Source: Candidatus Iainarchaeum sp. (GTDB taxonomy: Archaea; Iainarchaeota; Iainarchaeia; Iainarchaeales; JAAZKV01). Taken from it: a stretch of 64,000 bases of DNA. The notes under the pieces were generated by a model. It was not told where the DNA came from and did not search any database. It saw only the letters and a program-made list of their open reading frames with translations. The position numbers and the translations under genes were made by a program. Below, one piece after another: positions 1-64,000 of the stretch; position 1 is the stretch's first letter; each line of letters begins with the position of its first letter. The DNA lies in the NCBI GenBank assembly GCA_026397015.1, contig JAPLVR010000003.1, positions 45,414 through 109,413 of the forward strand, read 5' to 3'.

Positions 1-76
1 TTACAACAATCTAGCCAAATAAATCGCCTTCCAACCAAAAAAATTCAAACAAAACAAAAAATTTACTCAAAATATT

Positions 77-1084
77 CTACGCGCGCAATTCCAAAACAAG
101 GTTCTCAAACTTTTCACAGAAGGGCACAATGTCATACTGCTTCACAAGCCTACGCCCCATTTTTCCCGCTTTGCCCCTAAATGATTTATTTTTAACGAGA
201 CGGTGCAACGCATTGAACCACTCATCTTCATTGTTGTTTGTTGAAATCAGGAAGCCGCTCCTTTCGTTTTCTATTAACTTTTTATTTACGCCGACTGCGG
301 TGGCAACACATGGAATTCCTGCGGCCATATACTGCAATAACTTGTAACCGCCTTTGCCCCTGTTCTCAGTATCATCCCTTATTGGCATTACTCCAATATC
401 AAATTCGGCCAAGTCTTTGCGTTCTTTTTCAAGGCTCCACTGCCTGTACTCAACCTGTATATTTTTGAATTCGTGATTTACCCTTTCTGTCGTTCCACCA
501 ATAATGACAAATCTAACTTTTGAACCCACTTTTTTTCCAATCCTTTCAAGGGCATTTGCAATAAGATTAATATTTTTGCTTGTGTTTGGGCTTCCAATCC
601 AACCAATAGTAACCAAAGAAGATTTTTTTCTAAAATTCAAACATTTGGAATAATATGCAAAATTAATAGGGCCCAGAAGAATTTCAACCCTTGCTTTCGG
701 ATTGACTTTTTTGCAATGCACCCTGTTGAATTCGTTTTCAACCAGAACCAAATCCGCGAGTTTCACAAATTCATCAACTTCGGGCCACTTCATGTAGGAC
801 GGGTCATCAAGGTCGTAAATAATTTTTTTCCCGATGGATTTCATCAACTTCACAATAAATAGGATGCGCCTTGAAACGCTTTTCTGGACAAAAAGAATAT
901 CAAAAAAAGGCGCCTTGAGAATGAATTCAAGCTCTCTTCCCCTGAATCCAAGGCCTGCGCCGGTGCATATTGTTGAATGGATTCTTTTATTTTTGAGCCG
1001 TGGAAGAATCTCATATACCCGCGTCCTCGAACTTGCAAGATTGTAATTTCCAAGAGGGAGGGCAAGAATTTTTATTTCAGCCAT
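77..1084 (-). CDS. Glycosyltransferase family 4 (GT-B)
   Basis: IGWIGS, DIGVMP and 'KLLQYMAAGIPCVAT' GT4 C-terminal signature. ATG at 1084 follows a GGTG SD-like site (ORF is open to 1105). Confidence 0.9.
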   Translation of the reverse strand: MAEIKILALPLGNYNLASSRTRVYEILPRLKNKRIHSTICTGAGLGFRGRELEFILKAPFFDILFVQKSVSRRILFIVKLMKSIGKKIIYDLDDPSYMKWPEVDEFVKLADLVLVENEFNRVHCKKVNPKARVEILLGPINFAYYSKCLNFRKKSSLVTIGWIGSPNTSKNINLIANALERIGKKVGSKVRFVIIGGTTERVNHEFKNIQVEYRQWSLEKERKDLAEFDIGVMPIRDDTENRGKGGYKLLQYMAAGIPCVATAVGVNKKLIENERSGFLISTNNNEDEWFNALHRLVKNKSFRGKAGKMGRRLVKQYDIVPFCEKFENLVLELRA

Positions 1085-1164
1085 ACTTTCACCCAAAACA
1101 GACAAACAAGCCTAGCTACTGACAGTACCAATAGGTTTAAAATACTAAAAAAGCTTTTTGGTTT

Positions 1165-2094
1165 ATGCATAAGCTCTCAATGATAGTAAACGCCTACAAC
1201 GAGGAAAAGAATTTGCCCTCGTGCATCGCGTCGCTCAAAGACCAATCCGTAAAACTTTTTGAAATAATTGTAGTGGACAACGGGAGCACCGATAAAACTG
1301 CGGAAGTGGCAAAAAAAGCCGGCGCAAAGGTTTTCAGCATAAAACCGCGAAGCAGGGGACTTGCAAGGGACTACGGATTGAGAAAAGCAAAAGGAAACAT
1401 AATTGCCTATCTTGATTCAGACATGGTCGTTAACAGAGACTGGACAAAGGAAATTTTAAAAAAATTTGACGAGGGCACAAATTTTGTTGTCGATAGAATT
1501 CATGTTTGGAAGCCTGACAACCCCTACACAAAGAGTCTTGACACCTTCTACACTTTCAGAATAGACAACGATTACAAGCCCTTTACTGCATGGGCATACA
1601 GAAAAGATTTGTTAAAAAAAATTGGCGGGTACAAGGATGTTTGGCTTGAAGACGCGGAATTGGCGCAGCGCATATTCAAAGCAGGGTACAAAATAGTGCT
1701 TGCGGATAAGGCCATAAGGTATCACAAGGGCTCGCCTCGAACTTTTTATGATACAATAAAAAGGAATTATTTCTTCGGCTTTCATGATGCAAAAAGCGTT
1801 TACACCAAATATCCTGGAACACTTCCAAAAAAGAGGCTTGCGGCATATCTGCTGTTCATGGGCTTTGAAGCAGCTGCAATAATTTCCTCGCTCGCTCTTT
1901 GGAATACCACCTTCCTGCTTTGGATTCCAATATCGATTTTGCTTCTTTATTTCGCCCTGCTGGCGAAATTTTTATTCATAAATAAGGCATTCGGAAAAAT
2001 TTCTTTCACAAACTGCATACTGATAAGTTATGCCTCGCTAATCCGCGCCCTCATCTGGCCGGCGGGGATAATAAGGGGATACTTTTTCAACTGA
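1165..2094 (+). CDS. Glycosyltransferase family 2 with C-terminal TM helices
   Basis: IVNAYNEE, VVDNGSTD and YLDSD (DxD) motifs; hydrophobic C-terminus. Confidence 0.9.
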   Translation: MHKLSMIVNAYNEEKNLPSCIASLKDQSVKLFEIIVVDNGSTDKTAEVAKKAGAKVFSIKPRSRGLARDYGLRKAKGNIIAYLDSDMVVNRDWTKEILKKFDEGTNFVVDRIHVWKPDNPYTKSLDTFYTFRIDNDYKPFTAWAYRKDLLKKIGGYKDVWLEDAELAQRIFKAGYKIVLADKAIRYHKGSPRTFYDTIKRNYFFGFHDAKSVYTKYPGTLPKKRLAAYLLFMGFEAAAIISSLALWNTTFLLWIPISILLLYFALLAKFLFINKAFGKISFTNCILISYASLIRALIWPAGIIRGYFFN

Positions 2095-2200
2095 AAAAAA
2101 CCTTAATCACTTTTTTCTTTTTTGTCGAATCTTCTTTTGCAATTCCAACAAAAACTGGTTCGCCGATTTCCCCGGACCCTATTATAGTCGTCATTTTCAT
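2087..2200 (-). pseudogene. Possible 37-codon remnant of a Rossmann-fold dehydrogenase N-terminus
   Basis: Manual translation MKMTTIIGSGEIGEPVFVGIAKEDSTKKKKVIKVFFS*. It has a GxGxxG motif, GGGTG directly before the ATG, and lies just downstream of the epimerase on the same strand. Confidence 0.3.
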
Positions 2201-2226
2201 CACCCGCAGGCAAAGATCAAAAAAAT

Positions 2227-3216
2227 TTAGAGCTGGTTCAGCGCCGAGCCCTTGTCTTCGAATACACCGTAATATTTTCTGAACCAGTCAATCGTTCTCT
2301 TCAATCCATCGTCAAAAGAAACTTTCGGTTCCCAGCCGAGAATTTTTTTGGCTTTTGAGGAATCGGAATACATCCTCCATATCTCATTCGGCCTGTATGG
2401 CAAGTCACCTATTCCAAGCGCAGATTTTGAGCCCGAGAACTTAACTATCTTTTTCGCCAAGTCTGCGATTGAAACCTCGTGGCTTTTCCCGCTGCCCACA
2501 TTTATTACTTTTCCAACGGCCTCCTCTTTTTGCGCGGCCAGGATGAAACCTTCGATTGTATCATCGACAAAATTAAATTCGCGGGTTTGCTCGCCCTTCG
2601 TAGTGCTTATTCTTTCATTTTTAAACGCCTTCAGAATAAGCTCGGGAATAACGGCTGAGGGACTTTGGTATGGACCAAACACATTAAACGGGCGCAGAAC
2701 AACAATCGGATCATTTTTTACGCGCTGTTTCATTCTTACATAAAGTTCGCCGGCATATTTTGTAACAGAGTAGGGGCTTGACGGATTCGGACAGGCTGTT
2801 TCGATAAAGGGTTGAGTTTCCTGTAGACCGTAAACTTCGCTTGTCGAAGTGTACACAAACCTTTCATACCCTTCGCAGGATTCAAGCAAATTTGCCGTGC
2901 CTTTCGCATCCACGTCGAAGCATTCCTGCACATGGCTAAAGCTTCTTCCCACATGGTTGAAAGCGGCAAGATGAAAAATTATTTCGGGCGCGAGCTTCTT
3001 TATCTGCTGCATCGAGTCAAAATTTCTTATGTCGCCCTCAATAATGTTCAATTTTTCCCAGACCGGGCTGAGCCTAATGTTTACCACCTTTTCCTGGTAT
3101 TGGACTAAAACGGAAACTTTCGCGCCTTCGTTCAAGAGCCGCTTTGTCAAGTGGCTGCCTATAAATCCTGCACCGCCCGTAACGAGAACATTTTTTCCCT
3201 TAAAAAAATTTGCCAT
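2227..3216 (-). CDS. NAD-dependent nucleotide-sugar epimerase/dehydratase (extended SDR)
   Basis: VTGGAGFIGSHL, STSEVYG, YxxxK (YSVTK), RPFNVFGP; GGAGG upstream of ATG 3216. Confidence 0.92.
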   Translation of the reverse strand: MANFFKGKNVLVTGGAGFIGSHLTKRLLNEGAKVSVLVQYQEKVVNIRLSPVWEKLNIIEGDIRNFDSMQQIKKLAPEIIFHLAAFNHVGRSFSHVQECFDVDAKGTANLLESCEGYERFVYTSTSEVYGLQETQPFIETACPNPSSPYSVTKYAGELYVRMKQRVKNDPIVVLRPFNVFGPYQSPSAVIPELILKAFKNERISTTKGEQTREFNFVDDTIEGFILAAQKEEAVGKVINVGSGKSHEVSIADLAKKIVKFSGSKSALGIGDLPYRPNEIWRMYSDSSKAKKILGWEPKVSFDDGLKRTIDWFRKYYGVFEDKGSALNQL

Positions 3217-3251
3217 TAAACCAACTCCTCCAAATCTACTCAAACCCGAAT

Positions 3252-3947
3252 TTATCCAAATACATAACTAAAAACTTTTATCTTGCTTTCGGCTTCCTTT
3301 TTTTCGTGTTCGGTATTGAAAGTTATGTGCTCCCCTCTGTGTTTGTGGGCAAACATTTTTCCACTGGAAACCACCATGTCAAGAAATGGAATCCATTCGA
3401 AGCGATTCGCCCCCTTCAAAACCTTTTTTTCGAAAACATAAAATCCAATATTAAACCAAAACGGCAGCAGCGGCTTTTCCTTGAAACATGTTACTTTCGC
3501 GCCTTTTGTTTCCATTAATCCGAATGGGCTCGCCATCTGATAAAGAACGTTTGTTATAAGAGCCTTTTTCCTTTTATGAAGCGCAACCAATTTATTCAAA
3601 TCAACATCCGCAACTGTATCGCCGTAACAAACAACAAACCGTTCCCCGCAAAATTTGCTCGCATCCATTATCCTTTCAAGCATCGAGGCGGCTGGGCCTG
3701 AATTCACAAATTTTACCTTCCATTTCTTTCTGGAAAAATTCTTGACCGAACTTTCAATCAGTTTTGCCTTATACCCTGTACAGACAATAAAATCGTCGAA
3801 CCCTTGGGAGGCGCAAAGCTGCATCAAGTACTGCAAAACGGGCTTGTTCTTTAACTCAACCAGCGGCTTTGGGATCTCTTTTGTCAGGGGCATCAGGCGC
3901 ACGCCCTTTCCGCCGCAAAGAATCACAATTTTCGTGCTTCCCATCAT
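3252..3947 (-). CDS. Sugar-phosphate nucleotidyltransferase
   Basis: ILCGGKGVRL..PKPLV signature, YGD, FKEKP. Confidence 0.9.
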   Translation of the reverse strand: MMGSTKIVILCGGKGVRLMPLTKEIPKPLVELKNKPVLQYLMQLCASQGFDDFIVCTGYKAKLIESSVKNFSRKKWKVKFVNSGPAASMLERIMDASKFCGERFVVCYGDTVADVDLNKLVALHKRKKALITNVLYQMASPFGLMETKGAKVTCFKEKPLLPFWFNIGFYVFEKKVLKGANRFEWIPFLDMVVSSGKMFAHKHRGEHITFNTEHEKKEAESKIKVFSYVFG

Positions 3948-5548
3948 CTTACTACCTTGTAGATTTTAGCGCACCCTTGTTCAAAAACCTTTTGGATCAA
4001 TCCGGTTTCCTCAAGAAGCGGCAATTTTTCAGACAGCGAATCGCTGTAGCACGTCGACGCGACAAACAAAGCGCCCTTTGATTTGAGCTCCGTAGAAAGT
4101 TCACTCACGGAAAAATTTTCAGCCAAATCCAATTGAATAATTTCCTGCCCGCTGTAATAATTCAGTTCCCTTGCCTTTCCAACCGAAGCAATTTTGCTTA
4201 TTTCAGGATGCGCATCCAAATATGTGAATAATGGCGCGTCTTTTTCTTGAACAGAATAATAAAAAAGCGCGCTCCCTGAAGTCAGAGCAAAAGAAAACAG
4301 AGAAAAAAGAATTAGCGAGGAAATCAAAATAAATTTCGTTCTGCCCTGCAAACGCAAAAAACCTGCGCCTAGCAGAATCCCGAAAAAAGGGAAGAACGGA
4401 ACGAAATACCTTATGTACCAGTCGCCGCGTATTACGTGAACTACGGGGATGAGCCCGAGCAGCATCGAAAATATTATTACAAGAAAGAAAATTCGCAATG
4501 GGGCAATCGGCTTTGTTTTACGCAAAAATTCACCTATTCTTTTAGCCCCTGAAATAATTTCCAAAATAATTTGTCGCGTTGCAACAAAAAAAATCGGAAA
4601 AACCATCACTGCAAAAAGGGCCGCAATCAAAAATATTGGCAAAGCGGAAATCAGCGGAATTTTTGAAGCAGCCATGGAAGGGGGAAAATCAAAAAAACTC
4701 AGATATGCCCTAAACAAAATTTCAGGATTAAAAGCATTCAGCAAATTTATCGAAGTTACTTTGTCAATCGGCAGATAACTTTCTGTTACAGATGCAGAAG
4801 CACCTGAATTTAAATATGAAAAAATAAAAAAGCTGGCTGACAAAAGGATTGCAACAAAAAACAACACAATAAACAAAAGAAACTTTTTCGGGATTATTTC
4901 GCGCTTGGAACCGCTCTTACACAGGAAATGCGCCGGACCGTACTTCCAAAACAGAACAATTAATACTCCTACAAGCATCGCCGGCAGCGCAACGGCGATT
5001 GTGAGTTTTGAAAAAGAAACAAGGAGCAACGCGAAAAAAGTTAGTGCCAAGTATTTAATTTCAGAAGACTTATTTGTTGATTCAACCCATGAATAAAAAG
5101 AATAGACAAAAAAAAGCAAAACAGTTGCGGCGAAAGACTCAACCATATTGACAGAACCGATTCTGGTCAGCCATGGATATGCCAAGACAAACAATAACGG
5201 AATCTGGTATGTCTTCGGAAAAATTTTTTTGAAAAGCAGAAAAGCAAGGGCTGCTTGGACAATCATTACCAGAAGCGGAATGACTTTTACGAACGGCCAA
5301 ACCATTGGAAGGCCTGTGAGGCCAAAAAAAGCGGCAAGTACGAAATGATAAAGGAGCGGTGGTGCATTGGATGGAAGGGGATTCCCCTCAATCAAATCTT
5401 TTGCCAAATTCAAGTGATAAACAGAATCATTGTACGCCGGCTCCGGCACAACAAAAATTGAAAAAATTCTGCAAAACAATGCGATTAAAATAAGCAAAAA
5501 AAGGATTTTTTCCGAGTTTTGAACCAAAACCCTTGATATGCGAAGCAT
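3944..5548 (-). CDS. Multi-TM GT-C fold glycosyltransferase (ArnT/PMT-like)
   Basis: About 12 hydrophobic segments, 'NDSVYH' after TM1, PPLLY, RYFVP, soluble C-terminal domain. Confidence 0.65.
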   Translation of the reverse strand: MLRISRVLVQNSEKILFLLILIALFCRIFSIFVVPEPAYNDSVYHLNLAKDLIEGNPLPSNAPPLLYHFVLAAFFGLTGLPMVWPFVKVIPLLVMIVQAALAFLLFKKIFPKTYQIPLLFVLAYPWLTRIGSVNMVESFAATVLLFFVYSFYSWVESTNKSSEIKYLALTFFALLLVSFSKLTIAVALPAMLVGVLIVLFWKYGPAHFLCKSGSKREIIPKKFLLFIVLFFVAILLSASFFIFSYLNSGASASVTESYLPIDKVTSINLLNAFNPEILFRAYLSFFDFPPSMAASKIPLISALPIFLIAALFAVMVFPIFFVATRQIILEIISGAKRIGEFLRKTKPIAPLRIFFLVIIFSMLLGLIPVVHVIRGDWYIRYFVPFFPFFGILLGAGFLRLQGRTKFILISSLILFSLFSFALTSGSALFYYSVQEKDAPLFTYLDAHPEISKIASVGKARELNYYSGQEIIQLDLAENFSVSELSTELKSKGALFVASTCYSDSLSEKLPLLEETGLIQKVFEQGCAKIYKVVR

Positions 5549-5625
5549 AAAGCATTTATATAATTGAAGCTTTTAATAGTTATTGATACAAACGCAAAAG
5601 CCGTTTGAAACCTCGGGTGAAATTG

Positions 5626-6600
5626 ATGCAAAAAATAAACTGCCTTGTCGTAATGGTGCCGTGCTACAACGAGGAAAAAACAATCGGAACGCTGATTAAA
5701 CTTGTTCCAAAAAGAATTCAAGGCGTTGGAAAAATAAAAATATTGATAATTAATGACGGAAGTTCAGACGGAACTGTTGAAGAGGCAAAAAAAGCCGGCG
5801 CAACCAAAGTTCATTCGCATTACCCAAACAGGGGATTGGGAATAACTTTCAGGGAAGGAATCTGGGAAGCACTGAAAATGGGCGCTGATGTTGTTGTGAA
5901 CATTGACGCGGATTTGCAATTCAATCCGAAAGATATTCCCGCGCTCATAAAGCCGATTCAAGAAGGAAAGGCAGAGGTTGCAACATGCACAAGATTTGGA
6001 AAAGAAGAATTTGCTCCGAAAATGCCCTTCATGAAAAAAATAGGAAATAGCTTTTTTACAAAAACGGTTTCAATTATTTTAAAACAAAAATTCACCGATA
6101 CACAATGCGGCTTCAGGGCATACACAAAGGAAGCATGCCTGAGAATGAACCTGTTCGGAAAATTCACTTACACCCAAGAAGTATTTCTTGACCTCGTGAA
6201 CAAGGGCATGAAAATTGTGGAGGTTCCGCTTAAAGTTAAAGGGGAAAGGGACGGAAAAAGCAGGATAGTGAAAAGCTGGTACTCCTACGGAATAAGATCT
6301 ATGCTTATTATTGTAAGGTCAATAAGAGATAACTACCCGCTAAAATTTTTCGGAAGCATCGGCACAATTGTTTTCTTGTCAGGTTTCCTGCCCGGCGCAT
6401 GGCTTTTTGCAAGATGGGTTCTCATTGGAAAAACCTCGCCGTATCAATCGCTCATATTGGTTTCCGCGACGCTTATGATTTTAGGTTTCCTCCTTTTGAT
6501 TCTGGCGCTGTTGGCAGATTTGCAGGACAGGCAGAGAAAAATGATGGAGGAAATAATTTACAACCAGAAAAAAGAGATTTTAGAAAAACAAGCAAAATAA
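5626..6600 (+). CDS. GT2 polyprenol-phosphate glycosyltransferase (GtrB/DPM-like) with two C-terminal TMs
   Basis: VPCYNEE, INDGSSD, IDADLQ, DTQCGFRAY. Confidence 0.9.
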   Translation: MQKINCLVVMVPCYNEEKTIGTLIKLVPKRIQGVGKIKILIINDGSSDGTVEEAKKAGATKVHSHYPNRGLGITFREGIWEALKMGADVVVNIDADLQFNPKDIPALIKPIQEGKAEVATCTRFGKEEFAPKMPFMKKIGNSFFTKTVSIILKQKFTDTQCGFRAYTKEACLRMNLFGKFTYTQEVFLDLVNKGMKIVEVPLKVKGERDGKSRIVKSWYSYGIRSMLIIVRSIRDNYPLKFFGSIGTIVFLSGFLPGAWLFARWVLIGKTSPYQSLILVSATLMILGFLLLILALLADLQDRQRKMMEEIIYNQKKEILEKQAK

Positions 6601-6624
6601 AAATCAAAAATAAAAGGTAACCAG

Positions 6625-7782
6625 ATGAAAATTCTTGTTTTGACAACTTCGTTTCCAAGATGGAGGGGCGACTGGGCGGGCAGCTTCGTTCTCGACCTTG
6701 CAAAGAGCCTGTCAAAAAGAAATGATGTTACCGTTTTAACTCCCAATTTTCCGGGTGGCAAAAAAAACGAAAAGATCGGAAAAATTGCAGTCAAGAGATT
6801 TGATTATTTCTTTCCAAAAGGAATACAAAAAGTAATCTACCCAGATGGTTTGCCAAATCAAGTTAAAAAGAGCATCCTCGCAAAAATAGAACTGCCTTTT
6901 TTCTTCCTTGCATTCATCATCCATGCAATAAAAGAAACAAAAAACTCGGATTTTCTACTTTGCAACTGGTCCCTGACAGGAATGGCCGCTGAAAACGCGA
7001 AACATTTCACCGGAAAAAAATTCGGAGTAATTTTGAGAGGCATCGATATGAAAATTATTGAAGGAAAGGGCATGCTTTCGGAACTGTTCATAAATAACCT
7101 GAAAAAATCCAACGCCGTTTTTGTTGTCACCACCGAATTTCTTAATCCTCTAAAAAAATTAGGGGTGAGAAATGTTTTTTACGCACCGAACGGAATTGAA
7201 AAGGAAATTTTTGACATCCCAAAAAAGAAGGCAAAAAAAGAGCTTGGATTCGGAAAAGAAAAAATAATCCTCTTTGTAGGAAGCCTGATTGAAAGGAAGG
7301 GCGTGAAATATCTTATCGAGGCAATGCAGGGAATCAACGCAAAACTGATTATAGTGGGGGAGGGTGAAGAGAGAGAAATACTTGAAAAGCTTGCAAAAAA
7401 AGAAAATGTGAACGCTGCCTTTTTTGGGCGGATTGAAAAGGAAAAAATTCCTTTGTGGTTTTCCGCATGCGATATTTTTGTGCTCCCCTCGCTTTACGAG
7501 GGCAGGCCGAATGCGCTTCTTGAAGCGCTTGCCTCAGGCAAGGCATGCATTGCCACCGAAATAAACGGGGCAAAAGAGCTTGTGAGAAACGGCCACAACG
7601 GCATTCTGGTACAGCCAAAAAATTCCAAAGAAATAAACCAAAAAATAAAACTTTTATTAAAAAACAAAAAATTGCGCGCTAAATTTGAAAAAAATGCGAA
7701 GGACAGCGTTAGAAAAAACATTTTAACGTGGGATGAATCTGCAAAAAGATACGAAAGACTGATTGGACAAATCATTCAATAA
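6625..7782 (+). CDS. Glycosyltransferase family 4
   Basis: LFVGSLIERKG, FVLPSLYEGRPNALLEALASG. Confidence 0.93.
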   Translation: MKILVLTTSFPRWRGDWAGSFVLDLAKSLSKRNDVTVLTPNFPGGKKNEKIGKIAVKRFDYFFPKGIQKVIYPDGLPNQVKKSILAKIELPFFFLAFIIHAIKETKNSDFLLCNWSLTGMAAENAKHFTGKKFGVILRGIDMKIIEGKGMLSELFINNLKKSNAVFVVTTEFLNPLKKLGVRNVFYAPNGIEKEIFDIPKKKAKKELGFGKEKIILFVGSLIERKGVKYLIEAMQGINAKLIIVGEGEEREILEKLAKKENVNAAFFGRIEKEKIPLWFSACDIFVLPSLYEGRPNALLEALASGKACIATEINGAKELVRNGHNGILVQPKNSKEINQKIKLLLKNKKLRAKFEKNAKDSVRKNILTWDESAKRYERLIGQIIQ

Positions 7783-7815
7783 AAAAGAACAAAAAAGTTG
7801 CCACCTATCAAAAAG

Positions 7816-9126
7816 TTATACAATTTTTTTTAATTTTGCAATAAACACATTTTTTTGGCAGAACCTTGAAGGAAATCCTTTCGATTCAAATTTTTCAAAA
7901 AAATTTAAGAAATGCAATTTTTTAAGAACACGCCAAATGGTAGAAAACCCTTTTGGAACCCTTACGTACTCAAATGAATCAAATGACGGAAACAGGGAAA
8001 ATCCTTTCTCGCCAACAATATCGTAACCTGCTTTTTTAAAAATTTCAATCACCTGCGCTCTGCTTCTTGGAATTTCCGGGCCGAATCTTCTGCCAAAGCC
8101 ATTTCTAAAAATAACCCCAATCATAGAAAGAGAATTCAAATTAGACAAACAAATTTTCCCATTTTTTCCAAGTGCCTTCTTGAGCTGCAACAAAATTTCA
8201 AGAACACGTTCTTTTGGAAGTCTGTTTAATGTATTTGGAAGAAAAATGGAATCAAAACCAGGCTGCCCGAAAGCACCTAAATCACCACTCAAAATCTTAA
8301 CATTTTTCAGACCAAGTGAATGACGCCTTTTTTCAAACCATCTTTTCAGCCCTTCTGAATAAACAACGCAAAAAAAATCTTTCTGCCTGTTTGCCGAAGC
8401 AATGGCAAAAGGAATATTGCCGTCAATATCATAAACGAAAAGATTTTTCGCCCCAAGAAGAGTTTCAAAAAAATGCAGTTCGTTTTTGAACTCGTATAAG
8501 AAAAGCGGCTTGTAACCAATCTCAGGGGATTTTGCAAAAACCGCCTTCTCCGAAAATTTTGCTATTTCCTCAAATTGCCAATCATCAGGGTTTTTGCTGG
8601 AACTTGAGGACAAAAAAAAATTATTGTAAACCGAATCATTAAGCACAGGTTTTGATGGTTTCAACGGCTTCTCAAATGGAAAGCCGAAGCCGACACAGGA
8701 AACAATCGAAAAGTTTGCAGGAATTTTTAACAATTCGGCAATTTTTTTTCCGTCACCGAAACTGTTTATCCACCACGACCCGATGCCGATTGAATGCGCA
8801 TAGAGAAGCATGTTTTCTATTGCAGCCGAAGCGCTCTGAAAATTTGCATAGTTTCTGCTGTTGAAGCAATTGTCACACACAACAAAAACCGGCGAAGGAA
8901 TTTTTTGAATAGACACAAACCCGGCTTCCTTACAAATTTTTTCTTTTAACGCCAAATCAGAGATTACTATGAATTTTGTGAGCGGCTGATTGCAGGCGGA
9001 AGGCGCTTGAAGCCCCGCTTCGATTATCCTCAAAATAGTTTGTTCAGGCACTTCTTTCTGCTTAAACCGTCTAACCGTTCGGCGTTCCCATATGACTTCT
9101 TTAACATCCATAAAAAAACCGTTCAA
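7816..9126 (-). CDS. Nitroreductase fused to a degenerate class I methyltransferase-like domain
   Basis: RRTVRRF, APSACNQP, AIENMLLYAHSIGIGS (nitroreductase). C-terminal half has FDSI and LKKALGKNGKI, which are MTase-like. Alternative ATG at 9111. Confidence 0.75.
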   Translation of the reverse strand: MNGFFMDVKEVIWERRTVRRFKQKEVPEQTILRIIEAGLQAPSACNQPLTKFIVISDLALKEKICKEAGFVSIQKIPSPVFVVCDNCFNSRNYANFQSASAAIENMLLYAHSIGIGSWWINSFGDGKKIAELLKIPANFSIVSCVGFGFPFEKPLKPSKPVLNDSVYNNFFLSSSSSKNPDDWQFEEIAKFSEKAVFAKSPEIGYKPLFLYEFKNELHFFETLLGAKNLFVYDIDGNIPFAIASANRQKDFFCVVYSEGLKRWFEKRRHSLGLKNVKILSGDLGAFGQPGFDSIFLPNTLNRLPKERVLEILLQLKKALGKNGKICLSNLNSLSMIGVIFRNGFGRRFGPEIPRSRAQVIEIFKKAGYDIVGEKGFSLFPSFDSFEYVRVPKGFSTIWRVLKKLHFLNFFEKFESKGFPSRFCQKNVFIAKLKKIV

Positions 9127-9156
9127 TTTTATTTATCCTTTTTTACTCTCCTTTTT

Positions 9157-10554
9157 TTATCTGTCCCTCAATAATTCATTCATGAAAGGGCTATTTATTT
9201 TGTTGCCTTTTGCCATCTCTTCAATTGCAATAAAAACCTTTAGAAGAAGAAACAAAAATTTTGTTTCAACAACGAAATTCTCCGGTTTGCCCGTCTTGAT
9301 ATTATAATATTCAACAAATAAATTTTTGAATGAGTGCGCGCCCAATATGCCTTCCAAAATTTTGGCTGCGCCCCTTGCATATTTTTTGTTCCCTGAGAGT
9401 TCGGAAAGTTTCAACAGAACAACAAGAAAATCGGTCTGGGAATCGAGGCGCGAAATAAACTTTTTTTCCATTGAGGGATTAGAAATTTTCAGCGGAGAGG
9501 AGTATTCAAAAAAAATTTCTGGAATAAGCCCTGACTTATCCGCCTTGGAAAGCCATGCACTCGCAACCGACTCCGCAAGGTTAAGCGCCTCTTTTTTTCC
9601 TGTTACCTTATAAATTTCCAAAAGAGCGTCAATGACAGCGTGGTCGCCGCCCAAATAATGCACTTTCCAGTCGCCGGGCCAAAGCGCCCTGAAAACTCCT
9701 TCACCCATTAACATTTTTTGTTCAAGCGCATTAACCCACTTCTCAAAAACATTTTCAAGAAAATCGCTTTTTGAAGAATCATAAACCTTCACCAGCCCGA
9801 ATATCAAATTTACATTGCTTTTGGTAAGCATAACACTGTCAATCGGCAGACCGGTTTCTTTCTTAAAAATCAAGCCAATAACGGGTTTTAAAATCCTTGA
9901 AGTAGAGGCAAACGAAAATAACCCATTTTCTTTGAAAAAACTGTTTTCAATCCAAGGTTCAGAACTTTTTTCTGCGAATTCAAAATACTTTTTGTTTTTA
10001 GAATAATTTGAAAGATTAACTGCTTCTTCAATGTAGAGCCCGGTAAATTTTCCGTTAGAAACAGGCCACTTAATCCAATTCGATTTTTTGTAACAAATAA
10101 AATTATTACTAATCATTTCCGAAGAAAGCCCGTCGAAAAAATCTGCGCATGATTTCAAATAAAATTCGTCTTTGGTAAGTTGATACATCAGGTTTAACCC
10201 TAAAGAGACGTCCGACATTTTGTCCGCATCAAAATAATTTTTTTTTGCCTCAAAATCGCGTTCGCCAAACTTTGTTAAAAATAATCCATTGCCGGCTTGA
10301 AACTGACGAATTGAAATTTTTGAAGTGCTTTCAGCCCATTCGACAAAATCATTTCGCCCGCGTACTTTCCCCCAATACCAAACAAAAGGAAAACAATCCC
10401 CGAAATCGCTAACCGTCGGCTGCCCGAAATTTTTACCTGATTTTACATCAATGAAACAGCGCGGCACCTCGCCGCTTTCAAAGGATTCCAATAATGTTTC
10501 AAGCATTTTGTCCATTCTTTTTTCAAAAAAAAGAAGACGATTTTTGGCAAACAT
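9157..10554 (-). CDS. (alpha/alpha)6-barrel protein, glycoside hydrolase/epimerase-like
   Basis: Repeated helical motifs 'LMYQLTKDEFYL', 'EIYKVTGKKEAL' and 'LSELSGNKKY' typical of six-hairpin glycosidases. Confidence 0.55.
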   Translation of the reverse strand: MFAKNRLLFFEKRMDKMLETLLESFESGEVPRCFIDVKSGKNFGQPTVSDFGDCFPFVWYWGKVRGRNDFVEWAESTSKISIRQFQAGNGLFLTKFGERDFEAKKNYFDADKMSDVSLGLNLMYQLTKDEFYLKSCADFFDGLSSEMISNNFICYKKSNWIKWPVSNGKFTGLYIEEAVNLSNYSKNKKYFEFAEKSSEPWIENSFFKENGLFSFASTSRILKPVIGLIFKKETGLPIDSVMLTKSNVNLIFGLVKVYDSSKSDFLENVFEKWVNALEQKMLMGEGVFRALWPGDWKVHYLGGDHAVIDALLEIYKVTGKKEALNLAESVASAWLSKADKSGLIPEIFFEYSSPLKISNPSMEKKFISRLDSQTDFLVVLLKLSELSGNKKYARGAAKILEGILGAHSFKNLFVEYYNIKTGKPENFVVETKFLFLLLKVFIAIEEMAKGNKINSPFMNELLRDR

Positions 10555-10583
10555 AATAGCATATTTTTAGGTGCCAAAACTAT

Positions 10584-12017
10584 TTAATAGTGAATTATTC
10601 TGTTGAAATCGATTTCGCCGAACAAAAACAAAATGAGCACAAACCCGATTGAAAGGACAGCGCCCTTAATAACGAAGAGAATTCCTTGGAAAGGAAAGGC
10701 AGCTGAAATCAGAAAAACCACCGCGCCCGCGAATAAAATTTTTGTAAGAGTTTTGAAACTGAAAAATCCGCCGACCTTCGCACCGTAAAAAAACCCAAAC
10801 AAAATGAATCCGAAGATTGAGGAAATTGCAGTGGCGGCGGCCGCCCCTTCAATCCCAAACAAAGGAATCAAAAATAAATTGAGAATCACATCCAAAAGAA
10901 GCATCAAAAACATTATTCCAACAGAAAGCCCAAGTTTTTTTGCAGAGGTGGCGATAGAATTCAAAATCATGCACAGTGCAAAAAAAGCCATGCCCACCGA
11001 AAGAATTATCAGTGCGTTCGCCCCAATTGCATACCCTTGGTTAAATAAAAGCAATAATATTTCTTTTGGGGAAGAGGCGACAACTGAAATGCACAACACG
11101 AGAAACATGGTTGAATATTTCAGGGAGTTTCTCGAAATTTTCCCGATTGAATGAACATCTTTTTCGCTCGCTGCCGCCGAAACGAAAGGGAAAAGCAAAA
11201 ACGGAATTGCAAGCACCACCATGTGAGGCAGTTTGGAAATCGTCTGCACAGCAACATAAATCCCTGAAAAATAATTATCCTTCAATATTGCTTTTATGAG
11301 AAACAGATCAGCCGTTTCAAAAAGCTGAATAAATATTGCAATCATTATCAATGGGGCGGAATAGTAAATAACCTGTTTGAAAGAAATATTTGATTGCTGT
11401 TTTGAATCCCTGTTTTTAAAGACAAAAAAAATGGAGAGAAGCGCGGCAACAACGCTGGCGAGCACAAAGCCCGCAACCGAGCCAAAAACTCCAAAGCCGA
11501 CAACCGCCAACAAAAGAACAAGAACCGTTTTTGAAAAATTATAAACTATCTGAAGAATTGATTCTTCTTTGAATTTTTTCATCCCGTTCAGATAGCCCCA
11601 ACCGAGGGCATAAAGCGCGCTGAAAGGAAACACAAAAGAAATCAGGCGTATGTAATGCGCAAATGAAGCGTCATTAAAAAAGGCAGCGACATTTTCCGCC
11701 CAAACAAAGAAAACAACAAATAAAAAAAGCGAAAAAGAGAATTGAACGAAAAAAACCTTCTTCACTACTGAAAAACGCCCTTTTTTCTCAACCGCTACGA
11801 AGTGGGAAAGCGTCTGCAAAAAAGAATTTTTGAATATTGTGGTGAAAACCGTTGCCAGCGAAATTATTATCCCGTAAACTCCGAATTCAGCCGGTGAAAA
11901 AAAATACTTTCCGAGAATTATGTAAACTAAAAAACCGGAAACAAAAAGAGCCAAATTTCCAAGGACAAGCCAAAAAAGCCCTTTTCGTATCTCCCGTAAA
12001 TTAAATTCTTTCACCAT
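10584..12017 (-). CDS. Polysaccharide flippase (Wzx/MOP family)
   Basis: About 14 TMs; 'PAEFGVY', 'LNLFLIPLFGIEGAAAAT'. Confidence 0.9.
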   Translation of the reverse strand: MVKEFNLREIRKGLFWLVLGNLALFVSGFLVYIILGKYFFSPAEFGVYGIIISLATVFTTIFKNSFLQTLSHFVAVEKKGRFSVVKKVFFVQFSFSLFLFVVFFVWAENVAAFFNDASFAHYIRLISFVFPFSALYALGWGYLNGMKKFKEESILQIVYNFSKTVLVLLLAVVGFGVFGSVAGFVLASVVAALLSIFFVFKNRDSKQQSNISFKQVIYYSAPLIMIAIFIQLFETADLFLIKAILKDNYFSGIYVAVQTISKLPHMVVLAIPFLLFPFVSAAASEKDVHSIGKISRNSLKYSTMFLVLCISVVASSPKEILLLLFNQGYAIGANALIILSVGMAFFALCMILNSIATSAKKLGLSVGIMFLMLLLDVILNLFLIPLFGIEGAAAATAISSIFGFILFGFFYGAKVGGFFSFKTLTKILFAGAVVFLISAAFPFQGILFVIKGAVLSIGFVLILFLFGEIDFNRIIHY

Positions 12018-12174
12018 TCAAAAAAACCTTCAATTAATGCGCTTCAAAATCGAGCATATACTAATTTGTTTTTATCTCTTTAAAAAAGATTTGGTATAGT
12101 ATAAAGTTCATAAGGCAATCAAAATCAGCGAAACATTAATTCAGGGAAAAAAATAAATTTGTTGCTTTGTTGAA

Positions 12175-13761
12175 GTGAGCGGTTTGAAGGACAAACAATC
12201 ACAGTTGCCAAGAAAATTGTGGACCTGGCTGCCTGCAATGGCAATAATCTTTGCAGTCATTTTTATACTTCTGCAGCTGCAAAAACCCATAGCCGCGGAC
12301 GAATTCTGGTATTTTGACAGTGCAAAATCTCTTCTACAAACAGGAAAGCCGCTTTTGCAATTCTGCTCAAACAGCGTGCCAGTTCTCTTTGAAGGCCATC
12401 CGCCGACATACATCTACTATCTCTCAATTTTTTTTGCACTCTTACCGGAACAGCTGATAAGATTTTCCGGAATTCCGGTCTTTCTGGCGCTCATATTTTT
12501 AACATACCTTGTCAGCCTGAAAGTCTTTTCGGAAAAAAGGAAAGCGATTTTTGTCACGGCACTTTATGCAATAAACCCGCTTGCAATACAGGGCGCGCTG
12601 CTGCTCGACATAGACAACACAATTCTTGCAATCGCAATAACTTTTTTCGTGCTTATTTTATTACACATTCAGGAGCAAAAAAATTTTAGGACAAGGATTG
12701 TTCTTGCCTCAGCGTGTTTCGCCTTAATTTTATGGGCAAAAACAACTGTGATTTTTATAATTTCAGTCGGGCTCGTTGCGTACGCAGTTCTTTTCGACAG
12801 GAAAAAAATAAAGGAAAATTTTGTGATGGCTCTCGGCGGGATAATTTTGTTTTGTGCAAGCTGGGCAGTATTTTGCGCCATCAGCGGAATTGAATTCTTA
12901 AGCGTTTTCGGATACATCGCAAGCACATTTGCAAGCAAATCAACATTGAGCGTCTCCGACAAAATTGTAACAATTTTATACTCAGGATTAAAACAAAATA
13001 TCCTGTGGATAACGATTCCGCTTTCGATTTTTTTCTTCTTGGGCGCAAAGAACACGAAAAACAAAAATCTGAAGCTTTTCGCGCTCGTGTCAATAATTGC
13101 TTTCATCCAGTACCTCCTTTCAATACCTTCAGGATACAGATTTCCAAAGTATATGGCGGCCTTTTTGCCGATGATAATAATTGTTGCGGGGGATGAAATA
13201 ATAAAAATAGATTTCGAAAAGGCAAAAAAATTAATTCCAATTATTCTTTTTCCGGGCGCAGTATTTTTCGCGCTCCTAAGAGATCCTCTGGTGCACGTCA
13301 AAACATTTGCAGACGCCGTTTTTGTTGCCATAATAAACACACTTGCTGCCATGCCTGCGCTTTTTGTAAAAAGAAAAAAAGAGGTGCTGCTACTGCTTTA
13401 CATCGGCACGTGTATCTATATAAACATTTTCCAATTGACCACTGACAGTTCAACGCTTTACAATTACAGCGAAAGGGGCCTTGTCGACACAGCGCAATAT
13501 TTGAAAGCTATGCTGCCAGCCGACTCAAACATATACACCTCCGGAAAAGAAATTGCATATTATTCCGGAACGAACAAGTATTGCTTCAAAACGCAAAACT
13601 TCACTGAGGAAATAGAGAAAAATTGCGTAAAAATGATTGTGTTGAAAAGGTATTGGGAGGAAAAAAATAATCCCGAGCTTGAGGAAATTACAAAAAGCAA
13701 TTTCTCGTTCCAAAAAGAATTCGGAGATTACAGCATTTATTCGACAAATGCGTGCAAATAA
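12175..13761 (+). CDS. GT-C glycosyltransferase (ArnT/GT39-like)
   Basis: 'ADEFWY' DE motif after TM1, GHPPTY, multiple TMs. Confidence 0.8.
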   Translation: MSGLKDKQSQLPRKLWTWLPAMAIIFAVIFILLQLQKPIAADEFWYFDSAKSLLQTGKPLLQFCSNSVPVLFEGHPPTYIYYLSIFFALLPEQLIRFSGIPVFLALIFLTYLVSLKVFSEKRKAIFVTALYAINPLAIQGALLLDIDNTILAIAITFFVLILLHIQEQKNFRTRIVLASACFALILWAKTTVIFIISVGLVAYAVLFDRKKIKENFVMALGGIILFCASWAVFCAISGIEFLSVFGYIASTFASKSTLSVSDKIVTILYSGLKQNILWITIPLSIFFFLGAKNTKNKNLKLFALVSIIAFIQYLLSIPSGYRFPKYMAAFLPMIIIVAGDEIIKIDFEKAKKLIPIILFPGAVFFALLRDPLVHVKTFADAVFVAIINTLAAMPALFVKRKKEVLLLLYIGTCIYINIFQLTTDSSTLYNYSERGLVDTAQYLKAMLPADSNIYTSGKEIAYYSGTNKYCFKTQNFTEEIEKNCVKMIVLKRYWEEKNNPELEEITKSNFSFQKEFGDYSIYSTNACK

Positions 13762-14190
13762 ATGGTGAATTTTATGAGTGGAAGAATGAGCAATTTCGCG
13801 GACAGAATTATTAAATGGAAATTTTTCAGATATTGCTTTTGCGGCGGAATAGCCGCGCTTGTGGACATGACGGTGTTTTTTTCTGCAAATGAAATTTTCA
13901 AGCTGCACTACCTAATAGCGCTTGCGATTTCATTCACCGTCGCAGCGGGTGTTAATTATTCCCTGCAAAGAAAGATAACTTTCAAAAACACCTACAAAAA
14001 AATGCACAAACAATTCCCAGTATTCGTGGCAGTAGAATTAGTCGGGCTTCTGATCGCAGGGGTAAGCATGACGGCGCTTGTGGAAATCTTCCGCCTCTGG
14101 CCGACATTGGCAAGGTTCATTTCAATATTTATCGCGCTGGCGTACAATTACACGGCAAATAAAAAAATAACTTTCAACATGATGAAATAA
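13762..14190 (+). CDS. GtrA family flippase
   Basis: Four TMs, 'FFRYCFCGG..VD', 'NYSLQRKITF', 'NKKITF'. Confidence 0.88.
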   Translation: MVNFMSGRMSNFADRIIKWKFFRYCFCGGIAALVDMTVFFSANEIFKLHYLIALAISFTVAAGVNYSLQRKITFKNTYKKMHKQFPVFVAVELVGLLIAGVSMTALVEIFRLWPTLARFISIFIALAYNYTANKKITFNMMK

Positions 14191-14234
14191 AAAAAGGCGG
14201 CAAAAGAATAAAATAAAAAAAAGGTGGCAACAAA

Positions 14235-15056
14235 GTGAAAAAATACAAAAATATAGAAGGAAGTTATTACGAGGAGGCGCACGGCGGCCGAAACGGGGTG
14301 CAGCAGTTTTTCTACAAATCAAGGGAAGATTATTTCATAGAATTCATGGGATTGAGAGGAAACGAGAAAATAGCGGACATTGGATGCGGATCTGGAACGT
14401 TTACACGCGCACTTGCAAAGAAATATCCAAATATAGAAATGACAGGAATTGACATATCGGAAGACGCAGTTACGTTCGCGAAAAAAACCGCAAAATTTGA
14501 AAAAATCAAAAACGCGAATTTCACGCAAGGCGCTTTGGAAAAAATTCCGGCAAAAGACAATTCTTTTGATGCAATAATCGCATCCCATGTAATTGAACAC
14601 ATCCCGAGCCCGAAAAAGGCATTAATTGAAATTAGAAAGAAGCTTCGCAGCGGCGGAACGCTTTATTTAACAACTCCAAATTACATCTCACTCTGGCCGC
14701 TCGCCGAACTTGTTTTTGACAAAGCAATGGCGAAAAAAGGTTATAGCCTGGATGAACAACACATCTCACGCTTTAATTTTTTGACGATAAAAAAATCTGT
14801 TGAAGGGGCGGGGTTTGAAATTGAAAAAATCAAAACACTTTACATATTTTCTCTTGAAGGGGAAATTCTTTCGCAAACGCTCGGCAAGATTTTATTTTGG
14901 TTTGATAAAAAACTTGACTTTTTGCCTTTTGGAATGATAATTTACATCAAAGCAAAAAAAAAACCAGTGAAAAAATTTAATTCTAATAAATTCAAATCAA
15001 ATATTCGAAACTCAACTAAAAAATCTCAATCTCAAAATTCAGCCAAAAAATCTTAA
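14235..15056 (+). CDS. Class I SAM-dependent methyltransferase
   Basis: IADIGCGSG, FDAIIASHVIEH, LRSGGTLYLTTPN. Confidence 0.9.
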   Translation: MKKYKNIEGSYYEEAHGGRNGVQQFFYKSREDYFIEFMGLRGNEKIADIGCGSGTFTRALAKKYPNIEMTGIDISEDAVTFAKKTAKFEKIKNANFTQGALEKIPAKDNSFDAIIASHVIEHIPSPKKALIEIRKKLRSGGTLYLTTPNYISLWPLAELVFDKAMAKKGYSLDEQHISRFNFLTIKKSVEGAGFEIEKIKTLYIFSLEGEILSQTLGKILFWFDKKLDFLPFGMIIYIKAKKKPVKKFNSNKFKSNIRNSTKKSQSQNSAKKS

Positions 15057-15734
15057 TCTCAAAAGAGTGAATGGAAATTTTACTATTTCCATCTTTCTTA
15101 ATTTCGATTTGCCCGAAGTCCTGTCGGCGAAAAATATAGGCACTTCTTTTATTTTCGCGCCTTTTTTGTGACAATGATAAATCAGCTCTTCCAAAAAAGA
15201 ATAGCTCGTTGATTTTATCTTTGAAAAATCAATTTTTTTTAGAAGTGATATTTTGTAACAGCGAAAACCGGAAGTAAGATCATTTGCAGGAACTCCCAAA
15301 ATAAGGCGCGCCAAAAAATTTGCGCCGCCGCTGATTATTTTTCTTGAAATAGCCCAGTTAGTTCCCCCGCCGGCAACATAGCGAGAGCCTATCACCACAC
15401 CAGCGCCAGCTTGGATTTCACGTATAAAATCTTTTGAATAATCAAAATCATGGGAAAGGTCAGCATCCATCGAAAAAACAACATCCGCGTTCAGCTCAAA
15501 TGCTTTTTTGAATCCCGCAAGATAGGCGGAACCAAGCCCCATTTTGCACGGCCTGGAAACCAAAAAAACTTTCCTGAATTTTTTTGCAGCCTTGGCGGTG
15601 CCATCCGGCGAATTGTCATCTACAACTATTGCCTTAAATTCGACGCCCTTTATTTTCTGGGAAAGGATTTTCGGAAGAAGACGTTCAAGATTTTTCTTTT
15701 CATTATAAGTCGGAATCACTACTGCAGCAATCAA
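15039..15734 (-). CDS. Polyprenol monophosphomannose synthase (DPM1-like, GT2)
   Basis: IPTYNE, VDDNSPDGT, MDADLSH, IGSRYVAGG, DLTSGFRCY. Confidence 0.92.
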   Translation of the reverse strand: MIAAVVIPTYNEKKNLERLLPKILSQKIKGVEFKAIVVDDNSPDGTAKAAKKFRKVFLVSRPCKMGLGSAYLAGFKKAFELNADVVFSMDADLSHDFDYSKDFIREIQAGAGVVIGSRYVAGGGTNWAISRKIISGGANFLARLILGVPANDLTSGFRCYKISLLKKIDFSKIKSTSYSFLEELIYHCHKKGAKIKEVPIFFADRTSGKSKLRKMEIVKFPFTLLRLRFFG

Positions 15735-15828
15735 ATTACCACATAAACGAATGGAACCGTTCAGAATAAAAAGAATAACTACAAAAAATAGGTTGATGGA
15801 TTTAAAATTTTTTTGAAGTGGTAATTAA

Positions 15829-16572
15829 ATGATAGGAATAATAGGCGGCTCGGGATTGGAAGACCCGAAACTACTACATAACGTTAGGGGGGTTAAAATC
15901 AAAACCCCCTTTGGAAAGCACACGCCGATAAAAAAAGGAAAAATAAACGGAATTGAGGTTGCAGTGCTTTCAAGGCACGGATACAAACATGAACATTCGC
16001 CCACTGCGGTGCCTTACAAGGCAAACATGTGGGCGCTGAAAAAACTGGGTTGCAAGGCAATAATTGCGACGAGCGCATGCGGCTCGCTCAAAGAAGAAAT
16101 AAAACCAAACACATTTTCGCTGCCTTCACAATTTCTAGATAGAACGCATCACCGCGACCAGAGCTATACAGAGCATGGAAAAGTGTTGCACATTTCAATG
16201 GCGGAACCTTTCTCGGCTGAACTGAGAAAAATACTTTTAAAAAAATGCAAAGAACTTGGATATGCTTGCACGGCAGAAACAACAGTTGTGACAATTGAAG
16301 GGCCGAGATTTTCAACGAAGGCGGAGAGCAAATTTTACCGCTTGCTCGAATGCGACCTCATCAATATGACTACTGTGCCAGAAGTCTGCCTGGCGAAGGA
16401 AATTGAAATCCCCTACCAAGTAATAAACCTTGTAACAGATTATGACTGCTGGCGCGAGGGAACGGCACCGGTTTCATTTGAAAAAGTGATGAAAGTGATG
16501 CGGGAAAATGCCGAGAAAGTGAAAAAACTTATTGTCGAAACTCTTCCTGAAATAGACGAAGAATTTCGCTAA
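15829..16572 (+). CDS. mtnP: S-methyl-5'-thioadenosine phosphorylase
   Basis: IGIIGGSG, SRHG, SACGSL, IEGPRFSTKAES, NMTTVPE, VTDYDCW. Confidence 0.93.
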   Translation: MIGIIGGSGLEDPKLLHNVRGVKIKTPFGKHTPIKKGKINGIEVAVLSRHGYKHEHSPTAVPYKANMWALKKLGCKAIIATSACGSLKEEIKPNTFSLPSQFLDRTHHRDQSYTEHGKVLHISMAEPFSAELRKILLKKCKELGYACTAETTVVTIEGPRFSTKAESKFYRLLECDLINMTTVPEVCLAKEIEIPYQVINLVTDYDCWREGTAPVSFEKVMKVMRENAEKVKKLIVETLPEIDEEFR

Positions 16573-16615
16573 TCAAATTTTATATTACCAGAAATCCAAT
16601 ATTACCAGTTAGTTT

Positions 16616-17131
16616 CTATATCGCGCCGAACAGGGAAAAAACCCCCACTGTTAAAATTGTGACAATTATTCCGGCGATTGTGACGCCGATTGCATCTGCT
16701 ATGAAAAACTTTTTGTACCCCAACCCCAAAAGATTTCCTATAAGCGCGCCTGTCCACGCGCCCGTTCCGGGCAACGGAACTGCAATGAAGAGCGCCAAGC
16801 CAATCACCCCATATTTTTCAATCAAATTATGGGATTTTTTTTGGGCGCGCACCACAATTTTATTGTAAATTTTTTTTATCCACCCTACTTTTAAAAAAAT
16901 AAAAAGAATTTTGTCGACAAAAAAATAAACAACCATTCCCGCGGCGATGTTTGCCAGCACACACACCATAAAAACAAGCGGAACAGGAAGGCCAAACCCC
17001 TGGACAGTCCCAAGCAGGGGCACATTTTCAACCGTTTTGAAAACCCCTATCGGAATGCTCCACCTGAGTTCGAGAAAAGGCACTGCTGACAGTAAAACCA
17101 GCAAAACAATTTTATCAAGCATCAAAAACAT
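16616..17131 (-). CDS. Small multi-drug export family membrane protein (COG2426-like)
   Basis: PFLELRWSIP and FIAVPLPGTGAWTG signatures. Confidence 0.85.
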   Translation of the reverse strand: MFLMLDKIVLLVLLSAVPFLELRWSIPIGVFKTVENVPLLGTVQGFGLPVPLVFMVCVLANIAAGMVVYFFVDKILFIFLKVGWIKKIYNKIVVRAQKKSHNLIEKYGVIGLALFIAVPLPGTGAWTGALIGNLLGLGYKKFFIADAIGVTIAGIIVTILTVGVFSLFGAI

Positions 17132-17206
17132 TGAGAAGTAAAACTATAAAAACTAGTTTGTTCTAATTAATACGCGGAAAAATGCCTTTTACAAAGATGA
17201 TTATTA

Positions 17207-19987
17207 ATGGGAAAAACACTGAAAGCGCCGATTTTTTTATTTTTAATACTTATTTTTTTAATCCCGGGAATTTTTGCCGGCAGCGCATCCATAAACACTT
17301 TTGATTTGAATGTCGCTTCTGCGACAACACTCTCGGGAGTCAAAGCAACTTTGACATATTTGAACACGGGCGATTTTAATGCGCTCTGCTTCAACACATC
17401 GGATAGCAGTTCGGGCAGCACATGCCAAGAAGGAGATTTTGGGGCTTTTCCAAGTTTAACTTTGGATTACTCTCTGATAAGCGGGATGTCTTCTAATGCA
17501 CAAGAAGGAAGCCACACAATTTACGCATTTGTAAAACAGGATGACGGCGGTTATTCAGCATCGACATCCAAAGGGCTGGTAATTGATGCAAGCGCCCCGA
17601 CATATACTGTTTTTCCGGCAAATAATTCAGACCATAATGTAGGCACATTAACTTTTGATATTAATTTTACCGATTCGTCTACCCCTGTTGTTTCGCTGAT
17701 AAAATTGAACGGAACCACAACAATAACTGACGGATCCTCATTGAGCCCCAGTGACGGAACGCACACAATTACAATTGATGCAAACGACGCGCTCGGAAAC
17801 GCCATGGCAACAGCTACAATTACTTTCAGAGTAGATACTAACGCACCGACATCCGCGAGCGTCAGTTCGGCAAATTCTTCTTCATACACAAATAGCAGCA
17901 CACCCACAATTACCGCGAGCGCCACGGACACAGTTTCGGGAGTCGACGGCGGGCAAATAGCGCTTTCGTGCAAGCCGACCGGCGCATGGTATGTAAGGTC
18001 GTATGCAACGACGATTACTGATTTCAACATAGTTTTAAGCAGCTACGACTGCAACACGAGCGATGGAAATAAATTGATTTATGTTAAGTTCAAAGATGCC
18101 GCTGGCAACTGGACAACAAGTTCTGTTATTACGAACGCACTTATTGACAGGACTGTGCCGAGCGCGCCAAGCGGATTAAGTGCGACTGTTGGAAACGCAC
18201 AGGTTGAATTGAGTTGGAGCGCTCCGGCTGCGGACAGCCTTCCAGGATCGGGAAACGCAGGATATAAAGTGTATAAAGACAATGCTCTTTACGCCACAGT
18301 TACTAGCGCAACAACCAAAACAGTTACAGGACTAACGAACGGCACAAGTTATGGTTTCAAAGTTAGAACTTATGATAATGCGGGAAACTTGAGCGAAGCA
18401 ACCGCGGATGTAAATGCGACGCCTTCGGCTGGGCCTGTTGCGAACGCAACCATCACAGTGAAAAGAGGAACTGCGGCGCCGAGTTATGTGAAAAACGGTG
18501 ACGCTTTAACAGTAACATGCTCTTTCAGCTACGACGTTAATTCCGCAAGAATTTATTACAAATACAGAAATCCTGACCAGGCACAGGAAATCCTCGAAGG
18601 GCCGACAAGCAATGTATCTTCAATAGAGGATACGATAACTCTTGCAAGCGGGTACACAAGCATTGACTTCTGGTGCAATGGAACACAATACAGCGCAACG
18701 GTTTCTTCCTCAACAAATTCAATTTCTTTCGACAACACCGGACCGACAATTGCATGGTCGGATGCGAATGACACCAATGCAGAGTGGAGCGGCACGAAAA
18801 TCGCAGTTGTTACTGCAACGGACGACAAAGGAATGGACACCGTTGAATTCGAACTGAACGGCATAAAATACGGCGCGACAAAAGAAACAGGCACCACAAA
18901 ATATTCTTACAGCTTCAACACAAAGGATTACAACAACACTTCATACACCCTAAAGGCAATCGGCAAAGACATGGCGGGAAACACAACCACAATAACAAAA
19001 TCAATAACGATTCACAACATACTTAATGCAACGCAAATGGCAGAAGAGGCAATTGCGCAGGCAAAGGCAAAAAAAATTATTGTGGAGGATTTGATGAAGT
19101 TTTTTGCAACAGAAGGGCTGGTTTTCCCGGTGAATCTGGTGACAGAAAAGAGTGCGGCAGACCTGCTGTTGAAGGATGCGGAAGCGATAAAAAACAGCGA
19201 CAGCAACAAGGCGACCGAAAAAGCGAATTCCGCAAAAGTTAAGTATTCAGAAATAAATAGCGCCGCTGCAATATCCTCAGACGAAACAAAAACAAAATTT
19301 TATGAATATGACTCAAACAATCTGGTTGAAATACTTTTGAAAGCAGGTTTGAATCAGGACCAGGCCGACGAAGCCAACAAGCTGATAACCGGGACAAAAG
19401 CAACCAGAAAATTAGTAATAGTAAAAGTTGGAAATGATGCAAACGCGGGATATCAGGCAAAAATAGAAATAACTTTTACGAGCGATACAAACGACAGCAC
19501 GCTGAAAATTGTTGAAATTATTCCGAAAGAGTTTGCGCAAAAAGCCACGCAGATTTTCTCCGACTATAATTTTGTAATAATCAACAATGACCCGATAATA
19601 GAATTCACCGTTCCGGTAACAAAAGGCAAGAGCGTAAAAATTTCCTACGGAATAGGAAACATAACAAAAGAACAGGCGGAAGGAATGATTTCAAATAATC
19701 TTGTCGCAAAATTTTCCAGCCCGCCGATAATAATTTCGGCAAGAACAAATGTTGCCGGCACACTGGGCGGTTTTCCTGACATAGTCGGAATACTTATGTG
19801 GGTCGGGATAATACTCATCGTTTTGATTGTTGCCGGCGGGATAATTTACTTCTTAATGCAAAAAAAATCGCCGCCTCTGGGAAAGGACAGTTCGATAGCG
19901 GGCACGGTAAAAGACGCTGTTGTCGATAAAATAATCGCCCCTGAAAACAAAAAAAGCGAAGAAAACCAAATATGGGAGCACAAGTAA
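17207..19987 (+). CDS. Cell-surface protein with Ig-like and fibronectin type III domains and a C-terminal TM anchor
   Basis: Signal peptide; repeated DxxAP / DAxGN Ig-like motifs; FN3 (PSAPSGL..LSW..GYKVY..GLTNGTSYGFKV); TM 'ILMWVGIILIVLIVAGGIIYFL'. Confidence 0.85.
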   Translation: MGKTLKAPIFLFLILIFLIPGIFAGSASINTFDLNVASATTLSGVKATLTYLNTGDFNALCFNTSDSSSGSTCQEGDFGAFPSLTLDYSLISGMSSNAQEGSHTIYAFVKQDDGGYSASTSKGLVIDASAPTYTVFPANNSDHNVGTLTFDINFTDSSTPVVSLIKLNGTTTITDGSSLSPSDGTHTITIDANDALGNAMATATITFRVDTNAPTSASVSSANSSSYTNSSTPTITASATDTVSGVDGGQIALSCKPTGAWYVRSYATTITDFNIVLSSYDCNTSDGNKLIYVKFKDAAGNWTTSSVITNALIDRTVPSAPSGLSATVGNAQVELSWSAPAADSLPGSGNAGYKVYKDNALYATVTSATTKTVTGLTNGTSYGFKVRTYDNAGNLSEATADVNATPSAGPVANATITVKRGTAAPSYVKNGDALTVTCSFSYDVNSARIYYKYRNPDQAQEILEGPTSNVSSIEDTITLASGYTSIDFWCNGTQYSATVSSSTNSISFDNTGPTIAWSDANDTNAEWSGTKIAVVTATDDKGMDTVEFELNGIKYGATKETGTTKYSYSFNTKDYNNTSYTLKAIGKDMAGNTTTITKSITIHNILNATQMAEEAIAQAKAKKIIVEDLMKFFATEGLVFPVNLVTEKSAADLLLKDAEAIKNSDSNKATEKANSAKVKYSEINSAAAISSDETKTKFYEYDSNNLVEILLKAGLNQDQADEANKLITGTKATRKLVIVKVGNDANAGYQAKIEITFTSDTNDSTLKIVEIIPKEFAQKATQIFSDYNFVIINNDPIIEFTVPVTKGKSVKISYGIGNITKEQAEGMISNNLVAKFSSPPIIISARTNVAGTLGGFPDIVGILMWVGIILIVLIVAGGIIYFLMQKKSPPLGKDSSIAGTVKDAVVDKIIAPENKKSEENQIWEHK

Positions 19988-20074
19988 ATTCAAAACCCAA
20001 CTATTTAAGCACCACAAACCATTTCCCGACAAAAGCAAAAATATTAATTAGAGTCGCATCTTATATTACTCGAA

Positions 20075-21223
20075 ATGGACACTATTGCAATAATAGGCGG
20101 CGGGCCGGCAGGGCTCCAGGCGGCGGTGCGGCTGCGGGAACTCGGCTTCGAAGCGACTGTTTTTGAAGAACATGAAGCGATAGGCCTGCCCGAGAATTGC
20201 GGCGGCCTGATTTCAAGGAGCGGAGTGAAAGCGCTTGGGCTTGATTTGGGAGAATGCCTCCAGAATGAAATAAGGGGTGCAAAAATATTTTCTCCGAACG
20301 GAACGATGCTGAAAATTTTATGCCCGAAGCCGGTCGCATACGTCATTGAAAGAAAAGAATTCGACCAGATGCTTGCGCGCAAGGCAAAAGAAAAAGGGGT
20401 AAAAATCGCCCCGCACTCAAGGTTGATTGATATTCACGGGCAAAGCCTTTTTTTCAAGTCGAAGGAAAGGGGCGAGCTAAAAAAGGCGGAGTATGTTATC
20501 GGAGCAGACGGAGTAAATTCAGCCGTGCGGCAGCTCATGGGAACAAGCATTTCGGGCCAAAATTTTATTCACACCGCACAGGCCACCTGCACCGGCAATT
20601 TTGAAAAAGAAACGGTGGAAGTTTACCTCGGAAATTTTGCAGAGGGCTTTTTCGGATGGATGGTCCCAGTCTCAAATGAAAAAGCGCGAATCGGCCTGGG
20701 ATGCAGGCTTGGGAAAAATCCGGCGGAAAATCTGCAAAAATTTATTTCGCAGAAATACCCCGACGCGAAATCTTATGGCACAAAATCTTCGCTAATTCCA
20801 TGCGGCGCACCTCTTACCGGCACACAGCTGCAAAAAGGAAACATGATGCTTCTCGGTGACGCCGCCTTCCAAACAAAAGCCACCACCGGCGGGGGAATAA
20901 TTTTCGGGATGAAGGCGGGAAATATTTTGGCGGAAACGATTGCGGAACACTTAAAACACAAAAAACCTTTGAGTCAGTACGAAAAAAATTTAGCGCCGCT
21001 GAACAAGGAATTGAGAATGCACTGGAAAATAAGAAAATATTTTGACGGAATGAAAAATGGGGAAATTGACGCGCTGATTGCAAAACTGAAGGCGAAGGGG
21101 ATTGAAGAATTTTTGGAGAAGGAAGGCGATATGGACAATCCCTCAAAATTCGTCGGAAAACTTGCAGGCAGGCCGAAGTTCTGGTTCATGGCAAGGACGC
21201 TGCTGGACATCGCGAGAAGCTAA
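20075..21223 (+). CDS. Geranylgeranyl reductase family flavoprotein
   Basis: IIGGGPAG, CGG, GADG, GFFGWMVP, LLGDAA..TGGGI. Confidence 0.88.
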   Translation: MDTIAIIGGGPAGLQAAVRLRELGFEATVFEEHEAIGLPENCGGLISRSGVKALGLDLGECLQNEIRGAKIFSPNGTMLKILCPKPVAYVIERKEFDQMLARKAKEKGVKIAPHSRLIDIHGQSLFFKSKERGELKKAEYVIGADGVNSAVRQLMGTSISGQNFIHTAQATCTGNFEKETVEVYLGNFAEGFFGWMVPVSNEKARIGLGCRLGKNPAENLQKFISQKYPDAKSYGTKSSLIPCGAPLTGTQLQKGNMMLLGDAAFQTKATTGGGIIFGMKAGNILAETIAEHLKHKKPLSQYEKNLAPLNKELRMHWKIRKYFDGMKNGEIDALIAKLKAKGIEEFLEKEGDMDNPSKFVGKLAGRPKFWFMARTLLDIARS

Positions 21224-21284
21224 AAAGACCATTTCACGATTATAAATCCGCTTAAAAATATTGCGCTTTCTAACTTTTTCTAAT

Positions 21285-21442
21285 AGCCCCATCGTCTAGT
21301 GGCCAAAGAAATTCAGGCGCAAAGCGTTGACTGATTTCTGCCAAAAGGATGCAAGCCTCTGGCTTTCATCGCAAAAGACGAAAGTTTGAAGCGAGTTGAA
21401 AGAAGCTAGCTTGAGACCCCAGTTCAAATCTGGGTGGGGCTA
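21285..21442 (+). tRNA. tRNA-Gln(CUG) with two introns (21306-21345 in the D-loop; 21363-21407 at 37/38)
   Basis: Spliced form AGCCCCA-TC-GTCT-AGTGGCCAA-GGAT-G-CAAGC-CT-CTG-GA-GCTTG-AGAC-CCCAG-TTCAAAT-CTGGG-TGGGGCT-A. It has the A1-U72 pair typical of archaeal tRNA-Gln, BHB/BHL motifs at both junctions and a T-tract downstream. Confidence 0.92.
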
Positions 21443-21530
21443 TTATTTTTTTATTTCAAATTTCTTAGGAGTTACAATTATCACATCTTTCACAATATCC
21501 AAAAAGAATAACCAAAAAAAAGATTCTTAT

Positions 21531-22250
21531 TTACTTCCCAAATCTTCTTCCACGTGAATTGTACCCCTCAATTATTTTATCGATGTCCTGTTCCGTGAGC
21601 GCGGGCCAATACTTGTCAATGAAAGCCAATTCAGAATAAGAGCTTTGGAATGTGAGGAAACCCGAAAGGCGCTGTTCATTCGAGGTGCGCACAATCAAAT
21701 CCGGCTCCTTGAAATCCGCATACAAATATTTTTTGAAAGAATCAATTGAAAGCGCTTCCGGATTTGTTTTCCCAAGCTTTGCATCGAGGGCGAACTTCTT
21801 CGTAGCGTCAACTATTTCTGTTTGGCCGTCATAGCCGAGGGCGAGATTGATTGTTTTCTCATTGAATTGGGAAGTGTATTTTTCAGCTTCGAGCATTTTT
21901 TTCTGTATAATCTTTGGAAATTTTTCCCTCTGGCCGATAAAATTCAGCTTTATCCCATTCTCCCGAATTATTTTCCTTTCTTTTACTTTATCCAATTCTT
22001 TCTCAAAAATTTTCATTAAAACGCTCAGTTCAACCCTGCTTCGCTCAAAATTTTTCAAAGAAAAAGTGTAGAAGGTTCCTGTTTTTATTCGCGGGTACTT
22101 TGTGAGCCAACCCAAAACATCCCACGCCTTTTGGGTGCCGAGATAATAGCTCTCAGCCAATGTTACTCCCGCCTGCTGGGCGTAACGCCTATTGCCATCG
22201 GGAATAAAGGCTATTGATTCAAGCAACAATCTCACCAAACAAAATAACAA
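21531..22250 (-). CDS. uppS: cis-prenyltransferase (polyprenyl diphosphate synthase)
   Basis: FIPDGNRRYA, FSLKNF, PDLIVRTSNEQRLSGF, RRFG at the C-terminus. Confidence 0.93.
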   Translation of the reverse strand: MLFCLVRLLLESIAFIPDGNRRYAQQAGVTLAESYYLGTQKAWDVLGWLTKYPRIKTGTFYTFSLKNFERSRVELSVLMKIFEKELDKVKERKIIRENGIKLNFIGQREKFPKIIQKKMLEAEKYTSQFNEKTINLALGYDGQTEIVDATKKFALDAKLGKTNPEALSIDSFKKYLYADFKEPDLIVRTSNEQRLSGFLTFQSSYSELAFIDKYWPALTEQDIDKIIEGYNSRGRRFGK

Positions 22251-22358
22251 ATTGTTAAGTATTAAAAGGTTCTGTTACTCTTAAAAATTTGAGCCAATAA
22301 AACCGTTCGAAGATTGTACCAATCCACGACTTAAATACTGGGGACACGCTGCATTATA

Positions 22359-22389
22359 TGAAACTTTTACCGCATGTGAAACTTTTACC
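22359..22389. repeat. 13-bp direct repeat TGAAACTTTTACC x2 (18-bp period) in a divergent intergenic region
   Basis: Exact copies at 22359-22371 and 22377-22389. Confidence 0.7.
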
Positions 22390-22434
22390 ACAACAGAAAA
22401 CCATATAAAACCCAAAAGCGGACTATTTATTGAT

Positions 22435-24216
22435 ATGAAAAAGCTGTTAATCGCATTGTTTCTAACAGTAACAATGCTTTTTTTTCTCGGGTGCACCCAA
22501 CCACCTGTTTGCGGCAACGGGTTTTGTGAAACAGGAGAAACACCTGAAAACTGTCCTGCGCAAAATGGGGGAGATTGTCCGCCAATTAGCTTGTGCGGAA
22601 ACGGAACGTGTGATGCCGGAGAAACTTACCAAACCTGCCCAGAAGACTGCGGACAGCCGCCTGAATGCAGAACAAATGATGACTGCCCGACAATATGTGA
22701 TGGCAATATCACACTACTAACCAATTGTGTCAATGGCATGTGTGAGGAACCCCAGATACACATTGGATGCAAAATTGGAAGCTGCGACGCACAATGCGGA
22801 ACCGACGCGGACTGCAACGAAGGGCAAAAATGCGACACACACAAATGCACGTGCGGACTTGACACCAACGGCGTAAAAGCGGTTGTACTCGTGGACAAGA
22901 GGCTTTATTCGCTTTTGAAAAGCGAAATCGACAGGTATGTGGAACTTGCAAAAAGCAGGAGGCAATTCGGCATACTTTTGGACAATAATAAGAACTTAGA
23001 CGATTATGCTTTCGAGGAAGTCCGAGGGCTCATTAAGAAATACAAAAAAGAAAACCCTTACATGGAGGGGGCGCTATTCATTGGAAATATTAAATTGCCC
23101 TCATTTTACAGTTCCAGAGGGGACAACGAACAAATAAGACTCTGGCCGGCATATTACGAAAGTTTGAATTTGCAATTAGATAAATTTTATCAAGATAATG
23201 CCACCGTGCCCCCCTGTGCACCGGACATCTTGGAATTTTCCCAAGAATGGTGCGAAACCACCCAGCCAAAACCAGTTCCAAAACACGACTTTGATTATAT
23301 AAAAAATTATCCTGCAGCGCCAGATATTTGGACAGCTTACATTCCAGTTGGCGAAATTGGGGCCAATTCTTACCAAGACTTTGCAAACCAGTTGAAACCA
23401 TACTTTTCAAAAGTTTTAAAATTTTACAACAGGCAATATGCCCCAAATGAAAAAATGTACGAATTATCAAGCGACCTGTTCGGTGGAGACCTGAACTGGT
23501 GGCAAATGTATAGCCCGATAACAAAAATGGACTTTTATGCGATGAATCCGGACAAAAAAGACCAAAATTTGCCGTACATTGGCTGCTGCAGAAGGCTGCC
23601 GGAAGAAGGCTGTGACAAATGCAGGCGGCCAATTTCAGAGTGCCTTGTAAGGGCACCCCTCGAAAACTACTCAAATTTTGAGGCATTCAAAAAAGATTAC
23701 GACAGCAGAGCTGGCATGGACACAGATTGCTGGATGGGCGACGGGTCAATTTACATAGAACATATGCAACAAAACAGCTACGAATTCGTTCTCGTGAATC
23801 AGCACAGCTATGGAGGATACTCAGTAATTTCTAGCGAACAGGCAAAAAACCTTACCAATGGCGGAATGATAATGATCGGTGAGGGCTGCTCGGTTGCAGA
23901 ATTCAGGCAGCCGAACTCGTCTTCGTATGTTGATTCGGGCTTTACTGCAGCTGACAACATTTTATTGAGCTATATATATGGCTCATCAAATTTTCTTGCA
24001 GCAATGGGTTCCCCGTTTAACAGGGGCCATTCGTCACAGCCAGAAATATTAATTGACGCAATGAAAAACAACGGAGATTATTTGGGAAAAGCACATTTCA
24101 AAAGAATGCAACGCTTATACGTTCTTGCAACTAATGCATACGAGCAAAAAGAACAAATGAACGAAATGCTGCTTGGGGACCCTTTCCTTGACACTGAATC
24201 ATCCTTATCAAACTGA
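22435..24216 (+). CDS. Lipoprotein with Cys-rich repeats and a putative peptidase C25 (gingipain-like) domain
   Basis: Lipobox FFLG/C; CGNGxCxxGE repeats; 'ALFIGNIKLP', His in VNQHS, Cys in GEGCSV, C-terminal LLGDP. Confidence 0.65.
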   Translation: MKKLLIALFLTVTMLFFLGCTQPPVCGNGFCETGETPENCPAQNGGDCPPISLCGNGTCDAGETYQTCPEDCGQPPECRTNDDCPTICDGNITLLTNCVNGMCEEPQIHIGCKIGSCDAQCGTDADCNEGQKCDTHKCTCGLDTNGVKAVVLVDKRLYSLLKSEIDRYVELAKSRRQFGILLDNNKNLDDYAFEEVRGLIKKYKKENPYMEGALFIGNIKLPSFYSSRGDNEQIRLWPAYYESLNLQLDKFYQDNATVPPCAPDILEFSQEWCETTQPKPVPKHDFDYIKNYPAAPDIWTAYIPVGEIGANSYQDFANQLKPYFSKVLKFYNRQYAPNEKMYELSSDLFGGDLNWWQMYSPITKMDFYAMNPDKKDQNLPYIGCCRRLPEEGCDKCRRPISECLVRAPLENYSNFEAFKKDYDSRAGMDTDCWMGDGSIYIEHMQQNSYEFVLVNQHSYGGYSVISSEQAKNLTNGGMIMIGEGCSVAEFRQPNSSSYVDSGFTAADNILLSYIYGSSNFLAAMGSPFNRGHSSQPEILIDAMKNNGDYLGKAHFKRMQRLYVLATNAYEQKEQMNEMLLGDPFLDTESSLSN

Positions 24217-24334
24217 ACCTATTTAAAATAGAAAAAAATTTTCACAAAACTATCCTATTTAAAAAAACTTTTTAAGAAGTATTTTAAGAAAGTCATTAAT
24301 TTTATTTGAACTTTATTTTTAGGGGGGAAATGCC

Positions 24335-24877
24335 ATGAAAAAAGTCGATAAATATCCTGAAACGAAAAAAAATTTGTGGGCGGCTTTTGCCGGCGAAAGC
24401 CAGGCGAGGAACAAATATGATTATTTCGCAAAGGAATTCAGGAAGGCGGGCTACGAACAAATTGCTGCTATTTTCGAGGAAACCGCGCTGAACGAAAAGG
24501 AACATGCGAAAATGATTTGGAAACTCCTCGGAGAGAATGAAAGAGGACTTGAAGCATTTTTAGATGCGGCAATCGCGGGCGAGCACTATGAAACAAGTCA
24601 GATGTATCCTTCATTTGAAAAGGTTGCGAAAAAGGAAGGGTGCGAGGATACGGCAACATTCTTCAAAGAAGTCGCGGAAGTCGAAGCGCAGCACGAAAAG
24701 AGGTATAAGGCATTAGCGGAACATTTGAAGGGAAAGAAAACTTTCAGGGAAGAGAAAGAAATAAAATGGAAGTGCAGAAACTGCGGTTACATTCACACTG
24801 GAAAAGAAGCACCTGAAAACTGTCCGTGCTGCAAACATCCGAAGGCTTACTTTGAAAGGCTCTGCACAAATTACTAA
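24335..24877 (+). CDS. rbr: Rubrerythrin
   Basis: AFAGESQARNKY, ExxH x2, C-terminal rubredoxin CRNCG..CPCC. Confidence 0.95.
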   Translation: MKKVDKYPETKKNLWAAFAGESQARNKYDYFAKEFRKAGYEQIAAIFEETALNEKEHAKMIWKLLGENERGLEAFLDAAIAGEHYETSQMYPSFEKVAKKEGCEDTATFFKEVAEVEAQHEKRYKALAEHLKGKKTFREEKEIKWKCRNCGYIHTGKEAPENCPCCKHPKAYFERLCTNY

Positions 24878-24925
24878 CTAATAAAAAATACCAAAAATAA
24901 TTTCCAACTACAAAAAGGGAATAAG

Positions 24926-25564
24926 ATGGGAAAGCCTAAGCTCTGCATTCCGACTAATATTGAAATTAGGCGAAATATTTCAAGCGCACTGCGCAGTTTC
25001 AAAAAAACATGGAACTCGGATGAGAAGATTTTTGAGGAACTGTGCTTCTGCCTTTTGACGCCGCAGAGCTCGGCGAAGCAGGCGCTCAAAACAATCGAGC
25101 TGCTCAAGGAGCACAAACTTCTTTTTAGGGGAAGCGCAAAGCAGAAGGAAAAATTCCTTAAGAATGTGAGATTTTACAAAACAAAGGCGGTGCGGTTGGA
25201 GGAGGCGCAGAAAAAATTCCCGAAAAACAAAATCAAAAAAATCTTAATGCAAAATGGGCTCCCTTCGAACCCCCTGAAGTGCAGGGAATTTCTGGTGCGG
25301 GAAGTGAATGGCTACGGTATGAAGGAAGCGTCGCATTTTTTGCGGAATATCGGCTTCGGCGAGGAGGTGGCAATACTTGACAGGCACATTTTAAAAAATT
25401 TAAAAAGCTGTGGCATCATTGGGGAATTGCCGAAAACGCTTGCACCGAAAAAATACCTTGAAACCGAGCTGAAGATGAAAAGGTTTTGCAAAAGGCACGC
25501 AATTGATTTTGGCGAACTGGATTTGGTTTTTTGGAGCAATGAAACTGGAAAAGTATTAAAGTAA
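24926..25564 (+). CDS. ogg: 8-oxoguanine DNA glycosylase/AP lyase (N-glycosylase/DNA lyase)
   Basis: ELCFCLLTPQ, GYGMKEASHFLRNIG, AILDRHIL, LDLVFW. Confidence 0.9.
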   Translation: MGKPKLCIPTNIEIRRNISSALRSFKKTWNSDEKIFEELCFCLLTPQSSAKQALKTIELLKEHKLLFRGSAKQKEKFLKNVRFYKTKAVRLEEAQKKFPKNKIKKILMQNGLPSNPLKCREFLVREVNGYGMKEASHFLRNIGFGEEVAILDRHILKNLKSCGIIGELPKTLAPKKYLETELKMKRFCKRHAIDFGELDLVFWSNETGKVLK

Positions 25565-25567
25565 GAA

Positions 25568-26074
25568 TCACTTAATTTCTTGGAATTCGCCCAATTTCTT
25601 ATTTTTTTTAACATTGTTCCATGGAAAAATTTTTCCGTTCATTATCACGTAGATTCCTTTTCTGAGTGACTGAACCGCTATCACTCCCCCCCCCAAATTA
25701 AACAAGGCGTCCGAATTATCTTGATTATACGGGGCCATCGCGCCCAAAAGAACCACTGTTTTTCCCTTCAAATTTTTCCCCAAAATTTTTGCGGTTTCAC
25801 ACATTGTATCGGTCCCGTGCGTTATTATGATCTTTTTATTTGCGCAGGACTTGCACCTTTTCAAAATTTTCTCCCTGTCTTTGCCAGTCATGTACAAAGA
25901 ATCTTTCATCATCAAAACTTCCCTGTCAATCTTAACTTTGCACCTTCCTTGCTTCAGCATGGCGGGCAGGTGCGATTTTGAAAAAACATATTTGTTGCCT
26001 TTTTTTATTTGCTCGCAGTCAATAGTCCCGCCCGTGGCGAACAATTTAATTTTCATAGGAATGAAAGGCTGCAA
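25568..26074 (-). CDS. Short asparaginase-domain protein
   Basis: TGGTI and HGTDT catalytic Thr motifs, DALFN. Confidence 0.88.
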   Translation of the reverse strand: MQPFIPMKIKLFATGGTIDCEQIKKGNKYVFSKSHLPAMLKQGRCKVKIDREVLMMKDSLYMTGKDREKILKRCKSCANKKIIITHGTDTMCETAKILGKNLKGKTVVLLGAMAPYNQDNSDALFNLGGGVIAVQSLRKGIYVIMNGKIFPWNNVKKNKKLGEFQEIK

Positions 26075-26128
26075 AACGCTTTAATATCCTATATGCTAAT
26101 TTTGGGGCAACGAAACGGGGGGTTTGTT

Positions 26129-27093
26129 TTATTTCCTTTGCCCGTAATACTCATTAAACCAGCAAATAAATTTTTCTATCCCTTCCTCAATCGAGGTTTT
26201 TGGCGCGTAGCCGAGAAGCCTTTGCGCTTTTGAAATGTCGGCAAAGGTTTTTGGAACGTCCCGGGCTGCATCGGAAGCATTTTCTTCTCCGCTTTCCTTC
26301 CAATATTTTTTTCGATGATTGAAATGAAATCCGTCAGCCTTCTTGATTCTCCGCGGCCGAGGTTGAACACTTCGCACCTGAAGGGCTTGTCAACCGAAGC
26401 GACGACGCCTGAAATAATGTTATCAATGTAAGTGAAGTCGCGTTCCATGTTTCCGTTGTTATAAACCTCAATCGGCTTCCCATTCTTTGCGCTGCTGGCG
26501 AATTTGAAAAGCGCCATGTCCGGCCTTCCCCACGGGCCGTAAACGGTGAAAAAGCGCAAACCGGTGCAGTTGAGCCCGAAAAGGCGGGAATAAGCGTGTG
26601 CCATCAATTCGTTTGATTTTTTTGACGCGGCATAAAGGGAAATCGGCGTATCTGTAAAATCGCTTTCCGAGAATGGGATTTTTTTGTTGGCGCCGTAGAC
26701 GCTTGATGATGACGCATAAACCAAATTCTTGGCGCCGAAGTTGCGGCAGCATTCCAAAATTGTGAGAAACCCTTTTATGTTTGCATCTTCATAAACCATT
26801 GGCTTTTCAATCGAATAGCGGACTCCCGCCTGCGCCGCAAGATTTACGGCGCAATCAAATTTTTGCTTCTTGAAAATTTTTTCCATTTTTTTCTGATTCG
26901 AAATGTCGCAGACTATTTCCGAAAAATTTCTGGATTTTTTGAGGATTTTTGCCCTGTCTTTTTTTATTTTCACATCATAATAGGGCGAATAGTTGTCGAT
27001 GCCGGTTATTTCATCGCCGCGTTCAAGAAGGGCTTTGCATAAATGAAACCCGATAAAACCGGCTGAACCGGTTACAAGAATCTTCATTTTCAC
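26129..27093 (-). pseudogene. UDP-glucuronate 4-epimerase-like SDR, frameshifted near 26261
   Basis: VTGSAGFIG, LAAQAGVRYS, LYAASKK, YGPWGRPDMA. The conserved MQPG/DV continues in another frame ([12 protein letters not shown]...WF) in ORF 26129-26377. Confidence 0.85.
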
Positions 27094-27211
27094 TCACCAA
27101 AAAATTTTTCGAACAAACCGCGAAAAGTTTATTTAAAAAAATGGTTGCGAAATGCTTTAATATTCCAATATGTTAATAGTATTGCTGCGATGTCAGCCGG
27201 AAGACGGTATT

Positions 27212-27412
27212 ATGAGCGCGAACGAAACCCCTGAAGAAGTTAGAGATGAGATGAACAGAATACTTGTGAACCTGCAGGACAAAATCGACGAGATTAACAG
27301 GCTAACTAGGGAATTGAAGAAAAAAAGGAAAGAATTTGACGGCATTTCGCCCTCAAGAACCGAGAAAATCCTTGAAGAGATAAAGGTGCCCGCCCTCGAA
27401 CTGTTGAAATAA
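27212..27412 (+). CDS. Small coiled-coil hypothetical protein
   Basis: Charged heptad-like sequence; ATG at 27212 (ORF open from 27170). Confidence 0.65.
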   Translation: MSANETPEEVRDEMNRILVNLQDKIDEINRLTRELKKKRKEFDGISPSRTEKILEEIKVPALELLK

Positions 27413-27454
27413 CGCTGCCAAACCTTAATTTTACTTTTTTATGAGGGTGTTTTT

Positions 27455-27796
27455 TTGTTAAAGAGCAATGGGAAACAAATAATGAAAAATGTAAGGACGG
27501 CGAAAACCTCCTTCGAGAGGACGAAGGGATTGATGTTTGAGGAAACCAGGAAATTCAATTATGCCCTCGTACTGGAGATGCCGAAGGAAGCAAGAATTGA
27601 AAGCTCAATTCATATGATATTCGTTTTTTTCCCAATAGATGTGCTCTTTTTGAACAAGGAAAAAGAAGTGGTGGATAAAGCGACTGTCCAGCCATTCTCG
27701 CCGAACTACACCCCTAAAAAACCCTCAAAATATGTTGTGGAACTGCCGGCTGGAAGGGCCAAGGGAATAAGGTTTGGGAGCAAAATCAGCTGGTAA
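27455..27796 (+). CDS. DUF192 (UPF0127) family protein
   Basis: RTKGLMF, IHMIFVFFPIDVLFL, YVVELPAG. Confidence 0.88.
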   Translation: MLKSNGKQIMKNVRTAKTSFERTKGLMFEETRKFNYALVLEMPKEARIESSIHMIFVFFPIDVLFLNKEKEVVDKATVQPFSPNYTPKKPSKYVVELPAGRAKGIRFGSKISW

Positions 27797-27871
27797 ATTC
27801 GGCACATGACAGCGACAAATAACCCAATAAAACCGCAAGCAAAGCAGGGAAATTCTGAGGGCTACAGAGTT

Positions 27872-27975
27872 TTAAAAAAAAAGAGGAAATAGAAAGCGAG
27901 AAATCAGGTTGCTTTCCATTCCTCCTTTGCCTCTTTGCCTTCTACCTAGAGAAATCGGGGTGATAACCCGAAACT
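27872..27975 (-). other. Candidate small RNA or 15-aa sORF in a 340-bp intergenic gap
   Basis: Minus-strand TTTTATA box about 27992-27998, hairpin TCGGG-N7-CCCGA (27955-27971), GGAGG then ATG at 27919, T9 tract at 27874-27882. Confidence 0.3.
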
Positions 27976-28134
27976 AGTTAGTCAAAACACCTATAAAAAT
28001 TTGTCAGGTTTGAAAACCAAACCACCCACCTTGTTTTTGGCTTAACCGCCAATTATTCCACAAAAAACGCCCCCATTACCACAATCGACGAAGTTTTAGG
28101 AGTTTTTTTAAAAGGAGGAAAAAAAAGCTATTTT

Positions 28135-29556
28135 ATGCTAAGGGAAGATAGCGCGCTTAAAGGGGCTGATTTTGAGTCAAAAAAAATCGAATATTCGAAG
28201 AAGATTAGTGAGTGCTACAGCGGGGAAATAGTTTCACGCAGGGACGAACTTTTTCTCCTATTGAACCTTCCTGAAATGAGTGAAAAGGAAAAAAATTTGT
28301 CCGGAAAAATCCTTGAAGAATTGAAACAATCCAGCGCAAAAATAGAATCAAAAAAGGACGTTTATTTTTTTCTAAAAAACTATTGCATGGAAAATCTCAT
28401 CCTCCTCAATAGGACGCAAAGGGAAAAAATAATTCTTCTGCTGGAATGGGAATCGCTCGGGCAAAGCATACTGACCCCTCTGCTAAGGGACCCGGATTTT
28501 GAGGAAATAATAATCAACGGGCCGAATAAGGAAGTGATGGTTTATCATTCCACATTCGGGTGGCTTAAAACAAATGTTCTTTTCGGGTCTGAGGAAAAGA
28601 TAAAGAGCATCGTGAATAAGATGGCGGCACCGCTCGGAAGGCAGCTTAGTTTTCATACGCCGATGGTGAATGCGGTTTTGGCAGACGGTTCAAGGCTGAA
28701 TGCCTCAATTTATCCGATTGCGTTCACGGGAATAAACGTGACAATAAGAAAATTCAAGGAAAATCCGTTGACGCCGCTGAATATAATAAATTCTGAAACA
28801 ATAAGCCGCGATGCGATGGCTTTTTTATGGTTGGCGATGCAAACCTCATCCTCGATTCTCATTTGCGGGAACACCGGTTCGGGAAAAACAACGACCCTTA
28901 ATTCTCTTTTCTGTTTTCTTCCGCCGAAGGAGAGAATAATAATTGTGGAAGAAACGCCGGAGCTGGCGCCGCCCCAGCACCACTTAATAAAAATGAATAC
29001 CGCGGAAAAACTGAAAATCGGTTTGGAGAAACTGATTGAAAACACTTTCAGGATGCGGCCGGACAGAGTAATTGTGGGCGAGATAAGGGGGCGGGAGGAA
29101 GCGAAAGCTTTTATCGACACGATGCTTGCCGGACAGGCAAGGGGAAGCTACTGCACCTTTCACGCCGAGAGCGCGAAAGAAGCGATTGAAAGGCTGCTTT
29201 CATTCGGCATAGAGGAAAGGGCGCTGGCTTCCCTTGATTTGATAATTGTGCAAAAAAGGCAGGAAAAAATAGGAAAAAACGGGGCAAGGAAAGAGGAAAG
29301 AAAAGTTACGGAAATAAGCGAGGTTGCAATCGGAGAAACAGGAACACAGCTTAACACCCTTTACTCTTTTTCCTATGAAAAAAACCGGCTTGAAAAGAAA
29401 AACGATTCAAAAAGGGTTTTAGAAAAAATAAAACGCACGTTTTCAACAAGCGAAAGTGGAGTGAAAAAACTGCTAAAAGAAAAAGAAAGGCTCCTGAAAA
29501 ATCTGCATCCTGAAACGCCCTTTAAGGAATTTTTTGAAATAATTGGAAGGGAATGA
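28135..29556 (+). CDS. Type II/IV secretion (TadA/CpaF-like) ATPase
   Basis: EEIIING, TIRKF, Walker A GNTGSGKT, VEETPEL, RPDRVIVGEIRG, TFHA. Confidence 0.93.
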   Translation: MLREDSALKGADFESKKIEYSKKISECYSGEIVSRRDELFLLLNLPEMSEKEKNLSGKILEELKQSSAKIESKKDVYFFLKNYCMENLILLNRTQREKIILLLEWESLGQSILTPLLRDPDFEEIIINGPNKEVMVYHSTFGWLKTNVLFGSEEKIKSIVNKMAAPLGRQLSFHTPMVNAVLADGSRLNASIYPIAFTGINVTIRKFKENPLTPLNIINSETISRDAMAFLWLAMQTSSSILICGNTGSGKTTTLNSLFCFLPPKERIIIVEETPELAPPQHHLIKMNTAEKLKIGLEKLIENTFRMRPDRVIVGEIRGREEAKAFIDTMLAGQARGSYCTFHAESAKEAIERLLSFGIEERALASLDLIIVQKRQEKIGKNGARKEERKVTEISEVAIGETGTQLNTLYSFSYEKNRLEKKNDSKRVLEKIKRTFSTSESGVKKLLKEKERLLKNLHPETPFKEFFEIIGRE

Positions 29557-29570
29557 AAAATTGAAAAGGA

Positions 29571-30389
29571 ATGAGAAAAATGAAATCTCCTTTGGAAAAA
29601 ATATTGAAAAAAAATGCGGCGATGAGAGAAAGGGAGCTGGAAGCGCACAAATCGCGGAGCATGCGGCTCAGCATTTTCATCAGCCTGTTTATATGGCTCA
29701 TAATAGGCGTGGTTGAAAAAAATATTCTAAAATCCGGAGCAATCGCGCTGATTGCCGCAATCTTGCTGTTTGCAACATTTCTCTCTCTTCCTGTTTTGAA
29801 GAAAAGGGCGCACGCAAAAAAAGTCGAGGCAGAACTTCCCCTTTTTCTCCTTCAACTCTCAACCGAAATAAAAATAGGAAAAAGCTTTCTGGAAGCGCTC
29901 AAGGACTGCACGGCACAAAACCTGAATGAGAAAAGAACGAGAAAAAATCTCTGCGTTGCGGATGAATTCGGAAAAGTTGTCGCAGACACGGAAAAGGGAG
30001 CAACATTCCAGGAAGCATTGAACAATATGAACAACAGGATGGAATCGCTTACGATAAGGCGGGCGTGCAGCAGCCTTTCAAACCTTCACCTGCAGGGAAA
30101 AAAGGATGTTGATGGATTGAAAAAGCTCGCGCAGGAACTCCTGTTGAAGCAAAAAATCGAGAGCCGCGAATTTTCAAGCAAAATGGTTGTTTACGCGCTG
30201 GTTTTTGTGGCGGTTTCGGCGATTGTGCCGGCGATGTTCCAAAGCTTCATACTTATCGGAAGTTATTTCATGAAAATTTCCTTCACCCCCGAACAGGTTT
30301 TTGCAATAATTGTGGTTTTTTTCCCTGCGGTCGACATTGCAATACTTTCAATAATAAACTCAAAGACGCCCGCATTTCTTCGACAATAA
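29571..30389 (+). CDS. TadB-like (T2SSF domain) membrane protein
   Basis: Two N-terminal TMs, 'EAELPLFL', 'GATFQEAL', C-terminal TMs; follows the ATPase. Confidence 0.85.
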   Translation: MRKMKSPLEKILKKNAAMRERELEAHKSRSMRLSIFISLFIWLIIGVVEKNILKSGAIALIAAILLFATFLSLPVLKKRAHAKKVEAELPLFLLQLSTEIKIGKSFLEALKDCTAQNLNEKRTRKNLCVADEFGKVVADTEKGATFQEALNNMNNRMESLTIRRACSSLSNLHLQGKKDVDGLKKLAQELLLKQKIESREFSSKMVVYALVFVAVSAIVPAMFQSFILIGSYFMKISFTPEQVFAIIVVFFPAVDIAILSIINSKTPAFLRQ

Positions 30390-30420
30390 TTCCGAGACTC
30401 AAAAAGTCTGAGGCTTAAAA

Positions 30421-31353
30421 ATGGACGCGAATGTTTTTTTCAAACGGGCGATTTTATTTTTCTTCGAAAAAAACAGGGTTAAAAATTTTGAAGAAAAACT
30501 TTTCATGAATAATTCAAAAATGAAAAGCCTCACGGGATTTATCGAATACTCTTTGGTTGAAGGAATATTCCTGATGATTGCGGCGATGGCGCTGGGCGCA
30601 AAATTTTTCGGCACAGCGAGCATTGCGCTCGGCCCATTTGCTTTTTTTCTGCCATTTGCTTTGAACTACCTGTTTCAGGACATAAAATTTGAAAAAAGAA
30701 AACTTGCGAAGGAAAAGCTGCTTCCTGATTTGCTGCTGGAGGCGAGCGTCTTCTGCGACGAAACATCCTTTATTGGAACAATAAAACGCCTTGCAAAACA
30801 GGATTTTCCGCTGCTAAGAGAAGATTTTGAACGCGCGGCAGCGGAAATATCCAACGGGGCGAGCGCCGAAGAAGCGCTTGAAAGAATGAAGGCGCTTAAC
30901 AAGAGCGAAGCATATTCAAGAGTGATAGGGCTTTTGCTGCAAGGGTACCATAGCGGAGCAGAAATGTCAAAAATTTTCAAGGAAACGGCAGAGGACCTGC
31001 TTGAAACGCACGCGATACTGCGCGAACGCCAGGCTGTGATGCTGGTAAACAAGTACACGCTCATACTCGCTTCAGGAATAATTGTCCCCGCTGTAATCGG
31101 TTTGATTGTCGGGCTCGTTTCAGGATTGAATTTTGATTCCATGGGCGAACTGAGCCTCGGGCTCTCGATTGAAACCAGGAAAAAAATGCTCTCATTCGCG
31201 ACGCTCGGGACAACAATTTACCTCGGCGAATATGCCCTGCTGAGCTCTTTTTTCCTGGCGCTTCAGGAGGGAAACAAAAAACAGTTCTGGGTTTATGCGC
31301 TCATACTTTTGCCGACAGCGCTGGGAGTCTTTTATTTTGCAAAAGGCTTGTGA
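30421..31353 (+). CDS. TadC-like (T2SSF domain) membrane protein
   Basis: 'LLPDLL', 'EISNGASAEEALERM', 'SGAEMSKIF', TMs. Confidence 0.85.
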   Translation: MDANVFFKRAILFFFEKNRVKNFEEKLFMNNSKMKSLTGFIEYSLVEGIFLMIAAMALGAKFFGTASIALGPFAFFLPFALNYLFQDIKFEKRKLAKEKLLPDLLLEASVFCDETSFIGTIKRLAKQDFPLLREDFERAAAEISNGASAEEALERMKALNKSEAYSRVIGLLLQGYHSGAEMSKIFKETAEDLLETHAILRERQAVMLVNKYTLILASGIIVPAVIGLIVGLVSGLNFDSMGELSLGLSIETRKKMLSFATLGTTIYLGEYALLSSFFLALQEGNKKQFWVYALILLPTALGVFYFAKGL

Positions 31354-31445
31354 AATACCCTTGTGAAATGATAAAACTCGCTGTCGGTGCTGTCGCCACC
31401 ACCGCCGCCGCAAAAGATTTATTAAGAACCTAAATCATTCTAATA

Positions 31446-32225
31446 TTGCAAAAAATCTGGGTGAAAAAATTGAAGGCAAAAAAAAATCTTTGCGGCTGCA
31501 ATTGCGGCGAAAGAGCTGAGTTTGTTGAAACGAAAAATGTTTCGCTGAAAGGGTACACACTGCTCGAAGGTTTCCCTGGGCTCGGGCTCGCTGGAACGAT
31601 AGGCGCGAAATATATCGTGGAAAAATTAAAATTTGAGCAAATAGGCTACGTCGATTCAAATCATTTTGCGCCTGTAGTAAGGATAGAGTCGGGCGTGCCG
31701 ATGCACCCCGTTAGAATTTATGCAAGCAAAAAAAATAAGCTGGTGGTAATCCTTTCAGAACAGATAATTCAAAAAGAGATGATGGCGCCGATTGCAAGGG
31801 CGCTTGTCGAGTGGATAAAAAACAAGGGAATAAAAAGAGTAATTTCAACTTCCGGAATAAAAACTGAAGAGCCGACAAAAGTTTATGCGTTTGCAAGCAA
31901 CGAAGCGTCAAAAAAAACCATAAAAAAAGGCGAGATAAAAATAATAAAAAACGGGATAACTTCGGGCGTCACGGCGCTGATAATGCTTTACCTGAAAGAC
32001 AACAACATTGACGCTTTCTGCATTCTCGGCAACACAAAAACCAGCACGGATTACAACGCGGCGGTCGAACTGATAAAAACAATAAGCAAATTAACAAATT
32101 TGAAAATAGATGTTGAACCGCTGTCGAGGGAAGCGAAAGTTGTAAGGGAGTCGCTTGTTGAGCACATCAAAATGGCCGAGGAAAAATCGGGCTCTGGCGA
32201 CGACCAGGCGCCGATGTACATTTAA
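31446..32225 (+). CDS. PAC2 family (proteasome assembly chaperone-like) protein
   Basis: EGFPGLGLAGTI, HPVRIY, C-terminal MYI (HbYX-like). Confidence 0.88.
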   Translation: MQKIWVKKLKAKKNLCGCNCGERAEFVETKNVSLKGYTLLEGFPGLGLAGTIGAKYIVEKLKFEQIGYVDSNHFAPVVRIESGVPMHPVRIYASKKNKLVVILSEQIIQKEMMAPIARALVEWIKNKGIKRVISTSGIKTEEPTKVYAFASNEASKKTIKKGEIKIIKNGITSGVTALIMLYLKDNNIDAFCILGNTKTSTDYNAAVELIKTISKLTNLKIDVEPLSREAKVVRESLVEHIKMAEEKSGSGDDQAPMYI

Positions 32226-32361
32226 CCTTTAATCAAACCTGAGTTTTTGAAATTGAACCGCCTTTATTCGACGAAAAATTAAAAAAACAATTGCTGCGTT
32301 CGCCGTATGCATTTCTTCTTACCGAAAAGTTTATTTAGCCAAAAGCACTTCCATGTAGCAA

Positions 32362-32790
32362 ATGAAGCCGAAAGTATATTGGGCTGTTGCGCTAATAGTG
32401 CTGGTGCTGTTTGCCTTATTTAATTTTTTGAACGCAGAGACAAATATACCCATCGACGAATTGGTATTATTAAGCTATATCGAACTAATAATTCTTGTAA
32501 TTGGCATTGCCCTTTTTTCTTTGAAAAATAAGTTTGGATTTTACTTGGCTTTACTTTTTGTAGCATGCCACATAACTGTTACTGCTTTTGCTTTGACAAC
32601 ATTCTTTTTTAACCTTCCAGACATTTTGGGGGTTGTACAACTGTATCATTCAGGCCCAGTTTCAGAATGGATTTTTTCTACTCTTGCGCCGCTTGTTTCC
32701 TTGAACATAGGAGGTAGCATAATCCTGCTCGTGACCACATTAAAGAGCAAATCTGTTTTTGGTATAAAAAAGATTCTCCATTTTAAATAA
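32362..32790 (+). CDS. Hypothetical 4-TM membrane protein
   Basis: Hydrophobic ORF; looks more AT-rich than its neighbours. Confidence 0.65.
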   Translation: MKPKVYWAVALIVLVLFALFNFLNAETNIPIDELVLLSYIELIILVIGIALFSLKNKFGFYLALLFVACHITVTAFALTTFFFNLPDILGVVQLYHSGPVSEWIFSTLAPLVSLNIGGSIILLVTTLKSKSVFGIKKILHFK

Positions 32791-32880
32791 ACAAACCAAA
32801 AAAACTTACAAATCCAAAAAAATTTTAGACATTACAAAAGAAGCCATTTTCACTAACTAAAATTTGGAAACTGCAATTAA

Positions 32881-35800
32881 TTAGACTTTTCTGTATTTTT
32901 TTGTTCTTCTGCCGGCGCCGGCCTTTCTCGTGAATATGAACGAAACCAGCAGGAATACTGAAACGAAAATTATTAGGCCTGCCGCCGTTCCCGGAACGGA
33001 AGGAATATTCATTCCGGAACCCGTTGAAGAGCCGACATTGAATGTCATCGGGTTCTTTCCCTCTCCTGTTATTTTTCCGTCTGTTCCGCTGAAATAAACT
33101 CCGTTGTCCTTGAAACCCTGATTTAGAGGAATTATGTTTCCATTTTCAGGGTACCACTTGCCCGTATTTGGGTCATACCAAAATGAGCCGTTTGTGCCCT
33201 GGGCTGAGAGCAGAGTTTCCGGAGTGCCGTTGTTGTAAGTTAACTTCGGAACGCCATTCTCGGCATCGAATTTCAAAGTATGGCTTTTTCCGTCAACAGT
33301 ATCAAACACGAGCGTTCCATCATCCAGTTGTTTTATGCCATCAACGCCGCCGACGATTTCGGAATCCTCAAGGATTTTTCCTGTTGCCTTATCCCTTCTC
33401 CTGAAATAATCTTTACATTCGCCGGACACCGGGTCAACCTTTGAGTAGAATTCGTAAATGTATTTGTCGGTAGTGAATTGTGTGAAAGGGCCGAGTTTGT
33501 CCATTGATAGGTTGAAGTTGCTTACTTTCATCTGGCCCAAATCGTCGTTAGGGTAAGCCAGCGCTTTAAAATCTATTGCGGGAACAGGGCATTGCGTTTC
33601 CGGGTCGATGACCGATGTTTTCGTTGCTGTCAACCCCGCAACGTCTTTTGAATCAAGAACAGAGTCCTTGTGCTGTCTCAGCCAAACAATCAGCTCGTTT
33701 GTTTCAGGCTTCAGGACAATTACTCCGTGTTCGAAATTCATTGAAACGAATTTTCCAATCTGGCTTAATTGTCCGTTGGTAGAAAGTTTTGTCTGCCAAA
33801 ATCCGTCTATCAAAATTTTTGAATCGGAGCCCTGTGCTGCTTGTCTCGGCGCCAATCCTTCAAGGCTAATCTGCCCGTTTTCTATAAAAATTCCGCTGTA
33901 GTCAGCGGTTTTCAAACTCTCAAGTTTTCCGAACACCTGCGTGAGCTCGTCGCCCGAAAAAGGGATTCCAACCTGTTCCTCGACAGCTTTTTGGATACAG
34001 CTAAGCACATCCGCATAAGTTACTTTCACTTCGCCGTTTATATTTATTTCAAATACTATGGCATCCGTTTCTGGCGCGCCGACTCTTGTAACGGTTTTTG
34101 GCACGACGATTCCAGGAATCCTGGCGTCGGGCGGATTTGTGGCAAGCCTTACATTATCCGCCTTTGTTGAGGGAACAATAACTTTTCCGTTGTATGTTAT
34201 TTCCCCTGTTTTGTTGTCGATTCCCACTGCATTGTTCCCATCAGTATAAACCAGTTTTCCTTCAGTCGGGTACCCTGCAGCCATCGTAAAATCTTTATAC
34301 CAAATGTAAAATACGTCCTTCCCAAGAAGGCTTCCCTTGTTCGGCGGAGCAAGCAGCATGGACGCCTGCAACAGGTTTGCCTTTTTCGCCTGTTCGGAAA
34401 AGTTTGCAAACTGGTTTTTCAGCTTGTCCATCGCCTGTGAAACAAGATTTCCGCCCGATGCAGCATCGGTTGATTTTTTTGAAACGGCGTCGTTAATATT
34501 TTCGGCAAATTTTGAAACTGTATCCGTAAGTGTTTCATTTGAAATGAGTTCTTTTGTTTTTCCGGCAACATATTTTTCTGTTGGCGGCATATAAAAATGA
34601 ATGTAGTACCCTTCGGCATCGTCTACGCAGTCTTTCAATTTTGGCGCTAACGCCAGCTGCTGAATTCCCGACATTAAAAGCCCGGCGCCGGGATGTATGA
34701 AGTATGCAAGATTTTCCGCGCCCGCAAGAACCCCGCCCGAAGCAGTGCCAAACATCCCCAAATTCGCCCAGCCGATTCCGATTTCCCTCAATTTTTGGTC
34801 GCAGGTTTCGCTCTTTGTCCTGCCGTCAACCAAATTTATCTGACCGCCTTCTATATCTCCGCTCTGCCCTTTTATGTTTGAGTGATGGGTGTATGCAACT
34901 ATGGTTGAACCGTCCTTTGATTTTTGTTCCGAATCAACAGCTTCAACCAAAAATGCCTGTAATTTTTCAGGCGCCCTAAAGCCGCCGAACATCAAATAAT
35001 CACCTTCGGACTGCATGTTTGAGACACAATCGACGCAGTTCTCGTTGTGGGAGAAGAAAGCGAGGTCCTTTACTGAGTCGCGCATTATTGCGTTCTTGCC
35101 GAACAAACTGGCGCCAAGCCCGCCTTCACCGGAGATGGACGAAACTATTTGGCTTGTCGTCTTGTTATTTGCGGCAAGCTTATCAACAGCCATGCTCTTC
35201 CAAGGCAGCCAGTTTATTACTTTTGCAAACATATCCCCCTGGTCGGAGCCTTCATTCGCGAAAAAGTCGATGAACGAATCCCTATAAATTTTATCTACTC
35301 CCTGAACAATATCCATTTTTGTCCATGTGTCGGGAAGCATGTATGCTGAAATATCTTCGTACCCGAAACCGCGTTTCGCATTCCAATAAACTATGGGAAG
35401 CAGCGTTCCCTTATAGAGCCCTCCCGTGAGAGGCTGTGTGAAATATTCTGTCAGCATGTTTTCCTGCGCGGCAAATTGTTTGTCCAGCCAGCTCGCGGAC
35501 CTGCGCGGCTTGAAATTCTTTTCCGCCATCGCGTTCATAAGCTCCTTCATGTTGTTTTCCGCTGCGTTGTAACGCTTCATCATTCTGCCTTGCGCAATAC
35601 TGTTTGCGAATTGTTCAGGCGTGAGCTTCTGAGCCGGCACATATCCAGCGCCATAAACCGTAATTGAAGGGGGAAGCTGCGGATTGGTTGCAAGAGTTTT
35701 AAGTGAATCTTCGGTCAGTGGGTATAATGTCCCATCATTTAGTCTTATTGCGGTTTGATTTGCACCCTGTGTTTTGACCCATCTTTCCAGATCTGTAAGA

Positions 35801-37572
35801 GGCACATTTTCCTTCAAAACTTTTTCGGGAGATATTTTATACAACTGCAATGCGCCGTCCTGTGTCGCTTCAAATGTGGCAGAACTTGGATTTTTATACC
35901 AGCTCGCCCAGTTTCCTGTTCCATCTTTGTAACCAAACTGTTTCGTAATTTCTTTCATGTTAAAGGACTCGGAATCCGCCACCGAAATAAATCCTTGATC
36001 GGGTAAGGAACCGTTCTTTCTCAATGACACCCCCTCAAAGCCAAAAAGAGAAGCCCTTTCTTGTGTCCACTCCGGGACATCGAGCCTCACATAATCATCC
36101 CACGCGTTGCCCATATCGGCAAGCCGCCTTCCAACATCAACCACTGCATCTTCGTACTGCTTTTTCAGCATTGCATCGGCAGGATTCGCCATATGCGCGG
36201 CATTTAATACATCAAGGGTTTTTCTCCACTCCGTTGCCGAAACATTGCTTGTCTTAACGTAAGAGTAAAGCGGCTGCAAATCATCAAAGAGCTTTTCTTT
36301 TTGCGTGGCGGTAAGCTTCATTATCGGCGAACCATCCTGCATTGCTTCGCTCACAAATCCGCCGGCACCGTTTGAAAATAATTTCTTGTTGATTGTCAAA
36401 TCCTCAAGGATTTTTCCGAAGCCGTCCCTCTGAACATTAGGATAATATTGACTCATCTTTTCTATCCCGACTAATTGCGCAGGCGTTTCTTTTATTCCGC
36501 TTACCGTTTTTGAATACAAATTGTTGAGCTTGCTGAAAATGGTTTTTCCCTGAAGCTCGGGGAAAGTTCTTATTCCGACCGCTTTCATCAGCTTTCCAGC
36601 CTGGCTCACGAGGGTCGGGCCGATATTGAAAACAACCAAGTCGGTTGAGAACCACGCGTTATAATATTTGTCAAATCTTGAATATGTGCTTATGGTACAA
36701 TTGCTGTTGGTGCAACTGGTAGCGCTTTTTGCGGCGTAGCTCTCGGTCGCGATTGAATTTTTTATCTGATTGGAGGCAAGCACTTTTCCGACGGTAAAAC
36801 CGTCCGCATTTACATCATCAATATTGCTCATTATCTTGGTTTGATCTTCGCTCGACAGATTCGCCTTAATTTTTTCAACCGGGTCTAAGATGGATTCTCC
36901 CGCACTCTTAAAATAAGAAGTGAAGCCGACGCCGCTTGTTCTGTACATTAATCCTTCACCATATATCTTGCAGTCCGCGGTCTTCAAATCCTTGCATCTT
37001 CCAACCCTCAAAGTATCATCCAGAACAAATCCAATTCCCCACGGACCCTTTATGATATGGTTGGAAAAAAAGTTGAATCTGTCAGCAGGAGTCATCTCAT
37101 TGTGCGGCTTGTTCGACACTGCATTCTTTCCGTCACTGCTTTCTCCAATAAGCATGAGGTCGTCAAGCTTCTTGCCCGGCTCATTAACATCCTGGCCGTC
37201 GCCTATTTTTTTTCCGTTAAATCCGTCACTAGTAATGTTCATTATTGCCTTGGATTCTTTCGGCGTAAGGGAAGACATGACACATGCTTTGCCGTTCGAG
37301 TAATCGATTCCTTCAATATTTGAGGAACCCGGAGTGTTCGTGTCTGTTATAGGCACGTTGGTGTCGCTGGCGAGTGACGCCTTTTCCGCCAAAAAAGAAT
37401 TCGAAATATCACTGCCATTTGTGCTATTTTCTTTTATACCGCCATAGTCACTGAAATCGCGCGCATACGCCGCGAATGCCGGCGAGCTCATGAAAAGTAT
37501 CATTACAACGAATGCGGCGAAGAAGCCGCCGAAGAAATGTTTTGCGTTGCCTTCACGAACCATTACCCGCAC
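32881..37572 (-). CDS. 1563-aa secreted surface protein with C-terminal motif-TM-basic anchor
   Basis: Signal peptide ending SPAFA; Cys pairs; internal Gly-rich hydrophobic helices; C-terminus IPSVPG-TM-TRKAGAGRRTKKYRKV. Confidence 0.85.
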   Translation of the reverse strand: MRVMVREGNAKHFFGGFFAAFVVMILFMSSPAFAAYARDFSDYGGIKENSTNGSDISNSFLAEKASLASDTNVPITDTNTPGSSNIEGIDYSNGKACVMSSLTPKESKAIMNITSDGFNGKKIGDGQDVNEPGKKLDDLMLIGESSDGKNAVSNKPHNEMTPADRFNFFSNHIIKGPWGIGFVLDDTLRVGRCKDLKTADCKIYGEGLMYRTSGVGFTSYFKSAGESILDPVEKIKANLSSEDQTKIMSNIDDVNADGFTVGKVLASNQIKNSIATESYAAKSATSCTNSNCTISTYSRFDKYYNAWFSTDLVVFNIGPTLVSQAGKLMKAVGIRTFPELQGKTIFSKLNNLYSKTVSGIKETPAQLVGIEKMSQYYPNVQRDGFGKILEDLTINKKLFSNGAGGFVSEAMQDGSPIMKLTATQKEKLFDDLQPLYSYVKTSNVSATEWRKTLDVLNAAHMANPADAMLKKQYEDAVVDVGRRLADMGNAWDDYVRLDVPEWTQERASLFGFEGVSLRKNGSLPDQGFISVADSESFNMKEITKQFGYKDGTGNWASWYKNPSSATFEATQDGALQLYKISPEKVLKENVPLTDLERWVKTQGANQTAIRLNDGTLYPLTEDSLKTLATNPQLPPSITVYGAGYVPAQKLTPEQFANSIAQGRMMKRYNAAENNMKELMNAMAEKNFKPRRSASWLDKQFAAQENMLTEYFTQPLTGGLYKGTLLPIVYWNAKRGFGYEDISAYMLPDTWTKMDIVQGVDKIYRDSFIDFFANEGSDQGDMFAKVINWLPWKSMAVDKLAANNKTTSQIVSSISGEGGLGASLFGKNAIMRDSVKDLAFFSHNENCVDCVSNMQSEGDYLMFGGFRAPEKLQAFLVEAVDSEQKSKDGSTIVAYTHHSNIKGQSGDIEGGQINLVDGRTKSETCDQKLREIGIGWANLGMFGTASGGVLAGAENLAYFIHPGAGLLMSGIQQLALAPKLKDCVDDAEGYYIHFYMPPTEKYVAGKTKELISNETLTDTVSKFAENINDAVSKKSTDAASGGNLVSQAMDKLKNQFANFSEQAKKANLLQASMLLAPPNKGSLLGKDVFYIWYKDFTMAAGYPTEGKLVYTDGNNAVGIDNKTGEITYNGKVIVPSTKADNVRLATNPPDARIPGIVVPKTVTRVGAPETDAIVFEININGEVKVTYADVLSCIQKAVEEQVGIPFSGDELTQVFGKLESLKTADYSGIFIENGQISLEGLAPRQAAQGSDSKILIDGFWQTKLSTNGQLSQIGKFVSMNFEHGVIVLKPETNELIVWLRQHKDSVLDSKDVAGLTATKTSVIDPETQCPVPAIDFKALAYPNDDLGQMKVSNFNLSMDKLGPFTQFTTDKYIYEFYSKVDPVSGECKDYFRRRDKATGKILEDSEIVGGVDGIKQLDDGTLVFDTVDGKSHTLKFDAENGVPKLTYNNGTPETLLSAQGTNGSFWYDPNTGKWYPENGNIIPLNQGFKDNGVYFSGTDGKITGEGKNPMTFNVGSSTGSGMNIPSVPGTAAGLIIFVSVFLLVSFIFTRKAGAGRRTKKYRKV

Positions 37573-38154
37573 CTATAAAACTGCGCCCGAAGTAATTAAT
37601 ATTACTAACGGAATAGCCTTAATCTTGCCGTAAAACGTAAAAATGAACATGCCAAGCAAAGCCCAGTCGAAAAAGAACAAAACGAGGACCAAAAACAGCG
37701 CCGCCGCGCCGAAAATTCCTATCAATTGCTTCAGCAATTTTGGGGAACGCGTTTTCTCCTGTACCGAAATTATCAGGCTTGCGACAAACTCAAAGAACAA
37801 AAGCGCAAGCGCAATTACTACCGCTGAAAAAGCTATTCTTGCGCCGTCAAACAAAACAATCCCCATGTTTTCGAAAATAGTCAGTTGCGCTTCTTCGTCA
37901 ACAGGAACTCCTCCGGCGGCGCCGATAAAAAGAAAGTAAAAATAAAAGAACATGAGCCACAGGAACACAACCGCAAAATTCAGCACAACGCATGCCTTTA
38001 TCCAGCTAAGGGAATGCTTTTTCATGAGCCTTTCAAGAAGCGGCTGGCCGAGTTTGTAAGCCACAAAGCCGATTACTCCGAGCGGAACCAGCAGCACAAA
38101 AAAGTCTATAACCGCCTGAAAAAGGTTCATTGACAGGGGATCCATCGTTCTCAA
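37573..38154 (-). CDS. Hypothetical multi-TM membrane protein abutting the 1563-aa gene
   Basis: About five hydrophobic segments; no gap to the downstream ORF. Confidence 0.75.
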   Translation of the reverse strand: MRTMDPLSMNLFQAVIDFFVLLVPLGVIGFVAYKLGQPLLERLMKKHSLSWIKACVVLNFAVVFLWLMFFYFYFLFIGAAGGVPVDEEAQLTIFENMGIVLFDGARIAFSAVVIALALLFFEFVASLIISVQEKTRSPKLLKQLIGIFGAAALFLVLVLFFFDWALLGMFIFTFYGKIKAIPLVILITSGAVL

Positions 38155-38314
38155 AAAAATTAATGCATATAGTAATATATAAGCGTTCCTTTGAGAGCCT
38201 GCGCTGTTTCAATTCGGGCGGATTTGCCGCGGCTCCGAAGGAAAAAACCAACAAAAAGTAATAAATACTCGCGCGCCCAAATAGTATCAAAGTTTATTGT
38301 CCCAAAACAATTGA

Positions 38315-38962
38315 GTGGTTGCGTTGATTGATCTTTTGGTTTACTTGGTTTCTATTACAGGAAGCTTTTCGATAGGGTACTCCGTTTTGAGAATCGGCTG
38401 GCCGAAAACACAGGACAATTCGGCAATGGAAAAAATATGTTATGGTTTCGCACTCGGATTGCCGATTGTCGCAATCTCTGCCGCGGTTTCATTTAACTTT
38501 GGAATCAAATATTTCTTTTTTATGTTCGGTTCGCTTTACGCCCTCTTTGTCGCAGTCGCCCTTACAAGAAGGCTTTCCTTCGGGGAAAAGGATTCGGCAA
38601 AATTGCAGAAGAAAAAAAGAATCGAAACAATCCCTGAAAAAATACTTTCGAGCGACCAAAAATTTGAGCATTCAAAATACGGGGCGGGGGGGAAGGAACA
38701 GGTTTTTAAAGAAGAAAAAACAAATATATTCGCGGACTTGAAGCAGCGTGTCAGGAACTTCCAGCACGCGAGGGAAGAGGAGAAAAAAAAGGCGTTGGCG
38801 CGGCTGAAAGAAGCGGCAATGGAAACACTGAAAAGAGATGAGGCGGCGAACAAAAAAATGAAAAACAGCGGAAGCAAAAAAGTTGGCATGGGAGAGGACG
38901 ACGAAACCATTGGAGAGGACATCAACGTGGCTGAATTGGAAAAAATCAACGACTTTGAATAA
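38315..38962 (+). CDS. Hypothetical protein, 3 N-terminal TMs plus charged cytoplasmic tail
   Basis: Hydropathy pattern; divergent from the 37573-38154 gene. Confidence 0.7.
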   Translation: MVALIDLLVYLVSITGSFSIGYSVLRIGWPKTQDNSAMEKICYGFALGLPIVAISAAVSFNFGIKYFFFMFGSLYALFVAVALTRRLSFGEKDSAKLQKKKRIETIPEKILSSDQKFEHSKYGAGGKEQVFKEEKTNIFADLKQRVRNFQHAREEEKKKALARLKEAAMETLKRDEAANKKMKNSGSKKVGMGEDDETIGEDINVAELEKINDFE

Positions 38963-39009
38963 ATTTTGCAAAAATTTTTATTGGTATTTTTTGTTGGCAG
39001 GATTGATTT

Positions 39010-39903
39010 GTGATGGACAGGGTTCCGAGAAGGTTGCGCAGGTTTTACAGGCCTGTTGAAAAAAAATATGGGGATGGGGGGCACAGGCAGGGCTCCGGCC
39101 GGGATGAAAATGATTATTACGGAATCGATGCGGATTACAAAGATGTTTCATCATACACTTCGCCTGAAAGGCAGCAACTGGGGAGCATTCCTACTATGAA
39201 TTATGAAGATTTGGAAATAGACCCGAAAAATTACCGCGAACTCAAAAAATTTGAGCAGAAAAAAAAGGAAGAGGAACTGGCGCTTCTGGAAATAAACAGG
39301 TTCAAGGAAACTCACAACAGGCTTCCAAGCAAGGAGGAGGCGGAGCAGATAGCGGAAAACATTTATTCGCAGCTGAAGGAAAGTGATGTGTCGGAACTCT
39401 ATCCTGCAAGCGAAGAGGAAAACGGGGGAGAATCAAATGAGGCGGGCGGAAGAAAGGGCTGGCGCGAGAGAAGACTTAGAAAGGACAGACAGAAGAGAGA
39501 TTCAAAAGAAGCTGAAGGAGAAGAAATGAAAATACCTATGGCGCTGCAAACACCGCAGTCGGCTGAGCCGATAAAAAATATAAAGGCTTTGCTTGAAGAC
39601 GAATCGTTTGACTTAAAAGAAAAAGGCGGTCCAAAAAAAGGCGGCAAAAAAAGCGTGGAAGAATTCGATTTGGATGAAGATTTTGGGGAGGAAAGCGACG
39701 AACTTGATTTGGGAGAAGCCGAAGAGGCGGTATCGATAGAAAAGCTTGACAAGAAAGGAAGTTCCTGCCCGAACTGCAAAGCAAAAACGGAAAAAATAAT
39801 TTATTGCCCGAAATGCGGAAAGGCTTACTGTTCAAAATGCGCGGCTTCATGCGCGGAAGGAAAATATTCCTGTCCGGACTGCGGAACAAAAACAAAAATC
39901 TGA
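39010..39903 (+). CDS. Acidic, low-complexity protein with a C-terminal Cys8 zinc finger
   Basis: Four CxxC pairs (CPNC, CPKC, CSKC, CPDC) at the C-terminus. Confidence 0.75.
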   Translation: MMDRVPRRLRRFYRPVEKKYGDGGHRQGSGRDENDYYGIDADYKDVSSYTSPERQQLGSIPTMNYEDLEIDPKNYRELKKFEQKKKEEELALLEINRFKETHNRLPSKEEAEQIAENIYSQLKESDVSELYPASEEENGGESNEAGGRKGWRERRLRKDRQKRDSKEAEGEEMKIPMALQTPQSAEPIKNIKALLEDESFDLKEKGGPKKGGKKSVEEFDLDEDFGEESDELDLGEAEEAVSIEKLDKKGSSCPNCKAKTEKIIYCPKCGKAYCSKCAASCAEGKYSCPDCGTKTKI

Positions 39904-39918
39904 TTCAAAAAAATCTAT

Positions 39919-40707
39919 TTACTCATAATCAGTTTTAGGAATCAGCGCACAATTGAAATCGGCTTTGTTGGCTGCTGAATCCAAGCCCCACAAATTGTTT
40001 ACGTCCTTTGAAATCCACAAATCCAGCGACATTATGTAATTAGCGCCAACTCCGGTGACTGCGCTTAGGTCTTTGCTCGTTCCCTTGTCCAGAAAAACTT
40101 TGCTTGTTGCAGAATCAACCTTTCCAACGTATGGAAAAACCTTGTCTTTTAGTATGCCTGGCGAAGCTGGAATGCAATAATACATTCTTCTCTCGCTCCC
40201 GACAATATTTCCGGAACTATCTTTCTCGCATTCAGTTCCGGACTTCTTGCATTCATGAACCCCCATAAGCAGAAATAAAAATTTCTGCGAATCTTCCTGA
40301 AACAAATAAAATGCATAATCGACGGAGTGCTCGAAAGGTTTCATTACGGAATGAACAGTATTGGCAATCGCCTTTCTTGTGGCGCTGTTCAGCGACGGGT
40401 TCTGATTGCCGCTGCTCTCCGCGTAATCCTCCTTTATCATGGCCAACAAATAATCATATTGGGGGTTATCGCCGGTTAGCGAATAGATGCTTGTACCGTC
40501 GCGCATCACATTTACATAAGCAATTACTTTCAGCGTGTCCATCGCAAAATCGCCGGAATAAAAAGAATTTATCTGCTCTTCGACTGTCGCACCGTAATTA
40601 ATCAAAAAATAAAATAAGAGCGTGCAAATCATCGAAACTATTGCAAGAAAAAATAAGGAATCCGTAAGAGCAGCCTGCCCGCCCTCATCCCTTCCAAAAT
40701 AAGTCAT
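39919..40707 (-). CDS. Minor pilin-like protein (class III signal peptide)
   Basis: RDEGG/QAALTDSLFFLAIV; start overlaps the upstream stop (ATGA). Confidence 0.75.
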   Translation of the reverse strand: MTYFGRDEGGQAALTDSLFFLAIVSMICTLLFYFLINYGATVEEQINSFYSGDFAMDTLKVIAYVNVMRDGTSIYSLTGDNPQYDYLLAMIKEDYAESSGNQNPSLNSATRKAIANTVHSVMKPFEHSVDYAFYLFQEDSQKFLFLLMGVHECKKSGTECEKDSSGNIVGSERRMYYCIPASPGILKDKVFPYVGKVDSATSKVFLDKGTSKDLSAVTGVGANYIMSLDLWISKDVNNLWGLDSAANKADFNCALIPKTDYE

Positions 40708-41330
40708 TCCCAAACCACCATCGCCATTATCGCGGGCGCAATCACGCTGTGATTTCCAATGATTTTAGTCTGAACCGCAACAGGATAAAAACGGACTATG
40801 TAATTTTTTTGGGAACAGCTGAATTTCTTGGAGCCAAATTTTACATAATCACAAAAATATCTGCACTTCGGATCCGCGCCCGGCCCTACGACGCTGCTTT
40901 CACAACCCGCATATTCCGAATCCACAAGAAGGTCTTCTTCGTTGAAAGATTCGTCTGTTCCGCTTTCACAATTTATTATGTTTGAAAGCTCGTCACCGGG
41001 GGAATTTCCTTTTATAAGATAAATGCCGACCATGAAATTGTACGGGCTTTGCTGAACCCTTATCCTGTCACACCTCGTTTTGAACTGGCTCAAACTCAGG
41101 AGGAGCGAATCGCCTTTCAACTGTCTTGAAATCGAAATAAGATTTATTTTCTCGTTAAGAATTTCGTTTTTTGTTTCATAGTTGTTGAGCGTCGCGGAAA
41201 AAACCGTGAAAAAAAGCAGAAGTGCGAAAACAATCGGAATCAGCGAAGGAAGGTCATCGCCTATCGCACCGATAAACCCCCTGCACGGGGAAAAAAATTT
41301 TTTAAAAAAACCTCTTTCCAATTTTTCCAT
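40704..41330 (-). CDS. Minor pilin-like protein
   Basis: RG/FIGAIGDDLPSLIPIVFALLLFF, Cys-containing globular domain. Confidence 0.7.
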   Translation of the reverse strand: MEKLERGFFKKFFSPCRGFIGAIGDDLPSLIPIVFALLLFFTVFSATLNNYETKNEILNEKINLISISRQLKGDSLLLSLSQFKTRCDRIRVQQSPYNFMVGIYLIKGNSPGDELSNIINCESGTDESFNEEDLLVDSEYAGCESSVVGPGADPKCRYFCDYVKFGSKKFSCSQKNYIVRFYPVAVQTKIIGNHSVIAPAIMAMVVWE

Positions 41331-41464
41331 CTACATCGCCCACATAACCAAAATTTTTTATAATTTTTTTCATTCGTTTTTGCCAGACTTTTTTATTCCA
41401 TCCATTCCCTATTTTTTTATCCAACCAACCGCCTATTTTTTGTTTGTTTCACCTTTCATCTTTT

Positions 41465-42199
41465 TTATCCCACCAGGCCCCTATCAATGCATTTCTGAAA
41501 ATTATTAGCTTTCTGCACAGCTTCGTCTTCAAGCAGGGAATTTACAAAACATCCCGAAATCGGGGTGTTGGGTGCAGGATTTTGTCCGCTAGAATTTATT
41601 TTATAGCAGCCGACTTTCAGCACAGCTAACTCGCAATCCATGTTTATCGAGCTGGTGCAAGGGATTATATAAATGGTTTTATTTTTGTTTGAAACTTCTT
41701 TTACTATTGCATACGCATCCATCGGTATTTCCGCACGCGAAAAAATTGTTATTGAATCAAGGCCGTAATCCGCCGCGCTGAGATTTCTTCTTTCGGTGGA
41801 AACATCAGGGCCCACAAGAATTATTTCCGCGTCAGTCACAACACTTTGGGAGGCAATAACGGTTTTACTCTTCCTTTTGTTGATTGACAAAACAAGCTCG
41901 TTTTTTTTGGGAACATTTGCAGAGCCCTCAAAAATCTGCACCTTTGTAAAATTGATTTCATAAAGAATGCTTTCCTTCAAACCGTACCTTAAATAATCGG
42001 GGATTCCTACTGATTTGGTCGAGCACATCCCTTCCTGTTCAATTTGTTGCTGGATTGTTAATGCGTTCTTCTGAAGAAGATTTGTGGCCGCAACTGTCAT
42101 GTCCCTGTACTCGATGAAGTTCATGAATGCCAGCGCTATTACGAAAATGCCCGTGGCAAAAAGAAGCATATTCATTTTGCTTAAAATAAAGCTGAGCAT
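41465..42199 (-). CDS. Pilin-like or pilus accessory protein (N-terminal hydrophobic helix, no clear prepilin cleavage site)
   Basis: MLSFILSKMNMLLFATGIFVIALAF; lies within the pilin run. Confidence 0.6.
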   Translation of the reverse strand: MLSFILSKMNMLLFATGIFVIALAFMNFIEYRDMTVAATNLLQKNALTIQQQIEQEGMCSTKSVGIPDYLRYGLKESILYEINFTKVQIFEGSANVPKKNELVLSINKRKSKTVIASQSVVTDAEIILVGPDVSTERRNLSAADYGLDSITIFSRAEIPMDAYAIVKEVSNKNKTIYIIPCTSSINMDCELAVLKVGCYKINSSGQNPAPNTPISGCFVNSLLEDEAVQKANNFQKCIDRGLVG

Positions 42200-42205
42200 T
42201 TTTTA

Positions 42206-42835
42206 TCACGGCCTGTAATAAATGCACACTCTCGGAGTTTCTTCCCCCACAGTTGAAACATTCTTGAAAATGTAAGTGCCTGATTTAAGCAGCGGCTGCC
42301 CCTCGTTCACAATAGTTGAGCCCGGACGAATGCTTGTAAGCTCGGGAGACACAAGTGTATATGGAATGCCGCCTTCGGTAACAACTGGGCAGGGATCTCC
42401 CAAGTTAGTTTCAAAACTTGTGAATTCCGGAATGTTGATGCATTTTCTTATCAGGCCGTCCGGAATGTCCGCCGTGTAAAAAACCATTATGTGACAACGC
42501 TCGGATGGTGTTCCACAAACCGCGTTGCAATTGGCTGAACTGCTCGCGCTGGCCTTCTCGACCTGAATTCCGATTGTGGCTTTGTTTTCATTGAAACATT
42601 TGTCAAGGGTGAACGCAAATTTGCTGTTGCTTCTGTAATCGGCGGTGTTGTGAAGGTTTGAAATAAATTTTTCAATCTCCTTATCGTTATTATTTTTGCA
42701 CACCTGCATTTGAATCTGCCCAAGAAGGGATGTTCCAATAATTACCACAAATCCCATTATTACAACCGCGACAAGGAGTTCAAAGGGCGCGCTCACCTGA
42801 CCGCGCTGGCTTTTTTTCTTAGAGCAGTTTTTCAA
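42206..42835 (-). CDS. Pilin-like protein (class III signal peptide)
   Basis: KKKSQRG/QVSAPFELLVAVVIMG. Confidence 0.8.
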   Translation of the reverse strand: MKNCSKKKSQRGQVSAPFELLVAVVIMGFVVIIGTSLLGQIQMQVCKNNNDKEIEKFISNLHNTADYRSNSKFAFTLDKCFNENKATIGIQVEKASASSSANCNAVCGTPSERCHIMVFYTADIPDGLIRKCINIPEFTSFETNLGDPCPVVTEGGIPYTLVSPELTSIRPGSTIVNEGQPLLKSGTYIFKNVSTVGEETPRVCIYYRP

Positions 42836-42843
42836 TAAACCAC

Positions 42844-43029
42844 CTAACTTGAATTTGTGCCCGTATTTGTAGTCTTTGGAATATTTTTCTGCGCCTGCTG
42901 GAACATCGGCTTTGCAATTAAAATCAGGAGCAGCGCGACTATCGCGAAAACAAGTATCAAATAAACGGCGCCAAAATCCGAGGAAGCGCCTTCCTCGCGG
43001 AACAATTCCTTAATCCTCTTGAAGCCCAT
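42844..43029 (-). CDS. Small (61-aa) Flp-sized pilin-like protein
   Basis: LFREEG/ASSDFGAVYLILVFAIVALLL. Confidence 0.65.
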   Translation of the reverse strand: MGFKRIKELFREEGASSDFGAVYLILVFAIVALLLILIAKPMFQQAQKNIPKTTNTGTNSS

Positions 43030-43043
43030 GAAAAAACAATGGA

Positions 43044-43073
43044 GAAAGAAGTATATAAGTTTATACTTCTTTC
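43044..43073. promoter_or_regulatory. Perfect 12-bp inverted repeat enclosing a TATA-like box inside the pilin cluster
   Basis: GAAAGAAGTATA-TAAGTT-TATACTTCTTTC; minus-strand TTATATA about 25 nt upstream of ATG 43029. Confidence 0.6.
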
Positions 43074-43088
43074 AAAAAGCAATTTGAT

Positions 43089-43592
43089 TTAAGCGCGCTT
43101 TATCATTACTAAACAACACGGCTGATGTTCTGATTCTGTGCAAAGTTCAATAGGGTCCACACTCGTTGCAGTGCCCAAAACCTCTAAACTTTCTTTCAAA
43201 GAAGCCCCCGTAGTTTCACAGTTTACAAGGGCTTTAAATTCCATTTCTGTTACACCAAGATACTTGAAATAAGACCAATCGGCACCAACAATTTTAGCTT
43301 CAATTAACGCTTCTCCAACCGACTTATCAACATCAAAAACTATCGAGTGTTGATCGGTGGGTGCAAATTGTTTACTTGTAAGACTCACATCTTTGTCTAA
43401 CCAAAAATTTTGGCTGGTTTGCGAACCGCCAGTTTTAGCAGCTTCCAATGCATTTGATATTGATTTTTTTGCTTCCATTCCTAGTTTATCTCCGCCAGTA
43501 ATCATCGGCAGCAAAACAAAAAGAATAGCAACCGCTACAATCGCGGCTATTAACAATTCGAACACACTAAAAGCTTGCCCTTTGTTGTTCAT
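43089..43592 (-). CDS. Pilin (class III signal peptide), paralog B
   Basis: MNNKG/QAFSVFELLIAAIVAVAIL; aligns along its length with the 43603-44133 product. Confidence 0.85.
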   Translation of the reverse strand: MNNKGQAFSVFELLIAAIVAVAILFVLLPMITGGDKLGMEAKKSISNALEAAKTGGSQTSQNFWLDKDVSLTSKQFAPTDQHSIVFDVDKSVGEALIEAKIVGADWSYFKYLGVTEMEFKALVNCETTGASLKESLEVLGTATSVDPIELCTESEHQPCCLVMIKRA

Positions 43593-43602
43593 CCAAACAC
43601 CT

Positions 43603-44133
43603 TTATGCCCTCTTCAATATCACAATGCAACATGGCTGGTAATCGCCTTCGGTGCAAAGATCGACCGGCGTGCCAGGCGCGTAGTAGTCAAGCCCTGAAC
43701 TAACAAGTGGTTCGAGAGTTTCTTCAAGCGACAGTCCGGTTGACTCACAGTAAACAGTTGCTTTTGCTTTCATTTGAACAGCCTGCTTGTAAACGAATTG
43801 TGAAAATCCATTTGAAAAAGTGTCGGGTATGTCTATTATCGCATCATCTATAGAGGTAATTTTTGCAAAAATAACCGAATGAGGATCGAAGCCTTCCTTT
43901 TGGAATTGCTTGCTTGTCAATGTCTCATCTTTTTTCAACGCGAAATCCTGGCTGGTTTGCGAACCACCGTTCTTTACCGCGTTCAAAGTGTTCGCAATGT
44001 TGTCCCTCGCAGAACCCGTAGGGGTAATAAGATTGTTAATAATCGGCAATAAAACGAATAAAATGGCAACCGCAATTATTGCGGCAATCATCAGCTCAAA
44101 AACACTAAATGCCTGTCCTCTCTGGTTCAACAA
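43603..44133 (-). CDS. Pilin (class III signal peptide), paralog A, probable major pilin
   Basis: NQRG/QAFSVFELMIAAIIAVAIL; own GGTGG SD and TTTAAATA box upstream. Confidence 0.85.
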   Translation of the reverse strand: MLNQRGQAFSVFELMIAAIIAVAILFVLLPIINNLITPTGSARDNIANTLNAVKNGGSQTSQDFALKKDETLTSKQFQKEGFDPHSVIFAKITSIDDAIIDIPDTFSNGFSQFVYKQAVQMKAKATVYCESTGLSLEETLEPLVSSGLDYYAPGTPVDLCTEGDYQPCCIVILKRA

Positions 44134-44260
44134 AAACCACCACCTGAACTAAGAAACGACTAAGTAATATTTAAACCTTGCTTTCAACTCTTTGGATGGC
44201 AATAACGACACCTTGCCTTCAACTTTTTGGGCGGACAATAACGACTCATTCAAAAAATGT

Positions 44261-44842
44261 TTAACCGCAGTAGCCGTCAACGGTGTCGGTTTCTTTTTTC
44301 AATGCCTTTCCAAAGGAAATTCTGCAGCAGATTTCAACGCACCCCTGCGGCTGGCAGATATCGGAACCGTCAACGCTCACCATATCCTGACCGCAACCTG
44401 TCTGGCATGGAACGTCAGGATGATATGGTTTGCAAAGCGCATAAACTTCTGCTTCTACCGGTTGCTCAAATGTGATGGAAGACTTATCATCGGAAATTTT
44501 TGCACCTGCCAAATTGGATTCGAAGTTGAAAGAAGCGGGGTCTTTTCCGGTGAGGGCTGAAAGGGCAGTTGACGTGTAACCCTTTCCGCTCGGAAAAAAA
44601 AGCGCCCGCGAAGATTCTATTACTTCTCCGCTCGGAGTATTGATTGCGGAGAGCACGAGCTCGTTAAATTCCTTGGTTGAAATGCTTGTTCTCATTTGCT
44701 GGAACTGATAAATTGCGGCAACAATTATTACGAGGACAACGAACATTATTATTGAGTCAACCATAAGTCTGAAAACGGCGCCGGCCTGCGCTTTTTCTTC
44801 AAAAAACAATTCCCTCATAAAAGCACCGACCATTGTTTCCAA
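44261..44842 (-). CDS. Pilin-like protein (class III signal peptide)
   Basis: EEKA/QAGAVFRLMVDSIIMFVVL; Cys-rich C-terminus; alternative ATG at 44818. Confidence 0.75.
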   Translation of the reverse strand: METMVGAFMRELFFEEKAQAGAVFRLMVDSIIMFVVLVIIVAAIYQFQQMRTSISTKEFNELVLSAINTPSGEVIESSRALFFPSGKGYTSTALSALTGKDPASFNFESNLAGAKISDDKSSITFEQPVEAEVYALCKPYHPDVPCQTGCGQDMVSVDGSDICQPQGCVEICCRISFGKALKKETDTVDGYCG

Positions 44843-44853
44843 ATTTTCTCCAT

Positions 44854-47286
44854 TCAGCCCTGCGTGAGTATCATCGAAATCATCGTATTCCCTGCGTAAA
44901 CCGTTGCAACGAAAACGAGCACCGCGATTGGCAGCGCCTTTGCCAGATTTATCTTGAAAAGCAAATCGTTGTCCTCCTGTATTTTTGTGGTAAAGTAAAT
45001 CATTATTATCACAATTTCGGCGACATAAATTCCTATTATCAGGAGGAATGCCAGCGGCGTTGCAAAGGTTTTGAAAACCGCGGGCTTAATGTCAAACATC
45101 GCCCCGATATTTGTGAGCGAGGTAACGTTGCTGCCCGCAACATTTGTAGTAGCATCCGTGGCGATGTTTGGCGCAACCGGATCCGATACCAAACCCGCAA
45201 GAGTATTAAGCACAACTTTTTGAAGCGCAACAGTTATTCCAAGAACGATTGGCGCAATAAAAATCGCCATGGTCTGCATGGTCGTTGTAACTTCCGAAAC
45301 AAGGTCCTTCAAACCCTTATTTACCTTGTCAATGTTGTCCATCTGCAATGAGAGGCTCATCAGCGTACGCGAAGCGACTTCAACACCGAGTGAAACCGAA
45401 TCAACAAGCAGGCGCATCGCAGTATTCAGTGTGTCGGAAGGAATGCCTTTCATCGCGCCGTAAACAGGGCTGAATACCGCGGTTTCAAGCGGCATCCCCA
45501 TAAGTTCAATATTTTCAAGCGTTTTTGCAAAAATCCTTTCGCTCACTTTTAAATTAGGAAGAAAATTTTTTGCATGCTTCAGGGCATTTTCAACCGGCTT
45601 ATTTTCACCCATTCTCGAAGCGATGAGATACATGGATTCCTTGAATTCGTCCTCCATCTGCATTATTTCCAGCTGGGCCTTCCTTTTGTAAATATTTCTG
45701 TAATAGAGGAGGAAGGACGCGCCGCACGCAATTGTAATCATTGCGCCGAGCCAAAAAACGTATTTGGTAGGATCGTTTTTCGGATTGCTTGTTAATGTCA
45801 GGAAGCTTTTCGCGACCATCGCATCCGCCATATCATCTTCGAATCCGTTTTGTTTCAGCTGGGCAAAATATGCTCCCTTGGTAGAATCCGAAATATCGAA
45901 AAAATAAAGGTCGATTACTTTTTTGCCGTAATAATCAGGCGACTTGTTCTCCGCCGCCAAAACCTCTTCAAGCGTTTTATCGGCGGGAATTATCTGAAAG
46001 TTCGTTCCCTCTTCGTTTGTTGATAAAAATAAAAATTTTGGCGGAAGCCCCTGCGTCGAAACAAAAAAAGAAATTCCCAACCCGATTACAAGAATTAAAA
46101 CAAAAACCAATCTTGTGTCGATTGAGCCGCCGCTTGTTCTCATGTGCCACTTCTTCGGCAGGCCCATATAGTCGTCATTTATTATGGGAGGCTCGTATGT
46201 CGGCGGCCTTCGCTGAACAACCCCTTTCGCAAAACTGAATGCAACAAAAGGAAGGACTCCGCAAAAAGCTATGAGCAAAATTTCCGGGCGCGAAAAGGGC
46301 TGTCCGGAAAAAGCCGAGCCGACTGGCAGAATTATTATGAGCAAAAGCGGAAGCAATACGCCCATATAGAAAAGCATTATTGAAGGCTGGTTGAGGCTTC
46401 GCGCGTAATCCTCCATTTTGCCTTTTACACTGTCCAAAACCTGCGACATTGTTTTGTCCAGCAGCTGGTATCTGCGCGATTCGCTCGGCTCCATTACGGA
46501 GGCGCGTATCCTCATCAGTGCCTCCTTCAACTCGGAAGAATATTTCCCCCAATTGTAAGCCAACGCATCAAGTCCTTCGCTAACGGAACCATAAACCCCA
46601 ATTTGAAAATCCCACAGCACTTTCTTGAAATCTTTTGCGACTTTTCCCCTTCCGTGTTTTGCGGAAAACTCAATTGATTTTTCCAGATTTGGGACGAGCT
46701 TCATTGACATTATCATATAGCCGACAATCTGGGGAACGTATGTGAGCGCCTTGTTTTTTTCCGCGTCCGCAATCACAATCGGATAATTATAAATGTAATA
46801 AATTATCAACCCCGTAAAGCCGAAAAGAACCCCTGCAAGCATCAAAAAAGTTGTGTTAGTATCGCCGCCGAACATTTCGAAAAGCGGTTGAGAGTATCCT
46901 ATTATTTGGTAGGTATTGTACTCGGGACTTATTTGGAACCCGACGCCGAAAAGATACGCTAAAACCAGCACAACAATTATCGGAAAAAGCGCTGTTGTAA
47001 AAGTTCCTTTTATTCCCGCCGCAAATTCGCCGGCAGTGAGTCGCCATCCCAAAAAATTTATTGCCTCCTGGTGCTTTTCCGAAAACAATGCCCCTTTTCC
47101 AAGGGAAGGATTTTTTTTGTACAACTGCTTGCAGTATTTCACAAAATCGTTGTCCTGCTCAACAACGGATTTGCCGCCCTCATCGTCGAAGGAAATGTCG
47201 CCGAGAGAAGTTATTTTGCTGTAAAGCTGGCCGGGGCTGGCCTCCGGCCCGTATTTATCCCTCAACTCTTTTTTTTTCGACGCCAT
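44854..47286 (-). CDS. Large TadC/ArlJ-like pilus platform protein (two T2SSF-type halves)
   Basis: Multiple TMs; 'PNLEKSIEFSA', 'ENKPVENAL', 'FIAPIVLGI'; follows the ATPase. Confidence 0.82.
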   Translation of the reverse strand: MASKKKELRDKYGPEASPGQLYSKITSLGDISFDDEGGKSVVEQDNDFVKYCKQLYKKNPSLGKGALFSEKHQEAINFLGWRLTAGEFAAGIKGTFTTALFPIIVVLVLAYLFGVGFQISPEYNTYQIIGYSQPLFEMFGGDTNTTFLMLAGVLFGFTGLIIYYIYNYPIVIADAEKNKALTYVPQIVGYMIMSMKLVPNLEKSIEFSAKHGRGKVAKDFKKVLWDFQIGVYGSVSEGLDALAYNWGKYSSELKEALMRIRASVMEPSESRRYQLLDKTMSQVLDSVKGKMEDYARSLNQPSIMLFYMGVLLPLLLIIILPVGSAFSGQPFSRPEILLIAFCGVLPFVAFSFAKGVVQRRPPTYEPPIINDDYMGLPKKWHMRTSGGSIDTRLVFVLILVIGLGISFFVSTQGLPPKFLFLSTNEEGTNFQIIPADKTLEEVLAAENKSPDYYGKKVIDLYFFDISDSTKGAYFAQLKQNGFEDDMADAMVAKSFLTLTSNPKNDPTKYVFWLGAMITIACGASFLLYYRNIYKRKAQLEIMQMEDEFKESMYLIASRMGENKPVENALKHAKNFLPNLKVSERIFAKTLENIELMGMPLETAVFSPVYGAMKGIPSDTLNTAMRLLVDSVSLGVEVASRTLMSLSLQMDNIDKVNKGLKDLVSEVTTTMQTMAIFIAPIVLGITVALQKVVLNTLAGLVSDPVAPNIATDATTNVAGSNVTSLTNIGAMFDIKPAVFKTFATPLAFLLIIGIYVAEIVIIMIYFTTKIQEDNDLLFKINLAKALPIAVLVFVATVYAGNTMISMILTQG

Positions 47287-47355
47287 TCAAAAACCCGAAA
47301 TAATTTTATTTTATTTTTTTTATTTTTTTTTTTGCAAAAATAATTTTTTGTTTAT

Positions 47356-49683
47356 TTATTCTTCTTCTTTTTTCTTTCCTTCTTCTTTTTCGCTGCTGAA
47401 CCGCGGAATCGCAACAGTATTTACCCAGTTCTTCCACTGGCCGAGCAATTGCTCGTAGTTCGCCTTGCCTTCTTCCTCAATCATAATTTCTTTCATAAGA
47501 AGCAATTTGTTGGAACAGAGAGAAGTGCACTCGGCTTCAAGCAGGCTCGGAAGCTTCAATTTGTTTTTTTGCTCCACGAGGAAGAGCTTTGCATTCCCCC
47601 TAAGCCTTATGTCTTCCCAGATTTCATTGACCGTCATGCCCGAAGTTTTTTGGACCTTCTGCAGCAACTCGCTTTCCTTTAAATTGTCTTCCATTAATTC
47701 GAGAGAATCTTTTGCGGCGTCATAGCTCATCAGAGAAAGCAGCCCGCCTTCGCGCTCGGGGTCATCGTTCCAGTGCTTCTTTATTTCGGTAATTTCAACA
47801 ACACGCCTGACTCTTTGGGAGCTTCCCTTAAATCTTATCGGCCTTGCAACGACAACCAAATCCGTCGCCTTAAAGGAAGTGGTCGGAACTTCCAAATCAT
47901 TTACAACACGGTCCCAAACGGAGTAAGCGGAATCCGCGTGAATGGTTCCGAGAACAACATTTCCGGCGGCGCCGATTCTCATTGCTTCGTACAAAACTTT
48001 TGCTTCTTTGGACCTTACTTCTCCGATTATCAGCGCGGAATCACCCAGACGCAGCGCCGTTCTCAGCGCTTCTTCCGGCGCAACTTCTGTTTCGGTTTTT
48101 GAAACGCTAATCGGGCTCCTTGTTTTCAGGCGCTGAATATTGAAGCCGACTTCTTTCATGTAATCAATCGGAAGTTCAAGTGTGTCTTCCTGAACTATTA
48201 TTCTCGAGTTCATCGGGATTTCAAGCATGACTGCACTGAGAAGGGAAGTTTTTCCCGAACCCCTTGAACCGGCAATAAGTGTTGTCGCCTGCATATCGGT
48301 AAAAAAACTAAGCAACCCTGCCGCAAGAGGGTTGATGTAATTTACATCTACAAATTGTTCAAGCGTCCACGGAGTTATTTTGTGCAATCTGAAAGCGAAG
48401 GCGGAACCGGAAGGAGAAAGAGGCGGGCCGATTAAAGCGACTCTCGAATCCAAATCAGGAAGGTCGAAATCGAGGACAGGATGCGCCTCGTCAAAAGGCC
48501 TGGCGGACATTGCCCTCATTTTTGAAATCAGCGAATTTGCCTCGTTTTCCGTAAAAGTAACATTTGTCTGGCACTGGCCATAATCCGCATGAACGACATA
48601 AATCGGCTTTCCCCCGATTGGCGCGTCAATATAAATGTCGGTGAGCTTCCTGTCATTCAAAAGAACTTCAAGTATCCCATAACCTACCGTGTAGCGCGCA
48701 ACGACCTGGCCGAGCGCAACCATTTCCTCCGGCGTCAAACGAACTTTATAATATTCCGCGATTTCCTTTATTGTGGATTCGTACATTCTCTCAAAATATC
48801 TGCGCGAAGTCGCAACTGTGCTCAGCGAAGTTTTTCCGGGCTTGTAAGTCGCAACTATTTCACGCGTCTTGCTTAAAACAAAATACTTGTCGGGCGCAAG
48901 CGAATACTCCGGCGGATTTACGAAATAAATTTTTTCAAGTTTATCAGGCTTGGAAAAAATTTGAACTGTTGTGTCCTTTACACCATACTCGTCAAGAATT
49001 TCGAGGTTCTCCATTCCGGCGAAAGAAAGTTTTGAACCGATGAAACTCGGCTTTATTTCCGCCTCAAAAATTCCTTTGTAAATTACTTTCGTATCCGGCA
49101 TTTCCGCCAATTCCGTAAGCAATTTTTTTGCCTTCTGCACAAGCACCGTTTTGTCAAATTCCTGTTTTACCCGCACAAGCGAATCAAGGTAAGGCTCAGT
49201 GCACTCCGCGTATTCTTCGCTGCCCTGCTTTATTTTTTCCTGCTCTTTCCTTAATTCGTTCAACAATGTGAGGTAGGAAAGAATCGGGTCGAAATTAATG
49301 AGGTCATTTGCGATGCGCACCATCACCTGGTGCCTTTCCGGAAAGTACTGTTCGCATTCTTTTGCGGGCTTTCCCAAATGGGAGTAACTCCAAACGCTTT
49401 CCACGTGAAACTTCTGGGAAAGGTTTGCGATTTCCATCAAAATTTTTGTCGGCTCTTCCTCATAAACCCTTTCATAAACCTCCGCCAAAACAATCCTGTC
49501 TGCCTCAACATCCTGAAGGGTTTTCAAAACGTGAAAGCGGCAGTGATGGTCATCCGCTATTGTCGCGGAATAAACACAATTCTTACAGTCGAAAATCAGC
49601 GCGCGCTTTCCGCCGATATCCCTCACGGTGTATTCTCCAACCTTAAAACCGCCAATCTTCATTAAACGACACCAATCGGGCAA
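47356..49683 (-). CDS. Large type IV pilus assembly ATPase with a Cys/His-rich N-terminal extension
   Basis: Walker A GSRGSGKT, QEDTLEL, LRLGDSALIIGEVR, GTIHA; N-terminal CKNC..HHCRFH. Confidence 0.92.
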   Translation of the reverse strand: MPDWCRLMKIGGFKVGEYTVRDIGGKRALIFDCKNCVYSATIADDHHCRFHVLKTLQDVEADRIVLAEVYERVYEEEPTKILMEIANLSQKFHVESVWSYSHLGKPAKECEQYFPERHQVMVRIANDLINFDPILSYLTLLNELRKEQEKIKQGSEEYAECTEPYLDSLVRVKQEFDKTVLVQKAKKLLTELAEMPDTKVIYKGIFEAEIKPSFIGSKLSFAGMENLEILDEYGVKDTTVQIFSKPDKLEKIYFVNPPEYSLAPDKYFVLSKTREIVATYKPGKTSLSTVATSRRYFERMYESTIKEIAEYYKVRLTPEEMVALGQVVARYTVGYGILEVLLNDRKLTDIYIDAPIGGKPIYVVHADYGQCQTNVTFTENEANSLISKMRAMSARPFDEAHPVLDFDLPDLDSRVALIGPPLSPSGSAFAFRLHKITPWTLEQFVDVNYINPLAAGLLSFFTDMQATTLIAGSRGSGKTSLLSAVMLEIPMNSRIIVQEDTLELPIDYMKEVGFNIQRLKTRSPISVSKTETEVAPEEALRTALRLGDSALIIGEVRSKEAKVLYEAMRIGAAGNVVLGTIHADSAYSVWDRVVNDLEVPTTSFKATDLVVVARPIRFKGSSQRVRRVVEITEIKKHWNDDPEREGGLLSLMSYDAAKDSLELMEDNLKESELLQKVQKTSGMTVNEIWEDIRLRGNAKLFLVEQKNKLKLPSLLEAECTSLCSNKLLLMKEIMIEEEGKANYEQLLGQWKNWVNTVAIPRFSSEKEEGKKKEEE

Positions 49684-49788
49684 GCTGCCAGAGACGAGGC
49701 AAATGCCGTTAGAATATATATTAAAGAAATATAAAAGGTTTCGTAGAGGTTTTTTGGCAAAAAAACATTACTATCAAGTACTAAATAT

Positions 49789-50415
49789 TTGGGGCGCAAG
49801 CATTATTCTGGCACGGTTTATCCAAATTGGATTTTGGCGAAAAAAATCGAAATTTACGGCGTGCCGGCGGCTTACATCATCGAAAAGGCCGCAAAAAAGC
49901 CCGGCAAAAATCAAAATGCCGCCGCACACGAACGGAAAACATTTATAAATACCGCAAGAGAAGAATGTGTTATGCGCGGAAGAAAAAGAACACAAAGGAT
50001 GCCGATGGCGGCGGGGCCGCACTCTTTCAGGGGAATTATCAATCCCGCCGTTGCGCGAAAAATGAAATTAAAAAAAGCAATAAAGCTGCAGAAAAAAAAG
50101 ATCGGGCGGAAGATTGGGCGCATAATTGCAATGACTGAATACAATCCAACAGTTGAAAAAATGAGGCAAAGACCGGAAAAAAAGCAGGGCGGGATGGAAA
50201 AATTTGAAAAAATCGAGAAGCTGGCCAGGGAAATCGAGGGGGCAAAGGGAGAGCTTGACTATTACAAAAACGCCATGGAAGGGGCGAAAGAGGATTACGC
50301 GGAAATGATGCGCAGGCGGAGGAAGCTTCTGCCCATACGGCTGAGTTTTGCGCCAAAAAAAGTGCGTGCAAGGTACCTCAGAATGGGGGAGCGCGGCAAA
50401 GGGAAAAAAGCGTAA
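49789..50415 (+). CDS. Basic, coiled-coil hypothetical protein (true start probably about 49971)
   Basis: Long ORF, Lys/Arg-rich; no recognisable motif. Confidence 0.5.
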   Translation: MGRKHYSGTVYPNWILAKKIEIYGVPAAYIIEKAAKKPGKNQNAAAHERKTFINTAREECVMRGRKRTQRMPMAAGPHSFRGIINPAVARKMKLKKAIKLQKKKIGRKIGRIIAMTEYNPTVEKMRQRPEKKQGGMEKFEKIEKLAREIEGAKGELDYYKNAMEGAKEDYAEMMRRRRKLLPIRLSFAPKKVRARYLRMGERGKGKKA

Positions 50416-50484
50416 AAAGGCGCGCAAGAAAGGCCGAAAGGCCCAGAACAGCCGTACGAAAAAAATGCAACAACAAATTAGGCA

Positions 50485-51256
50485 GTGAAAAAAATGGGTA
50501 GCATTGAAAGGGCGCTTTTTTCCGCCTTTAAAAATGACGGGGTTCTTCCGGAGCACCAAAAGTCAATACTCGGTTTTCTTGAAAGGCTGAAAAGGAGGAG
50601 CCGTGAACATTACGCACACTCCGTAAGAACCGCCCTTCTTGCTTCAAAAATAGGCCGCCATCTCAATACCGACCCGAAGGCGTTTCTTTTTGTCGGAGCC
50701 CTTCACGATATCGGAAAAATAAAAATTCCCGGTAAAGTGCTTGGAAAAAAAGGGGCGTTTACAAAAACGGATAAAAAAAATAATGGACAGGCACGTGCTT
50801 TACTCCTATAAAATGCTCAAAAAAATACACCCTTTTTCCGCAGAGATTTCCTTGCTCCACCATTATTACCAGTTAGAAGGCTACCCGAAAAAATTGCCAA
50901 AAAGAAATCCGAAATTTTCCCCTGAAACGTGGAAAAAAATCGAGTTTTACGCAAAGATTCTTGCAATCGCGGACGTTTATGATGCTGCAACAACCAGGCC
51001 CGCAAAGGCGCATGGCTTCAGGAGGCCTCTTGCCCCTGCAGAAGCAAAGGCGTGCCTGATAAAAAAATTTATGGAACCGGAACAAAGAAAAATAATAAAC
51101 TGTTTGTACAGGGCAAAAATTTTTGGCAAAAAAACAAAAATTCCTTCACAAAAAATGCGGGCCGGAAAAACTTTAAAGAAAAGGAAATTTCCTGCAGGCA
51201 AGACAATTGTGCAAACCGGCGGCGGAAGAATTGTAATGCGGCGCATCCGCCGTTAA
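50485..51256 (+). pseudogene. HD-GYP domain phosphodiesterase, split by one extra A in an A8 tract (50773-50780)
   Basis: HSVR and LHDIGK in one frame; HHYYQLEGYP and ILAIADVYDA in the next frame. An A7 tract would give DKKIMDRH in frame. Confidence 0.82.
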
Positions 51257-51318
51257 ATAAAAAACATATTCGGCAGCAACAGAAAAGCATTTTAACCCCG
51301 AAGCGGTTTATTATCTTC

Positions 51319-51978
51319 ATGCCCTCAAAAAAAAAATATGCGTTTAAGAAAAAAACCGCGAAACGAAAGGCGGCGCTTCCAGAAAAAATAAAATCGCACT
51401 GGGCGAAACAGGAAGAGAAAATAAGGAAAAGCCAATTGAGGCAATTTGAATTTTTTATTCTCGGTTTTGTTTTATTCTACTTAATTGTTTCAGCGATTGT
51501 TTCAATTGTTCCGCAGAGTTTTTTCGAGGCCCTTACGGGAATGACACTAAAAAGTTTGCTTGCACTGCAGGGATTGGAGGTAAGCGGAGCGATAAAAGCG
51601 GTTGAAGGGTTCGGCGAGGTTTTTGTTCTGCAAATTGGAAGCGGAACGGCGGCAAAAGAAATAATCATTTCATGGCTCTGTTCGGGCACATTCGAAATAA
51701 TTATTTTGGCTTGCGCGATTCTGGCGAGCTTTGGCGTTGAGTGGAGGAAGAAGTTTCACGGAATAGCAGTTGCAATAATCGCAGGATACTTTTTCAATTT
51801 GATTCGCGTTTGGCTCACCGTAAATATTGTGCTGACGCAAAATATCCAAATCGTTGAATTCGCGCATGACTTACTGTTCAGGGCGGTGCTTTTCCTATAC
51901 ATAACAGGATTTTATATTTTATGGTTTTTTTGGGCGGTTGGGGCAACAGAAAAAACAATCGGCAAAAAACGAATTTAA
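51319..51978 (+). CDS. Archaeosortase/exosortase family membrane protease
   Basis: Catalytic pattern ISWLCSG (Cys), FNLIRV (Arg), HDLLFR (His/Arg); multiple TMs; ATG at 51319. Confidence 0.85.
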   Translation: MPSKKKYAFKKKTAKRKAALPEKIKSHWAKQEEKIRKSQLRQFEFFILGFVLFYLIVSAIVSIVPQSFFEALTGMTLKSLLALQGLEVSGAIKAVEGFGEVFVLQIGSGTAAKEIIISWLCSGTFEIIILACAILASFGVEWRKKFHGIAVAIIAGYFFNLIRVWLTVNIVLTQNIQIVEFAHDLLFRAVLFLYITGFYILWFFWAVGATEKTIGKKRI

Positions 51979-52026
51979 AAATACCTTTAAATACTTGAGG
52001 GGCACAATAAATGTAGTGATTTTATA

Positions 52027-52311
52027 GTGAAAGTTTATTGGACAAAGCACGCAGTGGAAAGGTTCATAGAAAGGGCGCTGATTCACGGCTTTACCAGAAC
52101 GGAAATAGAAATTATAATAAAAAAACAGGAAGTCAGAATTCCAAAAGGGCTTGATGAAAAATATGGCAAAAACAAATTTGAAACTATCGGTTTGGTTGCC
52201 GGAAAATATTTAACCGTGCAAAAGGCAGAGGGCAAGGAAAACATTATTGTAATTACCCTATGGGAATCAAAGGAAAAGGAGGTTAAAATATGGCTTTCAA
52301 AACAAAAATAA
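52027..52311 (+). CDS. Putative toxin, DUF4258/RelE-like RNase
   Basis: 'WTKHAVERFIER' and C-terminal 'IIVITLW'; overlaps the partner gene. Confidence 0.7.
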   Translation: MKVYWTKHAVERFIERALIHGFTRTEIEIIIKKQEVRIPKGLDEKYGKNKFETIGLVAGKYLTVQKAEGKENIIVITLWESKEKEVKIWLSKQK

Positions 52312-52634
52312 AATGCCCAATATGCGGGGGAAACGCAATCCTCTCAAAAGCGGGCATGGAAACGATGAATGGCCTCATAAGGATAAAAGACAATCCGGTT
52401 TACGAGTGCCAGAAATGCAAAGAAACGGTTGCAAGCGGCGAGATGGTTGACAGGGCGCTTGAAAAGGCAAGGCACCAATTCAACTTTGAGAGGCAGATAA
52501 TTTCCACCGGCGGCTCGCTCGCAATAACACTGCCGACGGACGTTTCAAAATACTACCGCCTAAGCAAGGGAAAAACAATCCAAATAATACCGCAGGCAAA
52601 GAATGAATTCAGAGTAATAACGCAAAAGCAATAA
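52290..52634 (+). CDS. Putative antitoxin: YgiT/MqsA-type zinc ribbon plus AbrB/MazE-like domain
   Basis: CPICG..CQKCKE; 'STGGSLAITLP..LSKGKTI'. Confidence 0.75.
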   Translation: MAFKTKIKCPICGGNAILSKAGMETMNGLIRIKDNPVYECQKCKETVASGEMVDRALEKARHQFNFERQIISTGGSLAITLPTDVSKYYRLSKGKTIQIIPQAKNEFRVITQKQ

Positions 52635-52805
52635 TCTACACACAGTAAGCCTTTTATTAATCTACAACGCCCCCGAAAACAAAACCTTTATTAATACAGT
52701 AAAGATATAATCAATACAATAGGAGCAATCAATTTTAGCGAGTTAACTAGTTAAGTGAATTGGGGAATTTAGGCGTTGAAGTTGGAGTTTGTTGGGGTGC
52801 TTTGA

Positions 52806-55800
52806 TTGATTTCCGAGAAGTTGGCCGGCTTTTACACAAGGGTTGAAGACAAGTACTTTGATTTCCTTGATTTTTTAGACGCAAAAGGCATGCCCGTTTA
52901 CAAATACTCCGATTTTTTCGAAAACAAGGGAATACCGAGTTTTATTGTCACAGTTGCGATTCTTGTTCTGCTGATTACTTTGATAAGTGTTGGCCTGGCG
53001 ATGAGCGTGCCGGCGACGCAGCAAATAGTTCTGATGCTGAGGGATGCGGAGGGAAATCCGTTGCAGGGAGTAAGTGTAACAGTTTTGAATATGAGCGGGG
53101 AAACTATCGCCGGACCGTTGGAAAAGAATGACGGCGACACAATCGAAATCCCGAAACTGCCGCAGGGAACGAAAGTTAAGCTGATTGCGAGCAAGGACGG
53201 CTACCAGATAGGAGATGCTGAAATTGCGCTCGGAACAGAAATTGCAACCGGAACGTTATCGCTCGAACCCGCATTCGAAGGAATAAACGCAATCCTGAAT
53301 CTTGTTGATGCCGAAAACGGAACAAACATTACCGGAGCCACAGCGATGGCAACCTGGAACGAAATGCTTTTCAATTTTGACACAGACAACAACGGAAACT
53401 ACATTAAATCCGGAATGCCCGAGGGAAAAACTGTTACTCTTACTGCGGAAGCGGACGGCTACGACGGGCTTTCGACCACAACAACTTTCTATGATAAAAG
53501 CCCGCGAATTTTTAAGATGACCCCTTCGAGCCAGGGATACGACCAAAAATCAAATGTAATTGTCACTGTAAAGGACTCGGCCGGAAACACAATCGATGGC
53601 GCAAAAGTAACTCTCATCAACAAGGCAAATGAGGTAATTCTTTTAGAGGATTACACAAAACAGGGAAGCGTTGCGGGCGCAATACAAACTGGAATTGTGC
53701 TAAAAATAATTGTTGAAAAAGACGGTTACCTTCAATATGATTCAGAAAGTGAAGCGAAACTAATAACGCTAAGGGAAAAAGAAAGGCAGATAGACGTTGT
53801 GCTAAAACAGGGCGGGGAAAAATTGAATGTTCTTGTTACAAACAAGCTCGGCCTCGCGCTTGAAAACACGAGCGTTCAACTTTATGATATTCAGGGAAAC
53901 CTTATTGATGCGGGAAAAACAACTGTAAGCGGAATCGAATTCGGAGGCCTTGATTCAAATGAAATGCTTATTGTTACGGCGCATCACGAAGGATATCTTG
54001 CGCAGAGAAAAAAGGTAAATGTCGCTTCAACGGAAGAGGTAACTTTCGCGCTCGAACCCGTAACCGGCAACAATTCCGCAGCGCTCGATATTTTTGCGGT
54101 CGATGAGTTTGCGCAGGTGGTAAACGGAGCGAATGTAGCAATCTATATTAATGAAGACGGAAACATGCTGCCATACGGTTACTCAGAACTTGTAACGCCG
54201 ATAACCGGATATGTGCGCGCGACTGTGGAAAGCGGAAAAATTTATGAGGTCAGGGCGGAAACGGCGGTGCTCCAGGGAGAAACAAGCGCGCAAGTTCCGG
54301 GGAAAACGCCGGTGAAGGCGTACGTCATAATGAAAAAGAAGGCGCAGATACTTGAAATGATTTTTGAGGGCCCAAAGGGGGAAAAAATCTACGGAACGGC
54401 GGAAGTAAATACGATTGAGGGAGAACCTCTCTACGACGGAAATATTTCAAATTCAAAAATTTTCTTCGACGCGGAAGGAAAAGAAGTTGTTGAAGTAATA
54501 GTTTACCTTTCCGATGGAAACATGTTTTCCGAGAATGTAAATGTAAAAGGAAAAGACACTGTAACGGTTGTGGTTTACGGTGGAACTGTAGATGCGCTGG
54601 CGCCGAAAATCGAATTTGTGGGCCTTGAGGATGAGGCTGGAAATGAAATCGGCGGAATTACGCCGGGTGCTTTTTATTGGGCAAAATTTTCAGTAACGTT
54701 CCCTCTCGGGGCGGAAAAAGGCGGGGTCCATTTTAGAATTGGAAACGATGCTGTTAAGTTTGCTGAATCTGGCAACGGCGCAATATTTGAGCTGGGCATG
54801 CAGGGCGCCAACACTTTTTATTCTACTTCATACTCCCCAACGCCAGCGCCGGGAAATGAAACGATCGACAGAGCAAATGCAGGGGATGTTGGAAATGCAA
54901 ACAAATGGGTCGAAGGGACTCTTGGCCAGCCGAACGGAACTTACATCGCAAAAGTAAAAATAAGAGTGAGCGATTACACCGCCGGAACAATCGATTTGAA
55001 ATACAGGGCGTGGGGAATAAACCAAACAAGCTATTACAGAAATCCGGAAGACATTTCGCTTGGAAACAATGCATTTACGGATGCGAAAAGCGGGCTCTAC
55101 GCGGAGGCAAGAGTTCAACAGTTGAAGCTTTACGAATCATTGCCGGAATGCAGCGGAAACATTTGCCTCGCATTAAATTTCCTTGACGGCGATGGAAAAT
55201 TTTACGATACCACCGCGTTCCAACCAATAAAAGGAAATGTTTATGCTCTTGAAGCGGAAGTTTCAGTGCAAGAGGGGGAAACAGTTGAGATGACAGTTTC
55301 TTCCCCTGAAAAAATAAAGTTCACTTCAGTACAGAAAGTTGCGGCAGGGTCTTCAACAGGATTTTCCGGAAGTGAAACGGGAGGAACAACGAGCGGCTTC
55401 GGCGGAGGAAACGGAACAACCACTTATGGAACAGGCACAGGGGATTCCAACACGGGAATTTCAACGGGGCTTGTGGACAGGGCGACAGCGAGCGGCGTTC
55501 CTGAAGTTTTTTCTCAAAAGAAAAGCAAATTGAGTTTCGCGGCAACGGACACGAATTACTTCCCAACAACACTGGGTTCAAGCAGCGACATACAGGGGAT
55601 GGTTCCAAGGGGCGCCGGAACGACTGGTGGATTAGCGGGAACAAAAGAGATGACGACACGCGTCACGATAGGGCCAGGAGGAAAACAAAGAATAAGATTT
55701 TATTTCGTGGGCGATGATCTTGGAGCGGCCCAGATAAATTTCAAAGCAGTCGGAAGCACTCAAATTGAGAAAGCAATTTCATTCAACATTGTCGCACAAA

Positions 55801-58800
55801 AAGAACTTCTTGTAGAGCTCAGCAAGGACCAGGTAAATTTGGGGGAGGCTTTCACGGTAAGGGTCAGGGACACAAATTCTGGGCCGATTGAAAACGCGCT
55901 GGTAAAAATAGTGGACAAAAAAGGTGAGGCAATAAAAAGCATTTCCGGAACTGGAAAAATAGACGAGGGGAAAAGTGGAAATTATAAGGTCGCAAATAAT
56001 TTTGATGCCGGCCTTTACACTGTGCAGGTCAGCGCGCCGACTTATCCGACAAAAGAAGTTCCCTTACTTATTACCACAAAAAATATTTTGGATTTCCCCG
56101 ATACAATAGAAGTCAAAATGCCTTTCAATCAAACGCAATCAGTTGTGAGCCCTCAACCGCAGTTACTAAACAATTCTGAGTTTCAGCTGCTTAACATCAC
56201 TTATGAATTAAATGGAAACGACAAAAACAAGGACAATGAAATAAATAATTTCAAATTTACAATCGGCCTTCCGCCCGCATTGGGAAAGAACGGAAAAATA
56301 ATGGTGCCGATAACTGTTAGTTACACCGGAAACGTTTCGGATTCGGCGGACGAAACCGCTACGCTCACAATAAAGGCGATGATTGAAGGAAAATTTTTGA
56401 CGCAGATAAGTTCGAAAGTGCATGTTTCTTACAACAAAAAAATGGATGAAGCGTGTTTGAAGATAGAGCCTTCAAGCGTCACAATAAATCTGATAGGAAC
56501 CGCGGAATCAACGGATTCTGAAACGGTTGAAGTTACAAACGGATGCGAACAAACGCTGATGATGAAAAAAAGGGTAAAGGAAAACACGACAAAATCTTAC
56601 ATAATAGTTGATTCCGAAGAGTTGAGCCTCGAAGTCGGCGAAACAAAAAATGTTACAGTTACTGCGAGAAACTTAATTGACAGAAAGTTCCAGCGCGACA
56701 ACAGTTTCAGTTATGAAATAATTTGGGACGCAAATTATTTGACGAAAAGATTGCCTGTTACTGTAAAAACAATAAATCCGAGCATGGCGCTGAGTTATCC
56801 CGGCCAAATAACTTTGTGGCTGGCGCAAAACTCGCAGAATGCAAAGGCAACTGCTATGCAGCCAATCTTTGTGACGAATATTTCAAACTTCCCCGTAGAG
56901 GGAATAACTTTCAGCGCCCAGCGCGATTATGGAAGCGGAACGAATGTGAGCTTAAGCATTGAGCCGCCCGGAACAATAACTCTTGAAAAAGGGCAATCCG
57001 CTGCAAAAAACGCCTTCGCGCAGGCGGCTTCGGTAATAACCGAGCCTGTGAGAGCTTCAATTCTGATAAGGGGAAGGATGGGAAACCTAGACAACAGGAG
57101 CGGCCAGAGAGACGGCTACGGGTATTATGAAAATTATTACAATGATTATTACAATCAGTACGAAAACTCCAGCGGCACAACGTTGACAAATAACATAAAC
57201 ACTTACGCGCCGGCAACAAATGTTTACACAACGGGAATGGAAGACCTCGGAGTAATTGATGTGATGATTTATTACTCTGGTTTCAATTGTTTCAAAGTTT
57301 CGCCGATAGATGATATGACATTCAATATTTCGAGCGCGGGCGCGCAGATAGCGAAAAGGGTTGCGATACAAAACGACTGTGCCGAACCCGTTACGGTAAC
57401 GGGCGTTGTTGCAAAAACGCCTGAAGTAATTCTTAGCATTTACCCCCAAGTAACTGTCGGAGTAAAACAGAGAGTAGAGGCAATGATTACTGTTACGCCG
57501 AGAACGGCACTCGGAAGATTTGCCGATGCGATTGATGAAAGCAAACTCAATAATCCAAATGCAATTTTCTTTGCGGAAGATCCGTGTAAAGACGTGTTAT
57601 GTGATGATGGCAACCCGTGCACGGAAGATACCTGCTCTAATGGAAACTGCTCGCATACAAAAAAAGCCGACGGCACTTCCTGCGGCGAGGGAAAAACATG
57701 CAAAAATGGTTCCTGTGTCACAGCAACGCCAGTTGCTCCGACAACTACCCCGCCGGTAACGACACCCACTACCACTCCTTCCACAACAAAACCGTCAAGT
57801 GCAAGCATTTCGCCGGCATCAACAAGAATCCCAAATTATCCGATAGTAATAGTCGGAATAACTTCCATAAGTCAAACTCCTTTGGAAAGCAAGCCGATAA
57901 CAATTTCTGTTTATTCCGACCAGGACGGCGCGGGACAATTCAGCAAAGTAAACAAGGGCGTAAAAATTTCTGTTTGCGGAAAAACGGAAAAGGAAAGCGT
58001 TGATTTCCCGAAAACGGGTTCGAACTGTGCGGAAAACTACTGCGACGGAAAAACAGCCGCAAAATATTTGGGGCAGAAATTGAACACGATGATAAAAAAT
58101 GCGGAATCCGCAGGATACTCAAAACAGAATCTTACCGAAAATTTCGGATGTGAAAATCAAGGGTATTGCACATTCGGCGCGCTCGGAATAAAGAAAGAAA
58201 CAATTCCGCTTTATCTGCAAAACGACAAGATAAGCGATGAATCATTAAGCGAAAGCCTGCAGGAGCAGAGCAGCGGCCAGACAACCGGATTCAGGGGGAT
58301 AACGGGAATCGGAAATTATTTAATCGAGCCTTTTGAAGTTACGAATGAAACCATAAGCATGATTGCGCAGGCGGGATCATACCCGAGAAGAATTTTCCTT
58401 GACAATGCCCTGAAAGGATGCGGATTTTACAGAATAAGTATTGACGGGGCGTTCCCTGTTTCCGGCGGGCAAATAATGTTCACGGAACCAGTCATTGTAA
58501 TAAAGGCCGAGGACTTCGGCTCCGGCAAAAGAATTGACACAAAGGAATGCACCAGCAACATAATCAATATTTCAAACTTCAATCCTGTGGACGAGGGATA
58601 CACTGCGGGAGATAGCAAGGGCACAATGCTTGCAACAGTTGGAGGAGGCTCGAAGCTTGATGAAATTGCAAAAAGGGTTGCGAAAGAAAGATACAAAGAT
58701 GAAACAAGAAACAGTTCAACAGGGCCGGGAGCAAGAGTTGAAATAAAAGAGGGCCCAGTTGAAGAAGCGCTGGCACAGGTATGCATGGGCACCGGAGGAG

Positions 58801-61760
58801 ACGCAAAAACAATCAATGTAACCGTGAGCACGGATATTGCAAAGCTTGCAAAATCTAAGGGAACGGATTCGGCAAACGCTTATGTGCAGGTTGCGAAAAT
58901 GGTTTCCGATACGCTCGGAGGAAACTTCGGAGAAACAAACTGCGTCACAAAAGGAGCAACAGGATATGAATGCGTAAAGCTCACGGATCCGAGCGGGCTC
59001 GGAACATTAAAGATGAACATTCCTGAAAAAACGATGAACCTTTCGCAGACCGAAGGATGCGTGCTTGGAAAAGTTGTTTCCGGGGTTGTGGAAAGCGTTG
59101 AGTTCGAAATTGAGCAGGGAAAAGAATTCAAGGGGATAACAAAAATAACAATAAGAGATTCAGCCAACAAAACTGTTTACAAAGAAGTTACTTACGATGG
59201 AACGGTGCTTAAAGATGAGAAGCCCGGAGTTCCGATGGTGCTTGAATACGGCAACAAAAAAGACGAACCTTACTCAAAAGAAATCTCAATTTGCGCCACG
59301 GCGGGAAGCGACAAGACTCCGGAAGGCAGCCCCGGTTACCTTGAAGCAAAGGGATCGAGTTTCGTTGTAACGGCGATAAATAAAAATGCCGGCGGAGACA
59401 GGCACACGAATGCGGAAGACGGAACTGTCACGATAGGAATTGCGACACTGCACATTGATGACTTGGCGGACAAGCTTTACAATCAAAAAGATACTTTCAA
59501 AAACAAGGGCATGGACCACCCGTACTATTTCACAATACAATGGATGGGCGACCCCGAAGTTCTTAATTTCAAGGATTATTTAGAAGGGCTTGCCGCTTTG
59601 AAACAAATGCCTACTGCAGTAATAAAGAGCATGGATCAGGGATACGGATTAACAGAAGCAGGGGACGCACTTGTAAAAGCCGGCAAAAAAAGCGCAATCA
59701 ATCAATACCTGATGGGGTGCGCTGGAACAACCATTGCATGCGACGCGTACACGGGCCCCTTTAACACCCTCATAGGTTTGCTAACTAACTGCGGAATTCC
59801 TGCTGGAACAATGTTCAAACAGGATTTGGTTGAAAATTATGAATTTTTCAGAGGAGGGTACAATTGGCTTTCTAAAAATCTGCCATTCGGCGGCTCAATA
59901 TTCGACCTCTCACCGAAGATGGACAGAACACAGCCGTCATGGTCGCCGATAAAATCTCCTGCAATAGGAGTTGGAGTCGCAAGCGCAGGAGCCGCAAGGG
60001 CTTTAAAAGTAGCATCGAGAATGTCAGGCGGGCTTAATCCCGGGCTTATAAATTCGATGAGCGACCTATTGAGTTCGCAATACAGAGAAGGCGCACAAAA
60101 ATTACTCACGGGATCGGGACTTTCCGCGGCGGATGAAAAAGCAATATTGGACGGTTATGCTGCGGAACTAAAAAGTTCACTAAAAACACAATTGACTGCG
60201 GATTATACAGCCGCAAGAAACGCTGGCAGGGGAAAAGTGACAGGATTGATGTCAGATTTCGGCGTTGCAAAAGATGCCGAAGCCAAACTAACTACCGCGT
60301 TGGGAAGTGCGAATGAGGCCGCAAACAAAAAGTTTGCTTCGCTTTTGAAACAAAAAATCGGAAGCGCAAACACCGTTGATGAGCTTTTGGCAAAATTCAG
60401 CAATGTGGAAGCAAAATCTGTTAAGGATGTAATAGAGTTGGCTGGAAAAAGCAATTTGGAAACACTTGTAAAAATGGGCGGCGACTTTGATGCAAGGGCG
60501 GAAATGCTTAGCAGCTGGAGCGCGACAGCAGATGTTTATGCGCCCGCCGACAGGTGGAATCCTGTTCCAGCATTGGTTACCTCAAGGGTTTCAAACGACG
60601 CGATAAAAAGAGAAATAGAAAGCATGGTAGATGAAATACTGGATAAAACAACTCTTTCTGCGGCAGACAAACTTACGAAGCGCGGAAACATGTTAAGCCA
60701 ATTAATCGGTGGAGGCACTCCCGCTGAAGTTGAGACGTTCAGAAGCACCATAACAAGTGCGAATAACGCAAAAAGCATAATCGGAAGAACTTTCAGGAAC
60801 AACCTTGGAACCATAAAGGGAACGCTTGAACTCACCGAAGGGCAAGTTGACAACATGCTGAATACCGCTGCAAAAACTGCTTCAAAGAATGCCGGCACAG
60901 CCGCAGACACCATTGCCGCTTCAAAAAAACTTTCAAACGTGCTCAAAAGCAGCCTGAAGGGATTGGCAAGGGGAATCGGCTGCGGGATAGCGGCAAACGC
61001 AGTCGGAATTTACATGTACAATCGTTCGCTCGGAGTTACCGGAAGCAGCATGGCGAAGGAAAGCCTTGAAACGAAGGATTTCCTTTTCATCAGGGGGCAC
61101 ACATACAAAATGATAATTGAGCCGGGAGAAGACAACAAAGGAACACTTACTAAATTTGAGGAAGTTACAGGCGATAAGTTCAACCAGATGCTCCTTGATT
61201 TAAGACCTGACAGCAAAAATGAAAAGAAAGGAACGATACTCACTTCGACCCCTACAAAAGACGGAAGGTATCCGGAGCAGAGGCCGCCGAAATTATATTT
61301 AATTACGAGAAATCCTGTTCAGATGAAACAGGAACTGGTAAACGCAGGGTATAACAACGAAGAAATAAACACGAAACTTTCAAGAATAGTGAGGCCCGAA
61401 ATTCAGAACCTGATATTCAGGTATACTGCGGAAAATGATTTGAGAAAAAATCCGAACAAGCAGAGAGTAATTGTCGGTAGCCAGCCTGCAAATGAGGCGC
61501 TTGCAATAACAATAATAGAGGCGGGCTGGAGCGAATACACCGAAGAAAAAAGAAATGAGGAACTGAAAAACGGCGACGGCTGGCTGAAGAATAAGTTGAC
61601 AATCGCGCTCGGGGAGATGCCAAACACGGGCGGAAAAATTACAAAAGAACTAGGAAGAAAAGTTTTCCCTAACAAGGACGACAAGTTCTACGAATTATTC
61701 GAGAAAGACGGAACTGCGTTTGGCAATGTCGGTGTTTGGAACGGGCACCTTGGAAATTAA
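52806..61760 (+). CDS. Giant (2984-aa) N-terminally anchored surface protein
   Basis: Cytoplasmic leader plus TM; repeated carboxypeptidase-regulatory/prealbumin-like units (V.D..G..I.GA.V, KDGY); Ig-like domains; Cys-rich repeat; Pro/Thr linker; C-terminal helical region; GGGGTG SD before TTG. Confidence 0.9.
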   Translation: MISEKLAGFYTRVEDKYFDFLDFLDAKGMPVYKYSDFFENKGIPSFIVTVAILVLLITLISVGLAMSVPATQQIVLMLRDAEGNPLQGVSVTVLNMSGETIAGPLEKNDGDTIEIPKLPQGTKVKLIASKDGYQIGDAEIALGTEIATGTLSLEPAFEGINAILNLVDAENGTNITGATAMATWNEMLFNFDTDNNGNYIKSGMPEGKTVTLTAEADGYDGLSTTTTFYDKSPRIFKMTPSSQGYDQKSNVIVTVKDSAGNTIDGAKVTLINKANEVILLEDYTKQGSVAGAIQTGIVLKIIVEKDGYLQYDSESEAKLITLREKERQIDVVLKQGGEKLNVLVTNKLGLALENTSVQLYDIQGNLIDAGKTTVSGIEFGGLDSNEMLIVTAHHEGYLAQRKKVNVASTEEVTFALEPVTGNNSAALDIFAVDEFAQVVNGANVAIYINEDGNMLPYGYSELVTPITGYVRATVESGKIYEVRAETAVLQGETSAQVPGKTPVKAYVIMKKKAQILEMIFEGPKGEKIYGTAEVNTIEGEPLYDGNISNSKIFFDAEGKEVVEVIVYLSDGNMFSENVNVKGKDTVTVVVYGGTVDALAPKIEFVGLEDEAGNEIGGITPGAFYWAKFSVTFPLGAEKGGVHFRIGNDAVKFAESGNGAIFELGMQGANTFYSTSYSPTPAPGNETIDRANAGDVGNANKWVEGTLGQPNGTYIAKVKIRVSDYTAGTIDLKYRAWGINQTSYYRNPEDISLGNNAFTDAKSGLYAEARVQQLKLYESLPECSGNICLALNFLDGDGKFYDTTAFQPIKGNVYALEAEVSVQEGETVEMTVSSPEKIKFTSVQKVAAGSSTGFSGSETGGTTSGFGGGNGTTTYGTGTGDSNTGISTGLVDRATASGVPEVFSQKKSKLSFAATDTNYFPTTLGSSSDIQGMVPRGAGTTGGLAGTKEMTTRVTIGPGGKQRIRFYFVGDDLGAAQINFKAVGSTQIEKAISFNIVAQKELLVELSKDQVNLGEAFTVRVRDTNSGPIENALVKIVDKKGEAIKSISGTGKIDEGKSGNYKVANNFDAGLYTVQVSAPTYPTKEVPLLITTKNILDFPDTIEVKMPFNQTQSVVSPQPQLLNNSEFQLLNITYELNGNDKNKDNEINNFKFTIGLPPALGKNGKIMVPITVSYTGNVSDSADETATLTIKAMIEGKFLTQISSKVHVSYNKKMDEACLKIEPSSVTINLIGTAESTDSETVEVTNGCEQTLMMKKRVKENTTKSYIIVDSEELSLEVGETKNVTVTARNLIDRKFQRDNSFSYEIIWDANYLTKRLPVTVKTINPSMALSYPGQITLWLAQNSQNAKATAMQPIFVTNISNFPVEGITFSAQRDYGSGTNVSLSIEPPGTITLEKGQSAAKNAFAQAASVITEPVRASILIRGRMGNLDNRSGQRDGYGYYENYYNDYYNQYENSSGTTLTNNINTYAPATNVYTTGMEDLGVIDVMIYYSGFNCFKVSPIDDMTFNISSAGAQIAKRVAIQNDCAEPVTVTGVVAKTPEVILSIYPQVTVGVKQRVEAMITVTPRTALGRFADAIDESKLNNPNAIFFAEDPCKDVLCDDGNPCTEDTCSNGNCSHTKKADGTSCGEGKTCKNGSCVTATPVAPTTTPPVTTPTTTPSTTKPSSASISPASTRIPNYPIVIVGITSISQTPLESKPITISVYSDQDGAGQFSKVNKGVKISVCGKTEKESVDFPKTGSNCAENYCDGKTAAKYLGQKLNTMIKNAESAGYSKQNLTENFGCENQGYCTFGALGIKKETIPLYLQNDKISDESLSESLQEQSSGQTTGFRGITGIGNYLIEPFEVTNETISMIAQAGSYPRRIFLDNALKGCGFYRISIDGAFPVSGGQIMFTEPVIVIKAEDFGSGKRIDTKECTSNIINISNFNPVDEGYTAGDSKGTMLATVGGGSKLDEIAKRVAKERYKDETRNSSTGPGARVEIKEGPVEEALAQVCMGTGGDAKTINVTVSTDIAKLAKSKGTDSANAYVQVAKMVSDTLGGNFGETNCVTKGATGYECVKLTDPSGLGTLKMNIPEKTMNLSQTEGCVLGKVVSGVVESVEFEIEQGKEFKGITKITIRDSANKTVYKEVTYDGTVLKDEKPGVPMVLEYGNKKDEPYSKEISICATAGSDKTPEGSPGYLEAKGSSFVVTAINKNAGGDRHTNAEDGTVTIGIATLHIDDLADKLYNQKDTFKNKGMDHPYYFTIQWMGDPEVLNFKDYLEGLAALKQMPTAVIKSMDQGYGLTEAGDALVKAGKKSAINQYLMGCAGTTIACDAYTGPFNTLIGLLTNCGIPAGTMFKQDLVENYEFFRGGYNWLSKNLPFGGSIFDLSPKMDRTQPSWSPIKSPAIGVGVASAGAARALKVASRMSGGLNPGLINSMSDLLSSQYREGAQKLLTGSGLSAADEKAILDGYAAELKSSLKTQLTADYTAARNAGRGKVTGLMSDFGVAKDAEAKLTTALGSANEAANKKFASLLKQKIGSANTVDELLAKFSNVEAKSVKDVIELAGKSNLETLVKMGGDFDARAEMLSSWSATADVYAPADRWNPVPALVTSRVSNDAIKREIESMVDEILDKTTLSAADKLTKRGNMLSQLIGGGTPAEVETFRSTITSANNAKSIIGRTFRNNLGTIKGTLELTEGQVDNMLNTAAKTASKNAGTAADTIAASKKLSNVLKSSLKGLARGIGCGIAANAVGIYMYNRSLGVTGSSMAKESLETKDFLFIRGHTYKMIIEPGEDNKGTLTKFEEVTGDKFNQMLLDLRPDSKNEKKGTILTSTPTKDGRYPEQRPPKLYLITRNPVQMKQELVNAGYNNEEINTKLSRIVRPEIQNLIFRYTAENDLRKNPNKQRVIVGSQPANEALAITIIEAGWSEYTEEKRNEELKNGDGWLKNKLTIALGEMPNTGGKITKELGRKVFPNKDDKFYELFEKDGTAFGNVGVWNGHLGN

Positions 61761-61873
61761 TCCGGCAACCAAATCAAATCCGCGCCAAATTTAGTTGCCA
61801 TTAACATAACAGACATTTGCTGAATCAAATAGGTAAGCTTTTTAACAACTTAAAACATTTTCCTAATGATTTC

Positions 61874-63412
61874 ATGCTTTTCAGGGTTAATGGCAAAGGA
61901 TTCAACCTTTTTTCCGCGCTTGTGGCGATGGTGCTGATAATAATAGGAGTCCTGCTTGTGAACATGATGGTTTTCAGGGAGGCGAACACGCGGACACAAA
62001 TATATTCGATGAAAGAAAACTTCGGCTTGGCTGACGCGGCGAACATTGCGAGGGCGGATGCGATACAAAGCTTCAGCCATTATTTCAGAAGGGAATTGGA
62101 AATGTACCTGACGTCCGACGGATCAGAAAGCGCTTTTCAACCGCTGCTGAAAATAAGAAAAAATCCTGACGGCCAAATCGAAAACAATTTTGAAAACTGG
62201 GGCGACGTGGTAAAAGAATTTGAAACGCAAATACTTCTCACTCCAAGCGGCTCCGCCAATAATGAAGAAAGATACAAGGCTGTTGCGAGGTTTGTTGCGC
62301 TAAACATAATAAACAAATTCGGAACAGGGCAGGAGGGAACATACGGAAGATACAGGGTAAGCCTCAGCGAACTCGGAACCCCTGCACAAAAAAAAGTCGA
62401 AACCGCTTTTTCAAATGCGATTAAAAAAGTTTTGGACGACCCGACCCATAACATCCAAACATTTTTTGAAATTGTGGACTGCGACAATACTGCGTGCCCG
62501 GTTGGAACTTTTTATTTCAATTTCCCGCTGGACCAGATGAGCACGGAAGATTACGAAAACCTTCCAAGAATAGTTGTGAGCGACACACACACAGGCGAAA
62601 AAATACAAATTCCGCTTTTGCCGCAGGAAAAATTACGAATTTATATTCCGATAAGATTCCTAAAGGCCGCGTACGAGGCGAGAAGAGTCGCAATGGAATA
62701 CAACGACCTTGGAATAGGGGACGAATTGAAAAGTTATCGCCTCGGCTTCTGCGAATACGGCGTATGCGGGCCAAGAAATAATCCTGCCACCCCTGCACCA
62801 GGGGATAGGGAAAATAGTTATTGCCCCGAAAGTGAAAATGATTCTCCTGCAAACAAGGAAAAACTTTTGGGCCCTGCGACACTTTTTAATCTTGATAAAT
62901 ATACTGTTGGAGGAGAAAAGCCCGGCGACTTGGAATTGGAAGCGTCGGCAATTGGCGAGCTGGCGAACAATTTTAGTGCGGACCCGGGCAGCCCGGGAAA
63001 TCCCTGCAGCCCTTCCGGCGGCTGCGACTTTGTAAATGAAACAATTGAAAAAAATGATTTTTTTACTAATCCTGGAAACGGGCCCATTGGAGTAGATGGA
63101 TTCCCGTTTAAATACGTCAGCACGCCGAGAAAAACCTACATCACAAAAACAATTCAGGGAACGGGCTCGGATTATGATCCCGCAGCCGGAAAAAAATTGT
63201 ATTGCACCCAGATAAATTCCGTTTCAATAAAAATGCTCTTCAGGGAAAAAAACAAAAATTACATTCTGAACGGAGAATCCGGCAACGGCGAAAATCTCTA
63301 CGGAATAGAATTTACCGATGATACATTTGCGCAAGAACCCGATCGCACCGGAGAATTCTGCATAAACGACAAAACTGCAAATTCAGGCACTGGAAGATGC
63401 TATTCAGGATAG
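61874..63412 (+). CDS. Large pilin-like protein (class III signal peptide), possible tip adhesin
   Basis: MLFRVNGKG/FNLFSALVAMVLIIIG, helical extension, Cys-rich C-terminal domains; ORF open from 61817. Confidence 0.7.
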   Translation: MLFRVNGKGFNLFSALVAMVLIIIGVLLVNMMVFREANTRTQIYSMKENFGLADAANIARADAIQSFSHYFRRELEMYLTSDGSESAFQPLLKIRKNPDGQIENNFENWGDVVKEFETQILLTPSGSANNEERYKAVARFVALNIINKFGTGQEGTYGRYRVSLSELGTPAQKKVETAFSNAIKKVLDDPTHNIQTFFEIVDCDNTACPVGTFYFNFPLDQMSTEDYENLPRIVVSDTHTGEKIQIPLLPQEKLRIYIPIRFLKAAYEARRVAMEYNDLGIGDELKSYRLGFCEYGVCGPRNNPATPAPGDRENSYCPESENDSPANKEKLLGPATLFNLDKYTVGGEKPGDLELEASAIGELANNFSADPGSPGNPCSPSGGCDFVNETIEKNDFFTNPGNGPIGVDGFPFKYVSTPRKTYITKTIQGTGSDYDPAAGKKLYCTQINSVSIKMLFREKNKNYILNGESGNGENLYGIEFTDDTFAQEPDRTGEFCINDKTANSGTGRCYSG

Positions 63413-63600
63413 TTTTCCAGAAAAGCTTACTTACTATATATTCTTACCATAGTATTAGCTACAGTTCATACCTTACATTGATTGAAAACTTGGCAGCGAA
63501 AAAATAGCCGAAGAAAACGATTCCCATTAACAGTTAGATTAATATAGATTGGTGGAAGTAATATTATTTAGTTAACAAGTGGTTTGCTGATAGTGATTTG

Positions 63601-64000
63601 ATGGGTATAACCGATTCCTTGAAGGACGCTTATTTCAAAATAGAGGATAAGTGGTATAACTTTGTTGACCGCGTTTCGGAGATGCTGCCGATTTTTGGAA
63701 ACGCCGTTGATGCCGTTGAAGAAAAAGGAATCCCGAGTTTGCCGCTTGCGATCGCAATAATTATTCTGCTTATTTTCGGAATTTATCTGGTCTTCATGAT
63801 GGGGGCAAGCTCCACGCTCACAATCGTTGTAAAAGACGCGGGAGAAAATCCACTGGCGGATGCAGAGGTAACTGTGTTCTTGAATGGAATTGCGCAGAAT
63901 CCGAGAAGCACCGACGCGGACGGAAGAGTCGCAATCTACCTCGCAAACGGGAATTACAAAATAAAAATCGGAAAAGAAAATTATTCCCCCCAGGATCTTG
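63601..64000 (+). CDS. Partial surface protein, N-terminal paralog of the 2984-aa protein (runs off the window)
   Basis: Manual translation MGITDSLKDAYFKIEDKWYNFVDR..VEEKGIPSLPLAIAIIILL..TIVVKDAGENPLADAEV; no stop before the window end. Confidence 0.85.
   Translation, partial: MGITDSLKDAYFKIEDKWYNFVDRVSEMLPIFGNAVDAVEEKGIPSLPLAIAIIILLIFGIYLVFMMGASSTLTIVVKDAGENPLADAEVTVFLNGIAQNPRSTDADGRVAIYLANGNYKIKIGKENYSPQDL

Follow-up and report, generated by a model that had tools for sequence, protein, structure and literature searches.

A predicted disulfide-locked helical stem carrying a hypervariable, cysteine-free insert near the end of a giant surface protein of Iainarchaeales

Results

Two apolar helical segments in the distal part of a 2984-residue archaeal surface protein, termed Giant 1 here, probably make up a single stem, locked by a disulfide, which bears a hypervariable helical insert free of cysteine. 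We consider a single stem likely because the cysteines C2312 and C2726 covary among orthologs and because the two flanks of the insert pack together in a two-chain structural model. Giant 1 is encoded in a window of 64,000 nucleotides, by which we mean the whole stretch of DNA analysed (Table 1). Its open reading frame is real and uninterrupted, and the single-copy gene is confined to the Iainarchaeales (DPANN), where it resides in a pilus-type locus; the source lineage is Iainarchaeales-like. The neighboring gene at 61817..63412 has a class III-type signal peptide, as judged by eye. Giant 1 contains CarboxypepD_reg repeats, and its sole strong transmembrane helix is N-terminal (Kyte-Doolittle (KD) 19-residue mean 2.94), in agreement with the anchor proposed in a sequence-only reading of this DNA. 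The switch to α-helix beyond the stalk, also proposed there, is borne out for the distal part by AlphaFold2.

Table 1. Features of Giant 1 and its locus, with positions in the window
Feature	Position	Strand	Remarks
FlaI/TadA-type secretion ATPase	47356..49683	-	divergent; syntenic in many loci
Exosortase/archaeosortase-family gene	51319..51978	+	upstream of Giant 1, conserved in family
Giant 1	52806..61760	+	2984-aa membrane-anchored surface protein, single copy, order-wide conservation
N-terminal transmembrane anchor of Giant 1 (aa 46-64)	52941..52997	+	conserved leader before anchor, common to paralogous giants
Strand of split β base domain (aa 2240-2244)	59523..59537	+	predicted pairing with aa 2764-2769 past insert
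Segment 1, apolar helix-turn-helix hairpin (H1 aa 2297-2316, H2 aa 2318-2336)	59694..59813	+	C2305, C2329 invariant; C2312 covarying
Hypervariable, cysteine-free helical insert (aa 2346-2710)	59841..60935	+	starts with amphipathic helix; contains segment 2 and predicted helical bundle aa 2388-2523
Basic amphipathic helix (aa 2708-2722)	60927..60971	+	lies toward insert from segment 3; rich in aromatic residues in most orthologs
Segment 3, glycine-zipper helix (aa 2717-2738)	60954..61019	+	G2719/G2723/G2727, C2726, N2731, invariant G2734; predicted packing on H1
Split β base domain, second half (aa 2760-2786)	61083..61163	+	predicted structure
C-terminal helical domain	61251..61757	+	slot holding lytic transglycosylase in other orthologs; this copy without enzyme match
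Downstream gene, pilin-like N-terminus	61817..63412	+	conserved; after Giant 1 in most loci
Giant 2 start (2461 aa)	63598..64000	+	first of three further tandem paralogs

We located the three Gly/Ala-rich hydrophobic segments that had been noted from sequence at the free end of the protein. Segment 1 comprises aa 2305-2334 (59718-59807), segment 2 aa 2386-2400 (59961-60005) and segment 3 the glycine-zipper helix; they lie near the end, but ~245 residues follow segment 3 before the C-terminus. Across 58 orthologs, segments 1 and 3 are conserved as apolar helices of small residues, but all three segments are weakly hydrophobic in this copy, with KD peaks of 1.07, 1.17 and 1.15, respectively, comparable to several β-strands of the stalk. 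In cytosolic-like proteins of the same genome, 8% of 45-residue windows reach 1.07 and 5% reach 1.17. This copy belongs to the least hydrophobic of the orthologs. Over the 58, the median peak for the segment 1 hairpin is 1.54, a value matched by 0.3% of cytosolic windows. By their conservation across orthologs, segments 1 and 3 go beyond what chance would give. Apolar character is not conserved in segment 2, where the column mean KD is 0.16 and about 60% of rows have a charged residue at 2394. AlphaFold2 models this segment with low confidence, and it appears to be the opening helix of the predicted bundle within the insert.

Sec-inserted transmembrane anchors have a 19-residue KD mean above about 1.6. 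This value is exceeded by 23/58 hairpins and by one ortholog out of 58 each for segments 2 and 3, with our copy below it in all three. The highest values in any ortholog are 2.05 for the hairpin and 1.67 for segment 3, and a strongly hydrophobic stem helix occurs in none, as expected for helices that must be exported first. The stem could nonetheless anchor the protein a second time in the membrane of the archaeon itself, with the giant arching back, the stem crossing or dipping into the bilayer, and the cysteine-free insert residing in the archaeon's cytoplasm, possibly coupled there to the secretion ATPase. We regard this arrangement as somewhat unlikely, given the rarity of anchor-range values in segments 2 and 3 and the mid-helix Lys or Glu present in several orthologs. 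A mid-stem disulfide would also form more easily outside the membrane, fast evolution is unexpected of a domain facing the cell's own cytoplasm, and the wall enzymes of other orthologs would end up at the base of a stalk 2,300 residues long. In the Giant 4 paralog, a similar clamped hairpin reaches KD values of up to 3.5 in some orthologs, which is in the range of an own-membrane anchor.

H1 is apolar on all faces (mean charged fraction 0.03), has a low hydrophobic moment (0.21) and contains a charge-free run of at least 18 residues in 52/58 orthologs; the corresponding run in segment 3 reaches 18 residues in just 22/58. The glycine-zipper character suggested from sequence holds for segment 3 of this copy, where a GxxxGxxxG motif is present, but the strict motif is found in just 9/58 orthologs and a relaxed form in 27/58. 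G2723, G2727, a small residue at 2730 and G2734 are conserved in this helix, and C2305, C2329 and G2734 are invariant across the 58 orthologs. The 26 residues preceding C2726 carry a net charge of at least +3 in 54/58 orthologs. The states of C2312 and C2726 agree in 58/58 orthologs, 34 having both cysteines and 24 having neither; the tree shows 7 changes at each position, with agreement in 5/5 independent pairs (p 0.0625). Our two-chain model of the flanks yielded one domain (score 0.63, compared with 0.00 for the best control), in a benchmark whose mark was reached by 116/157 solved complexes and 2/215 mismatched pairs. The runs have at least 69% of contacts in common and a partner pLDDT of at least 78, with residues 2312 and 2726 both located within the modeled interface.

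The sequence-only reading had placed an Ala/Lys-rich stretch of about 300 residues between the segments and had suggested examining its variability among homologs. The distance from segment 2 to segment 3 is indeed ~316 residues, and the bracketed region is both hypervariable and cysteine-free. The insert contains no cysteine in 55/58 orthologs, compared with 17/164 cytosolic-like and 10/44 helix-rich windows; cysteine density per 100 residues is 0.95 in the stalk and 1.48 in the tail. The tip is fast-evolving, with 26-46% identity to the same-genus ortholog versus 67-79% in the stalk. In VIA-align searches, the top fold matches of the insert fall on a predicted bundle within the insert itself (aa 2388-2523).

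It is possible that the stem is soluble and purely structural, its Gly/Ala helices packing on each other or on glycine-zipper hairpins of neighboring giants, and the hypervariable insert being displayed outside the cell, next to a tail that binds the wall, to serve in host recognition or as a decoy. The prediction of the flanks as one domain, the C2312-C2726 tie, the marginal hydrophobicity of this copy and the fact that VIA-align returned no membrane-protein match above background all argue for such a stem. In the Giant 3 paralog, furthermore, two glycine-zipper helices flank an exported-looking loop that holds 2 to 15 cysteines in 8/8 complete orthologs (13 further loci are incomplete). A soluble stem leaves the exclusion of cysteine from the insert and the conserved basic cluster preceding segment 3 unexplained, however, and the fold matches of the insert to its own bundle suggest that the insert is not folded around the stem.

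Just past the stem, several orthologs contain a lytic transglycosylase (SLT) and further peptidoglycan enzymes, an arrangement that fits contact with the envelope of another cell. Pfam detected peptidoglycan enzymes in 4/57 tails scanned, and SLT is present in 6/6 further giants, which were chosen for an SLT hit. Pfam, profile and Foldseek searches returned no SLT match for the tail of this copy; its model (pLDDT 90.8) gave a best Foldseek E of 1.6, with no lysozyme-like entry among the matches listed. Comparison of the family profile with intact or decayed SLT tips yielded E values of 0.14-0.49, and a search for PF01464 across this genome (85% complete) found none.

Resemblance to pore-forming or translocator domains, as put forward from sequence, found no support: Pfam, PDB sequence, Foldseek and VIA-align searches gave no significant match to a pore-forming toxin, a translocator or a fusogen. 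The fold searches used an 804-residue model, with which single domains may be missed. The best Foldseek match of the module has an E of 0.42, ClyA appears at E 1.8 (probability 0.04), and the top 50 VIA-align entries include no pore-former, translocator or fusogen. Atlas matches were at most 0.82, with low recognition. This copy matches 0 PHROG families; other members have single-member, mostly endolysin-type matches, none outside the enzyme domains. A true pore-former, translocator or fusogen, forming an oligomeric channel in a target membrane alone or with the Giant 3/4 hairpins, thus appears very improbable in the light of these searches and of the predicted disulfide, which would fasten the hairpin to segment 3 in 34/58 orthologs. 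The general α-pore-former layout of apolar hairpin, amphipathic helices and helical bundle, and the Cys-clamped Gly-rich helices found in three of four tandem giants, speak for it.

Discussion

Our models suggest that a disulfide-locked apolar helical stem closes a split β domain near the end of Giant 1. The chain would leave the base domain via H1, come back as H2, form the insert and return through the long segment-3 helix, which is predicted to pack on H1. On this path, the tail domain would lie at the base of the stem, with the insert at the opposite end. We tentatively prefer the interpretation that the stem is a harpoon-like anchor docking in the membrane of a partner cell rather than a free pore-forming toxin; the soluble stem is almost equally probable, and the second anchor in the membrane of the archaeon follows not far behind. 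On contact, the pilus machinery of the locus may assist, and the tail slot, occupied by an active transglycosylase in some lineages and by a non-enzymatic domain here, would meet the partner's wall. The stem would then enter the membrane beneath the wall, and the basic helix and the insert would come to lie at the inner face of that membrane. In lineages retaining the enzymes, at least, the partner would be bacterial.

The proposal that the distal domain inserts into a host or competitor membrane retains in its favor the conserved apolar helices of segments 1 and 3, the zipper motif of segment 3 in this copy, the hypervariable, cysteine-free insert, the basic aromatic helix and the adjoining peptidoglycan enzymes of orthologs, but not a likeness to toxins, translocators or fusogens. 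For the harpoon-like anchor, we also count the covarying cysteines, the modeled packing of the flanks, stem helices of a hydrophobicity compatible with export and the rapid evolution of the tip. Against a harpoon-like anchor, we count the absence of sequence or fold matches to membrane-inserting proteins in our searches, and the fact that a full crossing requires a fourth apolar helix after H2, as which segment 2 is not conserved. The short charge-free run and rare strict zipper of segment 3, the low hydrophobicity of this copy, its tail without an SLT match in a genome in which PF01464 was not found, and the anchor-range hairpin of some Giant 4 orthologs point in the same direction, as does the lack of a known host. 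We found no established host for Iainarchaeota in the literature as far as our sources extend, and one of them states that these archaea may be free-living (PMC10936187).

A core single-copy gene, bacterial-wall enzymes at the tip in several families and a tip evolving much faster than the stalk together point to contact with bacteria. The Iainarchaeales might even possess an order-wide, bacterium-directed contact apparatus, in which tandem giants and pilins reach the prey, the Giant 1 tip opens or grips peptidoglycan, and the stem, perhaps with the Giant 3/4 hairpins, penetrates the bacterial membrane, bringing a hypervariable domain devoid of cysteine into the host. This full scenario is unlikely on present evidence; if true, these archaea would have a machine for breaching envelopes that is not related to the known secretion tips. 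Should the stem be merely structural, our finding reduces to one more large DPANN surface protein. With the boundaries of stem and insert now defined, membrane insertion can be assayed directly.

We compared the module to known systems. The colicin pore domain, ClyA and the type III translocators SctE/SctB combine a marginally hydrophobic apolar helical hairpin, amphipathic helices and a helical bundle, and Giant 1 resembles them in all three elements. It differs in its 2,300-residue stalk tether, in the absence of a sequence or fold match, and in the predicted disulfide to a distant helix; with segment 1 predicted to be packed on and tied to segment 3, the hairpin would not swing out freely, unlike in colicins. 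In phage tape-measure and ejection proteins, a helical region rich in Ala and Gly contains marginal membrane segments, and exchangeable SLT, amidase, NlpC/P60 or glucosaminidase domains come after it. This layout resembles the helical region and exchangeable wall hydrolases of the Giant 1 family, but Giant 1 is a surface protein encoded by a core chromosomal gene, has predicted disulfides and shows no PHROG match outside the enzyme domains.

Closer in setting are the giant transglycosylase proteins of fam00969, described as specific to Woesearchaeota and Pacearchaeota, extracellular, up to about 3,000 residues long and suggested to act in the attachment to bacterial walls or in their degradation (PMC8204110, 2021). 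Giant 1 is likewise a large, N-terminally anchored DPANN protein with SLT at the tip in several orthologs. We set the two apart by description: Giant 1 is confined to Iainarchaeales, this copy has no detectable SLT, and its stem-and-insert module goes unmentioned in the account of fam00969 available to us (PMC8204110). The Omnitrophota giants termed 'Archaeovorins' are described as very large, anchored, encoded near type II secretion-like genes and sometimes equipped with SLT, and are proposed to mediate prey adhesion and wall digestion; by the same description, they are bacterial, about ten times longer than Giant 1 and composed of different domains (bioRxiv 10.1101/2023.11.21.568195).

A conserved helical end with a predicted stem

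Giant 1 has a transmembrane helix at its N terminus, followed by CarboxypepD_reg/Ig-like repeats, and its helical end is real and conserved. The alignment of C-terminal regions started from 59 sequences; without the split gene L054 it covers 58 orthologs, and L037 and L046, which are truncated by contig ends, were not included. The three hydrophobic segments of the sequence-only reading are found in Giant 1 where that reading had placed them. Their apolar character holds for segment 1 among the orthologs (median Kyte-Doolittle 19-residue peak 1.54) but is marginal in the copy of this genome (window copy), where the segments reach 1.07-1.17, compared with 2.94 for the N-terminal anchor. Segment 1 is a helix-turn-helix (H1 and H2) with invariant C2305 and C2329, and every face of H1 is apolar. 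Segment 3 keeps a stripe of small residues (G2723, G2727, a small residue at 2730, G2734) together with N2731 in the 58 orthologs; the apolar character of segment 2 is not kept.

An AlphaFold2 model of residues 2181-2984 (pLDDT 74, pTM 0.58) contains confident helices at residues 2284-2316 and 2318-2336, segment 2 at low confidence and, beyond the insert between segments 1 and 3, a 42-residue helix that runs through segment 3 and is followed by a beta unit and a helical tail modelled with confidence. Folding residues 2181-2415 and 2695-2984 as two chains gave a score of 0.63, the best control reaching 0.00. This mark is passed by 116 of 157 solved complexes versus 2 of 215 mismatched pairs, counts that are rough with the alignment used, and passing is easier here than for separate proteins because both pieces belong to one chain. 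The runs had at least 69% of contacts in common and a partner pLDDT of at least 78. In this model strand 2240-2244 is paired with 2764-2769 and H1 runs alongside segment 3; the interface includes residues 2312 and 2726. From these contacts, the helical region is best read as an insertion borne by a predicted stem that rises out of a split beta domain and has the tail at its foot; the two brackets, segments 1 and 3, would together be one stem. No solved structure resembling the two-chain model was found. Both 2312 and 2726 are Cys in 34 of the 58 rows, and neither is in 24. Each position changes seven times on a FastTree tree built from the upstream region, and independent pairs agree in five of five cases (p = 0.0625), five being too few for p 0.05. 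We infer that the Cys pairs of the stem form disulfides. Among all readings of the tip, the architecture alone is well supported.

Coordinates of features within the window and at loci outside it (L-numbers)
Feature	Position	Residues
Giant 1	52806-61760 (+)	2984 aa
Segment 1		2305-2334
Segment 2		2386-2400
Segment 3		2717-2738
Cys-rich Dictyostelium-type repeat in stalk	~57580-57720	1594-1637
Second ATPase with two membrane partners	28135-31353
Small pilin-like genes (N termini by eye) and 810-aa membrane protein, after secretion ATPase	39919-47286 (-)
HD-GYP-like gene in two overlapping frames	50485-51256 (+)
DUF4258-like and zinc-finger/antidote-like pair (weak matches), directly 5' of Giant 1	52027-52634 (+)
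Giant 1 as two ORFs, split inside tip	L054:3593-11646
Giant 1 as two ORFs, split mid-stalk	L103:58-8000
Giant 3 helices and loop (also L159-L165)	L041:11151-19331	1425-1914
Giant 4 hairpin	L116 (G000:C5:126278-133312)	1425-1491
SLT in tail (Pfam)	L082, L048
Amidase_3, glucosaminidase and NlpC/P60 in tail (Pfam)	L049
Amidase_2 in tail (Pfam)	L052

A hypervariable, Cys-free insert

The bracketed region had been proposed for a hypervariability check, and this property is borne out. The stretch from C2329 to C2726 measures 265-652 residues among the 58 orthologs and, in 21 sequences, is 9-18% identical to the window copy, versus ~30-65% in most ungapped stalk bins. With its same-genus ortholog the window copy shares 67-79% identity in the stalk and 26-46% in the tip. 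The insert lacks Cys in 55 of 58 orthologs, compared with 17 of 164 windows from cytosolic-like proteins of the same genome, and unlike the Cys-rich stalk and tail. In L096 and L099 it is a long coiled-coil-like stretch. Many orthologs carry an acidic D-x-D-G-D-G-type repeat directly after segment 3 (tails of L047, L048, L050, L051, L069 and L070), which probably binds calcium and suggests that this side is extracellular. Most orthologs lack the Dictyostelium-type repeat inserted in the stalk of the window copy; in the window's genome it occurs at two further sites.

Peptidoglycan enzymes in some tails

Pfam peptidoglycan enzymes occur in 4 of the 57 Giant 1 tails scanned, and the lytic transglycosylase domain SLT (PF01464) is present in 60 of 196 Iainarchaeales genomes. 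Six further giants, chosen from SLT matches, all have SLT immediately C-terminal to segment 3 and the beta unit, with a GDSL hydrolase behind it in four and Amidase_2 in one; the tip profile matches four of them, and L096 and L099 match the stalk profile only, their segments being assigned by eye. One family (L096, L099, L103, L111) combines the Giant 1 tip with SLT and a GDSL/SGNH hydrolase, possibly, at a guess, a peptidoglycan O-acetylesterase. In other families the tails resemble decayed SLT domains, aligning with intact SLT tips at hhalign E-values of 2.5e-5 and 1e-3 and weakly with MltC in the PDB (E 0.44-1). Short tails are seen in 9 of 58 orthologs, two of these in the window copy's family, where a contig end or frameshift may account for the break. 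Within this family the tail is conserved and has a confident predicted fold; neither profile nor Foldseek searches linked it significantly to SLT, and no PF01464 match was found in the window's genome (899 kb, 85% complete; window on contig C5). Wall cutting by the window copy is not supported, its enzyme link being one of position alone.

Relation of the stem to membranes

Hydropathy scales and comparisons with colicins, ClyA, type III translocators and tape-measure proteins provide general background here. The helical end had been likened to pore-forming or translocator domains; sequence and fold searches matched no pore-former, translocator or fusogen to the tip, and a true pore or fusogen is very improbable. 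The proposed membrane insertion itself stays plausible, though without a recognisable pore-former form. The Cys-free insert, a basic, often aromatic stretch ahead of segment 3 (54 of 58 orthologs) and an amphipathic helix after H2 count for membrane contact. Against it count the lack of a conserved fourth apolar helix to finish a crossing and segment 3, which is short and in some orthologs charged; that the stem is a soluble display element is a possibility we rank second. In the predicted geometry the apolar stem has the enzyme slot at its foot and, at its far end, the basic helix and the Cys-free insert, an arrangement that a stem entering the membrane beneath the peptidoglycan layer would give. 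Such a harpoon, docking into the membrane beneath the wall, is our tentative first choice.

The stem could also be a second anchor in the archaeon's own membrane, which we consider rather unlikely, and the tandem paralogs downstream bear on it. A Cys-clamped glycine-zipper hairpin is present in Giant 4. Its turn is only a few residues long in some orthologs; others have a Cys-free loop there, rich in Ser/Thr/Gly, that can reach several hundred residues. Among 30 loci (L117-L146), 10 have the short turn and helices reaching KD 3.5, 15 the long loop, and 5 are incomplete. These data favour own-membrane anchoring for Giant 4. In Giant 3, two Gly-rich helices with a clamp like that of Giant 4 flank a long, partly helical loop containing 2-15 Cys in all 8 complete copies (13 loci are incomplete), and these Cys favour an exported loop. 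The paralogs point both ways on the membrane question, and our estimates for the harpoon, the soluble stem and the own-membrane anchor lie close together.

Distribution, locus and comparison with known systems

A profile built on the final 804 residues has matches in 144 of 196 genomes of Iainarchaeales (DPANN), including 49 of 55 high-quality ones; a wider Giant 1 profile matches 162 of 215 genomes of the phylum, the matches listed all falling within Iainarchaeales. Just 111 proteins among 1.84 billion representatives match, most resembling Giant 1 orthologs in length and match position. The locus order is kept, with a divergent FlaI/TadA-type ATPase, an exosortase-family gene, Giant 1, a pilin-like gene and Giant 2, and the window's genome encodes six paralogous giants, four in tandem. 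The gene pair 5' of Giant 1 looks, by its weak matches, like an inserted toxin-antitoxin module. A same-genus relative has a single 257-aa ORF in place of the split HD-GYP-like gene.

Our literature search, by title, abstract and passages and with most subscription papers outside it, found no published description of the Giant 1 locus or stem. Castelle et al. 2021 (PMC8204110) describe DPANN proteins that reach 3,000 aa, have a lytic transglycosylase domain and are restricted to Woesearchaeota and Pacearchaeota, and further papers (PMC12352652, PMC9723730, PMC10936187, bioRxiv 10.1101/2023.11.21.568195) report DPANN peptidoglycan hydrolases and giant predatory proteins of Omnitrophota.
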